NCBI RefSeq assembly: GCF_009914755.1
Contig: NC_060926.1
Strand: one strand, 5' to 3'
Origin: the human T2T-CHM13v2.0 reference genome, Homo sapiens
Length of the DNA stretch: 64,000 nucleotides
Part shown: positions 1 through 64,000 of the stretch, piece by piece
Layout of the letters: each line of letters opens with the position of its first letter
Numbering within the stretch: the stretch's first letter is position 1
Position numbers and translations under genes: made by a program
Notes under the pieces: generated by a model
Seen by the model: the letters and a program-made list of their open reading frames with translations, nothing else
What the model was told of the DNA's origin: nothing
The model's database searches: none

Positions 1-2097
1 ATTATTTAAGGTTGCATAAGTTACAAGGTAGTATACTTACCGTAAGCATTAAAGGCTTCTAGAGAAAGAAATGAGTAGCCTCAGAGGATAACAGCTCTCA
101 ATATTCATGGCCAGAGGCCAGAATGTCAGAAAGAAAGTGATCAACTGCTTTTTTAACAGTGACTTCCCCTGGATGGGGAATGGAAAGCCTCTTTGGTATT
201 CACTACGCACCAGCAAGGAGTGTGGCTCCTTCTGGGTTTTGTACAGGGCCCAGCTCTACGCACACTCATTACAAGGTTATTACCATCATTATGGTGGACA
301 ATGCAATAATATTTTAAATGGGCCAAATTTGGCTCCTAGCTATTCATGTGCTGCTCTTGCAGGCCTTAGGGAAAATAGCTTATGAGTGCAGGGAAATCTA
401 ATCTGGCCCACATCCCATTGCTTCCTCTATGACACATTGAAAAGAGCCTCTGTGAAGAATTTCCATGGTTCTGGTTTGCATGAGCACTGATGAAAAGAAG
501 TGGACTTTGTGGATAACTCTCTGGGCCTAATAGAAGAACTTATTCGGGGTAAAAATATAAAACAAGTAAAGTTAGTTGCCCAAGCCCTCCATTATCCCTT
601 TCTGATTCATTTCCCTGACAGCTGTATGTCTTTCTCTGATCCTATTCTCATACTCCATTTTTCCTCTTGTGAAGAAGAAAAAATTCAAAGAAAGCCAACA
701 TCTGCCAAAGTATGTTTCATGGGCTAGTAGTTCTTCAAAATGTCTTGCCACAAAAAATTCTGGAGTCAGATAGATTTTAGAGAAGTCTCTCTTGGAGAGT
801 CATAGGGCACATATGAACATGCTAGAGATTTTGAGTGGCTTCAGAGGAAAGGGGCCTATAGAACTACGTTTAGGGCCCCTGTTTGTGACATAAGATCTAA
901 TACTTCTTAGAATTAATATTGTTCTATGGAATTATGTTTCAAATTTTACAGATCTTATGGAAATGATAATGTTTAATATTGAGGGTGTCATGTTAAGGTC
1001 AGCTGAACTTCAAACCTAAGCTATACCAGCTGAATATTTAAATGAGAAAGAGTTTTTCAAAACCTTATCCCCAAAGCAGTGAATCTAGATGAGAACTTCA
1101 AAAAATTATAAAGGCATTTATTTCTTTGCAGACACAATTCTGTATGAGAAACAAAATACCTGGTATGAGAAAATTATTAGTATCATCCAGTGTAACTGAT
1201 GTTTACCATAGTTTTAGCAACTACAACTCATAATAATAAGATAGTGTGTTAAACACGGCATACCTTCTCTGATTCAGGAGATGGCTTTGCCATCAGTTGA
1301 ATGATTTCTGGGAATCAAAGCTAAATTTTGAACATTGTTTTTGGATTTATTCCAAATGTAAAAAACTAAGACAATTAACTACGTAGAATATGGACCCTCG
1401 CAACTTCAAAATGCACATTTCTTTTCAACCAGATTTCTGGTAACTTTTGGTCTTGATGAAATGATTAGCTAACTGATTTTCAACTAATTTAAGAATAGGA
1501 TTCCAGCAAAACAGTTTGTGCATACAATCACCTAGGCAAAGATGACCCTGGCAATTATTAGCTTGCTCTTCCTCTGCAGAATTCCTGGGGAAACATGATC
1601 CACAGTCAACTAACCATTTTCATTAATATGCACTTATTCCTGCAGAAAGAAACATAACAGGCTACTCCATCCACAGACTTTAGGCATGCAGCTTGTGTGC
1701 AAGTGAAGCTTCCACAATGTTGTTCTACTCTCATTCCTCTGCAAGGTGGCATTACTAGGGAAAGTTTAAGGGGAGTGGGTGGGCAGAAAATGATGCAAAA
1801 ACTTTTTCCTGTAGAAGTGATTCTTTATCTGGGTTAAGGGCAGTACACAATTTTACAAGAAACAGAGCTTTCTGTAATTGTTGCATTGGGGTACATGTAA
1901 GGAGACACATTGCACTACATATATGTCACATGGCCCTTCTGTGGTATTGATGTTTCTTGTGATAAAAAGTAGACAAACTGAACATTCAAGGGTACATTTT
2001 AGAATAGGATTTTCAGCTAAGCAAACAAGAAACCTGCACAGAATAACAAATTTATCCAATTAAAAAAATCTTACACATAAACTAAAACCAAGAGCAC

Positions 2098-2471
2098 TGT
2101 ATTAATCCATTCTCACTCTGATATAAAGAACTGCCCAAGATTGGGTAATTTATAAAGAAAATAATTTTAATTGACTCACTTCTGCATGGCTGGGGAGGCC
2201 TCAAGAAACTTACAATCATGGTGGAAATGGAAGAGGCATGTTTTACATGGTGGCAGGCGAGAGAGAGCAAGTGCATGAAGAAGGAACTGTCAGACACTTA
2301 TGAAACCACCAAATCTTGTGAGAACTCACTCACTATCATGAGAATAGCAGAGGAGACAGCATTCCCATGAACCAATCACCTCCCACGAGGTATCTCCCTG
2401 AACATGTGGAGATTATGGGGCTTACAATTCAATATGAGATTTGGGTGGGGACATAAAACCTAACCATATCA
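2098..2471 (-). mobile_element. THE1/MST-family (ERVL-MaLR) solo LTR, THE1D/MSTA-like
   Basis: Starts TGTATTAATCCATTCTCAC and ends GGGTGGGGACATAAAACCTAACCATATCA, the reverse complement of MaLR LTR termini. Perfect 5-bp TSD AGCAC at 2093-2097 and 2472-2476. Confidence 0.92.
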
Positions 2472-4899
2472 AGCACTATCTAAGATCAAGAATTTACTTT
2501 GGAATCATAAAAGCCAGTGTTCCCCTTTATTTTGGGTCGTTGGGTTGTTTGCAAAGACAGGATCTAAGATCTACCAAAGCAGAATTTTCACTATTTAAGA
2601 TCTGTAAACAAAAATTTTGTGGACAGCAGGGCAAAGAATTCAGTTGAACATAGCCAGGTTTTCTAAGTAAATTAGAACATTTTAAATTATCCCATAAATT
2701 TAATAAATGTTTACTAATAATGTATTAACATCAAACGCTGCTCTAAGCTAGTTGAGAAAGTTATTTAACAAGTTTGAAGTCACTACCACCTGTTTACAGA
2801 GTGACTTGAACCTAATCTTTAGCCCAGAAAAAAATGAGTCCTGTGGAGAAGTAATCCTGTCCATTTGCACGGTTGTGAAGACAGCAAAGTCAGAACAGGA
2901 AGTCTATGCAAGAGAAATAAATGTACACTCTTATTGAAGACTTATTGATTCAGTATTGATCCAGTATTGCTGTAGACTCAGTTCAAGTTAGATCAACCTC
3001 TATATTAGGTGATAAATCACTTTGCCTGGTTTTCAATCACCTTTGCCCAATTCTCACTCAAAATGCTCCTTTGCTCTTGCCTTATTCAAGTCTACTATTC
3101 TCAAAGCTCATTCTCTTCATGAAATCCACAGATTGACTGCTTTTTTTTAAACTATCATTTTTATCAGACTTCTCCTGTATTTGAAAACTTACAATTATTT
3201 CTGATTTCCTGCTCTCAGGTCAGTGCTTAGTGCAGATTTGAGGTGAGCCAAGTTAGTGTGGGCCACTCTAGTCCTGCTCCTTTGCATCCTCTCTTCTTGA
3301 TAGCAGCTGTTCCTTTCAGTGTACCTCTATGCTGCCTTCTGCTCTAATTTGTGATACTGAAGACTTCAGAATGCTACTACCTTACCTAGTGGAGTTTCCA
3401 ACTCCCAAGAGGAATCACTTTTAAACTAAAAAAATTGAGCTACAAGTGGACGGTTTCCATGTACCAGTTATCAAGCAAAAGAAAATTTGAAGACTATGTG
3501 CACCTTCTAGTTTGCAAGGCAGCACCGTACGATGTGTAAGGCTGATTAATTGATTTCTCTTTATTACAGTTTCTGAACTACTAAAATGAGAATTATGAAA
3601 GTTTTTATACAGCTGTTATAGGCATAAATGACTGAATAGTTGTAAATGCTCAGGTCATAAATACTATGTAAGTGTCTAATCATTAGCTAAAAATTGGCAT
3701 CCAGATATGTCAAGGTGAGAGAATAAGACTTCATGCTAAATTTGAACATGGAGTTCAAGGTCATCCATGATATGATTTCTATCTCTTCCTTCTGTATATA
3801 CTTCCTACTTACTGCCCTGGGGAGAACTAACCTCTTCCATTCCTACTTCTTTACATAGGACAGACCTAGGCTGACAACTCAACCTGCTTGTCTCTCTTTT
3901 GTAACTGTGGATGAGCAAGCTAAGCCAGGAATGGCCCCTCGGTGTATGTCTCTACATTTGTGACGACCAGCCCTCTTCACCCTGCTATCTATTCCAAACT
4001 GCTGTGAATGTACTGTACATGTTTCCCTCCAGAAAATGAAATTCAAAGGCAAACAGGGAAATACAGAAGGGAACCCTTGTTAGTTTTTGGTTGTGCTTTA
4101 AAAAAAAAAAATTCACATAGTCTGTTGGTCTCTGGATCATAGCTGTTACAATATTCAACAAATTTTTGCTGAGCATCTACTGTGCAATGCCCTAAGCAAT
4201 GAGATGAGGCAAAAAGAGGGGAGGGTGAGTAAGACAGCTCTTGCCTTCAAGTAGCTTTCTTTTAAAAAACCCATTCTGCTATTTTTGCAGCTCATTAAAA
4301 TAAAATAAACTATCCAAATAGAGATGTTTGGAAAGCTGATGCATAGAAAATCAAGAATTAAAAATGTTTATGAATCCCAATAATTCTCCCAGGAGGAAGT
4401 TTTAAGAATGAAGAGAGAAATATTTACCATTTTGTTAAAACTGTTCTAACATGAGTCCCTTTTTCCACTTGGGCAGAGTTGAAGTGTTAAATCTAAGTCA
4501 GCATTAATGGATTTGAAAGAATATGAAGAACTAAGGACTCCTATCTGACCTGGATTCGTAATTAGAACCAGTGCTTCCCTGTGTTATGAGAGACAAGGCC
4601 CCTGTCTCTGCCTTCACTTTAGAGAAGTCTTGGTCTAGTTCTCTCAGATTATGTTTTCCCCTCAGAGGAAAGATTTGTGAAGCCAAGGAAACAAGCTCTT
4701 TGTCTAAAGGGCATTCCAAGTACCAGGATCCTGAATTTCCCACAATGGTTCCAGTGAACCATCCCAACTGTTGTATGGCCAGGGGGTGCTGTTGCTGTGA
4801 GTATGGATGGGGCTTAGCTGTGTGCACTGGCATTTCCCCAAAGGTACAGTGGGGCTCCTCATAGTTCAGGATACAGCAGGGGAAAGATAAAAGAAGGGG

Positions 4900-5150
4900 G
4901 CGAATCAGGGCCATGAGCTGCGGGCTGGCCCTCTACACCACGACCGCATGTGGGAATCTAAGAATTCTAAATTCTGCCTAGTTCTAAATTCTAAATTCTG
5001 CCTGGGCTTTTGGATCATGTGAAGGTATGTATTTCAAGGTAGGAAAATAGAATGTGGGTTATTCAACCGTTTGTTAGATTGATTTATAACTTTTGAATAT
5101 TAGACATATCATTTGTGGGCTTCCATATTTATTCTTCCCCTACCCTCACC
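4900..5150. mobile_element. Probable ancient hAT/Tip100-type DNA transposon relic
   Basis: TTTCAAGGTAGGAAAATAGAA...TTGATTTATAACTTTTGAATATTAGACATAT...GTGGGCTTCCAT resembles recalled Tip100-family non-autonomous consensus. No TIRs confirmed. Confidence 0.35.
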
Positions 5151-6797
5151 AATGTCAGAATATACATACAAAATGGAGTTTGGCTCTGTCTTTCTTCAGG
5201 AAATTCCTCCAGGCTCCTTCTGTGAAGCCTGTCTGTGCTCTCCCTCATTTCCTGGACAGTTTCCAGCTTTAGATCTACCTCTCTGTCTCACTTTGTAAGA
5301 AATAGACTAGTTTTTTGGATCATTGGTTTGACCTCTGCCCTTGTCTTCTCTCTTACTACCTTTGTATTTTTGTATCCCTAATGTCTGAACCCAGGTGCAC
5401 TTTACCTCCTTGCTCAACAAAGTCAAGCTCAAATGAGATTTGTATGAGAGCTGGTTACCTATTCAGGGGCTGGGATTAATCAGCTGCCCCATACCTCAAT
5501 TGTTCTCTGTTATAATGTATAATAAGTCCTTTTCTTGATATATATATACATATAAAGTCCTCAAAAACAAATCCAAGAATTAGCACTGACAAAAGATGTA
5601 AATTAAAAAAAGAAAGAAAGAAACTTAGCCAAAAGCCTTTGAAGTCATTAAAGCTTGGAACGACAATAGTGGTAATGCTGAGGTTTATGACCTGCGCAGG
5701 TCCATGGCATAGGCAATCTCCATATGTTGCAACTATTATGAATAGCAAAGCTTACCATCAAGTCCATTCTGTTAGACTCTAGAAATGTAAATGGCTTAAT
5801 AGTTGCTAAAATTAATTAATTGGTTGAATCATTATTTCACTGCTACCACAAATATTCATCTTGCATCTGCCTAATAGATCAGCTGGTCTGTTCCCAAACA
5901 AGCCCACCATGGGTTGTTCCACTATATGTAGACATTACACAGCTATTATGGAAAAATGAACTCTTCTTCCTACTTTTCTAGCAACTAAAGCTCCCGCTCA
6001 AACACGAACACATCTCATTTTAACTATATTTGATGTAAATATTTCTAAAGTGTCCTAATTTCCTTAGAGTATACTAATATTCTTTAATCACTCACAAAGT
6101 CAATCACTCACCATGTTTTAATCAATTCTGAGATGTACTAAGGAAATTTCAGAGTATAAATGGCAGTCTGTTTGGTTTTGGTTTCTGTATTTGTTCTTTG
6201 TAATTTTTTCATGCACTCTCATTCTTTACTTCCATCAATGTGCCTTCCTAGTACCTCTACTCCCTTTAATGTGCTTCTCACCTTTGGACTGGAAAACCAC
6301 ATATGGAAAAACATTTTCTAAAATAGCAGTGAGCATCTGACATATTGTCTATGAAAAAAAAGACATAAATTTAATAGACCAATTTTAAGGCATCTTTTTT
6401 GACTATTGGAGATCAGGTTTGATTATTTCCTGTTTTGCAGTTGTATTTAGAAAAAAACTTGTGTAGTGACTAGTTAGTAGGTAAATTAGGTATTATTGAA
6501 ATATGCTATGAGACATGTCATAAGATAACTGACTAGTTCAGAACATGTGATTTGTTAAAAAGAGGTAAATTCAATGAAAGTAGTTTGATTTAACTGACTA
6601 TCAATCAGATCAATTCACTCAACTGGCTATGTGTTTGCATTAGTGTTACGTATTTATTTTATTTTCTAAATGCTTTGCAACTCAAACTGGAATATCTAGG
6701 AAAACTGTTAAAAATAATTAAAATAGGTTAAAAGATCAGCTTTCAACATGATAGCATGAGGAACTATGCTAGCCTGCTCCTCAGCAAAACTGGAGAA

Positions 6798-7590
6798 TAT
6801 ATATATATTACATATATATTATATATATAATATATATTCTTTTATATATTATATATGGTATATATTCTTTTATATATTATATATAATATATATTCTTTTA
6901 TATATTATATATAGTATATATTCTTTTATATATTATATATAGTATATATTCTTTTATATATTATATATAGTATATATTCTTTTATATATTATATATAGTA
7001 TATATTCTTTTATATATTATATATAGTATATATTCTTTTATATATTATATATAGTATATATTCTTTTATATATTATATATATAATATATATTCTTTTATA
7101 TATCATATATAATATATATTCTTTTATATATTATATATAATATATATTCTTTTATATATTATATATCATGTATATATAATATACAAAATATATATAGATT
7201 TTATATATAGATTATTACATAATAGAATATATTATATATTATATATAATATATACATAATATATAATATTATATATGATATAATATATATCATATATATC
7301 ATATAATATATATTATATATCATATATTATATATAATAATATATAGATTATATATAATTATATATATAATATATATAATTATATATATTATCTATATATA
7401 GATAATATATATAATTATATATAATATATTATATAGATTATATATAATTATATTATATACAAAATCTATATATAATATATATTATATTATATATAATATA
7501 CATAACTATATAAAAAATATAATATATAATATATATAATATATAATATATATACTATATATATTATATATATAATATATATATATATAAT
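6798..7590. repeat. AT-rich minisatellite: ~12 copies of a 28-bp unit followed by degenerate (TA)-rich sequence
   Basis: Unit TATATATTCTTTTATATATTATATATAG. The anchor TTCTTTTATA recurs at 6837, 6865, 6893, 6921, 6949, 6977, 7005, 7033, 7061, 7091, 7119 and 7147. Confidence 0.97.
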
Positions 7591-8103
7591 GTTTCTGGAA
7601 ATTGTCCTATTGGTGAACAGCAAATGAAGAAACATCTATTCAATAATCTTTACAAAAATTTGTTAAGAAATTAAGAATTTGTGGTATTTTGACCAAAACC
7701 ACTTCCTCTTTCTCTCACTCCCAACTCAGTGAGGTAGAGACTCTACTCCAGATTGATGCCACAAAAAACACAGGGCTCACTCTCTCCCAGCACCCAAATA
7801 GAGGGCTTTTTTATTGGGGCTACCATGTCATAGTATACAGGATGTCAGTGTTTCTCATTCTGTTCCCAGTTTCCTGTTACTGAGGCTAAGTCCTGGGAAA
7901 GTTTGGTTGAGTGGTAGGGGTTCCCTTTTTGTGCCAAGCCCTCACTTGTGAAATGGAGGCTCCCCCACTGGGCACAGTGTGCTCAGAACACTGAACCCCT
8001 GATGACTCTTGCCCCAGCTTGTGAGGCTATGGTTCCGCACTAGGAAAAGCAAGCTGAGAAAACCCAAGGTTTGTGCCACCTTCTCCATGAGGCTTTTGCC
8101 TCC

Positions 8104-8533
8104 TGTATTAGTCTGTTCTTGCATTGCTATAAAGAAATACCTGAAGCTGGGTAGTTTATAAAGAAAATAAATTTAATTGGCTCATGATTCTGCAGGCTGT
8201 ACAGGAAGCATGGTGCTAGCATCTCCTCAGCTTCTGGGGAGGCCTCAGAAAATTTACAATCGTGGTGGAAGGTGAAGGGGAGCATGAACTTCACTGGAGT
8301 ACATGGTTGCAGTAGGAGCAAGAACAAGAGCAGGGGAAGTGCTACACACTTTTAAATAACCAGATCTTTCAAGAACTCACTATCAGGAGAATAGCACCAA
8401 GAGGATGGCGCTAAACCATTCATGGAGGATCCACTACCATGATCCAGTCATCTCCAACCAGGCCCCACCTCCAACATTGGGGATTACAATTGAACATAAG
8501 ATATGGGTGGGGACACAGACCCAAACCATATCA
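8104..8533 (-). mobile_element. MSTA/MSTB solo LTR (ERVL-MaLR)
   Basis: TGTATTAGTCTGTTCTTGCATTGCTATAAAGAAATACCTGA...GGCTGTACAGGAAGCATGG...GGGACACAGACCCAAACCATATCA. Confidence 0.92.
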
Positions 8534-8659
8534 AGCTCCTAAATCAGTGATGTCATTAAGAAAGCAGCTTGTCATTGTCTCCATCCCCAGCTTCAGAGCC
8601 CTGGTTCATAGATTTAGCCTGGAAAGAGAAACGGGCTATAAAGCAGATAGGATAGCTTC

Positions 8660-9340
8660 CAGGAAGTAACATCAGCAAGATGGTAAAATAGGAAATCTCA
8701 GGCTCCACTTCCCACTACAGAAAGTTCAACTACTAGGTTGATGTAAAAGTAATTGCAGTTTTTGCCACTGAAAGTAATGACAAAACCGTAATTACTTTTG
8801 CACCAACCTAATAGCAACTCTTCTCAAGATAGGACATCTTTTTGAAAACCACAACACTTGGAAACAAACTGGAGATATCACATGTTCTGTAGAACTGAAT
8901 GAAATATAAATTAGAAGGGTAAGAAGAATGATCTCACTCTATGTCAACCCCCTCCCATCCAACCCCATGTCTGCAATGCCAGATGAAGATTTCCCTGGTC
9001 CCACAGTTTCTACAGGGAAAAAAGAGAACTGAGAATCAGAGGCAATCATCCAGCTTCTCTAGCATTCCAAGATACTTCTCAGGAAGCCCACTCTTGTCTC
9101 ATCTCACAGGGAATACTTGGAAAAACGTTACGGCTATAGGGCCTGGGGTCAGGTAGGAACAAAGAAAGGAGACAGAGGTAATTACCCACCTGCAAAGCTG
9201 ATCTAGTTGCCCTCAGAATCCTGGTGGGAAGCAAAAATTAGCTTGAGTTTCTAGAATGCTAGTTTTTCCACCTAGCCTCAGGGTCCACCTCAATGACCAG
9301 ACCCAAACAGGGAGACACTGGTCTCTGCTCATTTTGGAAT
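8660..9340 (+). mobile_element. L1 5'UTR fragment (L1M/L1MA-type), probably the 5' end of the L1MA that follows
   Basis: GGAAGTAACATCAGCAAGATGG...AGGCTCCACTTCCC...AGAAAGTTCAAC(MADE1)TAGCAACT, with the CAAGATGG YY1-type start typical of L1 5' ends. Confidence 0.55.
8733..8811. mobile_element. MADE1 (Hsmar1-derived mariner MITE)
   Basis: 79-bp palindrome CTAGGTTGATGTAAAAGTAATTGCAGTTTTTGCC...GACAAAACCGTAATTACTTTTGCACCAACCTAA, with TA target duplication at 8731-8732 and 8812-8813. Confidence 0.95.
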
Positions 9341-10457
9341 AGCAAAGTAGCTAGACCACATTATTCAGATAGAAGATTGATAAGGAAACATTGGGCTTAA
9401 ACAACACTTTAGACCAAAGGGACCTAGTAGACATATACAGAGCATTTCATCCAACATTAACAGAATACACTTTCTTCTCAAGTGCACGTGGAACATTCTT
9501 CTGGATAGATCACACGTTAGGGCACTAAATATGCATCAGCAAATTTAAGAAGAATGAAACTATATCAAGTATCTTTTCTAACCACAATAAAATGAAACTA
9601 GAAATCCATAACAGGAAGAATTTTGGGAAATTCACAAATACATAGAAACTAAACAACATGCTTCTGAACAATTAATGAGTTAATAAAGAAGTTAAAAGGA
9701 AAATGTAAAAATATCTTCGAAAAAATTAAAATGGAAACACAACATACCAAAACTTGTAGGATACAGCAAAGGAAGTTCTAACAAGAAAGTTTACAGCCAT
9801 AAGCACATCAAAAAGCAGAAAGATCTCAAGAAAATGACCTGAAGTTACATAGCAAGTAACTGGAAATTAAGAACAAACTAAGCCCAAAGTTAGCAGAAGG
9901 AAATAATAAAGATTAGAGCAGAAATAAATAAAATAGAGACTAAAAAAAATGCAAAAGATCAACACAACTAAGAATTGGTTCTTTGAAAAAATAAAATAGA
10001 GAAATCTTTAGCTAGACTAACTAAGAAAAAATGAGAGAAGATCAAATAAAATTAGAAATAAAAGAGAAGACATTAAATTGATACCACAGAAACACAAAAA
10101 GAAAATATTACTAAGAAAAATAAAATGCCAACAAATCTGATAACCTAGAAGAAATGAATTTCTAGACACATACCAATGCTATTCTCTAAATGAATAACTT
10201 TCTAGACAATCTACCAAGACTGAATAATGAAGAAATAGAAAATCTGAACAAATCAGTAATGAATAAGGAGATTGAATCAGTAATAAAAAGTCTCCCCCAA
10301 GAAAATCTCAAGACTTGATGGTTTCATGACTAAATTCTACCAAACGTTTAAAAAGGATATAGTAATAATTATTCTTAAAGTAATCTAAGAAGAAATACTT
10401 TTAAACTCTTTTCATAAGGTCAGAATTACCCTGATACCCAACACAAAGACATTACAA

Positions 10458-10580
10458 AGGAAGGAAGGAAGGAAGGGAGGGAGGGAGGGGAAGGGAGAGA
10501 GAGAGAGAGAGAGAGAAAGAAGAAAAGAAAGAGGGAGAGAAAAAGAGAAAGAAAGGAAGGAAGCAAGAAAGGAAAAAAAC
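10458..10580. repeat. Polypurine (GGAA)n/(GA)n/(GAAA)n simple repeat inside the L1MA
   Basis: AGGAAGGAAGGAAGGAAGGGAGGGAGGGAGGGGAAGGGAGAGAGAGAG..., an almost pure A/G strand. Confidence 0.95.
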
Positions 10581-11638
10581 TAGTGGCCAATATCCTTGAT
10601 GAAGATATGAAGATAGATGGAAAAATCTTCAGCAAAATGCTAGCAAATAAAATTCTCCAACACATTATATCAAGTGAGATTAATCTCTGGGATGGAAGGA
10701 TGATTCAACATACACAAGTCAATACATATGATGTATCATATTAACAAAATGAAAAACAAAGACCATATTATCAATTCATTAGGTGCAGAAAAGGTAATTG
10801 AGAGAATTCAACATTTTTTTTTGTGATAAAAACTGTCACCAAATTAAGTATTGAAGAAATGTACCTAAACACAATACAGGCCATATTGAAAAGTTCACAG
10901 CTAACATTAAAGTCAACAGTGAAAAGTCTTTCCTTAAAGATCTGGAACAAGAAAAGGATGCCCACCCCATCTACCTCTGTTCAATGTAGTATTGGGAGTC
11001 CTTGTCAGAGCAATTAGGCAGGAGAATGAAACAAAAGGCATGCAAATAGGAAAGAAAGGAGCAAAATTGTTTACTTTCAGAGAGCAGTCTTTCAGAAATT
11101 ATTTGCTGATGATATGACATTATATAATAGAGAAAACCCTAAAGACTCCACCAAAAAACTGTTAGAACTAATAAATGAATATAGTAAAGTTGCAGGATAC
11201 AAAATAAACACACAAAAATCAGAAGAGTTTTTATACACTAATAATGAATCATCTGAAAAATAAATTAAAAGAGCAATCCTATTTAAAAGAGCTAAAAAAA
11301 GAAATTATATACTTAGAATAAATTTACTGAAGAAGGTGAAAAACCTGTACACTCAAAATGTAAAACATCAGTGGGAGAAACTAGATACAAATAAATGGAA
11401 AAATACCTTGTGTTCATGGATAAGAATAGTTAATATTGTCAAAATATCCATACTGCTCAAAGTGATCTAGAGATTCTATGCAATCACTAGCAAAATTCCA
11501 ATATCTTTCTTTTATAGAAAAATAAAAAAATCCTAAAATTTGTATGGAGCTGCAAAAAAACCCCAAATAGCCAAGGCAATCAGAAGCTAAGAACACCAAG
11601 CTGGAGGTATCACATTACCTGATTTCAAACTATACTAA

Positions 11639-11991
<353 letters not shown>

Positions 11992-12285
11992 TTATTTTTA
12001 TTTTTTTAAAACAATGCCTCACTCTGTTGCCCAGGCTGGAGTGCAGTGGCATGAACATGGCACACCGAGGCCTCAATTTCCTGGGTTCAAGTAATCCTCC
12101 CACCTCAGTCTCCTGAGTAGCTGAGACCACAGGCACACATCACCATGCCCAGCTGATTGTTTTATTTTTTGTAGAGATGAGGTTTTGCCATGTTGCCCAG
12201 GCTAGTCTTGAACTCCTGGGCTCAATCTTCCAGCCTCAGCTTCCCAAAGTGCTTGGATTACAGACATAAGCCACAACCCCCAGCC
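11992..12285 (-). mobile_element. AluJ
   Basis: AluJ diagnostics: TTGCCATGTTGCCCAGGCT, AACTCCTGGGCTCAA, GCTGAGACCACAGG. The flanks share AAAGCTA, where the host L1 resumes. Confidence 0.92.
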
Positions 12286-15184
12286 AAAGCTATAATAATT
12301 AAAATAGTATGCTACCAGCAAAAAATAGGAACATTGACCAATGAAACAGAATAGAGAGCCCAAAAATGAACCCATGCATGTAGAGTCAATTGATTTTCAA
12401 TAAAGTTGCCAAGAACATGCAATGGAAAAAGGACAGTTCCTTCAATAAATGGAGTTGGAAAACTGGACATCTATATATAAAAGAACAGAACTGAGCCCTT
12501 ATCTCACAGCATATACAAAAAGCTCGAAGACAAAGTCTTCAAATTAACACAATTCAACAAAGACAAAAAAGAATAAGAAAACATAAACAAAGTCTTCAAA
12601 CAGACTGGAATTATGTTCCATGACCAAACCTAAGAATAATTGGTGTTCCTAAGGAAGTAGAGAAATCTAAAAGTTTGGAAAACATATTCTGGGGAGTAAC
12701 TGAGGAAAACTTCCCTGGCCTGGCTAGAAACCTAGACATCCAACTACAAGAAGCACAGAAAACACCTGAGAAATTCATGGCAAAAAATCGTCACCTAGGC
12801 ACATTTCATCGGGTTAAACTAAATTTAAGATGAAGGAAAACATTTTAAGAGGTGTGAGACAAAACCACCAGGTAACCTATAAAAAAAAAAACAAAAAACC
12901 TATAAGATTAACAGCAGATTTCTCAGCAGAAAACCTACAAGCTAGAAGGGTCTGGGGCCCTATCTTCAGCTGCCACAAACAAAACAATTATCAGCCAAGA
13001 ATTTTGTATCCAGCAAAACTAAGCTTCATATATGAAAGAAAGATACAGTATTTTTCAGAAAAACAAATGCTGAAACAATTCACACTATCAAGCCACCACT
13101 ACAAGAATTGCTAAAAGGAGTTCTAAATCTTGAAAAAAATCCTGGAAACACATCAAAACAGATCCTCTTTAAGCATAAATCTTACAGGACCTATAAAACA
13201 AAAATACAATTACAAAACAAAAAATCAAGGTATACAGCCAACAAATAGCATGATGAATGAAATGGTACGTCACATCTCAATACCAGTGTTGAATGTAAAT
13301 GGTATAAATGCTCCACTTAAAAGACACAGAATTGTAGAATGGATAAGAATTCGCCAAACAACTATCTGCTGCCTTCAAGAGATTCACCTAACACATAAGG
13401 ACTCACACAAACTTAAGGTAAAGGGGTAGAAAGAGACATTTCATGCAAATGGACACCAAAACCAAGTAGGAGTAGCTATCCTTATATCAGACAAAACAAC
13501 CTTTAAAGCAAAAACAGTTAAAAATACAAAAAGGAAAATTATATGATGATAAAAGGTATTATCCAACAGGAAAATATCACAATCCTAAACATATATGCAC
13601 CTATAACGCTGGGGCTCACAAATTTATAAAACAATTACTATTAGATCTAAGAAATGAAAGAGACAGCAACACAATAATAGTGGGGGACTTCAGTACTACA
13701 CTAAGAGCACAAGACAGGTCATCAAGACAGAAAGTCAACAAAGAAACAATGAATTTAAACTATAGCCTGAAACAAATGGACTTAATGTATATGCAAAGAA
13801 CATTCCATCCAACAACCACAGAATATACATGCTATTCAACAGCACATGAAACTTTCTCCAAGCTAGACCATATGATAAACCACAAAAGAAGCCACAGTAA
13901 AATTAAGAAAATTGAAATTATATCAAGCACTCTCTCAGACCACAGTGGAATAAAACTGCAAATCAACTCTAAAAGGAACCCTCAAAATCATGCAAATACA
14001 GGATAAATAACCTGCTCCTGAATGATCACTAGGTCAAAAATGAAATCAAAATGGAAATTAAAAAATTATTCAAACTACACGACAATAGTGACAAAAAACA
14101 TATCAAAACCTTTGGCATACAGCAAAGACAGTGCTAAGAGGAAAGTTTGTAGCCCTAAATGCCTACATCAAAAAGTCTGAAAGAGCACAAACAGACAATC
14201 TAAGGTCATACCTCAAGGAACCAGAGAAACAATAAAAAACCAAACCCAAACCCAGCAGAAGAAAGAAAATACCAAGATCAGAGCAGAATTAATGACACTG
14301 AAACAAAATAAACAATATAAAAGATAAATAAAACAAAAAGCTGGTTCTTTGAAAAGAAAAGAAAATTGATAGACCATTAGCAACATTAACCAGCAAAAGA
14401 AGAAAGACAATACAAATAAGCTCAGTAAGAAACAAAATGGGAGATATTACAACTGACACCATAGAAATACAAAAGATCATTCAAGGGTACTATAACACCT
14501 TTATGTGCATAAACTAGAAAACCTAGAAGAGATGGATAAATTCCTGGAAAGATACAACCCTCTGAGCTTAAATCAGGAAGAATTAGATACCCTGAAAAGG
14601 CCAATAACAAGCCACGAGATTGAAATGGTAATTAAAAAATTACCAACAACAAAAAAGCCTAGGACCAGATGTATTCACAGCAGAATTCTACCAGACATTC
14701 AAAAAAGAATTGGTACCAATCCTATTGACACTATTACACAAGACAGAGGAAGAGGGAACCCTCCCTAAATCATTCTAAGAAGCCAGTAACACCCAAATAC
14801 CGAATCCAGGAAAAGACATAACGAAAAAAGAAAACTACAGACCAATATCCCTGATGAACACAGATGAAAAATCCTTAGCAAAATACTAGCTAACCGAATC
14901 CAACAACATATCAAAAAGATAATCCACCATGATCAAGTGAGTTCCATACCAAGGATGCAGGGATGGTTTAACATATGCAAGTCAACAAATGTGATACACC
15001 AAATAAACAGAATTAAAAATAAAAATCACATAATTATCCCAAATGAAGAAAAAGCATTTGACAAAATCCAGCCTCCCTTTATAATTAAAACTCTCGGCAA
15101 TATCAGTATAGAGGGATATACCTCAATATCATAAGAGCCATCTATGACAAACCCACAGCCAACATAATACTGAATGGGGGAAAG

Positions 15185-15547
15185 TTGAAAGCATTCCCTC
15201 TGAGAACTGGAACAAGACAAGGATTTCCATTCTCACCACTCCTCTTCAACATAGTACTGGAAGTTCTAGCCAGAGCAATCATACAAGAGAAAGAAATAAA
15301 GGGCATCCATATAGGTAAAGGGGAAGTCAAACTGTTGCTCTTTGGTGATGATATGATTGTTTACCTAGAAAACCCTAAAGACTCCTCCAGAAAGCTCCTA
15401 GAACTGATAAAAGAATTCAGCAAATTTTCTGGATACAAAATTAATGTACACAAATCAGTAGCTCTTCTATACGCCAACAGCAACCAAGCTGAGAATCGCA
15501 TAAAAAACTCAACCTTTTTTCCAATAACTGCAAAAAGAAATAAATAA
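15185..15547 (+). pseudogene. L1 ORF2 reverse-transcriptase core fragment (dead; FGDD instead of FADD)
   Basis: ORF track: [23 protein letters not shown]...[15 protein letters not shown]...[10 protein letters not shown]. Flanked by stops and frameshifts. Confidence 0.9.
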
Positions 15548-16874
15548 ATAAGCACTTTGGAATCCACCTAACCAAGAAGGTTAAAGACCTCTACAAGAAA
15601 AACTGTAAAACACTGCGGAAAGATATCATAGACAACACAAACAAGTGGAAACAAATCCCATGCTCATGGAAGGGTAGGATCAATGTTGTGAAAATGACCA
15701 TACTGCCAAAAGCCACCTACCAAATCAATGCAATTCCCATTGAAATATCACCATCATTCTTCACAGAAATAAAAAAATTTCTAAAGTTCATATGAAACCA
15801 AAAAAGAGCCTGCATAGCCAAAGCAAAAATAAGCAAGGAGAACAAATCTGGAGGTATCACATTACCTGATATCAAACTATAAGGCTATAGTCACCAAAAC
15901 AGCATGATACTGGTATAAAAATAGACACATAGACCAATGGAACAGAATAGAGAACCCAGAAATAAACCCAAATGCCTACAGCAAACTGATCATTGACCAG
16001 GCAAACAAAAACCTAAAGTGCTAGGAAAATTGGCTAGCCACATGTAGGAGAATAAAACTGGATCCTCATGTATGACATTATACAAAAATCAACTCGAGTT
16101 GGATTAAGGACTTAAATCTAAGACCTGAAACTACAAAAATTCTGAAAGATAACATTGAAAGAAACCCTTGTAGACATTGGCTTAGGCAAGGATTTCATGA
16201 TGAATAACCAAAGAAAATGCAATAAAAACAAAGATAAATTACCGGGACTTATTCAAACTAAAGAGCTTCTGCACGGCAAAAGGAACAGTCAGCAGAGTAA
16301 ACAGAGAACCCACAGAGTGGGACAAAATCTTCACTATCTATACATCTGACAAATGACTAAAATCCAGAATCTACAATGAACTCAAACAAATCAACAAGAA
16401 AACAACAAACCGATCAAAAATTGGGCTAGGAAAATAAATAGACAATTCTCAAAAGAAGATATACAAATGGCCAACAAACATGAAAAAAATGCTAAATATC
16501 ACTAATGTTCAGGGATATGGGAATCAAAACCACAATGCAATACCACCTTACTCCTGCAAAAATGGCCATAATCAAAAAATAGTCGATGTTGGTGTGGATG
16601 TGGTGAACAGTGAACACTTCCACACTGCTGGTGGGAATGCAAACTAGTATAACCACTATGGAAAAAAGTGTGGAGGTTCCTTAATGAACTAAAAGTAGAA
16701 CTACCATTTGATCCAGCAGTCCCACTACTGGGTATCTACACAGAGGAAAGTAAATCATTATACAAAGGATACTTGCACATACATATTTATAACAGCACAA
16801 TTCACAATTGCAAAAATGTGGAACCAACCCAAATGCCCATCCATCAATGAGTGTATAAAGCAACTGATTATTTT

Positions 16875-16876
16875 AT

Positions 16877-16928
<52 letters not shown>
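16875..16928. repeat. (TA)n microsatellite in the L1PB 3' region
   Basis: TATATACATACATACATATATATA..., with about 20 pure TA units. Confidence 0.95.
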
Positions 16929-16930
<2 letters not shown>

Positions 16931-17320
16931 ACACGATGGAATAGTACTCAGCCATAAAAAATAATTAATTTATGGCATTTGCAGTGACCTGGATAAGATT
17001 GGAGACTATTATTCCAAGTGAAGTAACTCAGGAATGGAAAAATAAACATCTCATGTTGTCACTCATAAGTGGGAGCTAAGCTGTGAGGATGCAAAGGCAT
17101 AAGAATGACACAGTGAACTTTGGGGACTCAGGGGAAAAGGGTAGAAAGGGGTTGAGGGATAAAAGACTACAAGTAGGGTGCAGTATATACTGCTTGGATG
17201 ATGGGTGCACCAAAATCTTACAAATTGCTGCTAAAGAACTTACTCATGTAACAAAACACCATCTGTTCCCCAAAAACTTATGGTAATAAAAATACTAAAA
17301 AAATTAAAAATAAATTTAAA

Positions 17321-17671
17321 AAATCAACTCAAAATGAATTAAACACTTAAATGTAAAACCAGAAACTGCAAAACTAGTAGCAGAAAACACAGGAGAAAAA
17401 CTACATGACATTTGTCTGGGAATTGATTGCTTTTACCCCAAAAGTGCAAGCAGCAAAAGCAAAAATAGACAAATGGGATGTCTTCTGCACAGCAAAGGAA
17501 ACCATGAAAACGATACAGAAACCACTGTCAGATTGGAAGAAAACATCTGCAAATCATACACATTTGATAAGAGATAAATATCTAAAATATATAAGAAGCT
17601 CAAACAGCTCACTAGCAAGAAAAGAAACAAAAGATTTTAAAAATGGACAAGGGATCTGAATAGACATTAAA

Positions 17672-17711
<40 letters not shown>

Positions 17712-18097
17712 TCAATGTTGCTAATCATTAGAGAAATGTAAATGAAAACCGCAATGAAATATCATCTCACACCTTCAGAATGGCTATTATCAAAAGACAA
17801 AAGATAATTATTGGCAAAAATGTACAAAAAAAAAGGGAACACTCGTATACTGCTAGTATCAATGTAAATTAGTAGAGCCATTATGGAAAACTCTATGGAA
17901 GTTCTTCAAAAAACTAAAAATTGTACCATCACATGATCCAGTAAAACAACTTCTGGATATCTACCCAACATATTTGAAATCAGTTTGTCAGAGATGGCTG
18001 CACCCCCATGTTGCAGCACTATGCAAAATAGCCAAGGCATGGAATCAACATAAATGTTTATTAACAGATGATTGGATAAAGAAAATGTTATACATAT
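17321..18097 (+). mobile_element. L1MA host element, part 2 (ORF2 C-terminal region), 3'-truncated
   Basis: AATCAACTCAAAATGAATTAAACACTTAAATGT...TTTGAAATCAGTTTGTCAGAGA...GGATAAAGAAAATGT. Contains a (TA)n at ~17672-17709. Confidence 0.85.
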
Positions 18098-21000
18098 AGT
18101 TCATATATATGGTATTTGTAAAAAAGTTCATATATATACTGTTTCATTTCATTCTTATGCCTTTGCATCCTCATAGCTTAGCTCCCACTTATGAGTGACA
18201 ACATACGATGTTTGGTTTTCCATTCCTGAGCTACTTCACTTAGAATAATAGTGATTATGATTCCAGTCTCATCCAAGTTGCTGCAAAGGCCATTAATTCA
18301 TTCATTTTTATGGCTGACTAGTATTTCATCATATACACATACCATAGTTTCTTTATCCACTCGTTGATTGATGGGCATTTGGGTTGGTTCCACATCTTTA
18401 CTATTGCTAATTGTGCTGCTATAAATATGTATGTGCAAGTATCATTTTGTATAACAACTTATTTTCCTCTGGGTAGATACCCAATAGTGGGATAGCTGGA
18501 TCAAATGGTAGTTCTACTTTCAGGTCATTAAGGAATCACCACACTTTTTTCCATAGTAGTTTACATTCCCACCAACAGTGTGGAAGTGTTCCCTGTCACC
18601 GCATCCATGCCAACTCCTCTTACTATTTTTTTTTATAATGTCCATTCTTGAAGGAGCAAGGTGGTATTTCACTGTGGTTTTTATTTGGATTCCGCTGATC
18701 ATTTGTGATGTTGAGCATTTTTTCATATGTTTGTTGGCCATTTTGTGTATTTTCTTTTGAGAACTGAGAATTCATTTCCTTAGCCCACTTTTTGGTAAGA
18801 TTGTTTGTTTTCTTCTTGATAAGTTGTTTGAGTGTGTTGTAGATTCTGGATACTAAACTTTAGTCAGCTGTATAGATCGTGAAGATTTTGTCCCACTCTG
18901 TGGGTTCCCTGTTTACTCTGCTGACTGCTCCTTTTGCCGTGCAAAAAATCTTTAGTTTAAATAAGTCCCAGCAATTTGCCTTTGTTTTTATTGCATTTGC
19001 CTTTGAGTTTGTTGTCATGAAATCCTTGCCTAAGCCAATGTCTGGAAGGGCTTTTCCAATGTTATCTTCTGGAATTTTATAGTTTCAGGTCTTAGATTTA
19101 AGTCCTTAATCCATCTTGAGTTGATTTTTGTATAATGTCAGACATAAGGATACAGTTTCATTCTCCTACATGTGGCTAGCCAGTTATCCTAGCACCATTT
19201 GTTGAATAGGGTGTCCTTTCCCCACTTTAGGTTTTTGTTTGTCATGTCAAATATCAGTTTGCTGGAAGTATTTGGGTCTATTTCTGGGTTCCCTATTCTG
19301 TTCCATTGGTCTATGTGCCTATTTTTATACCAGTATCATGCTGTTTTGGTGACTATAGCCTTATAGTATAGTTTGAAATCAGGTAATATGATGCCTCCAG
19401 ATTTGTTCTTCTTGCTTAGTCTTGCTTTGGCTATGCAGGCTCTTTTTTTGTTTCATATGAATTTCAGATTTTTATTTCTGTGAAGAATGATGGTGATATT
19501 TCAATGGGAATTGCATTGATTTGGTAGGTGGCTTTTGGCAGTATGGTCATTTTCACAATATTGATTCTACCCTTCCATGAGCATGGGATTTGTTTCCATT
19601 TGTTTGTGTTGTCTACGATTTCTTTCTGTAGTATTTTGCAGTTTTTCTTCTGGATGTATTTCACTTCCTTGGTTAGGTATATTCTGAAGTATTTTATTTT
19701 TTTACAGCTATTGGAAAAAAGGTTGAGTTTTTTATGTGATTCTTAGCTTGGTTGCCATTGGTGTATAGAAGAGCTACTGATTTGTGTACATTAATTTTGT
19801 ATCCAGAAAATTTGCTGAATTCTTTTATCAGTTCTAGGAGCTTTCTGGAGGAGTCTTTAGGGTTTTCTAGGTAAACAATCATATCATCACCAAAGAGCAA
19901 CAGTTTGACTTCCCCTTTACCTATATGGATGCCCTTTATTTCTTTCTCTTGTATGCTTGCACTGGCTAGAACTTCCAGTATTATGTTGAAGAGGAGTGGT
20001 GAGAGTGGGTATCGTTGTCTTGTTCCAGTTCTCAGAGGGAATGCTTTCAACTTTTCCTCATTCAGTATTATGTTGGCCGTGGGTTTGTCATAGATGGCTT
20101 TTATTACATTGAGGTGTGTCCCTTGTATGCCAATATTGCTGAGTTTTAGTCATAAAGCAATGCTGGATTTTGTGAAATGCTTTTTCTCCATCTATTGAGA
20201 TGATCACGTAATTTTTGTTTTTAATTCTGTTTATGTGGTGTATCATATTTATTGACTTGCATATGTTAAAACATTCCTGCCTCCTTGGTATGAAACCCAC
20301 CTGATCATGGTGGATTATCTTTTCGATATTGTTGGATTTGGTTAGCTAGTGTTTTATTAATGATTTGTGCATCTATGTTCATTAGGGATATTGGTTTGTA
20401 GTTTTCTTTTTTTAGTTATGTCTTTTCCTGGTTTTGGTATTAGGTTGATACTGGCCTCATAGAATGAAACTATTCTCTTTTTTTCTCTATCTTGTGGAAT
20501 AGTGTCAATAGGATTGGTACCAATTCTTTTTTGAATGTCTGGTAGAGTTCTGCTGTGAATCTGTCAGGTCCTGCACTTTTGTTGTTTGTTTGTTAATTTT
20601 TTAATTACCATTTAAATCTTGTTGCTTCTTATTGGTCTGTTCAATGTATCTAACTCTTCCTGGTTTAAGCTTGGAGGGTTGAATCTTTCTGGGAATTTAT
20701 CCATCTCTTCTAGATTTTCTAGTTTACAGGCATACAGGTGTTCATAGTAGCCTTGAATGATCTTTTGTATTTCTATGGTGTCAGTTGTAATATCTCCCAT
20801 ATTGTTTCTTACTGAGCTTATTTGTATTGTCTCTCTTCTTTTGCTGGTTAATGTTGCTAATGGTCTATCAATTTTATTTATCTTTTCAAAGAACCAGCTT
20901 TTTGTTTTGTTTATCTTTTGATTGTTTATTTTGTTTCAGTTGCATTAATTCTGCTCTAATCTTGGTAATTTTCTTTCTTCTGCTGGTTTTGGGTTTGGTT

Positions 21001-21340
21001 TGTTCTTGTTTCTCTAGTTCCTTGGGGTGTGACCTTAGATTGTCTGTTTATGCTCTTTCAGACTTTTTGATGTGGGCATTTAGGGCTATGAACTTTCCTC
21101 TTAGCACCACCATTGCCGTATCCCACAGGTTTTTTGTTTGTTTGTTTTGTTCATTTGTTTCTCAATATTGTCATTCAGTTCGAATAATTTTTTAATTTCC
21201 ATTTTGATTTCGTTTTTGACCCAATAATCATTCAGGAGCAGGTTCTTTATTTTTCCTGTATTTGCATAATTTTGAGGGTTCCTTTTGGTACTGATTTCCA
21301 GTTTTATTCCACTGTGGTCTGAGAGAGTGCTTAATATTAT

Positions 21341-22003
21341 TTAAATTTTCTTAAGTTTATTGAGGCTTGTTTTGTGGTCTATCATATGGTCTAGCTTGTA
21401 GAAAGTTCCATGTGCTGTTGAATAAAAGGTATATTCTGTAGTTGTTGGGTAGAATGTTCTGTAAATGTCTGTTAAGTTCATTTGTTCCAGCATATAACAT
21501 ACATTTATTGTTTCTTTGTTGACTTTCTGTGTTGATGACCTGTCTAGTACCGCTAGTGAAGTATTGAAGTTCCCCACTATTATTATGTTGCTCTCTATCT
21601 CATTTCTTAGATCTATTAGTAATTGTTTTATAAATTTGGGAGCTCCAGTGTTAGGTGCATATATGTTTAGGATTGTGGTATTTTCCTGTTGGACAAGGTC
21701 TTTTATCATTATATAACTTTCCTCTTTGTATTTTTTAACTGCTGTTGCTTTAAAGTTTGTTTTGTCTAATATAAGAATAGCTACCTCTACTTGGTTTTGG
21801 TGTCCATTTGCATGAAATGTCTTTTTCCACCCATTTACCTTAAATTTGTGTGAGTCCTTATGTGTTTGGTGAGTCTCTTGAAGGCAGCAGATAGTTGGTT
21901 GGTGAATTCTTATCCATTCTGCAATTCTGTATCTTTTAAGTGGAGCATTTATGCCATTTATATTCAACAATAGTACTGAGATGTGAGGTACCATTCCATT
22001 CAT
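21341..22003 (-). pseudogene. L1 ORF2 APE-type endonuclease domain fragment (220 aa open stretch)
   Basis: MNGMVPHISVLLLNINGINAPLKR...CCLQETH...LNIYAPNTGAPKFIKQ...IVGNFNT...YKLDHMI. GDFN appears as GNFN, and the frame ends in a stop. Confidence 0.9.
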
Positions 22004-22375
22004 TGTGCTGTTTGTTGCCTGTATACCTTGGTTTTTTGTTTTCTGATTTTTTTAAATTGTATTTTTGTTTTATAGTTCCTGTGAGATTCATGATTTAAAA
22101 AGGTTCTGTTTTGATGTATTTCCAGGACTTCTTTTAAGATTTAGGGCTCCTTTTAACAGTCCTTTGAGCAGTTCTTGTAGTTTGGGGGTGATGAATTCTC
22201 TCAACATTTGTTTTTCTGAAAAAGACTGTCTCTTTCCTTCATTTATGAAGCTTAGTTTTGCTGGTTACAAAATTGTGGTTGATAATTGTTTTTGTTTAAT
22301 GAGGCTGAAGATAGAGCCCAGACCCTCCTAGCTTGTAGGGTTTCTGCTGAGAAATCTGCTGTTATCTAATAGGTT

Positions 22376-22442
22376 TTAGATATAGACATAGATATAGATA
22401 TAGATATAGATATATAGATATAGATAATGATATACATATAGA
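22376..22442. repeat. (TAGATA)n simple repeat in L1PB ORF1
   Basis: TAGATATAGACATAGATATAGATATAGATATAGATA... Confidence 0.9.
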
Positions 22443-24124
22443 TTACCTGGTGCTTTTGCCTCACAGCGCTTAAAATTCTTCCCTTAATCTTAACTTTAGC
22501 TAACTTGATAACAATGTGACTAGGTGATGATCTTTTTGTGATAAATTTCCCAGGTGTTCTTTGAGCTTCTTGTATTTTGATGTCTAGGTCTCTAGAAAGG
22601 CTGGGGAACTTTTCCTCAATTATCCCCCAAATATGTTTTTCAAACTTTTAGATTTCTCCTCTTCCTCAGCAATGCCAATTTTTCTTAGGTTTGGTCATTT
22701 AACAAAGCCCAGACATCTTGGAGGCTTTGTTTGTATTTTCTTATTCTTTTTTCTTTGTCTTTGTTGAATTGGGTTAATTCTAAAACCTTATCTTCAAGCT
22801 CTGATGTTCTTTCTTTTGGCTGTTCAATTCTATTGCTGAGACTTTCCAGAGCATTTTGCATTTATATAAGTGCATCCATTGTTTCCTGAAGTTTTCATTG
22901 TCTTTATTTATGCTCTCATTGAAAAGTTTTTGCTTCACTTTTTGTGTCATTTTTTTTTATTTCCTTAATTTGGGCTTTACCTCTCTCTTGTGCCTCCCTG
23001 GTTAGCTTAATAACTAACCTTCTGAATTATTTTTCAGGTAAATCAGGGATTTTTTTCTTGGTTTGAATCCATTGCAGGTGAGCTAGTGTGATTTTCTGAG
23101 TGTGTTAAAGAACCTCGTTTTGTCATATTACCAGAGTTTGTTTTCTGGTTCTCTCTCATTTGGGTAGTAGAGCTCAAGGCTGTTGTTCTGATTCTTTCGT
23201 TCCACAGCATGCTCCCTTGATGTAGTATTCTCTCCCTTTTCCTACGTATGTGGCTTCCTGAGAGCCAAGCTGTAGTGGTTGTTATCTCTCTTCTGGATCT
23301 AGCCACCCAGCAAATTTACCAGGCTCCAGGCTGGTACTGGGGGTTGTCTGCACAGAGTCCTGTGGTGCGAACCATCTGCAGGTCTCTCAGCTGTGGATAG
23401 CAGCACCTGCTCCAGTGGAGGTGGCAGGGGGATGTTGGTTGTTTCATGCACTATTTTTGTGCTAGTAGGCTTCCTGCCAGGAGGTGATACTTTCCAGAGA
23501 GCATCAGTTGTGGTCGTATGGGAAGGAATAGGCGGTGGGCGGGGCCCTAGAATCCCAAGAGTATATGCCCTTTGTCTTCGTTTACAGGGTGGGTAGAGAA
23601 GGACCATTAGGTAGGGGCAGGGCTGGGCCTGCCTGAGCTCAGACTCTCGGTGGGTAGGTCTTGTTGCAGCTGCTATGTGGGGGATGGGAGTGAGGTTCCC
23701 AGGTCAACAAAATTATGTTCCTATGAGGATTGTGGCTGCATCTTGTGTCATGCAGGTTGTCAGGGAAGTGAAGCAAAGTCGGCAGTCACAGGCCTCACCC
23801 AGCTCCCATGCAACCCAAAGGGCCGTTTCACTTCCACCATGCCCCCGCAACAGCACTGAGTCTGTTTCCAGGCAGCGGGTGAGCAGGGCTGAAAACTTGC
23901 CACAGGCTACCCACCCCCAGCTGCAAAAGTAAGCAGGGCTTTCACTCTTCCCCCAACCTGTGGAGTCTGCACATTGGATTTATGCCCTCCCCTGAGTTCT
24001 GGCCAGGAGACTTCTTGATAGATTCAAATTGTTATAAAGCTCAGCTGGAGGTTTCCTTCTCCCTGTGGCCTCTTCCCAGTGCCTCTGGCCACACTCCCCA
24101 AGGACTCTTGTGAGGCAAAGGAAT

Positions 24125-24592
24125 ATTAGAAAAGACACCAAAAACACAAGCAACAAAAGAAGAAATATATGTAAATTGGACTTCATTAAAAAAAAATTGT
24201 GCACCAAAAGACCATTAAAAAAGTGACACCCACAGAATGGGACAGAACATTTACAAATCATGTATCTGATGAAGGGCTTGTATCCAGAATTTATTAAAAC
24301 AAAAACTTTTATAATAAAATAATAAATGAACACATAACCTAATTAAAGAATGGGCAAAGGATCGGAATAGAAATTTATCCAAGAAATATATGCAAATGGC
24401 CAGTAAGCATCTGAAAAGATGCTCAACATCATTAGTTATTAGAGAAAGCAACTCAAAACCACATGAGATTCTACCGCACACTAATTAGGATAGCTAGAAT
24501 CAAAAGCCAGATAACAACAAATGCTGGTAAGGATGTAAAGAAGTTAGAAGCCTCATACACTGCCAGTGGAAAAGTAAAATTGGTGCAGTCAC
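24125..24592 (+). mobile_element. Old L1 (L1MB/L1MD-type) ORF2 3' fragment
   Basis: ACACCAAAAACACAAGCAACAAAAG...ATGGCCAGTAAGCATCTGAAAAGATGCTCAACATCATTAG...AAATTGGTGCAGTCAC. Confidence 0.8.
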
Positions 24593-26455
24593 ACCCAACA
24601 GATTCCCTGCCCTTATTAGAATACAGATTGTGCTCACAAAGAAAACAACCAGAGAACAAGACCAAGAATTAGGTAAATGGCTTGACCCTCCCCTCCCCCA
24701 TGAAAGCAGAGTTTGGCAAGAGTAATCAGGGAAGACTGGTTTGTTTGTTTGTTTGTTCGCTTCTTTTTTAAGTGAAAATGGAATTTGTTTGAGAAATGTA
24801 TTAGATAAGAATGGTATAGCAAAGAATGAAAGGTCAGAAGCAAGAATCAACTTGACCTGAAGGAGGGCTATCTGCTTGCTGGGAAGAGAGAGTTTAATCA
24901 AGGGGTGGGAGAGATGGCGATAGATATGAAAGGTGGGTGCCCTGAATATGAGAATTATACTTTATCACCATTGAAGAGTGGCTTCTGATAGAGTTGATCC
25001 TAAGAACCCTTTCACTAGGAAGTGATTTTGCTTTGAATATTCAGAGAGGGAAAATTAGGATTTTTATTTTATATCAGTAGGCTATACCTTGAACCAACAG
25101 ATAAAGTGGAAGACATTTGAATGGATTATCAACATGACAGGATCTCCTTCAGAGCAAATGCCTACATACATAACTAAACAAAATTAGTTTTTAAAACAAA
25201 GGTATATTTTAAGGGAGAAAAAGTAACTAGCTGTGAAACCTCTCAACATTTCTTTTCTGGAGCTCACAGAGAGCCCTAGGGCTGTCTTTACAACTACCCA
25301 ACAAGCTCTTGAAGAGGAACTTTTCCTGTGATTTAATAACACCATTCCCAGAAAACAAAACCTAACTTTTAAAATACTCACTAAGAGAATGGAGGCAGAG
25401 GGATATGTTGGTAGCCAGCGAACAATTCATTATCTTTGTGAAAACAAACATGTAAATAATCATTTATTTAATTTCATGAATGAAGAGTGGGCAACAGAGA
25501 AAGTAAATCCTTTTCAGACACTATGCTGGTGGCGGTAAAAACGCTTTCACCCTACCCTGTGGTCCCACTGACATCGTGGTGCTAAAGTGAAAATACTCTA
25601 CCCATTCTAATAGGCTGAAAATAAAAATAAACAGCTTAATTATATGGTGGGTGTTTGTGAATGGCTTCCTGAATTTTAAAGTGCTCATGATATGTCTCTA
25701 TTATCTTCACACACCACAAGCCTTCCTCCCTTGAAGTACTCAATGAATTAAGATTAATGCAACAGATAAGAAGCATCATGTTTTGAACTCTGGTGTCTGT
25801 ATTTATTTTCATCATTGAAAAGGTGGGGAAGTGATAAACACCATGGCAACCTTGTTGCCCATATATTTTCTTGAATGTCATGCTTAGCTCAAAACTTTTA
25901 CTTCAAATCAGGGGATTGAGAAATACCGGTATAGAAATATTCTATTGGTTTTCTTTGGTTAACTGAGACTGGGAGTTGTAGGTTTTGGGATATGTTACAA
26001 GCTTTTGGAGGGTAGAACCATATCTATACCACTTGGTATGGTGCTGCGTTGAAACGAAAGTCTAAGTAACAGCTTCATGAAAACAATGAAAATACAATGT
26101 CATGTTACTAAAAACAAAAAAAATTAACTCTTTTTCTCTAAAAGTTAATTGGTGAGCTGTGAGCCAATTGGCCACCTTTTTTTGGAACTATTTTGCATTA
26201 AAATTATGGATGAGGAGAGATGTGGGAGGAAGACAAGGAGGATAAAAAGAAAGAGAAAAAAGGAGAACAAAAGGAAGAAGGGAAAAATAAAAAAAGAAAG
26301 TCATAAAGAAGAGAAAGAAAGAAGTCCAGAATTTTTACAATTAAGCAAATGTGGTTTTCAAAATGTTCCACCAGGAGCTTATGCATATATTTGAATAAAT
26401 TGATAACTGGAATTTCTCTTTTTAAGCTGTCCTAGAGACAATTTACTTGTCATAA

Positions 26456-26796
<341 letters not shown>

Positions 26797-27269
26797 TAAA
26801 ATGTATTACCTACCATATTCATCTGTTTTAATTGTGAATTACATTCCCCCCCACCCCCCCACCGCCAAATATCAGTCTGGGATGGTCTTTTGAAAGAAGG
26901 GGATGCAAATCTGCAGAAGATACACAAAATTGAATTCTTACCATGTGCACTGAAAAAACAACAACGACAACAAAAAGTGGGTCTGCTGAGAGAGAATAGA
27001 AAAGCACATGCACACAGAGAAAGGAGAGATATAGGTGGAGGAAAAGCTCTCCCTGGATTTTTTTTACTCTTTCCATTTCCTGTTTCCTGAAGTCCCTTGG
27101 GTTCTAAGAGACACCTTTGTAGCTTTTACTTTGTTTTATCTCAGGTACAGAAGCTTTTCTTATTCATGTTTCTCAGTTCATTGTATTCTCTTACTGGCTT
27201 ATGAAAGACCCCTCTGTTTTATGACCTTACGTATAAACAGAAGTAAGAATGTAAATAAGATATATATAT

Positions 27270-28440
<1,171 letters not shown>

Positions 28441-28449
28441 GTTCTAGAG

Positions 28450-29800
28450 GACTTTCAAAAAACTTTATAACAGTTGCTTTCCCAAAAGGAAAACCATACA
28501 ACTCACTCAGGAGATTAGAAGAACATTAAATTAAATAACCAGATATGGTCATTACAAAAAAGGATAGTACCATGTGACTTGCATGCATAGATGATAAATG
28601 CCTAACTACAGTATTAATTAACTTTATTTAAAAGTGGATTAAAATGAATATAAAGATATAAATGTTTTATTAAAGGAATTCAAGGATAGTTTAATATCAA
28701 AAAATTTACAATTCATTTATACATATTAAAGGAGAAATATAATAGGATTTTATCAAAGAAAATTATGGATAATTAAAAAGAAAAAAAAAACTCTAAAAAA
28801 CTAGGAGGACTATTTCCTTAACTTGACAAATGGCAAGTAATAAAAACCTACAGACAACATATGCAGAAAAAAAAAAATTAGACGTATTCACTTGAAGACT
28901 AGGAATAAGTGTTCCCAGTATCTATTACAATATTCTAGATTTCTAGCGTCTCCATAAAGCAATAAACAAAATATGAGTTATAAAATTAGAAAAGCTAAAA
29001 CTTTATTAACGTTCCTAGAAAATTAAACAAAATAAAGCAAACAATTAAAAGTAATAATACAATAAACTAGTTTGCCTGACAAAAGATGATTACTCTCCAA
29101 AACCTGATAGCATTTATTGACTATGTAAAAAAACAAATAGATATATAATTTTAAATAATAAGATTCATTGACAATTTAAAGAAAACTCTAAATTATTTGG
29201 ATATTACATTAACAAAAATATACAAGATCTCTGTGGAGAGAATTTTAAATGTATTAAAGGACATAAATGAAGAACCAATTAAACTACATTGCATCATCAA
29301 TAGATGAGATAGCCTAGCTTTGTAAAGCTATTCTGGTCAAATTATCCTATAATTACAAAATGATCCTTATCAAAACATTGGCTGGATTTTTTTAGAAACT
29401 TGACAAATATTATAAAATTAAATGTAAGAATAAACAATGAATCCATAAATACTAAGTCAACTTTGTAAAAGAACAGTCAGAAGTGGGGACTTGCCCACTA
29501 AATATTAAGAATTTAAAGCCATTATAATAAAAATGGTTTTGTAATCCTAAAGGGACAGACAGGTATAATTATGGAACATAATTCATTGCTCATAGTTCAT
29601 AGTCCCCATATGGGGACTTGATAAGTTATAAAAAGGGCAACACAAATCAATGAATATAGGACAAGTTGTGAAGTAGAAGGTCCTAGAAATAACGTCCTCT
29701 GTTGCAGCATTTGCAGAATTGGACTCCAGATGGATTAAAAAGTTATATTTGGAAAGATGTCAAGTAATAATTTTGTCACCTGGTGTGAAGAAGAAATGTT
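28450..29800 (+). mobile_element. Ancient L1ME-type ORF2 relic
   Basis: A-rich decayed ORF2 motifs: CAAGGATAGTTTAATATC, AAAACCTACAGACAACAT, CAAGATCTCTGTGGAGAGAATTTTAAA, GACTTGCCCACTAAATATT. Confidence 0.55.
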
Positions 29801-30380
29801 AAGGATCCCCAAACCTAGAGAGTGGATCCAAAAATTAGATCTTGTATCTTTGTAATATATCTTCTTTTAAAAATAGAGCAAACAAGCTTGAATGAGTTTC
29901 TGTTGTATACACCTTTTTCATCCAATTATGTCAACTCTCAGAACATAAAGATGTGCTACCTCCTGGGATATGTAGCAGACTGAAATAGACTCTGAAGATC
30001 TTTTAAAAAGTGAGAATTACAAAATAAATAAAGCATTATTGGATTGAATATCTTAACTCTAAAAGAGACCATTAGGAAGAGAAACCCCTCATGTGACTGT
30101 AGACCTTCTGACTTACTAGCATGTGAACCTTTAGACAGTCATTTACATTATTTTATGACTATCCTCTTAAGACTTGGAACAAAGAGCCTGTAGTCAGTGT
30201 CAGGGCCCTGGACAGTGCTGACCATGGGATACTGAGCAAGTCATGAACCTTTCGGAACCAATTTTCTCACCCTAGATGAAAATTATAAGACCTGTCTTAA
30301 CTCTACTCATGAGTGGCTTTGAGACAGGCACGTGCAAATTCTGTGTAGCATAACGTGGTAAATAAAAATATTAGAGTTTG

Positions 30381-30768
<388 letters not shown>

Positions 30769-31835
30769 TCATCACTTATGTATCATTTTCTTTCCTTAAA
30801 ACAGATTCTTCAGATTCGCTTGCATTTAAAAAATTTTGTTTCCTCCTGTGGGAAAAGTCCACGTGCACTGCTATTTTTATGCTTCGTCCAATTCAGAATA
30901 AAGAGATCTTGAACTTATTTAAAAATAGTTTTAGGTAGAAAAATATCACTGACCGCATCAACACAGCAAAAAATCACTTGGTATGTATTAAGAGAATGAG
31001 AGCAACAAACAAAGGCACAGCAATACACCAAGAACAATGTGTGGTACTGGCTCTTGGTCTATAAGGGAAACAATATATATAAATCAAGAGTTAACTAGGA
31101 AAGCTATGCAGTACATAAAACCATAAAGCAATGATCTAAGTGTTTTTGGAATTTAGAGGTTATTATAAGATAAGACAGCTTCCTGGAAAAGCCAGACATA
31201 GGAGGAAAAATTGAGGAGAGAAGGAAATATGTTGAGAATTCCAGTGTAGTTGAATAAAATCACTGTATCACCTTCGATGCACCTGTTTGTTTGTAGCACA
31301 GGCAATAGAGAACCTATGTTTGGAATCTGCCCTGTCTGTGGCAATTCCAGGAAACATGGAGTGGGGCAAGGAGAGGAGCAGGTGGGTCAGGCTAAATACG
31401 TTACTATATTCTTCAAAAAGAAGGAACACATTTCATGATACCTCATTTTAGCATTGGTCCAGAAAAGAGATAATATGCCTCTATGAGTGCAGTCGTAGGT
31501 TAATTCAAGTAGCAGCAATAGTATAAAACTAAGACAGTCATTTTATATTTTAAATGTTCTCAGGGCCAAGTAGTGCTTAGCATGACTCTAGCGGGCTCTT
31601 CTTAAAGTCAACAGGAATAAAAGATGATTTCAGGTCAAGAAATTGGGCTTTGCCCTTTTTAGCTTAAATTTTTATTCTGGGAAAGCCATGAGAGGTGGAA
31701 CAATAAGAGGACTGACTCTCATCATGTTTAGACTAGGATGAGAAGGGGATGCATTGGCAAGTCTTCATAAAAGAAATTAGTTTTGATTGGTGACAGTTTA
31801 TTTATATACACTGTCCATTCTGTCTTCAGCAAATC

Positions 31836-31930
31836 TTTTTCTTTCCCTTTTCTCCCTCCTTTCTTCCTTCCTTCCATCCCTTCCTCCTTCCCTCTCTTCT
31901 TCCCTCCTTCCCTTCCTTTCTTCCTTCTTT
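31836..31930. repeat. CT-rich (CTTC)n low-complexity tract
   Basis: CTTCCTTCCTTCCATCCCTTCCTCCTTCCCTCTCTTCTTCC... Confidence 0.9.
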
Positions 31931-32514
31931 TAATTACTTGATACTTCCTAAGTGCTAGTCACTGTTCTCAGCCTGAGGAATAAAAAGAAACACTTGCCTA
32001 AGACATGGTAGCTCAATGAAACTATCTCTTTTCTCATTGATAGCTTTGACAAAGCAATGCAGGATGCATGTGCATGGAAAAGAGGTAGAATATCCTTCTA
32101 ACCCTCATCAGCTAGTTTTTGATTCCTGCAACTCTCCTGAAGAAGACTGTAGTAATGCATCATGAGGATGTTCTAAGACTGAAGCCTGCAGCAGTGCCTT
32201 AACATCTTTATTCTTCTTATCTTAGGTTGTTAATATTCCTGTATCAGTGCCAAAGGAGGCAAAATTTTCATTTTTCTTTTTACACTCTCCAGAATGACAT
32301 CTGACTTTTTATTTGAGGATAGTAAGTCAAGTTCCTTGGGAAATGGTTTTATTTTTAAGGCCATTAATTCTATGTGCAGCAAATTGTTGACTGCGGAATT
32401 GAAAGAGACCTTTGGGTTGATCATCTTGGACAGTTAGTGAGGTAACGAAGGAGCATCATGCTTACTTTAAAGGTTGTAGATGCAGAGCCTATGTAATCAC
32501 TCAGTTTGTCTAAC

Positions 32515-32700
32515 TTTTTTTCCTTTAACAGATGGGGTCTCCCTATGTTGCCCCAGGTGGAGTACAGTGGCTATTCACAGGTGCAATAATAGTGCACTAT
32601 AGCCTTGAACTCCTGGGCTCAAGTGATTGAACTCCTCATCCTTGAACTCCTCAGCCTCCTAAGCAGCTGGGACTATAGGCACATGCCACCACACCTGGCC
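32515..32700 (-). mobile_element. FAM (fossil Alu monomer, 7SL-derived)
   Basis: Monomeric. Carries the 7SL/FAM-specific GGCTATTCACAGGTGCAATAATAGTGCACTATAGCC segment that dimeric Alus lack. Confidence 0.85.
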
Positions 32701-33079
32701 TTAATGCATCTAACTTTTGAGGTTTAATCATTTGCCCCATGTTGCTTTGACAACCTCCAGTGGCTAGTAGCTTATGTATTCCAATTCATTATGTGGCTAT
32801 TTCTATTGTCAAACTACTCCAGGTACACACAGTATTTTTCCCACGTGCAATAAACATTTCCTTCCTCCTTTTTGTCATTTATTCATTGATTCACAATTTT
32901 TTTGTTAATAAGAGTGTATTTACTACATAATTATAGCCATTGTTCCAGGTTCTGACTTTCAGAGCAGCAAAAATGAAGCCTTTCTAATATCTTACACAAT
33001 TTTAAATGCTGGTTTGAGTTTGGATTTCAATTATTTCAACTCTGGCTCAATTTTCAAACTTTCCCCATCTTAGTTTTCT

Positions 33080-33620
33080 TCCTCTGGATTAAGAGTCCTC
33101 CTTAAAATATGGCACCCAGGACTGAACAAAATATGCCGGATGTGGTCTGAGCTACAGAGTATAGGAAGATTATTACTGGCTGCAATTTAGAAAAAGGGCT
33201 TCTACTATTGCAACCTATGAATGAGATTTTTTAAAGCATCTGCCTCACACTGATGGGTCCTATTAAAGTTGTGGTCAGCTCAATCCTCCAGATCTTTTAT
33301 ATGTGAATTTCTGCCAAGCCAAGCCTCTCCATCCTGTATTTATACAATTAATTATTTGAACTTTTATGCAGGACACTGTATTTATCCCTGTTACATTTCA
33401 TCTTATTGGAATTGGCTCAGAATTCCAGCCCGTCAGAACAATTTTGAATGTTGATTGTTATATTTACTATCCTTTCCAGCTTTGTGCCTTTCAGATTTTA
33501 TAAGCTTCCTTTCCACACTGTCATCAAAATCATTGGTAAACACTCTCCATGAGGCTGGGTCAGACAGAAATCAAGTGGCCATCTACTAGATGGAGGAGGT
33601 TAAAATAAATTATTTAGGTT
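33080..33620 (-). mobile_element. CR1/L3 LINE ORF2 relic
   Basis: GGCACCCAGGACTGAACAAAATATGCCGGATGTGGTCTGA, TTATCCCTGTTACATTTCATCTT and TCCAGCTTTGTG...TCATCAAAATCATTG match L3 antisense. Confidence 0.8.
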
Positions 33621-33774
33621 CTACTGTTGAATTCAGTTAACCCACGTTCACCAAGCTTGCATTTCATCACATACATTAATGTTAGAGGAAATATTATTGA
33701 ATATTTCATTTAAATCGAGACATTTCTGCAGATTTATCATGATTTGCAACTTTATAATCTTAACGGGGAAAATG

Positions 33775-34190
33775 TTCATCCATTCATATATGGTTCAAGA
33801 AATTTATTAGTGCCTACTATGTGCCGGACATCATTCTGTGTGGAGATATACTGTAGGCCATTATAAGAAATCTGGATTTTAATTGCAATGAGAGATTATT
33901 GGAGAATTTATCAGGGATAGAAAAATGATCTCAGTTTCACATTTAAAAGATCACTTTGATATTGCATATAGAATGAATTATAGAGGGGCAAGAATGGAAA
34001 TAGGGAGACTAGATATGGTGTTATGGTGGTTAATTAAAGGAATGCTGACCTCAGAGACAGAAGATCTAGGTCCTCTCCTAGCTGCACCACTAGGAGAGAC
34101 TTTTCAGCCCCCTCACCTGGGTTCCCTTATCTACGAAATGAAGAAACAAGGGAGCTTTGTGAAATAACTTCTACAGTACTTACTTACTAG
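33775..34190. mobile_element. L2 fragment (-) followed by a MIR fragment (+)
   Basis: TTATTAGTGCCTACTATGTGCC...AAAAGATCACTTTG (L2). GACCTCAGAGACAGAAGATCTAGGTCC...TTCCCTTATCTACGAAATGA (MIR core). Confidence 0.55.
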
Positions 34191-35119
34191 CTCCAACATT
34201 CCATGTATATGTGATTGAATCATTACTAGTTGATTTGTTTATGGCCAAACTCAGAATGTTCCATGGCTCAATAACAATATCAACTTCCTTCAGTTTCTGA
34301 GATACATATACCTCCCTTATTTCAAAATTAGGAGATCCTCTGGTGTGAAGCCTCCAAAGTTGTAAGGGTTGGATCTCTGAAACAATATCAGTCAATTCTC
34401 TACCTGGACCAAACGAGTGGAATTTACTTCAAGTAGCTATGTTCTCCTTTACTAACCCTGACTTAGAAAATAATATTTTATACCATTCAATTGTTTCTCT
34501 CTGAAGACCATGCTCCTTGTCTGGAAGGGTATATAGTGAATTAAGAGTTAAACAGTCCTGCCTCCTTCAGATATTATTATATGTTAGCATCACAGCAGAT
34601 ATATTTACTGCTAGCGTTGGGGTTACACAGAGCACAATCTGAATGGAGCTGTTTTAGCCAGAAACAGTTAAAGTGACTTTCTTGCTGTGTAGGCCTACTC
34701 ACATACCAAGCAGTCTCTCCATTTTCAGGAAGAAGTGCATTTTATCCTGGGTTACATCAGCAGCATCCACATCAGCAGCAACATACTGTCCCTGAAATCC
34801 ATTCAATGTACAGTGTATGTCTGGCACTGAACTAAAAGATTTATGTGCATTATCTTATTTTACAGGGCAGTTTATTTAGACATCCACTCACTCATTTGAT
34901 TACTATTTACGGTGCACCTCTGATGCACCAGATATTGAGTAAGCACTGGAATGTGGAGGGGGGGGGCGGCAGGTAAACCAAGCAGTCATGTTTCCTGCTT
35001 CATGTAATATGTGGCCTGGAGGGAAAGATAATCATTAAACAAGTGATCACAATGAAGTGAGTATTATTTATTTTTTGGAAAATGCAAAGTCTATGAGTGC
35101 TCACAGAAAATGGACCTAC

Positions 35120-35560
35120 TAGATGACTCCAAATTTTGCTGTTTTCTGAATATGCCAAGCACTCTTCTGCTGGAGGGTTTTTGATTTCCTGTTCTATTTA
35201 TCTAAGGTTCTCTCCTAGATATCTGCATGGGCCACTCCCACATTTTATTTACAGAAATGACACCTTAGTGTTAGGGGCTTTTCCTGCCACTCTACCTATT
35301 GAGGCAAGTTCTCTTCCCAGTGATTTCTTTCTACTTGTCCTACCTAATTTTTCATCATATAATTTATTAACACCTAAAAGATATGTATGTCTCCCCTCAA
35401 TCTACTTTCTAATAAGTAAGTTGCACAAAACCAAGAACTTTATTTTATTCACTGCTATTTTGTGAGAGCTGAGAGTAATACTTGGCCCATATTAGGTTCT
35501 TGCTCAATAAATATCAGTTAAATGACTGCTTGATTGAATGAATGATCGAATGGATGAATG
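35120..35560 (+). mobile_element. L2 3' end
   Basis: TTATTCACTGCT...GCTCAATAAATATCAGTTAAATGA...TGAATGAATGA terminal repeats. Confidence 0.7.
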
Positions 35561-37189
35561 TTACATGACTACCTAAGTGAAAGGCTCACATTTGTCATAC
35601 TGTGCCTTAGATCAGTGCTCTGTGCTCTGCCAGGGACAATATGAGTAAGACTCAAGTATCTGGATAGCTTGTCTCTGGTTGAAACAAGGGACATTTGATA
35701 TCTGTGTTGAAAGATGACTGTGTAAGTTTAGGATACCTGCACATCTAGGAAAAATAACTGTGAGCAATCATGTAAAAAGAGACAACTAGAAAGTAAAATA
35801 TTTGTTCCAGACAGGCATTGAGTTGATGAACAAATGCACACATGTCTAAGTGAATGAGTGCAATTCAGTCTTGGTCTATTTCCTTTTGTTAGACGGTGTA
35901 CAAGATTTCCCTCTTCTTTTGTCCTGTGAACCTCACACCCTTTCCTAGCCAAATCAGTCTCTCTTTTATTTTTGACTCTCTTTCTACATTATCCTGGCCC
36001 AGATACCTGTCCATAGAGTTAACAGTGGAAGAGGCTGATAAAAAGAAGGCAGGTTCCAAAGTCAAATAGTAGCAAGGGCCACAGAAAGAGAATTACAAAT
36101 TAAAGAGTAGAAACAAAGAAAATCAGCCATATGAGAACCAGAATGTGGCCTTAAGAAAGCAACATTTGGGGAAGGGCAGGAGCAAGAGCAGTCTCTTTTC
36201 CAAGCCATAAGCGGGCTAGAAAACAAACCAACTTGACGGGGAGATAGTATCCCCATGGAGAAAAGGGCAGAACCAGAAGTGATGGTATCAACGCTTGGGA
36301 AAAAGCAGTCCTCAAATGAGAGGGCACATCTGGCTTTCGGAAATCAAAAGAAGCAGAGGAACAGCACAGTCAAAGTGAAGTCTGCGGGGACCCCAGCAGA
36401 CCACCTAGGGTGACCCAGTAACCAGAAGGAGAAGGCAAAGTGCTGGTCTCGGGGAAGGAGGTGGTTTGGGAAATTCAGATTATTGGAGAAAGAATAGCAG
36501 AGCCCCTGCGGGATGACAGTCATCTTTCCACCATTACAGATCCGATTTTTCCCTTTGCATAAGAAGGTTCTCCATATATCATTATGCTTTCAACAAGAGG
36601 TAACATAAAATGCCTTAGAAGCAGCATTGTTCTTAGGCACCACAGAACAACTGACTAAAAATATTCAAACTCATTTGTCGATCTCATGAAATTAAAAAAG
36701 GAAGTCTTTTTTTTTTTTTTACAAAATCCCCACAAATTTCAGCTATTTTGATATGTACATGTGGACAGGGCCCCAACTTGTAGCTTCATTTACCTGAAAA
36801 ATGCTACAAGCAAAGCGATAGCAGGAAATTATGCCCAAAGAGTGTTTTTAAATGCAAATTTACAAATGAACCTGGGCAGTCAGCAGAGGAAGATCTCTTG
36901 GCAGGTAAACATCAACACGAGGCCTTCTAAGTCCATTCCTTGTTTCTTCCTTTAAGAAATATGAGATAATGTTCAGTGAATCACCAGATGGAGAATTTGT
37001 TCAGGCAAAATGGCTTTGCAAGTTCTCTTGTAAATCGCCTCTGGCTTCTAAAAAACAGTAGCAAATGTGCCGAAGACTGAATTAGCTAGAACAGAAGTTT
37101 CACTTTTTCACTACAAGAATTATCTGGGACTGAGCTAAAACCCGGACTCCTAAAGCTGGAAGGGATGTGAAAAGACTCCGTCAACAAGG

Positions 37190-38010
37190 CCTCTGATTTC
37201 AGTCAGGAAGACTCAAAAAATATATGACATTTAGAACAGGGTAAGGTCCCTTCCAGACTTGAGAGAAATCCAATCCTTTGAGAACCTTGAATTTATAGGA
37301 ACTAACTTTATCTGTAGGATACGGACACTGAGGGAGAGATATTGCATGATACACATTGCTAAGCCCTTGAAGAGACTCCCACATGGCTCAGGAGTATTGG
37401 AAGAAGAGAGACAGCAAGAGATGAGAATCTTCCAGAAACTGAGAAAATTTGTCTTGCTTTTGACATCTTTCAAACCTCCTGGAAGATAAGATTTAATCAA
37501 AGAGCCTCCAGCTGAATTGCACAAAGGACAAAGTCTAGGCTGAGTGCTCCACTGGGCCCTCAACTGACCCTTGACCCTTGACCCTCAGGCCATCAATAGC
37601 TGCAAGGCTTGCATCTTGAGCACATACCAGATTCTGAAGACTCCTCAGGAAAGGATGCCTTTCTAGAGTACTGCCTTGGAAGTACACCCTACTTTTCCTC
37701 CCACACAACCCCATGAGTGGGGACTTGAATGAGTGAGACCCCACTGAGGAAAAGGCGTCTACATTTAAGTCTCCAGAAGTAGAAAAAGGACTTGGCGAAG
37801 AAGTGGAGACAAAGGGGGAAGAATAGCATTTGGCTATTTTTGAGCCTTACCTTTAAACAGCTTGAATTAAAATCAGGGCATTGAGTCAAAATTATGGAGC
37901 CACCTGGCCAAAATTGACTGAGTTTTACATGTGTTTCCTTCCTTGAAACTAAAGCTTGCACTTTGGGGTGGAGGAGAGACTGAAGGGACTATGGAATGTG
38001 TGCAATTTAA
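37190..38010 (-). mobile_element. Possible highly decayed ERV1-class internal sequence
   Basis: Minus-strand translation gives ...SQVWKGPYPVL (integrase C-terminal GPY/F motif) and QFWPGGS (matrix-like). No LTRs identified. Confidence 0.35.
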
Positions 38011-38529
38011 ATTCTTTTGCATTTAGTGACATTTTCTGGCTAGGGAGGGATTCAGATATTTGGATAATTTCATAAACCATTGACTTTTTAAAAGAGGAAT
38101 ATGAAGAAACATATGCCAATTGAGTTACAAGCTGGGCATAGCTGTGAGATAGATATTAGTTCCTTTTACCAAAATGTGCTTTATGAGGCTTTTAATAGAG
38201 ATTAAATTGGTGGAAACCAGGTTTTACCTTATTATGGATTTGATAGTTTCCACATTTATCTGCCCAATGTAATGCTGAACTGTTGGACCCAATGCAGAAT
38301 ATTTAACTCTGCATAGATCACCTGTTTCCATTTTAAAAATCAGAAATGACAAATGTCTATATAAAAATCAAAATAATTCATCAATGATTAGTTGTTCCCC
38401 TCTATACAAACTCCTCCTGATAACCCTGGTTCTGTTAATGGCCCCAGGGACCACAGTGAGTAACGTGGAGTCACATTCACCTCTATACTCAATTCCCACC
38501 TTGGGTTATTCCTCACTTAGCAAAATTCT

Positions 38530-38980
38530 ACCCATTCAGCAAATATTATTGAGTGTTTATCAGTGCTAAAAATTTCTCTCTAGATGGTGATAAGTACTAT
38601 GAGGAAAGGTTAAGCAGACTAAGGAGAAATAGAATGCGTGGTTTGCTGGGATGTGAGCTTTATAATAGAAGAGTGATCAGGAAGACCTCTCTGAGAAGGT
38701 GAGAAACGATCTGAATTTTTTTTTTTAAGGGCAAACAGGACAAAAGCAGGGTTGGTATGCTCATGAATGGTAAGAGATCTCACTGGAGGGAAGTGAGAAA
38801 AAGAGTGGTGGAGGACAAAGGCAGAGAAGCAGGCAAGGGCCAGAATATGTGTGAATTTTGCTTTAAGTGTGAAACTAGTGGAGGATTATGGGAGTGAGAG
38901 TAACAGACATGGCAAAGTGCTTACCCACAGGGAGCTTATGCTCTAGTGGAAAAAGAAAGATGATTAACAAGTAAATCAGA
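38530..38980 (-). mobile_element. L2 fragments
   Basis: CATTCAGCAAATATTATTGAGTG, GATCAGGAAGACCTCTCTGAGAAGGTGA, GGAGCTTATGCTCTAGTGG. Confidence 0.65.
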
Positions 38981-39404
38981 TGTGAGTTAGTTCCTATTTT
39001 AAAAGATCATACTACACTGACATTTTACAAAATCATGAATTCATGAGCCCCTAAACTAAGTTTCTAACAAACTTTAGAGGAGCATTATCCATCTTGAACT
39101 TTCATCTACATGTTACTTTCTTATCACTTTACAACATGAATTTAATGCTCAGGATGGCGTATGTGTTTTCTAACCCATCTTTGGCTAGAAGATAACATTT
39201 GATTTTAAATGGCTTCATTAAATATTGTACAGAATTAATTTTAAGAAGGCTAGCTTTTCTTCAAAAAAATGTTTTATCTATATTTTCTTTTCAACACTGG
39301 CTTTTAAGACTGATGAAAATATGACTTATGCTATCAGATGGTACGTTGATCAGCTGGCCTTCCACAAGAAAATACTACAGACTGGGTAACCTAAATAACA
39401 GAAA

Positions 39405-40722
39405 ATTTTTTTTAATTTTTATTTTCAAATATTTTATTTCTCATTCTTTTTTTTAATATACTTTAAGTTCTGGGATACACGTGCAGAATACGCAGGTTTG
39501 TTACAAAGGTATACACATGCCATGGTGTTTTGCTGCACCCTTCAACCCATCGTCTACATTAGGTATTTCTCCTAATGCTACCCCTCCCCTAGCCCCCACA
39601 CCCCTGACAGGCCCCTATGTGTGATCTTCCCCTCCGTGTGTCCATGTGTTCTCATTGTTCCACTCCTACTTATGAGTGAGAACATGCAGTGTTTGGTTCT
39701 CTGTTCCTGTGTTAGTTTGCTGAGAATGATGGTTTCCAGCTTCATCCATGTCCCTGCAAAGCACATGAACTCATCTTTTTTTATGGCTGCATAGTATTCC
39801 ACAGTGTATATGTGCCACATTTTCTTTATCCAGTATATCATTGATGGGCATTTGGGTTGGTTCCAAGGCTTTACTATAGTGAACAGCGCTGCAATACACA
39901 TACGTGTGCATATGTCTTTGTAGTAGAATGATTTATAATCCTTTGGGTATATACTCAGTAATGGGATTGTTGGGTCAAATGGCATTTCTGGTTCTAGATC
40001 TTTGAGGAATTACCACACTGTGTTCCACAATGATTGAACTAATTTACACTCCCACCAACAGTGTAAAAGCATTCCTATTTCTCCACATCCTCTCCAGCAT
40101 ATGTCGTTTCCTGACTTTTTAATGATCGCCATTCTAAATGGCATGAGATGGTATCTCGTTGTGGTTTTGATTTGCATTTCTCTAATGACCAGTGATGATG
40201 AGCTTTTTTTCATATGTTTGTTGGCTGCATAAATGTCATCTTTTGAGAAGTGTCTGTTCATATCCTTTGCCCATTTTTTTGATGGGGTTGTTTGTTTTTT
40301 TCTTGTAAATTTGTTTAAGTTATTGTAGATTCTGGATATTAGCCCTCTGTCAGAAGGATAGATTGCAAACAGTTTCTCCCATTCTGTAGGTTGCCTGTTT
40401 ACTCTGATGACAGTTTCTTTTGCTGTGCCGAAGCTCTTTAGTTTAATTAGATCCCATTTGTCAATTTTGGCTTTTGTTGCCATTGCTTTTGGTGTCATTG
40501 CTTTTGGTGTTTTAGTCATGAAGTCTTTGCCCATGCCTATGGACTGAATGGTATTGCCTAGGTTTTCTTCTAGGGTTTTTATGGTTTTAGGTCTTACATT
40601 TAAGTCTTTAATCCACCTTGAGTTAATTTTTATATAAGGTGTAAGGAAGGGGTCCAGTTTCAGTTTTCTGCATATGGCTAGCCAGTTTTCTCAACACCAC
40701 TTGTTAAATGGGGAGTCCTTTC
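39405..40722 (-). mobile_element. L1PA (L1PA6-8-like) 3' segment with poly(A) tail
   Basis: T-rich tail, 3'UTR (CTTTAAGTTCTGGGATACACGTGCAG...), and ORF2 C-terminal ORFs 39578-39985 and 40010-40534 (CWRGCGE..HCWWEC motif). Confidence 0.95.
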
Positions 40723-42284
40723 ACCACTGATACCACAAAAATACAAACTACCATCAGAGAATACTAGAGACACCTCTATGCAAATAAACTAGAAAATCTA
40801 GAAGAAACAGATAAATTCCTGGACACATACACCCTCCCAAGGCTAAACCAGGAACAAGTCAAATCCCTGAATAGACCAACAACAAGTTCTGAAATTAAGG
40901 CAGTAATTAATAGCCTACCAACCAAAAAAGGCCCAGGACCAGATGGATTCACAGCAGAATTCTAGCAGAGGTACAAAGAGGAGCTGATACCATTCCTTCT
41001 GAAACTATTCCAAACAACAGAAAAAGAGGGAATCCTCCCTAATTCATTTTATGAGGCCAGCATCATCCTGATACCAAAACGGGGCAGAGACACAACAATA
41101 AAAAGAAAATTTCAGGCCAATATCACTGATGAACATTGATGCAAAAATCCTCAATAAAATACTGGCAAACAGAATCCAGCAACACATCAAAAAGCTTATC
41201 CACCATGATCAAGTCAGCTTCATCCCTGGGACGCAAGGCTGGTTCAACATGCACAAATCAATAAATGTAATCCATCACATAAACAGAACCAATGACAAAA
41301 ACCACACGATTATCTCCATAGACGCAGAAAAGGCCTTTGATAAAATTCAACACCCCTTCATGCTAAAAACTCTCAATAAACAAGGTAATGATGAAACGTA
41401 TCTCAAAATGATAAGAGCTATTTATGACAAGCCCACAGCCAATATCACACTGAATGCACACAAACTGGAAGCATTCCCTTTGAAAACTGGCACAAGACAA
41501 GGATGCCCTCTCTCACCACTCCTATTCAACATAGTATTGCAAATTCTGGCCAGGGCACTCAGGCAAGAGAAAGAAATAAAGGGTATTCAAACAGGAAGAG
41601 AGGAACTCAAATTGTCTCTGTTTGCAGATGACATGGTTGTATATTTAGAAAACCCCATTGTCTCAGTCCAAAATCTCCTTACGCCAATAAGCAAATTCAC
41701 CAAAGTCTCAGGATACAAAATCAACTTTCAAAAAATCACAAGCAATCCTACACACCAACAATAGATGAACAGAGAGCAAAATCATGAGTGAACTCCCATT
41801 CACAACTGCTACAAGGAGAATAAAATACCTAGGAATACAACTTACAAGGAATTTGACGTACTTCTTCAAGGAGAACTACAAACCACTGCTCAAGGAAATA
41901 AGAGAGGACACAAACAAATGGAAAAACATTCCATGCTCATGGATAGGAAGAATCAATATCATGAAAATGGCCACGCTGCCCAAAGTAGTTTATAGATTCA
42001 ATGTTATCCCCATCAAGCTACCATTGACTTTCTTCACAGAATTAGAAAAAACTACTTGAAAGTTCATATGGAACCAAATAAGAGCCCATATAGCCAAGAC
42101 AACCCTAAGCAAAAAGAACAAAGCTGGAGGCATCACACTACCTGACTTCAAACTATACTACAAGGCTACAGTAATCAAAACAGCATGGTAATTGTACCAA
42201 AACAGATATATAGACCAATGGAACCGAACAGAAGCCTCAGAAATAACGCCACACATCTACAACCATCTGATCTTTGACAAACCT
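40721..42284 (+). mobile_element. Inverted 5' segment of the same L1PA (twin-priming inversion)
   Basis: Sense ORF2 RT region (ORF 41129-41764, [12 protein letters not shown]) ending CTTTGACAAACCT at the TSD. Confidence 0.95.
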
Positions 42285-42690
42285 AACAGAAATTTACTAT
42301 CTCACAGTTCTGAAGGCTGAAAGTATAAGATCAGGGTGCCAGCATGGCTGAGTCCTTGTAAGGGCTTTCTTCCTGGCTACCATCTTGTTGTGTGTCCACA
42401 TGACCTCTGCTTTGTGCACACATGCAGTGGGGGGTAGAGCAAGTTTTTGGTACCTCTTGTTAAGAGGGCACTAATCTCATCATCAGAGCCCCACACTCAT
42501 AACAGCATCTAACCCTAATCACCTCTTACTGAAGGCCCCATCTCCAAATATAATTACACTTGGGGTTAAGGACTCAACATCTGAATTTGATGGGGGGATA
42601 CAATTCAGTCCATAGCAGATGAGAAATATTGATTATATTCTGTTAAAAAATTAGGCATGTGTTCATTTCAGGGTTTGCCATCATATATGC

Positions 42691-43046
42691 TGATATGATT
42701 TGCCTGTGTTCCCACCCAAATCTCACCTTGAATTGTAATAACCCCTATGTGTCAAGGGCAGGGCCAGATGGAGATAATTGAATCATGGGGTCAGTTTCTC
42801 CCATACTGTTCTCATGGTAGTGAATAAGTCTCAAGAGATCCGATGGCTTTATAATGGGAGTTCCCCTGCACAAGCTCTCTCTTGCCTGCCACCATGTAAG
42901 ACATGTCTTGCTTTCCCTTTGCTTTCCACCATGATTGTGAGGCCTCCCCAGCCATGTGGAACTGTGAGTCAATTAAACCTCTTTTCTTTATAAATTACCC
43001 AGTCGCAGGTAAGTCTTTAGTAGCACTGTGAGAACAGACTAATACA
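42691..43046 (+). mobile_element. THE1 (THE1C-like) solo LTR
   Basis: TGATATGATTTGCCTGTGTTCCCACCCAAATCTC...GAACAGACTAATACA. TSD TATGC/TATGT. Confidence 0.94.
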
Positions 43047-44997
43047 TATGTGAATAAATTAATGAAGGAGGATGTGGGAAGGAATGAGCTAATGCTGCTA
43101 TTTCTGAACTTCATTTTCTACCATCCTTCTTATCTTGGTTTACTTAATGTAATTAAGGCAAAGGTCAAGAAGAGGCAGCTCTTTCTTCTGTCTCATGTGT
43201 CATGAACTCTCCAGTGATGATTATGGAAGATGAAGGCCTCATGTTCTCTCACACTGGAACTCTGAGACCACTTGCAGAAGAAAGGATGGCACTAGCTTAT
43301 GAATTTCTTGTGTTGTTCCTGAACGTTCCACATACTTTAGCCCTATCTGTTTCTTTCCAGATGAAGAGGCAAAAATCAGACAGTGCTGGATGAAATAAAA
43401 ACCGATTTAAATTCTCATTGCTCTCCAAACCATGGAGATGAAACTGGGTCAAACCATTTGGCCTGAAGCTGCTACTTCTGGATAAAGGGTTCAAAGGGCT
43501 GCCCTGAGGCCCATGGTTCTCCAAAGTCCTTGCAGCAATGTTTACAGACAGGAAATGGCATGACTCTGAGACAGATGGAGGACGGACTGAGTGAGGAGGG
43601 ACAGCAAAAGACAAAGATAATTTCTGCAAAAAAATTATTTTTTGCCAATCCTTTTGTCAGTGACTTTTTTTTTTTCATGTGTAAGTTTATTACTTTCTTT
43701 CCATGCAGCTCAACCACTATTCTAGCTGGGAAGAACTAGAAGGTTCCTTTAAACAAAGGAAATCACAGGAGTGGAGCTTGGAGGTACTTTGAGTTCTCTG
43801 ACACTCAAAGAAGTGAAATACCAGCACTTGGCTTTGGTTTGAAGATGCTTATGTGTTTTTGTTTTATTTTAATTTCTTATGGGGTGATGGTGGAATGAGA
43901 GGTTGAATGAAGAAGAAGAGGAAGGCAAGCACCCAGCTTACCAACTAAGCCCAGAGAATTAGAAGCCCTAAGCAGTGCCAATCCTGTTCAGTTCACCCAA
44001 GTGAGAGCCAAATAATAAAATCATGTTACACAATGCAGAAGTCAACTCAGAGCAATGAATACAGAACAAAGGTACTTTGGAATATGCCATCCTAATATTC
44101 CTGTATGCGCACTTTAGTGTTCTTAAATGTGTTTCATGTTTAATGAAAGAAACAATGACTTTCAGTGGAGGAAAAAAATAGATCTTTAAATATAATCAGG
44201 GCCTTAACCACCTACCTTAGGTAACTGAGAAAAAGCTACTGTACTCTTTATTTTTTAATACTCCAGATATGTAATTTAATGCAGGTCTAATGACAGTCTC
44301 AAACATGGGGCTTTAATCGAAATTGTTCAAGCTCAGTGCTGTGACAGGAACTCACAAGCCCCCAACAGTGCTGTCCATTTTCTCAGGTTCTTCAATAGAA
44401 AAGGAAAGAAGAAAAAAACCTCTTGAACTTATGTTGCTATTGATGTGTAATATACAATAAAAAAAAGTTAAATTTCAATTACCCACAGGTAATTATAATT
44501 TTATTGTTTGACTATACTACAGGGATTTTTGTAATTCCCAAGACTAATAATTTTCTATAATTTTACAGGTTGTCAAATAAACTATTAAAGATTATCTTTG
44601 AAAAGGTGTCTGCAATTGTAAGGACATATCATACTGTTCATGTACTGTATTAGTAATTAGAGATTCCTGGATAGTGAAAGATCTGCACTGGGAGCTTACT
44701 ACCGGGGAGCACATTTTCTCACAGCCGCCTCTAATCTCCCACGGAAGCTTTCAAACTTCTCAGGTATTCTCTTCACTGCTGCAGGATGCACGCTCCCATT
44801 TTATTAATATTCTGTAAGCAATCCCAAACAGTTTATCAAGATAAATCTCTACCTCCTGGTGGGAAGAAGTTAAAATTAGAAAGATGGGTCCCACCTATTG
44901 TTAAGGAAAAATCCCAGGACCACCTGCAGAATAGGAGGAGCTGGTTTGGAGGGAGTGAGTGGTGAGTGGAGAGTGCTGAGAGATATTGGTTAAGGGA

Positions 44998-45016
44998 TGT
45001 GTGTGTGTGTGTGTGT
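44998..45016. repeat. (GT)n microsatellite
   Basis: TGTGTGTGTGTGTGTGTGT. Confidence 0.9.
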
Positions 45017-45759
45017 CGGAGGGAGGGAGGCATTGGGACCAAGAACAGAAAGGTTTTGGGTCCAAGAGAGTTATATAGTTACTTCTACCAATAACTGTTA
45101 CACTCTATGATATCAAATTAGCTCAACGGTAAGGTTCCTTCTGAAACTTTCTGTTTTGCAAGGCAATTTATTTTTGTGATCTCTCTATATACATTGTGGA
45201 GTGTGGCCTCTGGACCTACAGAGATGAATCCTGTCCTTTTGGACTGGGTGTCAATGATCCTTTCTTAGGAAACAGACAGGTATGACTTCCTTATGGAACT
45301 CTTGTTCCTCTGTAAACATACCGAGTTGGTCTCCCTGTTTTTAAGCATATTGAACCCTCAGCCTAAATGCCTCCCCCCGCTCTTTCTGTCAAACTCCATC
45401 TCACTCTGCAAGACCAGAAGAAATGATGCCTCCTTGGAAAAAATACCATAAACTCTTCTATTTCTATTAAATACTTTCTCTTCTGGGTTCACAGAGGATT
45501 TTTTAAAATATCTTTATTATTGAGGCAGGGAGAACCATGTCAGGAACACCATATGCTAGGGAGAGCTAGGACAAAAACAATGGTAGTTACTTGATATCAA
45601 GGATAAGAAGTTGAGAATTGGAGAACAAAGATGATTTATTAGAAGACAAGGCTTTGGGGGAAAAATATTACATTATCTGATTAAATTATTGTGAATAGAT
45701 GTTTGAGGAAGGGATAAAAAGCACCATCAGGTCTTTTGGCCTGTGCCAAGCCCTACATG

Positions 45760-45915
45760 GGCCTGAGAGTACAGACATTGCATTGTCTTTTAAATCTCAG
45801 TTTCTGTCCATCTCTTCCACTAGCCTGTGAATTCCTAATGAGGAAGGATGGTTACATTCATTTTTGTTCCCCTAGCACCTTGTCCAGTAGGTAGTCATCT
45901 AATAAATGCTTACTG
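45760..45915 (+). mobile_element. L2 3' fragment
   Basis: TCTCTTCCACTAGCCTGTGAATTCC...CCCCTAGCACCT...AATAAATGCTTACTG. Confidence 0.55.
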
Positions 45916-47879
45916 TCTATAGTCTGAAATGCATAGAACTTGAGCCCTTTTCCTGGCCTTACCATAGTCTCTCTCTACAACCTGTACCAAGATTGAGCCT
46001 CAAGTTTCTATATTGTGTTGTATACACCCCATTTCCCACCCTGGAGAGACAGTAGAAACCATTCTTTACTGACACCCTAAGACTTCTACTGGTTGGGTAC
46101 TTATTGCTTGCATTTCTATAACAGGAGAGGGAAATCAGAGCTCTGCAACCAGAAATAAGTGCAAATACAACAAGGGACAGTAACTAGACAGCTCTTTCTT
46201 ACTATGGGGTAAATAGTTAACTGGAAACCTTGAAGGAGAGCCTGGTTTGATGAGACAGTAGTTTACTGGTGAGACAAAGTGGCCTGTGGGTATGGGAAAG
46301 GGATACTGAGGGAGGAAGTGGGTCATGGAAGGGAAAACAGATAAGAGATAGGTCTTGGGGTCTAAGGCATATTTTTCATCTATACATTTTGCCCAGAGTT
46401 TGCCTTGGTAAGAGGAACTGATCATAGCTTGATTTCTACGTTAAAAAAAAAGGACAAAGAAAAGTCAAAGTAAGAAGTAAGGCAATCGTTGTATTCACCT
46501 TATGAGACAACAAAGCTTTAAGAAATTTAAAGATGATTGTATAAAATATTTTTCCAAGGCCACACTGCATAGCAACAAAGTGAAAGCCAAGAATGAAATC
46601 TCTTGACTTTTAGCCCAGTGCTCTTTCTGCACTTATCTGTTTCCAGTCTTTGTGGTGATGCTTAAAAAGATACGCTGCAACCCACTAAAGAAACATTTCA
46701 CAATAAAATAATGTTGCTAAGATTCAAATGAACTAGGTCAAAAATATCAAAAATACAGTGTTTAAACAAAGACTATATTTTTTACCAATGCATAATCTCA
46801 ACATGAATTTCATTTCAACACAATGTAGTCTCCTATTGGCCACTACAAAGGTAGTATTTGTCCTTGCAGTGTAAGGGTTCTGGTAGCTTAAAATTCTAGA
46901 AGGTAGAATTATTAAACAAATAGTCCTTATTGCTCCATGTCTTACTTCTTGATAAGTCATTTTGATAACAGTTTCGTGCCCTGAGCTGAAGGCAATGTCA
47001 AGGTCAATTATTTCATTCAAGGACCCTAATTAAGACTACTTTTTTGAGGTCAGGAGAATGCATTACCTTATTTTAACAGGAAGAAGATCAAAGCTCTACC
47101 TTAAATTTTCCTGATGCAAAGCAATGCTGCTTTAACCTGGCTTGTATTAACAAGGGAGAAAAACTGTTCACTCATTTTGTAGTCCCCCTACTCTACCCCA
47201 AAGAGAGTGTTAGGCTCAATGGAAATGAAGTTTATTTAGCCATAGAGACCACCCAATTTCTGCTCTGATTGCATGTACTTAATCCTTTTTTTTAAAAGCT
47301 CTATCAGAAACTTGATTTCTATGGAATAAGCTTGTGCTAGCAAAACCAGTTTACCCAGAAACGCACAAATGAGCTGCTTAGCATACTTCTGAGATCCTGA
47401 TTCCCACAGTCCCTGTGCTGTTGTTGCTGTTGATATTGGATGGAGACTGTAAATGGAAGGTAGGCACCCCCAGATGTGCTTCCTGGAGCCCAAATAAATT
47501 CGGAGTGTTTAAAAATCAAGATATTTCCCATAAAATCTTGATTTTTGGATTCTCACAAAAGGAAACCCAAAGATCTAACATTAACCCACATTCTTGAATG
47601 GGAACCACTGGCTGGAGCCCCTTTCAGCCCCCTTCAACCCCCTTCAGGACATGGCCCCTTCAGGACATGCACTCAAATTTGCCCTGTTCCTGCTGCTCAC
47701 TGTTGCAAGGGTTACAAACTGGTCATTGTATTTCGCTTGGATTACAAATTGTTATTATTATTATTATAATATTGTAATGCCTTCAGGTAGGATTTAAATT
47801 TGGCAGTTCCACAGGTTCAATATTCCCTACTGCTCTATACCTGGCCAGATTCTCCCATTTATTTTTCCAGCCTGGCATC

Positions 47880-48381
47880 TGTAGCAGCCCTTCCTGGTGT
47901 TCTTGTCCCACGTTTCCTTAGCCCACCTGACCTCCCCTGACCATGAGTAGACAGTTTGCAGCAGCTCACAGCTCTCTACCTCAAAAGCCTACATCTCTCT
48001 GCTTTGCCAGAGGGTTTTTCCCAACACCTTTATGCTTATTTTGCAGCAAAGCATAAAGAAGAAATGCTGGGCATTAATGCCCCTGTCGTAGTTTTCTCCT
48101 AGTTGGGGAATGAGCATGGGTGGATACACACCTCGGCCTCCCAGCACCTGCAGAATGATTCTGAGGTGTGTTCCACATGGTTTCTCAGAGGGTCCCCAGT
48201 GTAATGGAGCCCCATTGCCCACAGCAGTAGTCAGCTCATTAACACATACTTTACTGGCTTTTCTCCCTTCTTGCACTTTTTACCCTTCTTCACTTGAGCT
48301 TCCTGGGATCACCTCCCAAATAAACTATATGCACCAAGTCTTTGACTCAGGTTGCTTTCAGAGGAAAACTAATCTAAGACA
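47880..48381 (+). mobile_element. LTR16-family (ERVL) solo LTR
   Basis: ATTCTGAGGTGTGTTCCACATGGTTTCTCAGAGGGTCCCCAG...CTTCCTGGGATCACCTCCCAAATAAACTA...CTAATCTAAGACA. The 5' boundary is approximate. Confidence 0.8.
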
Positions 48382-49421
48382 ATATTTACATGTATTCCAT
48401 GATGAGGCCATCCTAGTAGGTATGCACTGTGAGAATGGTTGATCAGGATTGTGAGGATCCAGGATCCATGTCACAGAAGGAAAATTGGTAGGAACTGTAC
48501 GGAAGAGACTTAAAAGAAGTCAGATAAAAATAATCAAATTTGGAGAAAATGTCCTAAAAATAGAGATACAACTAACAGGTTAGCTCCAGACGGTAAGATT
48601 AAAGCTAGTAAATTTGACCCTAGTGGATGTAGGTTGAATATAAGGACACATTTTTAAATCTTTAGAGCACACCCAAATGGAATAGGCTACTTCATACAGA
48701 GGTTCACGTTTCCTTTCAGGGATTTAAAGTAACTAAATTCCCTTCCTTTACACATGCACATGTAATCCATGTTAGTTATACACATTTGTTTAGTATCACA
48801 AACACGGGATTACATGCAGGGGAACATTGCTGTTTATCAGGTTGAGTAGCTTTTCAGATTGGGGAAGCTTTTGAGGTTGGAGAAGGAGGAAAAAAGAGAT
48901 AAAGCTGACATTTGGTAATGGGAGAAGTCTTTAGTTTCCCCACCATTATAGGGATATAATTTACCACCCCCATAAAACCTAGGAATGCCTCAAATCAAAA
49001 TGCATTTTTCTCTTCACACTAAGAATCTCTTAAGTGCGCAGGAACGCATAAGATCAGGTGAATTATCTATTATCTGAAAGATATTTATGATGTCCAAGGT
49101 GGGAGGGCACAGATTCATATCTCCTCCTTACAGGGACTCAGACACGATAGTGAGCCGGTGGGGGGGGGAAATAGCTGAAATGTATGGAAGAACAGACCCT
49201 CCTTGCCAGAGGTTACTGTGAATTCAAGTGTTTTCCACTTCTGCCCTTCTTCAAAGCTACAAAGAAATGAGGTAGTCAAATTAATGAAGTATTGTAATAG
49301 AAATGGAAAGATTAGAGTGTGCCAAAGAGTGGAATACAGTTTTGTTCTTAAGGGGCACGATAGGAAAGAAGCACTTTGATGTAAGAGACTGGCTGAAGGG
49401 GCTATTCAGCTTCAGTGTCAC

Positions 49422-49422
<1 letters not shown>

Positions 49423-49462
<40 letters not shown>
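49423..49462 (+). repeat. Pure poly(A)40 tract
   Basis: 40 consecutive A between GTGTCACC and CGAATGG. Confidence 0.97.
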
Positions 49463-49463
<1 letters not shown>

Positions 49464-51595
49464 GAATGGATTAGCATGATTTTGTTATCATTACAGATAG
49501 GATAATGCATGAGAAAATAGATATTACCAGGCTGTAATTCAATAGAAAATTTCTGATAAACGTAAGCTGCAAGAATCTAGTTCTAGCCAGGGTACATTTT
49601 GTCAGAGCCTCCTGTGAATTGAATTACAGCTCTCATAATGGCCAGCAGCCCTCCCACTTATGTTTATGGATTCCAGTCCACCCAACAAAAGTAAAAATTA
49701 AATGGAAATTCATTACAAGGGGACATAAAGGCCCTGATGTGACTTGCAAAGTGCTGGTCAATTTTCAGAGAAGGAGCAACTCCAATTGCTACTTAACTCA
49801 ATATCATGCAATGACACTTAATGCATGTTCCCAAGAAACTTAGGCCTAACTCCAAACGCCGAGATTTGTAAACCTGAGAATGAACATGGTGCTTTGAGCA
49901 TAGATACAACAAACTGCAAAGTGCCACTCACATCATTCCTCCAGCACCAAGGACTCCCTCACAGTAACACAACCACTAGGACAATTACGAGATCGGGTGT
50001 CAATCATCTGATTCTATCTCCTCAGCATGCCTTGGTGACGTCTCCAGCAGAGGGTACTCGCTTCAATCCCCATGCTGCTGTGGGTGGGCCACAACAACAG
50101 ATGACTTTTTAAATGACATGCTGTTTCCTGTTCTGCTACTTATGTAAGTTGATTTCGCTGGGATTTTCTTTTGATGATACTAATTCTGCCAAAGATAATT
50201 AGGGAACAAGGAAGTCTGCTTTTGTATTCGTGCCTTCGGTATGTACAGATTTAGCATTGGAAGGAAAATGAACTTCACTGAATGAGAAAAGGGAGGAAAC
50301 TCTATTTTAAAAGAGAAATTAATGCAGCTTAAGCTTTGGAATCACCTGCAAAAGAAAACCTTTTTATTATGATCTCTCTGGTGATATGAACATTGCTTCA
50401 TTTCTTCAGTGTTTCCTGCTCAGATACAGCCAGCCAATGATATGGGGTTGGTGTTTGTGAAAACAAATGTATTTTTCAATCATCAAAGTCTCTAAGCTGG
50501 GGGTAATGATGTCGATGGGTGTCACTCTGAATTATTAATTTTAAAATAGTGTTTCACATGTAACATATTTCCTGAAGAGAAACCCTAAATACAATAATAA
50601 TTCAACAGCCCATCCTGCTTTTTGGGTAATGTCTTACACAAAACTTTCTGATTGAACTCAAATAAGTCAGTGTTTGTCATAAGACATTCCATGTACTAAG
50701 ATGGACAGATCTTTTTTTTCTTTCAGATTTTAGGATAGAAAAAGTGGCTATAAAATATCACCCGAATGCAATGTTTTTGTGGGAAGAAATATCACAACCC
50801 ATCCCAGCAATATCTCCATTTTCTATCAATGTATACATCAGATTGAAAATTACTTGAAAATACTCTGCTTATTCTGTATATGTGCGGTGGCCCCAAATTT
50901 GCACAAGGGATATAATAGTCTATTGATTAATATTTTTAGAATTTAATTTTTATATTACCAATTAGAGATTGGAAAATTTGCCTCCTTACCTGATAGAGCC
51001 TTTGCCATAACTATTTTAATATAGCTATTTTACAGTAACATTTAACCTTCAACAGTGAATGTGACTTGTAAAATATAAAAGAATTCATTAAGTGTAGGAA
51101 GGCAGTTGTTCAATGTTGTACGGTTATAGAATTGGGATAACACAAACAAATTCTGCCCAACAGACCAGATATGATGATGTTTGACAAACTTATAGATATT
51201 GCGACTCCTCTAAGTACACACAGATAATGCCAATGAGTTTCAATGAGTATGTGGGTCTGAGAGAGAAGATGAAATTAATATGTAGACAGAGAGACTTCAG
51301 AGAAAAGCCAATTATCTTCTCGGCATACTGGCATACTTTGCATATACAAATTAAATATTATGAGTAACTGAGAATTAATTTTATACTAGAATCAATTCTG
51401 AATATTGTACTCTCACTTACCTGTTATACTAGTGGGGCATTTTTCATGACAAAAAAATTACTGAAGCTGGCTATTTCTCTAATGTTAGAGTTTCTGAAGA
51501 ACCAAGTTATATAGAAAGAAGAAGAAGGTAAAGGCTGTGAAGGAAAAAGAGAAGAAACTAACTGCAAGTAAAAAAAATGAAGGCCATATATTTGT

Positions 51596-51962
51596 TGCTA
51601 TGATCTGAATGTCTGTGTTCCCTCCTCAAAATATATGTTAAAATCCTAACCCCTAAAGTGAAGGCATTAGAAGGTGGAATCTTTGGACAGTGATTAGGTC
51701 ATGAGGGCACAACCTTCATGAATGGAATCAGTGCCCTTATAAAAGAGGACTAAGAAAGGTCCCTGGTCCCTTTCACTATGTGAAGACATAGCAAGAAGGT
51801 ACCATAATGAACAAGAAAGAAGCCCCTCATAAGACATTCAATCGGCTAGCCACCTGATCTTGAACTGACAGGTCTCCAGAACTGAGAGAAATAAATTGAT
51901 CTTGTTTATTGTGCCACTCAGTTTATGGAGTTTTCTTACAACAGCCCAAATGGATTAAGATA
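51596..51962 (+). mobile_element. MLT1A/MLT1A0 solo LTR
   Basis: TGCTATGATCTGAATGTCTGTGTTCC...GTGATTAGGTCATGAGGGC...CAGCCCAAATGGATTAAGATA. Confidence 0.88.
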
Positions 51963-52449
51963 TTGCATATGAAATTTAAAAAGCACTTTTTCTCTCCAAA
52001 ACCAGCTATTGTTCCCTTTTATATAACATTTTATACTTAAAAACAATGTCATTTTTATCTATAATTGAGTTTGAAACATATAAAATGAATATTTGTAAAC
52101 TCATTATTTGACTTAAAAACTAAAACATTAATAATGCCATTGCTTTTACATGAAGGTCTTCCTCACCTTACTCTCATCTTCCCACTATTCTGAGTTTTAT
52201 GTTCATTATTCCCTTACTTTAAAAAATTAGTCTTAGTTCACATGTGCATAATACCAAAATACTACATATTAACTATTTCTCGTTAAGCTTTATAAAAATG
52301 GTATAATACTGAATAAAGTATTTTATGGCTTGATTTGATCAGTAAATATGTTTTTAGGATTCATATTCTTGCTGGGTACAGCTATTGTTTATTCACTTTC
52401 ATTGCTTTATAATATTCCATTTTGTGTATATATCATAAATGATTTATGT

Positions 52450-52826
52450 ATCAAATTAGACTGCTAGAGCTGCCATAACAAAATACTGCAGACTGGGTTG
52501 CATAAAAAATAGAAATTTATGTTCTCAAAGTTCTGAAAGCTAGAAGTCCAAGATTAAGGTTCTGGCAGGGTTGGTTTCTAGTGAGGTTTTTTTCTTGCTA
52601 GATTTCAGAAAGCTGTCCTCGTTGTGTCCTTACATGGCCTTTCCTCTGGGCACACCCCTGGTGTCTCTCTCTTCTTATAAGAACCAGTCCTGTTGGATTA
52701 GAGCCCTACTTTTATGATCTTATTGAATTTTAATTCCTTCTTAAAGCCTCAGTCTCCAAATATAGTTACACTGAGTGACAGGGCTTCAACACATGGATTT
52801 TAGGGGACACAATTAAAGGCATAAAA
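52450..52826 (-). mobile_element. MLT1A-type solo LTR
   Basis: GCTGCCATAACAAAATACTGCAGACTGGGT...AGTTCTGAAAGCTAGAAGTCCAAGAT...AGGGGACACAATT. Confidence 0.85.
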
Positions 52827-53344
52827 TGTATTGTCTTCTTGAAGGAATTAGGGTTTGTCCCAGGTTTTTGCTCCAGTAATCAATGCTTCCCTGAACATCC
52901 TTGTACATATCTCCTGGGACTAAAGAGTGAGACTTTCTCTAATTCACATAACTGGACATGGAATTGCTGGTCCACAGGCATGAAAATGTTTAAATTCACA
53001 TACTGGTATCAAATAATTTTCCAACATGGTTGTATCAAGTTTTAGTTCCACCAGCAGAGTCTATGCATTCTCAAGGGTCCGTGTCCTTACCACTAATAGT
53101 TATTACCAAACATCTTAATTTTTTCCAAACTAATGAGCATAAAATGTATCTTACGAAGGTCTGTAACATTATTTCCTAAATTATAAAGAATTATTATCAT
53201 TTTTCATTTGTTTATTCCAATTTGTGTCCTACTTCCTGTAAACTTGCTATTTTATTGTATTTTCCTTTTTTTTCTGTAGTTTTGTTCTCTTTTCATTCTG
53301 TTAGTAGACATTTTCTCTACATTTTGTATAAAAATTATTTGCTG

Positions 53345-53650
<306 letters not shown>

Positions 53651-54664
53651 TTATTAATATCTTCTTATAATTTGTATCTTGTCATTTTACTCACACTTGA
53701 CGGACCAAAATTTTAAATTTTAATGCAATCAAACTTATCACTTTTTTTTCCCCAGAGTTTGGTACTTGTTGTATACTGTTCAAAAATTCTTCCCTGCCCT
53801 AAGGTGATAAAGATATTCTTTGTGTGTTGTATTTCTTTAAGCCCTTTATTTCAACCCCACTGCAAAAACAAAACAAAACCACTTAATTTTAGCTTTTACA
53901 AAATCCTCCCCTCATTTGTGTCACAAATATTTTAGATGAAATATATAAATTGCTGGTTTGAATAAGTTATTTTTGCTCATTTTCTTAGCACCTGCTGGTG
54001 GAAATACTATGATAAACTGGATATGGTCCTTGTTCTCAAGATGCTTAATGTCTAACCCAGGAAAGCATGGGTAGAAGCATAATACTAGAGCATATTGTTA
54101 GGGTTATAAATAAGAAGGCCCCAAGATCCTAGAACTCTAATTACCTTTAAAGTAATTTAAATCTGAAATTTATTGGATTTATACAATATGTAAAATAATC
54201 TTATTTCTCCAAAAACCTTATGAGATTTTTTCCTGTACTGATGTATTTTTAAAATGGCAAAACCACTCTGTATCTTGGAAAGGTGACCTCACTTGCTCTG
54301 AAGGACCTGGCCAGCAAGGCGCACATTAGGATTTGATTTAAGGCTGTCGGCTCCCTGAGGCCTTCCACGATATTCCTGCTCCTTCTCCCCCTCCTCATTA
54401 AGGAGGGAGCTAAAGCAGGGTAGGACATAAGAGAATTAACTAGGGCTGTGGCATTGGAAATAGGCCTTAAAAGATGGGAAGATTTCAGAAGTCAGTGAAG
54501 AGGGTCTTCAGAATGGATTAGTCAGAGAGCTGGTAAGGTGCATGTCCAATTTTGGAGACAGCACATTGTGACAAGTCATCCTTTTTTCAGAAGATGTTGG
54601 AATTATAGATACAGGAGTGAGAGGGAAAGGAATATCATTCCAATGACACTACCATAGTCTATAG

Positions 54665-54983
54665 CAGCAGTCTCTAATCAGGGACCAGTTTCATGGAAGA
54701 CAATTTTTCCATGAATGGGGGTTGGGGGACAGTTTCGGGATGAAACTGTTCCACCTCAGATCATCAGGTATTGGATTCTCCTAAGGAGCGTGCAACCTAG
54801 ATCCCTCACATGCACAGTTCACAACAGGGTTAATGCCTATGAGAATCTAATATCACCACTGATCTGACAGGAGGTGGAGCTCAGGCAGTAATGCTCGCTG
54901 TCCAGCCAATCACCTCCTGCTGCCTGGTTTGTAACAGGCCACGGACTGGTACCAGTCCTGAGCCCAGGGATTGGCTACCCCTA
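54665..54983 (+). mobile_element. MER1B (hAT-Charlie MITE)
   Basis: GGGACCAGTTTCATGGAAGACAATTTTTCCA...GATGAAACTGTTCCACCTCAGATCATCAGG...GGATTGGCTACCCCTA. 8-bp TSD GTCTATAG / GTTTATAG. Confidence 0.93.
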
Positions 54984-54994
54984 GTTTATAGGGC

Positions 54995-55495
54995 ACCCCA
55001 GCTTCCCTCAATTCTCTTGTCTCAGCTCTCTGTTCTACTTCAGTCTCCCTGGCCTCCTGGCTGCTCCTGAACAGGCTGAGCACAGCCCTGCTTTAAGTAC
55101 GGTGCGCTTGCTTAACACTTTTCCTTGAATGCTTTTCCCCGTTGGCCTAGAATACATCCTCCTTCCTGTTGCTTGGGCACATACTTAAATGTAACTATTG
55201 CAGAGGCTTCTCCTAATTATCTCATCTAAAACAGCAAATCCTCTCTCTCTCTCTCTATCTCTATCCTATACTCTGCTTTAGTTTTCTTCATAGTACTTAC
55301 TACTAGCCAAGATAGTGTTGTATCATTATTTCCTAACTTATCATTCACTAGGCAAGAGCTCTGGATGACTTTTTAATCTTACCATATCCCCCGTGCCTAG
55401 ATTTTGCCTGGTGCATAATGTATGATTCACAAATATGTGTTGAATAAATGAAATAACAGAATGAATGATAAATGAATGACTGAATGAATAAATGA
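54995..55495 (+). mobile_element. L2 3' end
   Basis: CTGGCCTCCTGGCTGCTCCTGAACA...TGCCTGGTGCATAAT...AATATGTGTTGAATAAATGAA...TGAATGA. Confidence 0.75.
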
Positions 55496-55659
55496 TGGGC
55501 ATGAAGGTACTACCAGAAGTTTTAAAGGTTGTGGTATGAACCATGGTTTTGTAAGCAGTCTGTGGCATAAATATAAAGAGGAATAGGAGACACAGGACAA
55601 AGAAATCAGAAAGATCATTTATGAAGGTTTTATAATAGCTGGTGGGGAGCCTGGAAGGG

Positions 55660-55870
55660 GAGAGCCTAGCGGTTCACAGCCTCATTTTGGTGCCAGAGTT
55701 CAAATCCCAGTACTAAGGCCTCCTAGCTGAGTAACTCTGGGAAAGTCACTGAGACTTTCTGCCTCCCTCTTTGTCTGTAAAGTGAGGATACATTATCACC
55801 TGATTTAGAGGACTGTTGGACAGCTTAAATGAAGTAATGCACTGATTAAATGATTCATAAATAAGTAGTG
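55660..55870 (+). mobile_element. MIR
   Basis: GAGTTCAAATCCCAG...CTAGCTGAGTAACTCTGGGAAAGTCACT...TCTGTAAAGTGAGGATA (MIR core). Confidence 0.7.
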
Positions 55871-58019
55871 GCCATCAGTGATAATAAACAAATAAGCTAG
55901 GGCAATGTCAGTGGGAACTGAGGAAGGAAATGAGTAAAGAGACATTGAGTAGGAAGGACAAGAAGGCCTTGAGATAACATTGAAATAAAATACCTGAAAA
56001 AGACTCAGATTTCTGTTCTGCCTATGGATAATGACAATAACTTTAAGTGAAATCCAGCATGCAGATAAGGAATTAGATCTTAAGTATGTCAGAAGGTAGA
56101 AATAGGAAGTAGCACAAAGAGTGAGCTTTGTTTTGCAATGTTTGAGTTGAGATGTACCCACTAATTTTACACGGAGATGTCTAACAAAGATGGAAATGTA
56201 TATTAAAGGGTGATGACAAACTTTAAGAAGTTATTTTTTTCTGTTCTACAGAAAGATTTCCAATAGAATTTGCGTAGCTTTCTTCCCTTTGTATTTGAAA
56301 TATGTCTAACTTGGATATTACTGTCTCTCTAAGTTGTATTACTCTAACAAGTATTTTACAATTTCTGCAGCATTCTATGCGTAAGCTCAAAGTTTAACAG
56401 GTCAAACTCTATGACCTGACACCTATTCCTAACCCTGTCCCTATGCCTGCTCCCAACCTTTCACTACTGAGGAACTGAATAAAGGATCCTCTGGTCCCAT
56501 GTAGATTCTGAAGACCTGATTTAAATGTATTACAGAGCTGAACAAAATAGACGTGGAAGGAGCCACCAAGAGGATATGAACAACCCTCCAATTTGCAAAC
56601 CAGAAAGCTCTGGTTTACCACCCTCAATTTTAACCACATACATTCCTATTCAGACAAAACAGCATGCTCATAGTCATTCAAAAAGCAAAAAAGGGATTGT
56701 TAGAAATCTGTAATAAATGTATGTGAGACAGAAAATTAGAAAATGGCCACCTGCCAGCGGCCCCATAAATTTTGGAGGAAATGCATTTTCTACTGGGATG
56801 CTTTATCACAGGAATTGCAAATATTTATTAAAAGTATTAAAATAGTCAGAATGTTAAATGCTTCCTCCAGTGGTGAAATTTCACATTGCCACATTAGAAG
56901 ATGGGATATTCTGATACAGCGTTTATTAAACTGACTTCATTTTATTAGTCTGTCATCTACAATAAATGGGCAGGTACCTTTAAAGCAAGATCTATTATAA
57001 ATAAAAGAGATGTGGGGAAGGAGCAGCATCTCATTGTGTGAATGGCATTGACTATGTAAGTACTTATCTTGTAACCTTTCCCAAAGGAGGCCACAAGATT
57101 TTTGTTGTTCTAGTATATTTTTGTTGCTTGTTGGATTTTGTTATCACATGAAAATCAAAAGTAGTGTTTGCTACTAATGTTCATGCTCTCTCATGCAAGG
57201 TACAGTTGAAAACTATTTGAATGGTTAGTGCTTCATGGGCTCTCAGATGTAATTACCAAACATATCTAAGTAAAGATGCTAAATGGACTCCAAATGAACT
57301 GAAGATAGAAGGAGGCAGACGAACTTATTGCACAAGGATAATAGAGATGACAGCCAGAGTACATCATTACTGAGTGACACTAAGTTGAAGGGTGACAGGA
57401 TGAGCTGGACAGATTACCTCCCTAAGAGGCTTGTGGCTCGTGCAAGGCACTGACCTAATAAAGATCTTATGCTATCACCCAGAAAAGATAGAAAGAGCCT
57501 TTTCCCATCATAAGACACTCTTCTGTGTAGGTCACAAAATTTTCCCCAAGTTCATCCCATGAAAATGCTGACAGCACTGAAGAAATCTAGGTTAGCTTCA
57601 ATATGGGGTGGGGTGAAGTGGAGGGAAGGAGATGCAGGGCCTGTTGGGAAGCCAAGTACTTCCTGGAAAGAATAATTAAGAAGCCGTTAGCTTTCAATAG
57701 GTGGTTAGAGTGGCCATTTTTTTTTTCCCATTGGAATAGAAGCATTCTCAAAGGTAGGATGGTTGGCATTCTGTTTAAGGTATTTTTCCAGATTAATTAA
57801 TGGGGTCACTGGATATTTGGGGGAGTCTTTCCTATAAACTAACCACTAATCTTGGTGCTAAGCATCAGAGGTGAACAACAGCAACTCAGCCACTGACCCA
57901 AAGATGTGACATTCTAGTGGAGAGCAGGTGGGTGTTTACACATCAGTATATGATAGTTCAGGGGTAATGAGTGCTTTGAAGAAAAGAACAAAACAGGGTC
58001 ACTGGGAAGAAAGTGACAG

Positions 58020-58160
58020 ATGGGACCAGAAGCATCAGCATCACCTGGGAACTTATTAGAAATACCAAATCTAAGACCCCACACAGTCTACTGACCAGAA
58101 TCCACATTTTAACAAAGCTCCAGGGCAATGTACATAAGCTTTAAAGTTTGAGAGGCCCTA
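58020..58160. mobile_element. MER5-type hAT MITE
   Basis: CAGCATCACCTGGGAACTTATTAGAAAT...CAGAATCCACATTTTAACAA...AAAGTTTGAGA. Confidence 0.7.
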
Positions 58161-58844
58161 AAGTAGAAAACAATCTATTTTAGACTTGACATCTTTACAC
58201 ATGGACTTGGCTAGTCCTCTCTCCAATGCTGATAAGATGGCAATGGGGTAGGTATGGGAGGAGAGAGATGGAGCTTGTTTCTTCCTCCAGCTCTGCCAGC
58301 TCCATGGTACACTCAGACTAAGAGTCCAGGGATGAATGGTTTTATTTCATTTGACTGAAGAAAAAAAGGCGTATTTACTGACCAATGTGGTGTCATTCAT
58401 ATGACATTACTCTTTCAGTTTCCTTAGTAAAAAATGAGTCGCCTAGTTAAATAATAATAATAAAAGTTTAAAATAAACAATATTGGTTTTTTAAAGAGTA
58501 AGACAAATATTTTATAAGCGAATTACAAAAGCTGATTACTTACATTAAAATGAAGTAACACAAATGTTTCTTTTGCAACTTAGTGTCTGTGCATCTCAAA
58601 ACCTTTGAATTTAAATTGTGACTTTGCCCATTCCTAGTTGGGTGATTCAAGAGTAACTAATTCAAATGTACTGAGCTTCAATATGTTCATCTATTTTGTT
58701 TTTAATGGGGAATGCAGAGAGACCTGCAATAAGTGTACTCATGGAAAGATGGAGCCACTGTGGCTTTCTCAAGGAGTAGGTCTGACCTACTACTTCATCT
58801 ACCCCAGTCATAGTCCTGCATACCAAGGTGAGGAATGTGAAGGA

Positions 58845-58857
58845 CCAGCAGGTGGCA
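58845..58857 (+). promoter_or_regulatory. Candidate CTCF core motif
   Basis: CCAGCAGGTGGCA fits CCASYAGRKGGCR. Motif match only. Confidence 0.25.
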
Positions 58858-59473
58858 TGTTATAACAAGAGGACCTTGCTGGCAATCAGCTGACTTATCT
58901 TAGTATCTGAGAACTGTAATTACTGGGCACTGTGGTTTGAGAAACTAAAGTCCATATGTCAGAACTTAAACTTAAAGATAAGGATATCAAAAGGTGAGAC
59001 CTGATGGAAGGGAATCAGGTCATGAGGTCTCCGCCCTTGTGAATGGCATTAATGCCCTAATACAAGGGCTGAAGGGAACTAGCTAGACCCTGTTGCCCTT
59101 CTGCCCTCTTGACATACAACGACAAGGCCAGAAGGCCCTCACCAGACAACGAATCTGCTGGTATCTTGATCTTGGACTTTCCAGCCTCTAGAACTATGAA
59201 AAATACATTTCTGTTTGTTACAAAATATTCAGTCTAAAGTATTTTGTTATAGTATCAGAAATGGACTAAGACAGAAACTGGTACTGAGAGTGGCATTTGG
59301 CTATAACAAATACATAAAGATATGGAAGTGGCTTTGAAATTGGGTAGTGGGTAGAGGCTGAGCCTCAAAGGGACTATTCTTAGGGGGCTCTGAACAAGAG
59401 GAGAGCTATAGAGAAAGCCTTAATCTTTTTTGAGATTACTTAACTGGTCATGATCAGAATGTTGGTAGAAATA

Positions 59474-60703
59474 CAGTCATGTGCTGCATAACAACATTTC
59501 AGTTAACAATACAGCATGTACACAACAGTGGTCCTGTAAACTCCATTATAATGGAGCTAAAAAAAATTCCTATATTCCTATTTCCTAGTGATGTAGCCAT
59601 TGGAACCTTGTAGCAGAACACATTACTCATGTGTGTGTGGTGATGTTGGTGTAAATAAATCTGTGCTTTCAGTCATACACAAGTATAGGACATACAATTA
59701 TGTACAGTACATAATACTCGATAATGATAATAAATAACTAAATTACTGTATTTACCATACTATACTTTTTATTGTTATTTTAGAATGTACTCCTTCTACT
59801 TATTAAAAATAAGAAAGTTAAATGTAAAACAACCTCAGGCAGGTCCTTCAGAAGGTACTCCAGAAGAAGGCATTTTTATCATAAGAGATGACAGTTCCAT
59901 GCATATTATTACTACTACAGACTTTTCAGTGGGATAAGATGTATAGCTGGAAAACAGTGATATTGATGATCCTGACCATGTATAGGGCTAGGCTAATGTG
60001 TATGCTTATGTCCTATTTTTATCTAAAAACTTAAAAAGTAAAAATAATAAATACATAAATAATAGAAGCAAGCTTAGAGAATAATTAACAGAAGGAAAAT
60101 ATTTGTGTACAGCTGTACAATGTGCTTGTGTTTTAAGCTGTGTTATTTAAAATGAGTCAAAAATTAAAAACAACAAAAAGTTTATAAAGTAAAAATGTTA
60201 CAATAAGCCAAGGTTAATTTGTTAGTATAGAAAGACATTTTTAAAAAATAAATTTAATGTAGTCCAAGTGTATAGTGTTTATAAAGCCTACAGTGATGTA
60301 CAGTAATGTCCTAGGCCTTCGTATTCACTCACCTGTCATTCATTGACTCACCCAAAGCAATTTTCAGTCATAAAAGCTTCATTCATGGTAAATGTCCTAT
60401 ATAGGTATACCATATTTTTGTCTTTTTACCATATTTTTACTGTATGTTTTCTGTGTTTAGGTATGTTTAGATACACAAGTACATATCATTATGTGGCAGT
60501 CACTCACAGTATTCAGCACAGTAACATGCTGTACAAATTTATAGCCTAGAAGCAATAGGCTATACCATATACAGCCTTGGTATATAGTAAGCTATACCAT
60601 ATAGGTTTGTGTAAGTGCACTCTCTGATGTCCAATACAATGACGAACTTGCCCGACAATGTATTTCTCAGACAGTATCCCCATTGTTAAGTGATGCATGA
60701 TTG
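59474..60703 (+). mobile_element. Tigger3b (MER7-type TcMar-Tigger) apparently end-to-end, 1230 bp
   Basis: TIRs CAGTCATGTGCTGCATAACAA...TTGTTAAGTGATGCATGATTG, with TA TSD at 59472-59473 and 60704-60705. Removing it restores MST-int GGTAGAAATATGGA. Confidence 0.92.
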
Positions 60704-62056
60704 TATGGAAGGTAAAGGCAATTCTGATGAGCTCTTAAATGGAAATGAGGAACAAGGTATTGGAAATTGGAGAAAAGGCTATACTTGTTTTAAGGTGGCA
60801 AAGAAGTTGTCTGAATTGTGTTCATGTTCTGGTGTTTCCTGGAAGACAGAACTTAAGAGCAGTGAACTAAGATACTTGGCGGAAGAAATCTCTCAGGAAA
60901 GTGCTCAGAATGCTTCATTGCTTCTTTCAACTTCTTATAGTAAAATAGAAGAGAGAAATTAAAGATAGGTTTATAATCAAAAGGGAAGCAAAACCTAAAG
61001 ATCTGAAAAATTCTCAGCCTGGACATGTAAAGAATAAAAAAAGTATGCTCAAGAGAGAAAACTAAGGGTGTGGTCAAGGGAATGTTTGATAAGGAGATTA
61101 AATATAGATATAAGGAAGCCAGATGTTCTTAATCAAGACAATGGAAGAATGATCCTGAAGGCATTTTGGAGACCTTTGAAGCTGCCTCTCTCATCATGAG
61201 CCTTTGATGGCTGAATGGTTTCGAAGGAGAAGCTCAGGACACCCATGCGATCTTGGGACCCTCTGTCCAGAGCTGCCTCGAGTTTTCGCTCCCGACATTA
61301 CAGTGTAGCATTCTTTGGCCACCCTAGCTGTGGCACAAGCCAGCACAGGTACAGCTTGGGCTGTCTCTTTGAAAGTATAAGCAGTAAACCTTGTTGGCGT
61401 CCACAGGGTGCCAACTCTGCAGGTACTCAGAGTGCAAGAGCTGTGGAGGCACAGCTACCTCCACCAAGATATTAAAGGATGCATTGGAGAGCCCTGGGGC
61501 CCAGGCAGAGTACTACCACAGGTTTAAGCCCTGCAGACAGCCTCCACTAGCTCAATGCCTATCAAAGCCATAAGGATGGGGCCACCTCGAGTCTCCATAA
61601 CTGTAGAGCCACCAGTATGCAGTACCAGTCTGGGAGACCTGGAAGCACCTGACTCCAACTCCTGAGAGCTTCTGCATGGGATGTGCCCACCAAAGCAACA
61701 AGAGAAGAGCCCCCCTAAAATGCTGGAGACCCCTGCCCCAGTGTCAGAAGGCAAGACGTGGAGTTGGAGAAGATTATTCTCAAACTTCAAGATTCAATGT
61801 TGGTTGCACTGTTGGTTTTGAACACTTGCAAACTGATTCTCCTTTCTTCTTTCCCATGTCTCCTTTTTGGAATGAGAATGTTTATCCTATGCCTGTCCCA
61901 TTATTGTACTTTGGAAGCACATAGTTTGTTTAATTTCACAGGCTCACAGCTAGAGAGAAAATTGCCTCAGGATGAATCACGCTTGGAGTCTCACCCATAT
62001 CTGATTTAGATGAGACTTTCGACTTAGACTTTAAAATGGATGCTGCAATAAGTTAA

Positions 62057-62408
<352 letters not shown>

Positions 62409-62889
62409 AATAAATGTATTTTGTATGTAAGAAGCACATAAACTTTTGGGGTCGGGGCAGAATGTTATAGTATCAATATGTGTCCCTCCAAATTCATATG
62501 TTGAACTTAAACCTTGAGGTGATGGTGTTAAGAGGTGGGACCTTTGGGAAGTGATTAGGTCATGAGGCCTCTGCCCTGGTAAATGGGATTAGTTTCCCTT
62601 ATTAAAGGGCTGGAGGGAGCTAGCTAGGTTTTTGAATTCTTCTACCCTTCCACCATGTAAAGATGCAGCAAGAAGATCCTTACCAGATGCCAAATCTGCT
62701 GGCACCTCTCATGTTTTTAAAATAACTTCAGGAATGGACTAAGGTATTGTGTGAACTTAAAAGAATCCAGTGACCTCTGTAGTTTTCTTTCTGGTAAAAT
62801 AAAAAGATTGAAACGTGTCATTGTTTGGCTCTAAAATTCCAAATTCATTCTTTTAAAAAATTATCTGATTTATTTACAAATAGTTTTGT

Positions 62890-63250
62890 TGTAGATACTG
62901 TTTACTATCCATTCCAGCAATATTCCTTTATGCCAGCCTCCATCATAGAGATTAGAGCCAAAGTGCCTCATTCTTCACTTCCGTCACAGCTGGGGTGGCC
63001 GTGGAACTCCGTCCTGGTCAATGTGTTCTAAGTAGGAATCTGCTTTTGCTCTTTTCCCCTTCCTCCTTCTCCCGGTCTGGATCACAAGGAATTCTGGCAG
63101 ATGCTGTATCACTAAGACACCGTTAAACCGTGGTACCAGTCCTGGATGATCTGTCACTGTACCTCTAGTTATATGAGACTAACGAATTCCCCTCTGTTTG
63201 GTTTACACACTGTAACTGAGTTTCTATGTAATCCAAATTGAGGCCAGAAT
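62890..63250 (+). mobile_element. Old MaLR/ERVL LTR relic (MLT1I-L-like)
   Basis: CCTGGTCAATGTGTTCTAAGTAGGAATCTGC and TTATATGAGACTAACGAATTCCCCTCTGTTT resemble old MLT1 motifs. Confidence 0.45.
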
Positions 63251-63752
63251 TAGCTGTTTTTCAGGCATTATTCTAAGTTCTGGGACTTCTGCAGTTGTAT
63301 TTCAGTGTTGGCCAATCTGTTACCTAAATTTGCTTCAGTCTTCTCACCAGGAAATACTAGAAATAATGTCTTCTCAAAGCCCAATAAAGTAAAGGCTTCT
63401 ACCTAAACTAAGATTACCACAGTACTGAAAAATATCTGTGTTAATTTTTCCTTATGACAAAAGTAATATCAATCTCTGCCTGAACACATGTGTGGGTTGC
63501 AGTGTTTCATGTAACCCCTTAGACTACATGCTGTTGTCGTGGCGCAAAGGATGAAGAGAAAAATAGCCTCTACCCATGAATGCCCCAAAGAAGTAGTCTA
63601 CGTTGTGATTCTTAGATAGCTGAGAAAAATTTGGGGTCTGCAAAAAGTTTCAGTGGAGAAATACATGACAATAAAGGCAAATATTTTCTTAAGTTTTGTT
63701 GAAAAAATGAGATACGGTTCTGTGCAAATCTTTCAAAAAGGAATAGGAGCTT

Positions 63753-63870
63753 TGTGTGTGTGTGCGTGTGTCTCTGTGTGTCTGTGTGTGTGTCTCTGTG
63801 TATGTGTCTCTGTGTGTGTGTCTGTGTGTGTTTGTGTGTGTGTGTCTGTGTGTGTGTGTGTGGGTGTGTA
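63753..63870. repeat. Compound (TG)n/(TC)(TG)n microsatellite
   Basis: TGTGTGTGTGTGCGTGTGTCTCTGTGTGTCTGTGTGTG... Confidence 0.93.
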
Positions 63871-64000
63871 TGCTTTGAGAGGGCTACTGAAGCAAATGCA
63901 GAATGGGAGTCCTCAGGTTATCTCCACTCCTAATACGGAGGGACGGAATGGATGCAGGAAACGAAGAAAAGGATTGACAAAAAATAAGGAAGGAAGGAGA

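What the first reader, a model, noticed from the sequence alone, without database searches (positions are those of the whole stretch)
12521..24120. Inverted L1PB pair with a mosaic of homogenised tracts: candidate recurrent gene-conversion / inversion locus
Seen: two L1PB copies (12521-17320 +, 18139-24120 -) face each other across an ~820-bp spacer, with homologous positions summing to ~35,235-35,245. Identity is very patchy by hand alignment: 193/193 (15280-15472 vs 19763-19955), then 75/95 (15551-15645 vs 19599-19693), then 90/90 (15686-15775 vs 19469-19558), plus 123/125 (14362-14486 vs 20751-20875). Established: L1PB stopped amplifying tens of millions of years ago, so independent copies should diverge fairly uniformly, and inverted repeats are substrates for NAHR inversion and arm-to-arm conversion. 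Inference: the arms have repeatedly exchanged sequence at different times. A crossover in a tract would invert the ~4-6 kb between them.
Basis: partly seen in the sequence, partly recalled or inferred. Interest (0 to 1): 0.85.

Follow-up and report, generated by a model that had tools for sequence, protein, structure and literature searches.

The report
Gene conversion between inverted L1 copies
Two long-dead L1 retrotransposons lying tail to tail on human chromosome 2 have recently copied a few short stretches of sequence from one to the other, a well-known kind of DNA repair event, and nothing here shows that the DNA between them has flipped.

Summary
Arm A (12521-17326, +) and arm B (18149-24120, -) are decayed L1 copies, 88.6% identical over about 4.6 kb. 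They contain perfect blocks of 193 bp and 90 bp, and a 125-bp block with 2 mismatches.

The blocks are neither chance nor a family trait. Across four tracts (436 bp in all), the arms share 28 variants that are rare or absent in 28 other genomic copies (6.4% of sites, against 1.4% outside). Differences between the arms almost vanish there. Among the copies scored genome-wide, only the two arms match the 193-bp and 90-bp tracts perfectly. Outside 14362-16100 the arms are no more alike than unrelated copies.

Best reading: recent non-reciprocal copying (non-allelic gene conversion) between two independently inserted L1s, probably in two or more events.

"Repeated exchange at different times" is not resolved (2 of 125 against 0 of 311 differences, p about 0.08). 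No inversion is shown. An older L1 runs unbroken across arm A's insertion, so this assembly carries the ancestral orientation. The subfamily name L1PB was not testable.

This is a new example of a known process, of moderate to low interest.

The parts
12521..17326 (+). Arm A: a 5'-truncated, decayed L1 with its own poly(A) tail (about 17285-17326).
   Evidence: Pfam matched an endonuclease at 13476-14006 (E 7.7e-05, 23 bits, below the curated cut-off of 24.5) and RVT_1 at 15089-15547. The reading frame is broken into pieces of at most 176 aa. The A-rich tail was read. The flanks are collinear pieces of one older L1.
18149..24120 (-). Arm B: an L1 with a complete 5' end but truncated at the 3' end (about 215 bp and the poly(A) are missing).
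   Evidence: Pfam matched an endonuclease at 21341-22051, RVT_1 at 19694-20149 and the ORF1 Transposase_22 domain at 22366-22647. All 39 other scored copies end their homology at window 24112-24120. Homology to arm A stops at 18149, which corresponds to A 17108.
17327..18148 (+). Spacer. It is the continuation of the older L1 fragment that arm A inserted into (to about 18112), followed by 36 bp that I could not assign. It contains a (TA)n run at 17674-17709.
   Evidence: One search places 17319-17680 at arm-A-equivalent positions 16084-16462, continuing from the left flank, which ends at about 16089-16097. Sequence was read.
12286..12520 (+). Left flank of arm A: the older L1 fragment, on the same strand as the spacer and continuous with it.
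14362..14486 (+). Tract T1 in arm A (partner 20751-20875 in arm B). 123 of 125 identical, with 6 shared rare variants.
   Evidence: The HMM called 14368-14474 with posterior 0.99.
20751..20875 (-). Tract T1 in arm B.
15280..15472 (+). Tract T2 in arm A (partner 19763-19955). 193 of 193 identical, with 7 shared rare variants. It lies inside the reverse-transcriptase coding remnant.
   Evidence: The two arms are the only perfect hits among the 40 of 4180 candidates scored genome-wide; the next best is 95%.
19763..19955 (-). Tract T2 in arm B.
15499..15526 (+). Tract T3 in arm A (partner 19709-19736). 28 of 28 identical, with 6 shared rare variants within 23 bp.
   Evidence: HMM posterior 0.87.
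19709..19736 (-). Tract T3 in arm B.
15686..15775 (+). Tract T4 in arm A (partner 19469-19558). 90 of 90 identical, with 9 shared rare variants.
   Evidence: The two arms are the only perfect hits among the 40 of 1041 candidates scored; the next best is 91-93%.
19469..19558 (-). Tract T4 in arm B.
15527..15645 (+). Unconverted, unusually divergent island between T3 and T4 (partner 19599-19708).
   Evidence: The rare-variant load is 13.4% in A and 12.7% in B, against a median of 4.8% and a maximum of 9.5% in 27 other copies. No third copy resembles either version; the best other matches are 87% (over part of the query) and 88%.

Best explanation
Two L1 elements inserted independently, tail to tail, tens of millions of years ago and decayed separately to about 86% identity. 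Much later, a DNA lesion in one arm was repaired using the other arm, 4-6 kb away on the same chromosome or sister chromatid, as the template. This is non-allelic (homeologous) gene conversion. It overwrote short stretches of one arm with the other arm's sequence, including that arm's private mutations.

Four tracts are visible, of 125, 193, 28 and 90 bp, all within 14362-15775. They lie in and just upstream of the reverse-transcriptase coding remnant. That is also where unrelated copies of the family share their longest identical blocks, so strand invasion is easiest there.

T1 is separated from the T2-T4 cluster by 793 bp of ordinary divergence, so two or more events are more likely than one.

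What is shown: the tracts, the shared private variants and the independent origin of the arms. What is inferred: the repair mechanism, the number of events, the direction of copying and the date.
For: (1) Perfect runs of 193 and 90 bp, against a shuffle null with mean 51. None of 200,000 shuffles reached 193. The maximum among 433 unrelated pairs was 106.

(2) I compared A and B site by site with 28-29 other genomic copies. In the four tracts, 28 of 436 columns carry a base shared by A and B but present in 15% or fewer of the other copies. Outside the tracts, within 13700-17100, it is 39 of 2875 (Fisher p = 4e-9). The tracts were defined by absence of differences, not by these variants, so the test is independent.

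(3) Along the arm, shared-rare and differing sites are strongly clustered: 95 label runs against 139.4 +/- 5.5 expected, with 0 of 20,000 shuffles as low. Runs of 9, 7 and 6 consecutive shared-rare sites occur.

(4) The shared-rare load in the tracts (6.4%) is about one arm's private load (224 and 242 of 4472 sites, 5.0% and 5.4%) plus the background of 1.3-1.4%. That is what is expected if a fully aged arm was copied.

(5) Genome search: the two arms are the only 100% matches to T2 and T4. The next best matches are 95% and 91-93%.

(6) Outside the zone, A-B identity is 0.849-0.867, no higher than identity to unrelated copies (medians 0.84-0.87, with 4 to 19 copies equal or better in most comparisons). 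In 14362-16100 it is 0.902, above all 28 other copies, whose maximum is 0.878. With A 12700-13500 as query, arm B was not among the 40 scored hits.

(7) Independent origin. Arm A has a poly(A) tail and sits precisely inside one older L1 whose two halves abut. Arm B carries 1.3 kb of 5' sequence that A lacks, and it ends where 39 of 39 other scored copies end.

(8) A two-state HMM recovers the same four tracts.
Against: - Direction of copying and non-reciprocity cannot be seen in one genome.
- No orthologous locus or second human assembly could be examined, so the pre-conversion state is inferred.
- Only 40 of 1041 to 13142 genome candidates were scored per search. A rarer copy sharing the variants could have been missed.
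- In a cruder all-pairs count, 7 of 434 other pairs had more shared-rare sites than A-B, which had 68. One is the duplicate pair L013/L014. The others have 533-1341 mismatches, and I take them, unchecked, to be badly aligned or truncated copies.
- The 90-bp run alone is matched or exceeded in length by 5 of 433 unrelated pairs.
- No GC bias is seen in the transferred variants: 9 weak-to-strong against 11 strong-to-weak, the same as private mutations.
- No PRDM9-type motif lies in the tracts. Nothing points specifically to meiotic recombination.
Confidence: 0.82

Rival explanations
1. The same non-reciprocal copying, but produced by replication template switching. A nascent strand stalls in one arm, folds back onto the complementary arm, copies tens to hundreds of bases and returns. 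On this view it is not double-strand-break repair by recombination.
For: The tracts are short (25-193 bp), discontinuous and between inverted copies 4-6 kb apart. There is no GC bias and no hotspot motif. That template switching perfects imperfect inverted repeats is my recall of the literature, not a call.
Against: The distance between the tract copies (3.7-6.3 kb) is, as I recall, much larger than for described short template switches. The end product is identical to gene conversion, so sequence alone cannot separate the two.
Confidence: 0.1
2. The arms are close relatives, either from the same rare source lineage or from an inverted DNA duplication of one L1. On this view the shared variants are inherited, not transferred.
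For: The background shared-rare rate outside the tracts is 1.3-1.4%. That is near the 95th percentile of other pairs (median 3.0 per kb, 95th percentile 11.9 per kb), so slight extra kinship or old, eroded conversions are possible.
Against: - Inherited variants would be spread evenly. They are clustered (z = -8.1), exactly where differences vanish.
- Outside the zone the arms are no closer than unrelated copies.
- Arm A has retrotransposition hallmarks of its own.
- Arm B has 5' sequence that A lacks.
Confidence: 0.02
3. Chance, or purifying conservation of the reverse-transcriptase region in the family. Long identical blocks would then exist simply because both arms still match the family sequence there.
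For: Unrelated pairs have their longest identical blocks in the same area. Of the 13 top unrelated pairs listed, 9 have their longest run starting at 14941-15361 and 3 at about 14210. Five of 433 pairs reach 90 bp.
Against: - No unrelated pair exceeds 106 bp.
- None of 200,000 shuffles reached 193 bp.
- The blocks are not family-like. They carry 28 variants that other copies lack.
Confidence: 0.01
4. An assembly or polishing artefact homogenised short stretches of the two arms.
For: Only one assembly was available, so there was no independent check.
Against: The arms differ by about 12-14% immediately beside each tract, so reads map unambiguously. I recall, with no call to support it, that long reads would span the whole 11.6-kb structure. 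An artefact would not be expected to produce blocks that carry one arm's full load of private variants.
Confidence: 0.02
5. One L1 insertion with a 5' inversion made by twin priming.
For: Inverted L1 segments lie next to each other.
Against: Twin priming gives adjacent, non-overlapping parts of one element. Here the arms cover the same 4.6 kb of L1 positions and are separated by 0.8 kb of an older element.
Confidence: 0

Closest known systems
Non-allelic gene conversion between neighbouring transposable-element copies (Alu homogenisation within about 10 kb). Known to me from passages of the review by Fawcett and Innan 2019 (PMC6598467), which cites Aleshin and Zhi 2010.
   Same: Short tracts are exchanged between nearby copies of one repeat family. 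They are detected as mosaic patterns of variants, and proximity matters.
   Different: Here the copies are 5-6 kb L1s in inverted orientation, about 86% identical, and old. The review passages I saw document Alu, not L1 pairs.
Human polymorphic inversions mediated by inverted repeats (Aguado et al. 2014, PMC3961182, passages seen; the 612-candidate catalogue PMC13629690, passages).
   Same: The architecture is the same: two inverted repeats, some of them L1s (L1PA3 and L1PA7 pairs are listed), bracketing a few kb.
   Different: Those pairs are highly identical, and the catalogue required more than 90% identity. This pair is 88.6% identical overall. No second orientation was seen here, and this assembly has the ancestral one.
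L1- and Alu-recombination inversions between human and chimpanzee (Lee et al. 2008, PMC2603318; only the search listing and the start of the abstract were seen).
   Same: Inverted retrotransposon pairs serve as substrates for recombination.
   Different: That paper reports completed inversions. Here only non-crossover products are seen.
Arm-to-arm gene conversion in sex-chromosome palindromes
   Same: Intrachromosomal conversion between inverted arms.
   Different: Palindrome arms arise by duplication and stay more than 99.9% identical along their whole length. Here two independent insertions are homogenised over only about 9% of the shared length (436 of about 4600 bp).
Repair of a double-strand break in a LINE by conversion from diverged endogenous LINEs in mouse cells
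   Same: Homeologous L1 copies serve as repair templates and give short tracts.
   Different: That was an induced break in cultured cells. This is a germline-fixed natural product.

Membership tests
Non-allelic (interlocus) gene conversion tract | Segments whose identity between paralogues is significantly above the background. | tested here: met
Non-allelic (interlocus) gene conversion tract | The tract carries derived variants shared by the two paralogues and absent from other family members. | tested here: met
   28 of 436 columns against 39 of 2875. Clustering is shown and genome-wide uniqueness.
Non-allelic (interlocus) gene conversion tract | The transfer is non-reciprocal and has a direction: one copy is overwritten, as shown by the ancestral state in orthologues. 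| not testable with these tools
   No other primate or human assembly is held.
LINE-1 retrotransposon | ORF2 with endonuclease and reverse-transcriptase domains, plus ORF1. | tested here: met
   RVT_1 is above its cut-off in both arms. Endonuclease is above its cut-off in B and below it in A (23 against 24.5 bits). Transposase_22 is found in B. All frames are broken.
LINE-1 retrotransposon | A 3' poly(A) tail and a target-site duplication. | tested here: inconclusive
   Arm A has a poly(A) tail, but the target is A-rich, so a duplication cannot be delimited. Arm B has neither, because its 3' end is missing.
L1PB subfamily | Diagnostic positions and 3' UTR matching the curated L1PB consensus. 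| not testable with these tools
   No repeat library is available. From recall only, arm A's 3' end does not resemble the L1PA type. Both arms are 84-87% identical to other copies.
Inversion by recombination between inverted repeats | Inverted repeats bracket the segment. | tested here: met
Inversion by recombination between inverted repeats | The inner flanks are swapped or reversed relative to the outer flanks. | tested here: not met
   The older L1 continues on the same strand across arm A.
Inversion by recombination between inverted repeats | Both orientations are found among haplotypes or species. | not testable with these tools
   There is one assembly only. Look-ups in supplementary tables found nothing at this place but were inconclusive.
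Twin-priming L1 inversion | The inverted and direct segments are adjacent, non-overlapping parts of one element. | tested here: not met
   The arms overlap over 4.6 kb of L1 positions.
Palindrome or inverted segmental duplication | The arms arise by DNA duplication and are near-identical throughout. | tested here: not met
   Outside the tract zone the arms are as different as unrelated copies. Arm A has its own insertion hallmarks.

The most novel reading that the evidence does not exclude
The pair is a currently active exchange site. On this reading the perfect tracts are specific to the human lineage or still polymorphic. The 193-bp identical block now gives enough uninterrupted identity for occasional crossovers, which would flip the roughly 4.3 kb between the tract copies in some people. 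The exchanges would also be mutagenic, leaving both arms with about 2.7 times the usual load of private changes in the 119 bp between tracts T3 and T4.
Probability: 0.1. Interest if true: 0.5.

Novelty: new member of a known kind. Interest (0 to 1): 0.3.

Why it matters
It is a clean, well-controlled example showing that old L1 copies about 14% diverged still exchange sequence when they lie close together.

This bears on two practical matters:
- Dating repeats by their divergence is distorted locally by such exchange.
- Conversion can create islands of perfect identity that could seed later rearrangement.

The locus has no annotated gene or functional element, so no phenotype is expected. Its main use would be as a test case for pangenome and ape-genome surveys of conversion between transposable elements.

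Tried and rejected
- **Third-copy donor.** I searched with the tracts and with the divergent island in each arm. None was found among the 40 candidates scored in each search.
- **GC-biased conversion.** No bias was seen: 9 against 11, compared with 133 against 136 for private changes.
- **PRDM9-type 13-mer.** None lies in the shared part of the arms. One lies in arm B's 5' UTR at 23834.
- **Rfam.** No RNA family was found in 9000-27000.
- **Ancient crossover.** I looked for a switch in the ratio of A-private to B-private changes along the arm. The counts per segment were 73/61, 50/81, 53/40 and 48/60 (chi-square p = 0.012). The heterogeneity is weak, the outgroup sets differ between segments, and I draw nothing from it.
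- **Long duplication of the target at arm B.** The old L1 fragment to the right of B (24128-24591) gives no BLAST match to the spacer. They are different old fragments, and B's target site cannot be reconstructed.
- **Published inversion calls at this place.**
  - The 17-plus inversions of PMC3961182 include none near chr2:59 Mb.
  - Supplement searches of PMC12350158 and PMC12350169 found no inversion at CHM13 chr2:59.40-59.42 Mb, but both files were cut when stored.
  - In PMC13629690, phrase searches across table columns do not work. My positive control failed, so say nothing.
  - Number prefixes 5936-5941 gave only unrelated numbers in that catalogue table. The catalogue uses hg38, and I do not know the offset from this assembly, so this is a weak negative.

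Full report
**1. What is there**

The window is human chr2 (T2T-CHM13), with no annotated gene. Two L1 elements lie tail to tail.

- Arm A (12521-17326, +) is 5'-truncated and ends in an A-rich tail at about 17285-17326.
- Arm B (18149-24120, -) reaches the family's normal 5' end. All 39 other scored copies stop matching at window 24112-24120.
- Arm B's homology stops at 18149, which corresponds to A 17108. It therefore lacks about the last 215 bp and any poly(A).

Pfam confirms that both arms are L1.

| Arm | Domain | Window coordinates |
|---|---|---|
| A | Endonuclease | 13476-14006 |
| A | Reverse transcriptase | 15089-15547 |
| B | Endonuclease | 21341-22051 |
| B | Reverse transcriptase | 19694-20149 |
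| B | ORF1 RNA-binding domain | 22366-22647 |

Arm A's endonuclease match (23 bits) falls below the curated cut-off of 24.5. Both arms are dead: the longest open stretch is 176 aa in A and 236 aa in B. The subfamily name L1PB could not be tested, because no repeat library is among the tools.

**2. Origin of the pair**

The sequence left of arm A (12286-12520) is an older, much more diverged L1 fragment. It ends at arm-A-equivalent position of about 16089-16097. The sequence right of A's poly(A) (17319 onward) resumes at equivalent position 16084, on the same strand.

- Arm A is therefore a simple retrotransposition into that older element.
- The 0.8-kb spacer is the older element's continuation, to about 18112 by my reading, followed by 36 bp I could not assign.
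- Arm B carries 1.3 kb of 5' sequence that A lacks.

Outside the zone described below, A and B are 0.849-0.867 identical. That is no more than either is to unrelated genomic copies, whose medians are 0.84-0.87. In most comparisons several copies equal or exceed the A-B value. With A 12700-13500 as query, arm B was not even among the 40 scored genome hits.

The arms are independent insertions. They are not an inverted duplication, and they are not a twin-priming product, because they cover the same 4.6 kb of L1 positions.

**3.

The global alignment has 4039 matches, 522 mismatches and 367 gap columns, which is 88.6% identity without gaps.

Perfect runs are 193 bp (15280-15472 against 19955-19763) and 90 bp (15686-15775 against 19558-19469). 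The next longest are 50, 49 and 49 bp. The block 14362-14486 is 123 of 125.

Two null distributions put these in context:
- Shuffling the 567 difference events over 4543 columns gave a mean longest run of 51 and a maximum of 143 in 200,000 trials.
- Among the 435 pairs of the 30 aligned copies, A-B and a 98%-identical duplicate pair (L013/L014) stand apart. The other 433 have a median longest run of 48, a 95th percentile of about 75 and a maximum of 106. Five of them reach 90 or more.

The 193-bp block is far outside both nulls. The 90-bp block is not decisive by length alone.

**4. Transfer rather than family trait**

I fetched 28 other copies covering A 13600-17400 and 29 covering 11200-15000 from the same genome. 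For every aligned column I counted how many of them share A's base and B's base.

Merged over 4472 columns, the counts were:

| Class of site | Columns |
|---|---|
| Shared by A and B but rare (15% or fewer of other copies) | 79 |
| Private to A | 224 |
| Private to B | 242 |
| Other differences | 92 |

The shared-rare sites cluster exactly where the differences vanish.

| Position range | Shared-rare sites |
|---|---|
| 14384-14425 | 6 |
| 15282-15425 | 7 |
| 15499-15521 | 6 |
| 15714-15772 | 9 |

- The label-runs test gave 95 runs against 139.4 +/- 5.5 expected. None of 20,000 shuffles was as low.
- In the four tracts the density is 28 of 436 (6.4%), against 39 of 2875 (1.4%) outside. Fisher p = 4e-9.
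- A two-state HMM returns the same four tracts.
- Genome searches with the 193-bp and 90-bp tracts find perfect matches only in the two arms. The next best matches are 95% and 91-93%. The caveat is that only 40 of 4180 and 40 of 1041 candidates were scored.
- In 14362-16100, A-B identity (0.902) exceeds that to all 28 other copies, whose maximum is 0.878.

A cruder all-pairs count of shared-rare sites is noisy. Seven other pairs exceed A-B in absolute number. One is the duplicate pair, and the rest have 533-1341 mismatches. I attribute those to poor alignment without having checked.

**5. Mechanism and timing (inference)**

The pattern is what non-reciprocal copying from one arm to the other leaves behind. 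The donor's private mutations become shared, and the recipient's are erased.

Three points bear on timing:
- The shared-rare load in the tracts (6.4%) equals one arm's whole private load (5.0-5.4%) plus the background (1.3-1.4%). The donor was already nearly as decayed as it is now.
- T2, T3 and T4 have 0 differences in 311 bp. The 95% upper bound is about 0.96%, against about 13.8% difference events outside the tracts (565 of 4107). These tracts therefore formed within roughly the last 7-10% of the arms' joint history.
- With recalled primate substitution rates of 0.5-1 x 10^-9 per site per year, that is under about 5-10 million years.

T1 has 2 differences in 125 bp, one private to each arm. 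That could mean it is older, or that it is three patches.

The contrast of 2 of 125 against 0 of 311 gives p of about 0.08 by my hand Fisher calculation. "Different times" is therefore not established.

T1 is separated from the T2-T4 cluster by 793 bp at ordinary divergence (A-B 0.864). That favours at least two events. One long heteroduplex with patchy mismatch repair remains possible.

The tracts sit in and just upstream of the reverse-transcriptase remnant. Unrelated copies also share their longest identical blocks there (9 of the 13 top unrelated pairs have their longest run starting at 14941-15361). This plausibly explains why exchange started there.

Double-strand-break repair and replication template switching give the same product and cannot be told apart here. 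There is no GC bias and no PRDM9-type motif in the tracts.

**6. Inversion**

A crossover between the arms would reverse the spacer. The inner flank of arm A would then be the reverse complement of arm B's former inner flank. Instead, the older L1 continues collinearly across arm A. This assembly therefore has the ancestral orientation, or has undergone an even number of flips.

- Overall identity (88.6%) is below the more-than-90% used to define inversion-prone repeats in the catalogue whose passages I read.
- The published tables I could search showed no inversion here, but those look-ups were incomplete or inconclusive.
- Supplements of bioRxiv preprints, and the cut parts of the stored files, could hold a call that I did not see.

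**7. Comparison with what is known**

Non-allelic gene conversion between nearby repeat copies is established for Alu, and it is favoured by proximity (passages of PMC6598467). Inverted L1 pairs are known substrates of polymorphic and fixed inversions (PMC3961182, passages; PMC2603318, listing only). This locus is a well-resolved new instance of the first process, in old and strongly diverged L1s. It is not shown to be an instance of the second.

**8. Verdict**

Gene conversion is strongly supported. Recurrence and inversion remain unproven. This is a new member of a known kind, with interest of about 0.3.

Noticed in passing
window 18113-18160: Arm B has lost its last ~215 bp and its poly(A). 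Between the end of the older L1 in the spacer (about 18112) and arm B (18149) lie 36 bp that match neither, including a 12-base motif repeated twice. This looks like a deletion junction at the inner edge of the inverted pair.
   Followed up: partly
window 15527-15645 and 19599-19708: Between tracts T3 and T4, both arms carry about 13% rare variants, partly in tight clusters. The median is 4.8% and the maximum 9.5% in 27 other copies. No third copy resembles either version. Possibly this is mutagenesis linked to the exchange. The region was picked after seeing the data, so the evidence is weak.
   Followed up: partly
window 15499-15521 and 19714-19736: Six shared rare changes within 23 bp turn the family sequence into a run of six A, a 7-base loop and a run of six T. 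A multi-base cluster like this, present in both arms, is itself strong evidence of copying. How it arose is unexplained.
   Followed up: no
window 39631-42292: An older L1 (72-73% identical to arm A) has a direct part on the - strand (39818-40690, arm-A positions 16025-16866) abutting an inverted part (40723-42292, positions 14449-16011). The two parts are adjacent and non-overlapping, which is the classic look of a twin-priming 5' inversion.
   Followed up: no
L013 and L014 (G000 C6:61.47 Mb and C6:57.23 Mb): These two copies of the family are 98% identical over 3.5 kb, with a 346-bp perfect run. They are presumably part of a pericentromeric segmental duplication.
   Followed up: no
window 16874-16928 and 17674-17709: (TA)n runs of 27.5 and 18.5 units lie in arm A's 3' region and in the spacer. 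Arm B has no such run at the homologous place (36 of 100 identity there).
   Followed up: no
window 24128-24591: The fragment right of arm B is another old L1 piece on the + strand. Its L1 positions overlap those of the spacer, yet it has no BLAST match to the spacer. Arm B is therefore flanked by two different old fragments, and its target site cannot be reconstructed.
   Followed up: partly
window 23834, 43881, 53387, 62354: There are four matches to the degenerate 13-base recombination-hotspot motif, against 0.55 expected. One lies in arm B's 5' UTR. I believe, unchecked, that two lie in Alu-like repeats.
   Followed up: no
about window 27273: A supplementary table of the 1,019-genome long-read study lists a 50-bp insertion polymorphism labelled chr2-59423273. 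If that label uses this assembly's coordinates, it lies 3 kb right of arm B.
   Followed up: no

What the first reader, a model, noticed from the sequence alone, without database searches (positions are those of the whole stretch)
15280..15472. 193-bp perfect inverted match spanning the RT active site, both copies FGDD
Seen: 15280-15472 is the exact reverse complement of 19763-19955, and both translate [64 protein letters not shown]. Established: the L1 consensus reads [24 protein letters not shown]...SKVSG, and the L1PA in this window has RQEKE, FADD and KVSG. Several private substitutions are therefore shared. Even at 90% background identity, a 193-bp perfect run has probability ~1e-9 per site. 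Inference: this is the youngest conversion tract or inversion breakpoint, possibly species-specific or still polymorphic. It is near the length needed for efficient homologous recombination.
Basis: partly seen in the sequence, partly recalled or inferred. Interest (0 to 1): 0.75.

Follow-up and report, generated by a model that had tools for sequence, protein, structure and literature searches.

The report
Gene-conversion tract between inverted L1 copies
Two old, dead L1 retrotransposon copies lying tail-to-tail about 1 kb apart have recently copied a 193-base stretch from one to the other, an ordinary but unusually clean example of sequence exchange between neighbouring repeats.

Summary
15280-15472 is the exact reverse complement of 19763-19955: 193 bp that cannot be extended by a base. 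It sits in a 4.6-kb inverted L1 pair, 12521-17108 against 22800-18149, that is otherwise about 83-88% identical. In 5000 permutations the longest perfect run never exceeded 82.

Against 28 other genomic copies of the same L1 family, the tract carries 10 shared derived bases and no arm-to-arm difference. Six of the 10 occur in at most 1 of the 28 copies, including the base that turns FADD into FGDD.

The two arms are separate retrotransposition insertions, not a DNA-level inverted duplication. The best reading is therefore recent non-allelic gene conversion between them. It is the youngest patch in a mosaic of older patches along both arms.

The spacer keeps its ancestral orientation, so an inversion breakpoint is not supported for this haplotype. 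Zero differences put the tract's age below roughly 5-16 My, depending on the mutation rate assumed. Human specificity and polymorphism could not be tested. The mechanism is known and the locus is an intergenic fossil, so interest is low.

The parts
15280..15472 (+). 193-bp perfect tract, copy in the left L1 arm (ORF2 reverse-transcriptase region, FGDD at 15341)
   Evidence: Exact reverse-complement identity with 19763-19955, not extendable. 10 shared derived sites, 0 differences, 193 columns scored.
19763..19955 (-). 193-bp perfect tract, copy in the right L1 arm (FGDD at 19894)
12521..17322 (+). Left arm: 5'-truncated L1P copy with an A-rich 3' tail (about 17285-17322), inserted into an older L1M
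   Evidence: Family copies match from 12521 to about 17283-17327. The flanking L1M pieces are collinear across the insertion. ORF2 is broken: the longest open stretch is 176 aa.
18149..24118 (-). Right arm: longer L1P copy reaching about 1.3 kb further 5' than the left arm, but lacking its last ~200 bp and poly-A
   Evidence: Family 5' regions match 22437-24118. Homology with the left arm stops at 18149 = left 17108. The longest open stretch is 236 aa.
15686..15775 (+). Second perfect run (90 bp; partner 19469-19558), with 9 shared derived sites, 7 of them in at most 1 of 28 family copies
   Evidence: The 43-mer 15708-15750 is found only at the two arms even with 3 mismatches allowed.
15499..15526 (+). 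28-bp identical patch (partner 19709-19736) holding 6 shared derived sites, flanked by ordinary arm differences
   Evidence: The 28-mer is found only at the two arms with 2 mismatches allowed.
17323..18148 (+). Spacer: fragment of an older L1M, continuing the L1M pieces at 10540-11645 and 12286-12520
   Evidence: Sensitive blastn. Upstream pieces correspond to left-arm L1 coordinates 14795-15881 and about 15881-16088. The spacer piece corresponds to 16088-16919, same strand.

Best explanation
Two copies of the same old primate L1 family inserted independently, in opposite orientation with their 3' ends facing each other, about 0.8-1 kb apart. Both have long been dead. Since then they have repeatedly exchanged short stretches by intrachromosomal non-allelic (ectopic) gene conversion.

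The mechanism I infer is this. A break or stalled fork in one arm is repaired by copying from the inverted arm 4.3 kb away, through synthesis-dependent strand annealing or template switching, without crossover. The 193-bp tract is the most recent such patch. One arm's accumulated private mutations, including the FADD-to-FGDD change, overwrote the other arm's sequence, and no new mutation has arisen since.

Shown here: the perfect identity, its statistical excess, the shared private bases, their uniqueness in the genome, the independent insertion structure, and the patchwork of shared-derived and differing sites. Inferred: the repair mechanism, the non-crossover outcome and the date. Not determinable from one haplotype: the direction of transfer.
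For: (1) The 193-bp run is exact and not extendable. No run longer than 82 appeared in 5000 permutations.

(2) In an alignment with 28 other genomic copies, the tract has 10 shared derived sites and 0 differences in 193 columns. Six of the 10 occur in at most 1 of the 28 copies. Immediately outside, ordinary private differences resume at 15274, 15279, 15473, 15478 and 15479. About 5% shared derived sites matches the 4.9-5.9% private divergence of a single arm. This is what is expected if one arm was copied onto the other late in their history.

(3) The best other genomic match to the 193-mer is 95% identical, and most are 91-93% (40 of 4180 candidates scored). Six of 6 k-mers carrying combinations of shared derived bases occur exactly only at the two arms. 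No third donor and no sub-subfamily therefore exists in this assembly.

(4) The arms are independent insertions. The left arm is 5'-truncated at 12521, has an A-rich tail and sits cleanly inside a collinear L1M. The right arm runs about 1.3 kb further 5' and ends differently at its 3' end. The flanks 17323-18148 and 24135-24591 are only 62% alike. Overall arm identity, 87.9%, ranks 42nd of 435 pairs among these copies.

(5) Shared-derived and differing sites are segregated into patches. The runs test gives z = -4.4 within 15265-15910 and z = -4.45 in the rest of the arms. Their densities are negatively correlated, with Spearman -0.49 to -0.84 after the two perfect runs are removed.

(6) The literature agrees. 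Non-allelic conversion between transposable-element copies is elevated for copies within 10 kb (PMC6598467, passages). The mean human tract is about 250 bp (bioRxiv 10.1101/135152, abstract and passages).
Against: - The pre-conversion state was not seen, because no outgroup species or second haplotype was available. Non-reciprocity, direction and date are therefore inferred.
- Conversion is reported to slow as copies diverge (10.1101/135152). These arms differ by 12-17%, so a recent event is somewhat unexpected.
- The excess of shared derived sites along the whole arms is 16.4 strict sites per kb. That is matched by two of 378 control family pairs. L022/L030 (16.5) is an alignment artefact with 237 differences per kb. 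L033/L034 (14.5) looks like a real pair. Subfamily structure can therefore give similar totals. Only the k-mer tests argue against that here, and they cover 6 places.
- In 15473-15531 both arms carry more derived bases than the simple model predicts: 6 shared plus 3-4 private in about 60 bp.
- The raw reads behind the assembly were not checked.
Confidence: 0.85

Rival explanations
1. The tract marks the crossover point of a homologous-recombination inversion between the inverted arms, as in retrotransposon recombination-mediated inversion. The identity would then be heteroduplex repair at the breakpoint.
For: Inverted L1 pairs do mediate inversions between human and chimpanzee: 49 events, each producing chimeric elements (PMC2603318, passages). 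The geometry here, inverted arms around a 4.29-kb interval, would allow it.
Against: The spacer L1M (17323-18138) lies on the same strand as the L1M pieces upstream of the left arm and continues them, and the left arm's A-rich tail abuts it. The interval is therefore in its ancestral orientation in this haplotype. An even number of inversions would be needed. A crossover by itself does not make the arms identical.
Confidence: 0.07
2. The identity is inherited. The arms would be an inverted DNA duplication, or a mother and daughter L1, and the tract simply escaped mutation.
For: Shared derived sites occur all along the arms: 39 strict sites outside 15265-15910. The arms are about 4 points closer to each other than to other copies. 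The combinations are unique to this locus.
Against: The arms have different 5' and 3' ends, and the left arm shows the hallmarks of retrotransposition. Zero differences in 193 bp against 12-17% elsewhere cannot be chance survival. Shared and differing sites are patchy and anticorrelated rather than uniform. A mother-daughter relation could still contribute part of the background shared sites.
Confidence: 0.04
3. It is an assembly or polishing artefact that copied one arm's sequence onto the other.
For: No call supports this. It is listed only because the reads could not be inspected.
Against: The arms differ by 12-17% around the tract, so long reads would place unambiguously. That placement argument is my inference, not a test. 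The tract edges coincide with normal private differences. Several smaller patches show the same pattern.
Confidence: 0.03

Closest known systems
Non-allelic (interlocus) gene conversion between neighbouring transposable-element copies, described mainly for Alu pairs within 10 kb and for duplicated genes
   Same: A short patch a few hundred bases long becomes identical between two nearby paralogous repeats and carries one copy's private mutations into the other. The tract length is close to the reported mean of about 250 bp (10.1101/135152). The copies lie within 10 kb (PMC6598467, passages).
   Different: The partners are L1 copies in inverted orientation with 12-17% background divergence, higher than the <5% range used to estimate rates in gene duplicates (10.1101/135152, passages). 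The direction of transfer and the pre-conversion state are not known.
Arm-to-arm gene conversion in large palindromes, such as the Y-chromosome palindrome P6 (PMC3723533, search listing and abstract only)
   Same: Inverted arms separated by a spacer are homogenised by intrachromosomal conversion.
   Different: Palindrome arms are more than 99.9% identical DNA duplications that are continually homogenised. Here the arms are independent insertions, mostly diverged, with only small islands of identity.
[quoted passage not shown]
   Same: The substrate is the same: an inverted L1 pair a few kb apart.
   Different: That outcome is a crossover that flips the interval and leaves chimeric elements. 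Here the interval is in ancestral orientation.
L1 5' inversion by twin priming
   Same: Two L1 segments lie in opposite orientation next to each other.
   Different: Twin priming joins non-overlapping parts of one L1 (from my own knowledge). Here both arms cover the same 4.6 kb of L1. A likely twin-priming element does lie elsewhere in the window, at 39663-42278.

Membership tests
Non-allelic gene-conversion tract | Two paralogous sequences at distinct loci | tested here: met
   Arms 12521-17108 (+) and 22800-18149 (-). They are separate insertions.
Non-allelic gene-conversion tract | A segment significantly more similar than the rest of the alignment (GENECONV-type test) | tested here: met
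   The observed run is 193. The maximum in 5000 permutations was 82.
Non-allelic gene-conversion tract | Derived variants shared by the two copies inside the segment but absent from other family members | tested here: met
   10 shared derived sites, 6 of them in at most 1 of 28 copies. The 37-mer is unique to the two arms genome-wide.
Non-allelic gene-conversion tract | Non-reciprocal change of one copy relative to its state before the event (outgroup or other haplotype) | not testable with these tools
   No primate or other human assembly could be reached. states that the genome has no relatives held.
Non-allelic gene-conversion tract | Tract length in the known range | tested here: met
   The tract is at most 193 bp, and at least 158 bp between the outermost shared derived markers 15282 and 15439. 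The published mean is about 250 bp (10.1101/135152).
Inversion by recombination between inverted repeats | The interval between the repeats is inverted relative to the ancestral arrangement | tested here: not met
   The spacer L1M is on the same strand as the upstream L1M pieces and collinear with them. An even number of inversions cannot be excluded.
Inverted segmental duplication / palindrome | The arms share their end points, or homology extends into non-repeat flanks | tested here: not met
   The left arm ends at 12521 and 17322 with an A-rich tail. The right arm ends at 24118 and 18149. The flanks are only 62% alike.
L1 twin-priming inversion | Two adjacent, oppositely oriented, non-overlapping parts of one L1 | tested here: not met
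   Both arms cover the same L1 coordinates over 4.6 kb.

The most novel reading that the evidence does not exclude
The pair is a still-active recombination substrate. The 193-bp conversion would be human-lineage-specific or still segregating. The island of perfect identity it created is now long enough to seed recurrent flipping of the 4.29-kb interval 15473-19762. More generally, closely spaced inverted L1 fossils would keep renewing small islands of identity for tens of millions of years despite 12-17% overall divergence, which would make them a self-sustaining nursery for small inversions.
Probability: 0.15. Interest if true: 0.45.

Novelty: new member of a known kind. Interest (0 to 1): 0.22.

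Why it matters
In itself it matters little. The locus is intergenic (no gene is annotated in the window, per the hub's table), and both L1 copies are dead.

It is a clean worked example of three points:
- Neighbouring inverted repeats keep exchanging sequence long after insertion, even at 12-17% divergence.
- Such exchange spreads private mutations between copies. This can mislead subfamily assignment, age estimates and variant calling in repeats.
- It creates a stretch of perfect inverted identity of about the size thought necessary for homologous recombination. That size threshold is recalled from the literature, not tested here.

Tried and rejected
- Inverted duplication was rejected from the different arm ends, the left arm's A-rich tail inside a collinear L1M, and flanks only 62% alike.
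- A rare sub-subfamily as the source of the shared bases was rejected for the 6 places tested. All 6 k-mers occur exactly only at the two arms. Other places were not tested.
- Parallel CpG mutation is unlikely. Many of the shared derived changes are transversions.
- Selection on the reverse-transcriptase motif was rejected. ORF2 is fragmented in both arms, and the shared state is a derived FGDD.
- Donor arm: I found no way to tell from one haplotype.
- The published inversion catalogue I looked up by DOI is not held. Whether an inversion is recorded here remains open.
- I did not search the literature for this specific locus.
- I did not assign the L1 subfamily, because no repeat library is available.

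Full report
**Observation.** Window 15280-15472 equals the reverse complement of 19763-19955 over 193 bases, and the match cannot be extended by one base on either side. Another L1 in the window reads RQEKE and FADD at 41561-41632.

**Setting.** The tract lies inside a large imperfect inverted repeat, with arms 12521-17108 (+) and 22800-18149 (-).
- BLAST identities of the collinear blocks are 87.3% over 3184 columns, 84.5% over 863, 80.9% over 367 and 84.1% over 182.
- A global alignment has 4755 columns with 790 mismatched or gapped columns, 83.4% identity.
- After 193, the next-longest perfect runs are 90 (15686-15775), 50 and 49.
- In 5000 permutations of the match/mismatch columns the longest run averaged 39 and never exceeded 82. 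The analytic expectation for 193 is about 5e-13, and for 90 about 6e-5.

**What the arms are.** Both are copies of one old primate L1 family.
- Searching the window's own genome (the hub identifies it as T2T-CHM13, 3.1 Gb) with 14600-16100 returned the right arm as the best non-self match at 87%. Many unlinked copies followed at 82-86%. Only 40 of 19943 candidates were scored.
- Family copies match the left arm from 12521 to about 17283-17327, where an A-rich tail lies.
- Upstream of 12521 and downstream of 17322 lie pieces of a much older L1M, about 62-67% identical to the arms. These pieces are on the same strand and collinear: 10540-11645 and 12286-12520 correspond to arm coordinates 14795 to about 16088, and 17323-18138 to 16088-16919.
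- The left arm is therefore an ordinary 5'-truncated retrotransposition insertion into that L1M.
- The right arm extends about 1.3 kb further 5', to about 24118. It stops at 18149, at the point corresponding to left 17108, so it lacks about 200 bp and its poly-A.
- The sequence beyond its 5' end (24135-24591) is only 62% like the spacer.
- Neither arm can be a DNA copy of the other as they now stand. I read them as independent insertions.
- Their overall identity in the family alignment, 87.9%, ranks only 42nd of 435 pairs.
- Both ORF2s are broken, with longest open stretches of 176 and 236 aa.

**Shared private bases.** I aligned both arms with 28 other genomic copies. I classed each column by whether each arm carries the commonest family base.
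- Of 3946 scored columns: 3294 were unchanged, 194 left-private, 231 right-private, 24 different in both arms, 102 ambiguous and 101 shared derived.
- Within the 193-bp tract there are 10 shared derived sites, 0 differences and 4 ambiguous columns.
- Six of the 10 occur in at most 1 of the 28 copies: 15282, 15310, 15313, 15321, 15345 and 15425.
- The G at 15345, which makes FGDD, occurs in 0 of 28.
- Private differences resume at 15274 and 15279 on one side, and at 15473, 15478 and 15479 on the other.
- The 5% density of shared derived sites equals one arm's private load of 4.9-5.9%. This fits a late copy of one arm onto the other.

**Uniqueness in the genome.**
- The best other match to the 193-mer is 95% identical, and most are 91-93%. 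Only 40 of 4180 candidates were scored.
- Five more k-mers carrying combinations of shared derived bases were searched, at 15499-15526, 15708-15750, 14362-14403, 16306-16334 and 13434-13469. Each has exact hits only at the two arms. Near matches elsewhere lack the combination.

**A mosaic, not a single event.** Shared derived sites are in excess along the whole arms.
- The arms have 16.4 strict sites per kb. Across 378 family pairs the median is 1.48 and the 99th percentile 9.1.
- Two control pairs come close. L022/L030 (16.5) is an alignment artefact with 237 differences per kb. L033/L034 (14.5) appears real, so subfamily structure can give such totals. The k-mer tests argue against that here, for the places tested.
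- Shared and differing sites are segregated into patches. The runs test gives 21 runs against 40.3 expected (z = -4.4) in 15265-15910, and z = -4.45 in the rest of the arms.
- Their densities are negatively correlated, with Spearman -0.49 to -0.84 after the two perfect runs are removed.
- This fits repeated short conversions of different ages, or patchy repair of longer heteroduplexes. A mother-daughter relation between the two L1s could contribute to the background and is not excluded.
- One point is unexplained: 15473-15531 carries 6 shared plus 3-4 private derived bases per arm in about 60 bp, more than a simple clock predicts.

**Inversion.** If a crossover in the tract had flipped 15473-19762, the spacer L1M would now be on the opposite strand from the L1M upstream of the left arm. 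It is not. This haplotype is therefore un-inverted, or has flipped an even number of times.

**Date.** With no difference in 193 bp, the 95% upper bounds are 15.5, 7.8 and 4.6 My for 0.5, 1.0 and 1.7e-9 substitutions per site per year. The medians are 3.6, 1.8 and 1.1 My. The rates are recalled values, not taken from a call. The probability of zero differences if the event predated 6.5 My is 0.29, 0.08 and 0.014 respectively. A human-lineage event is therefore plausible but not shown.

**Comparison with what is known.**
- Non-allelic conversion between transposable-element copies is described, with higher rates for copies within 10 kb (PMC6598467, passages read).
- In human gene duplicates the mean tract is about 250 bp, and the rate falls as copies diverge (bioRxiv 10.1101/135152, abstract and passages read).
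- Inverted L1 pairs cause inversions between human and chimpanzee (PMC2603318, passages read).
- This locus is a new instance of a known process. Its only mildly unusual aspect is the high background divergence of the partners.
- I did not search for this locus in print. The supplements of inversion catalogues, which might list it, were not seen.

**Verdict.** Recent gene conversion between independently inserted inverted L1 copies is the best explanation (confidence 0.85). The inversion-breakpoint reading is not supported for this haplotype. Species specificity and polymorphism remain untested. Interest is low.

Noticed in passing
window 18100-18160: The right-arm L1 has no poly-A and lacks its last ~200 bp. 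It abuts the old L1M fragment at about 18138-18149 through a short AT-rich stretch. This looks like a later deletion or rearrangement junction at the centre of the inverted pair. Its origin is unexplained.
   Followed up: partly
window 16018-16020: The left arm lacks about 28 bp that are present in the right arm and in the other family copies. BLAST alignments to most fetched family loci break at this point.
   Followed up: no
window 39663-42278: Another L1 shows an internal inversion. 40723-42278 matches arm coordinates 14449-15997 in + orientation, while 40690-39663 matches 16025-17075 in - orientation. This is the pattern expected from twin priming. This element carries RQEKE and FADD.
   Followed up: no
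window 16874-16928 and 17664-17710: Two (TA)n microsatellites, one inside the left arm and one inside the spacer L1M. They are self-complementary and match each other.
   Followed up: no
window 11674-12300: Two adjacent Alu-like repeats interrupt the old L1M just upstream of the left arm. They match other copies in the window at 75-84%. The Alu label is from recall and was not tested.
   Followed up: no
window 15473-15531: This stretch has an unusually high total of derived bases in both arms: 6 shared plus 3-4 private in about 60 bp. A simple conversion-plus-clock model does not explain it.
   Followed up: partly
loci L033 (G000:C8:66317605-66322134) and L034 (G000:C23:45580617-45585168): These two unlinked family copies share 14.5 strict derived sites per kb, nearly as many as the two arms. 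They probably mark a minor subfamily.
   Followed up: no
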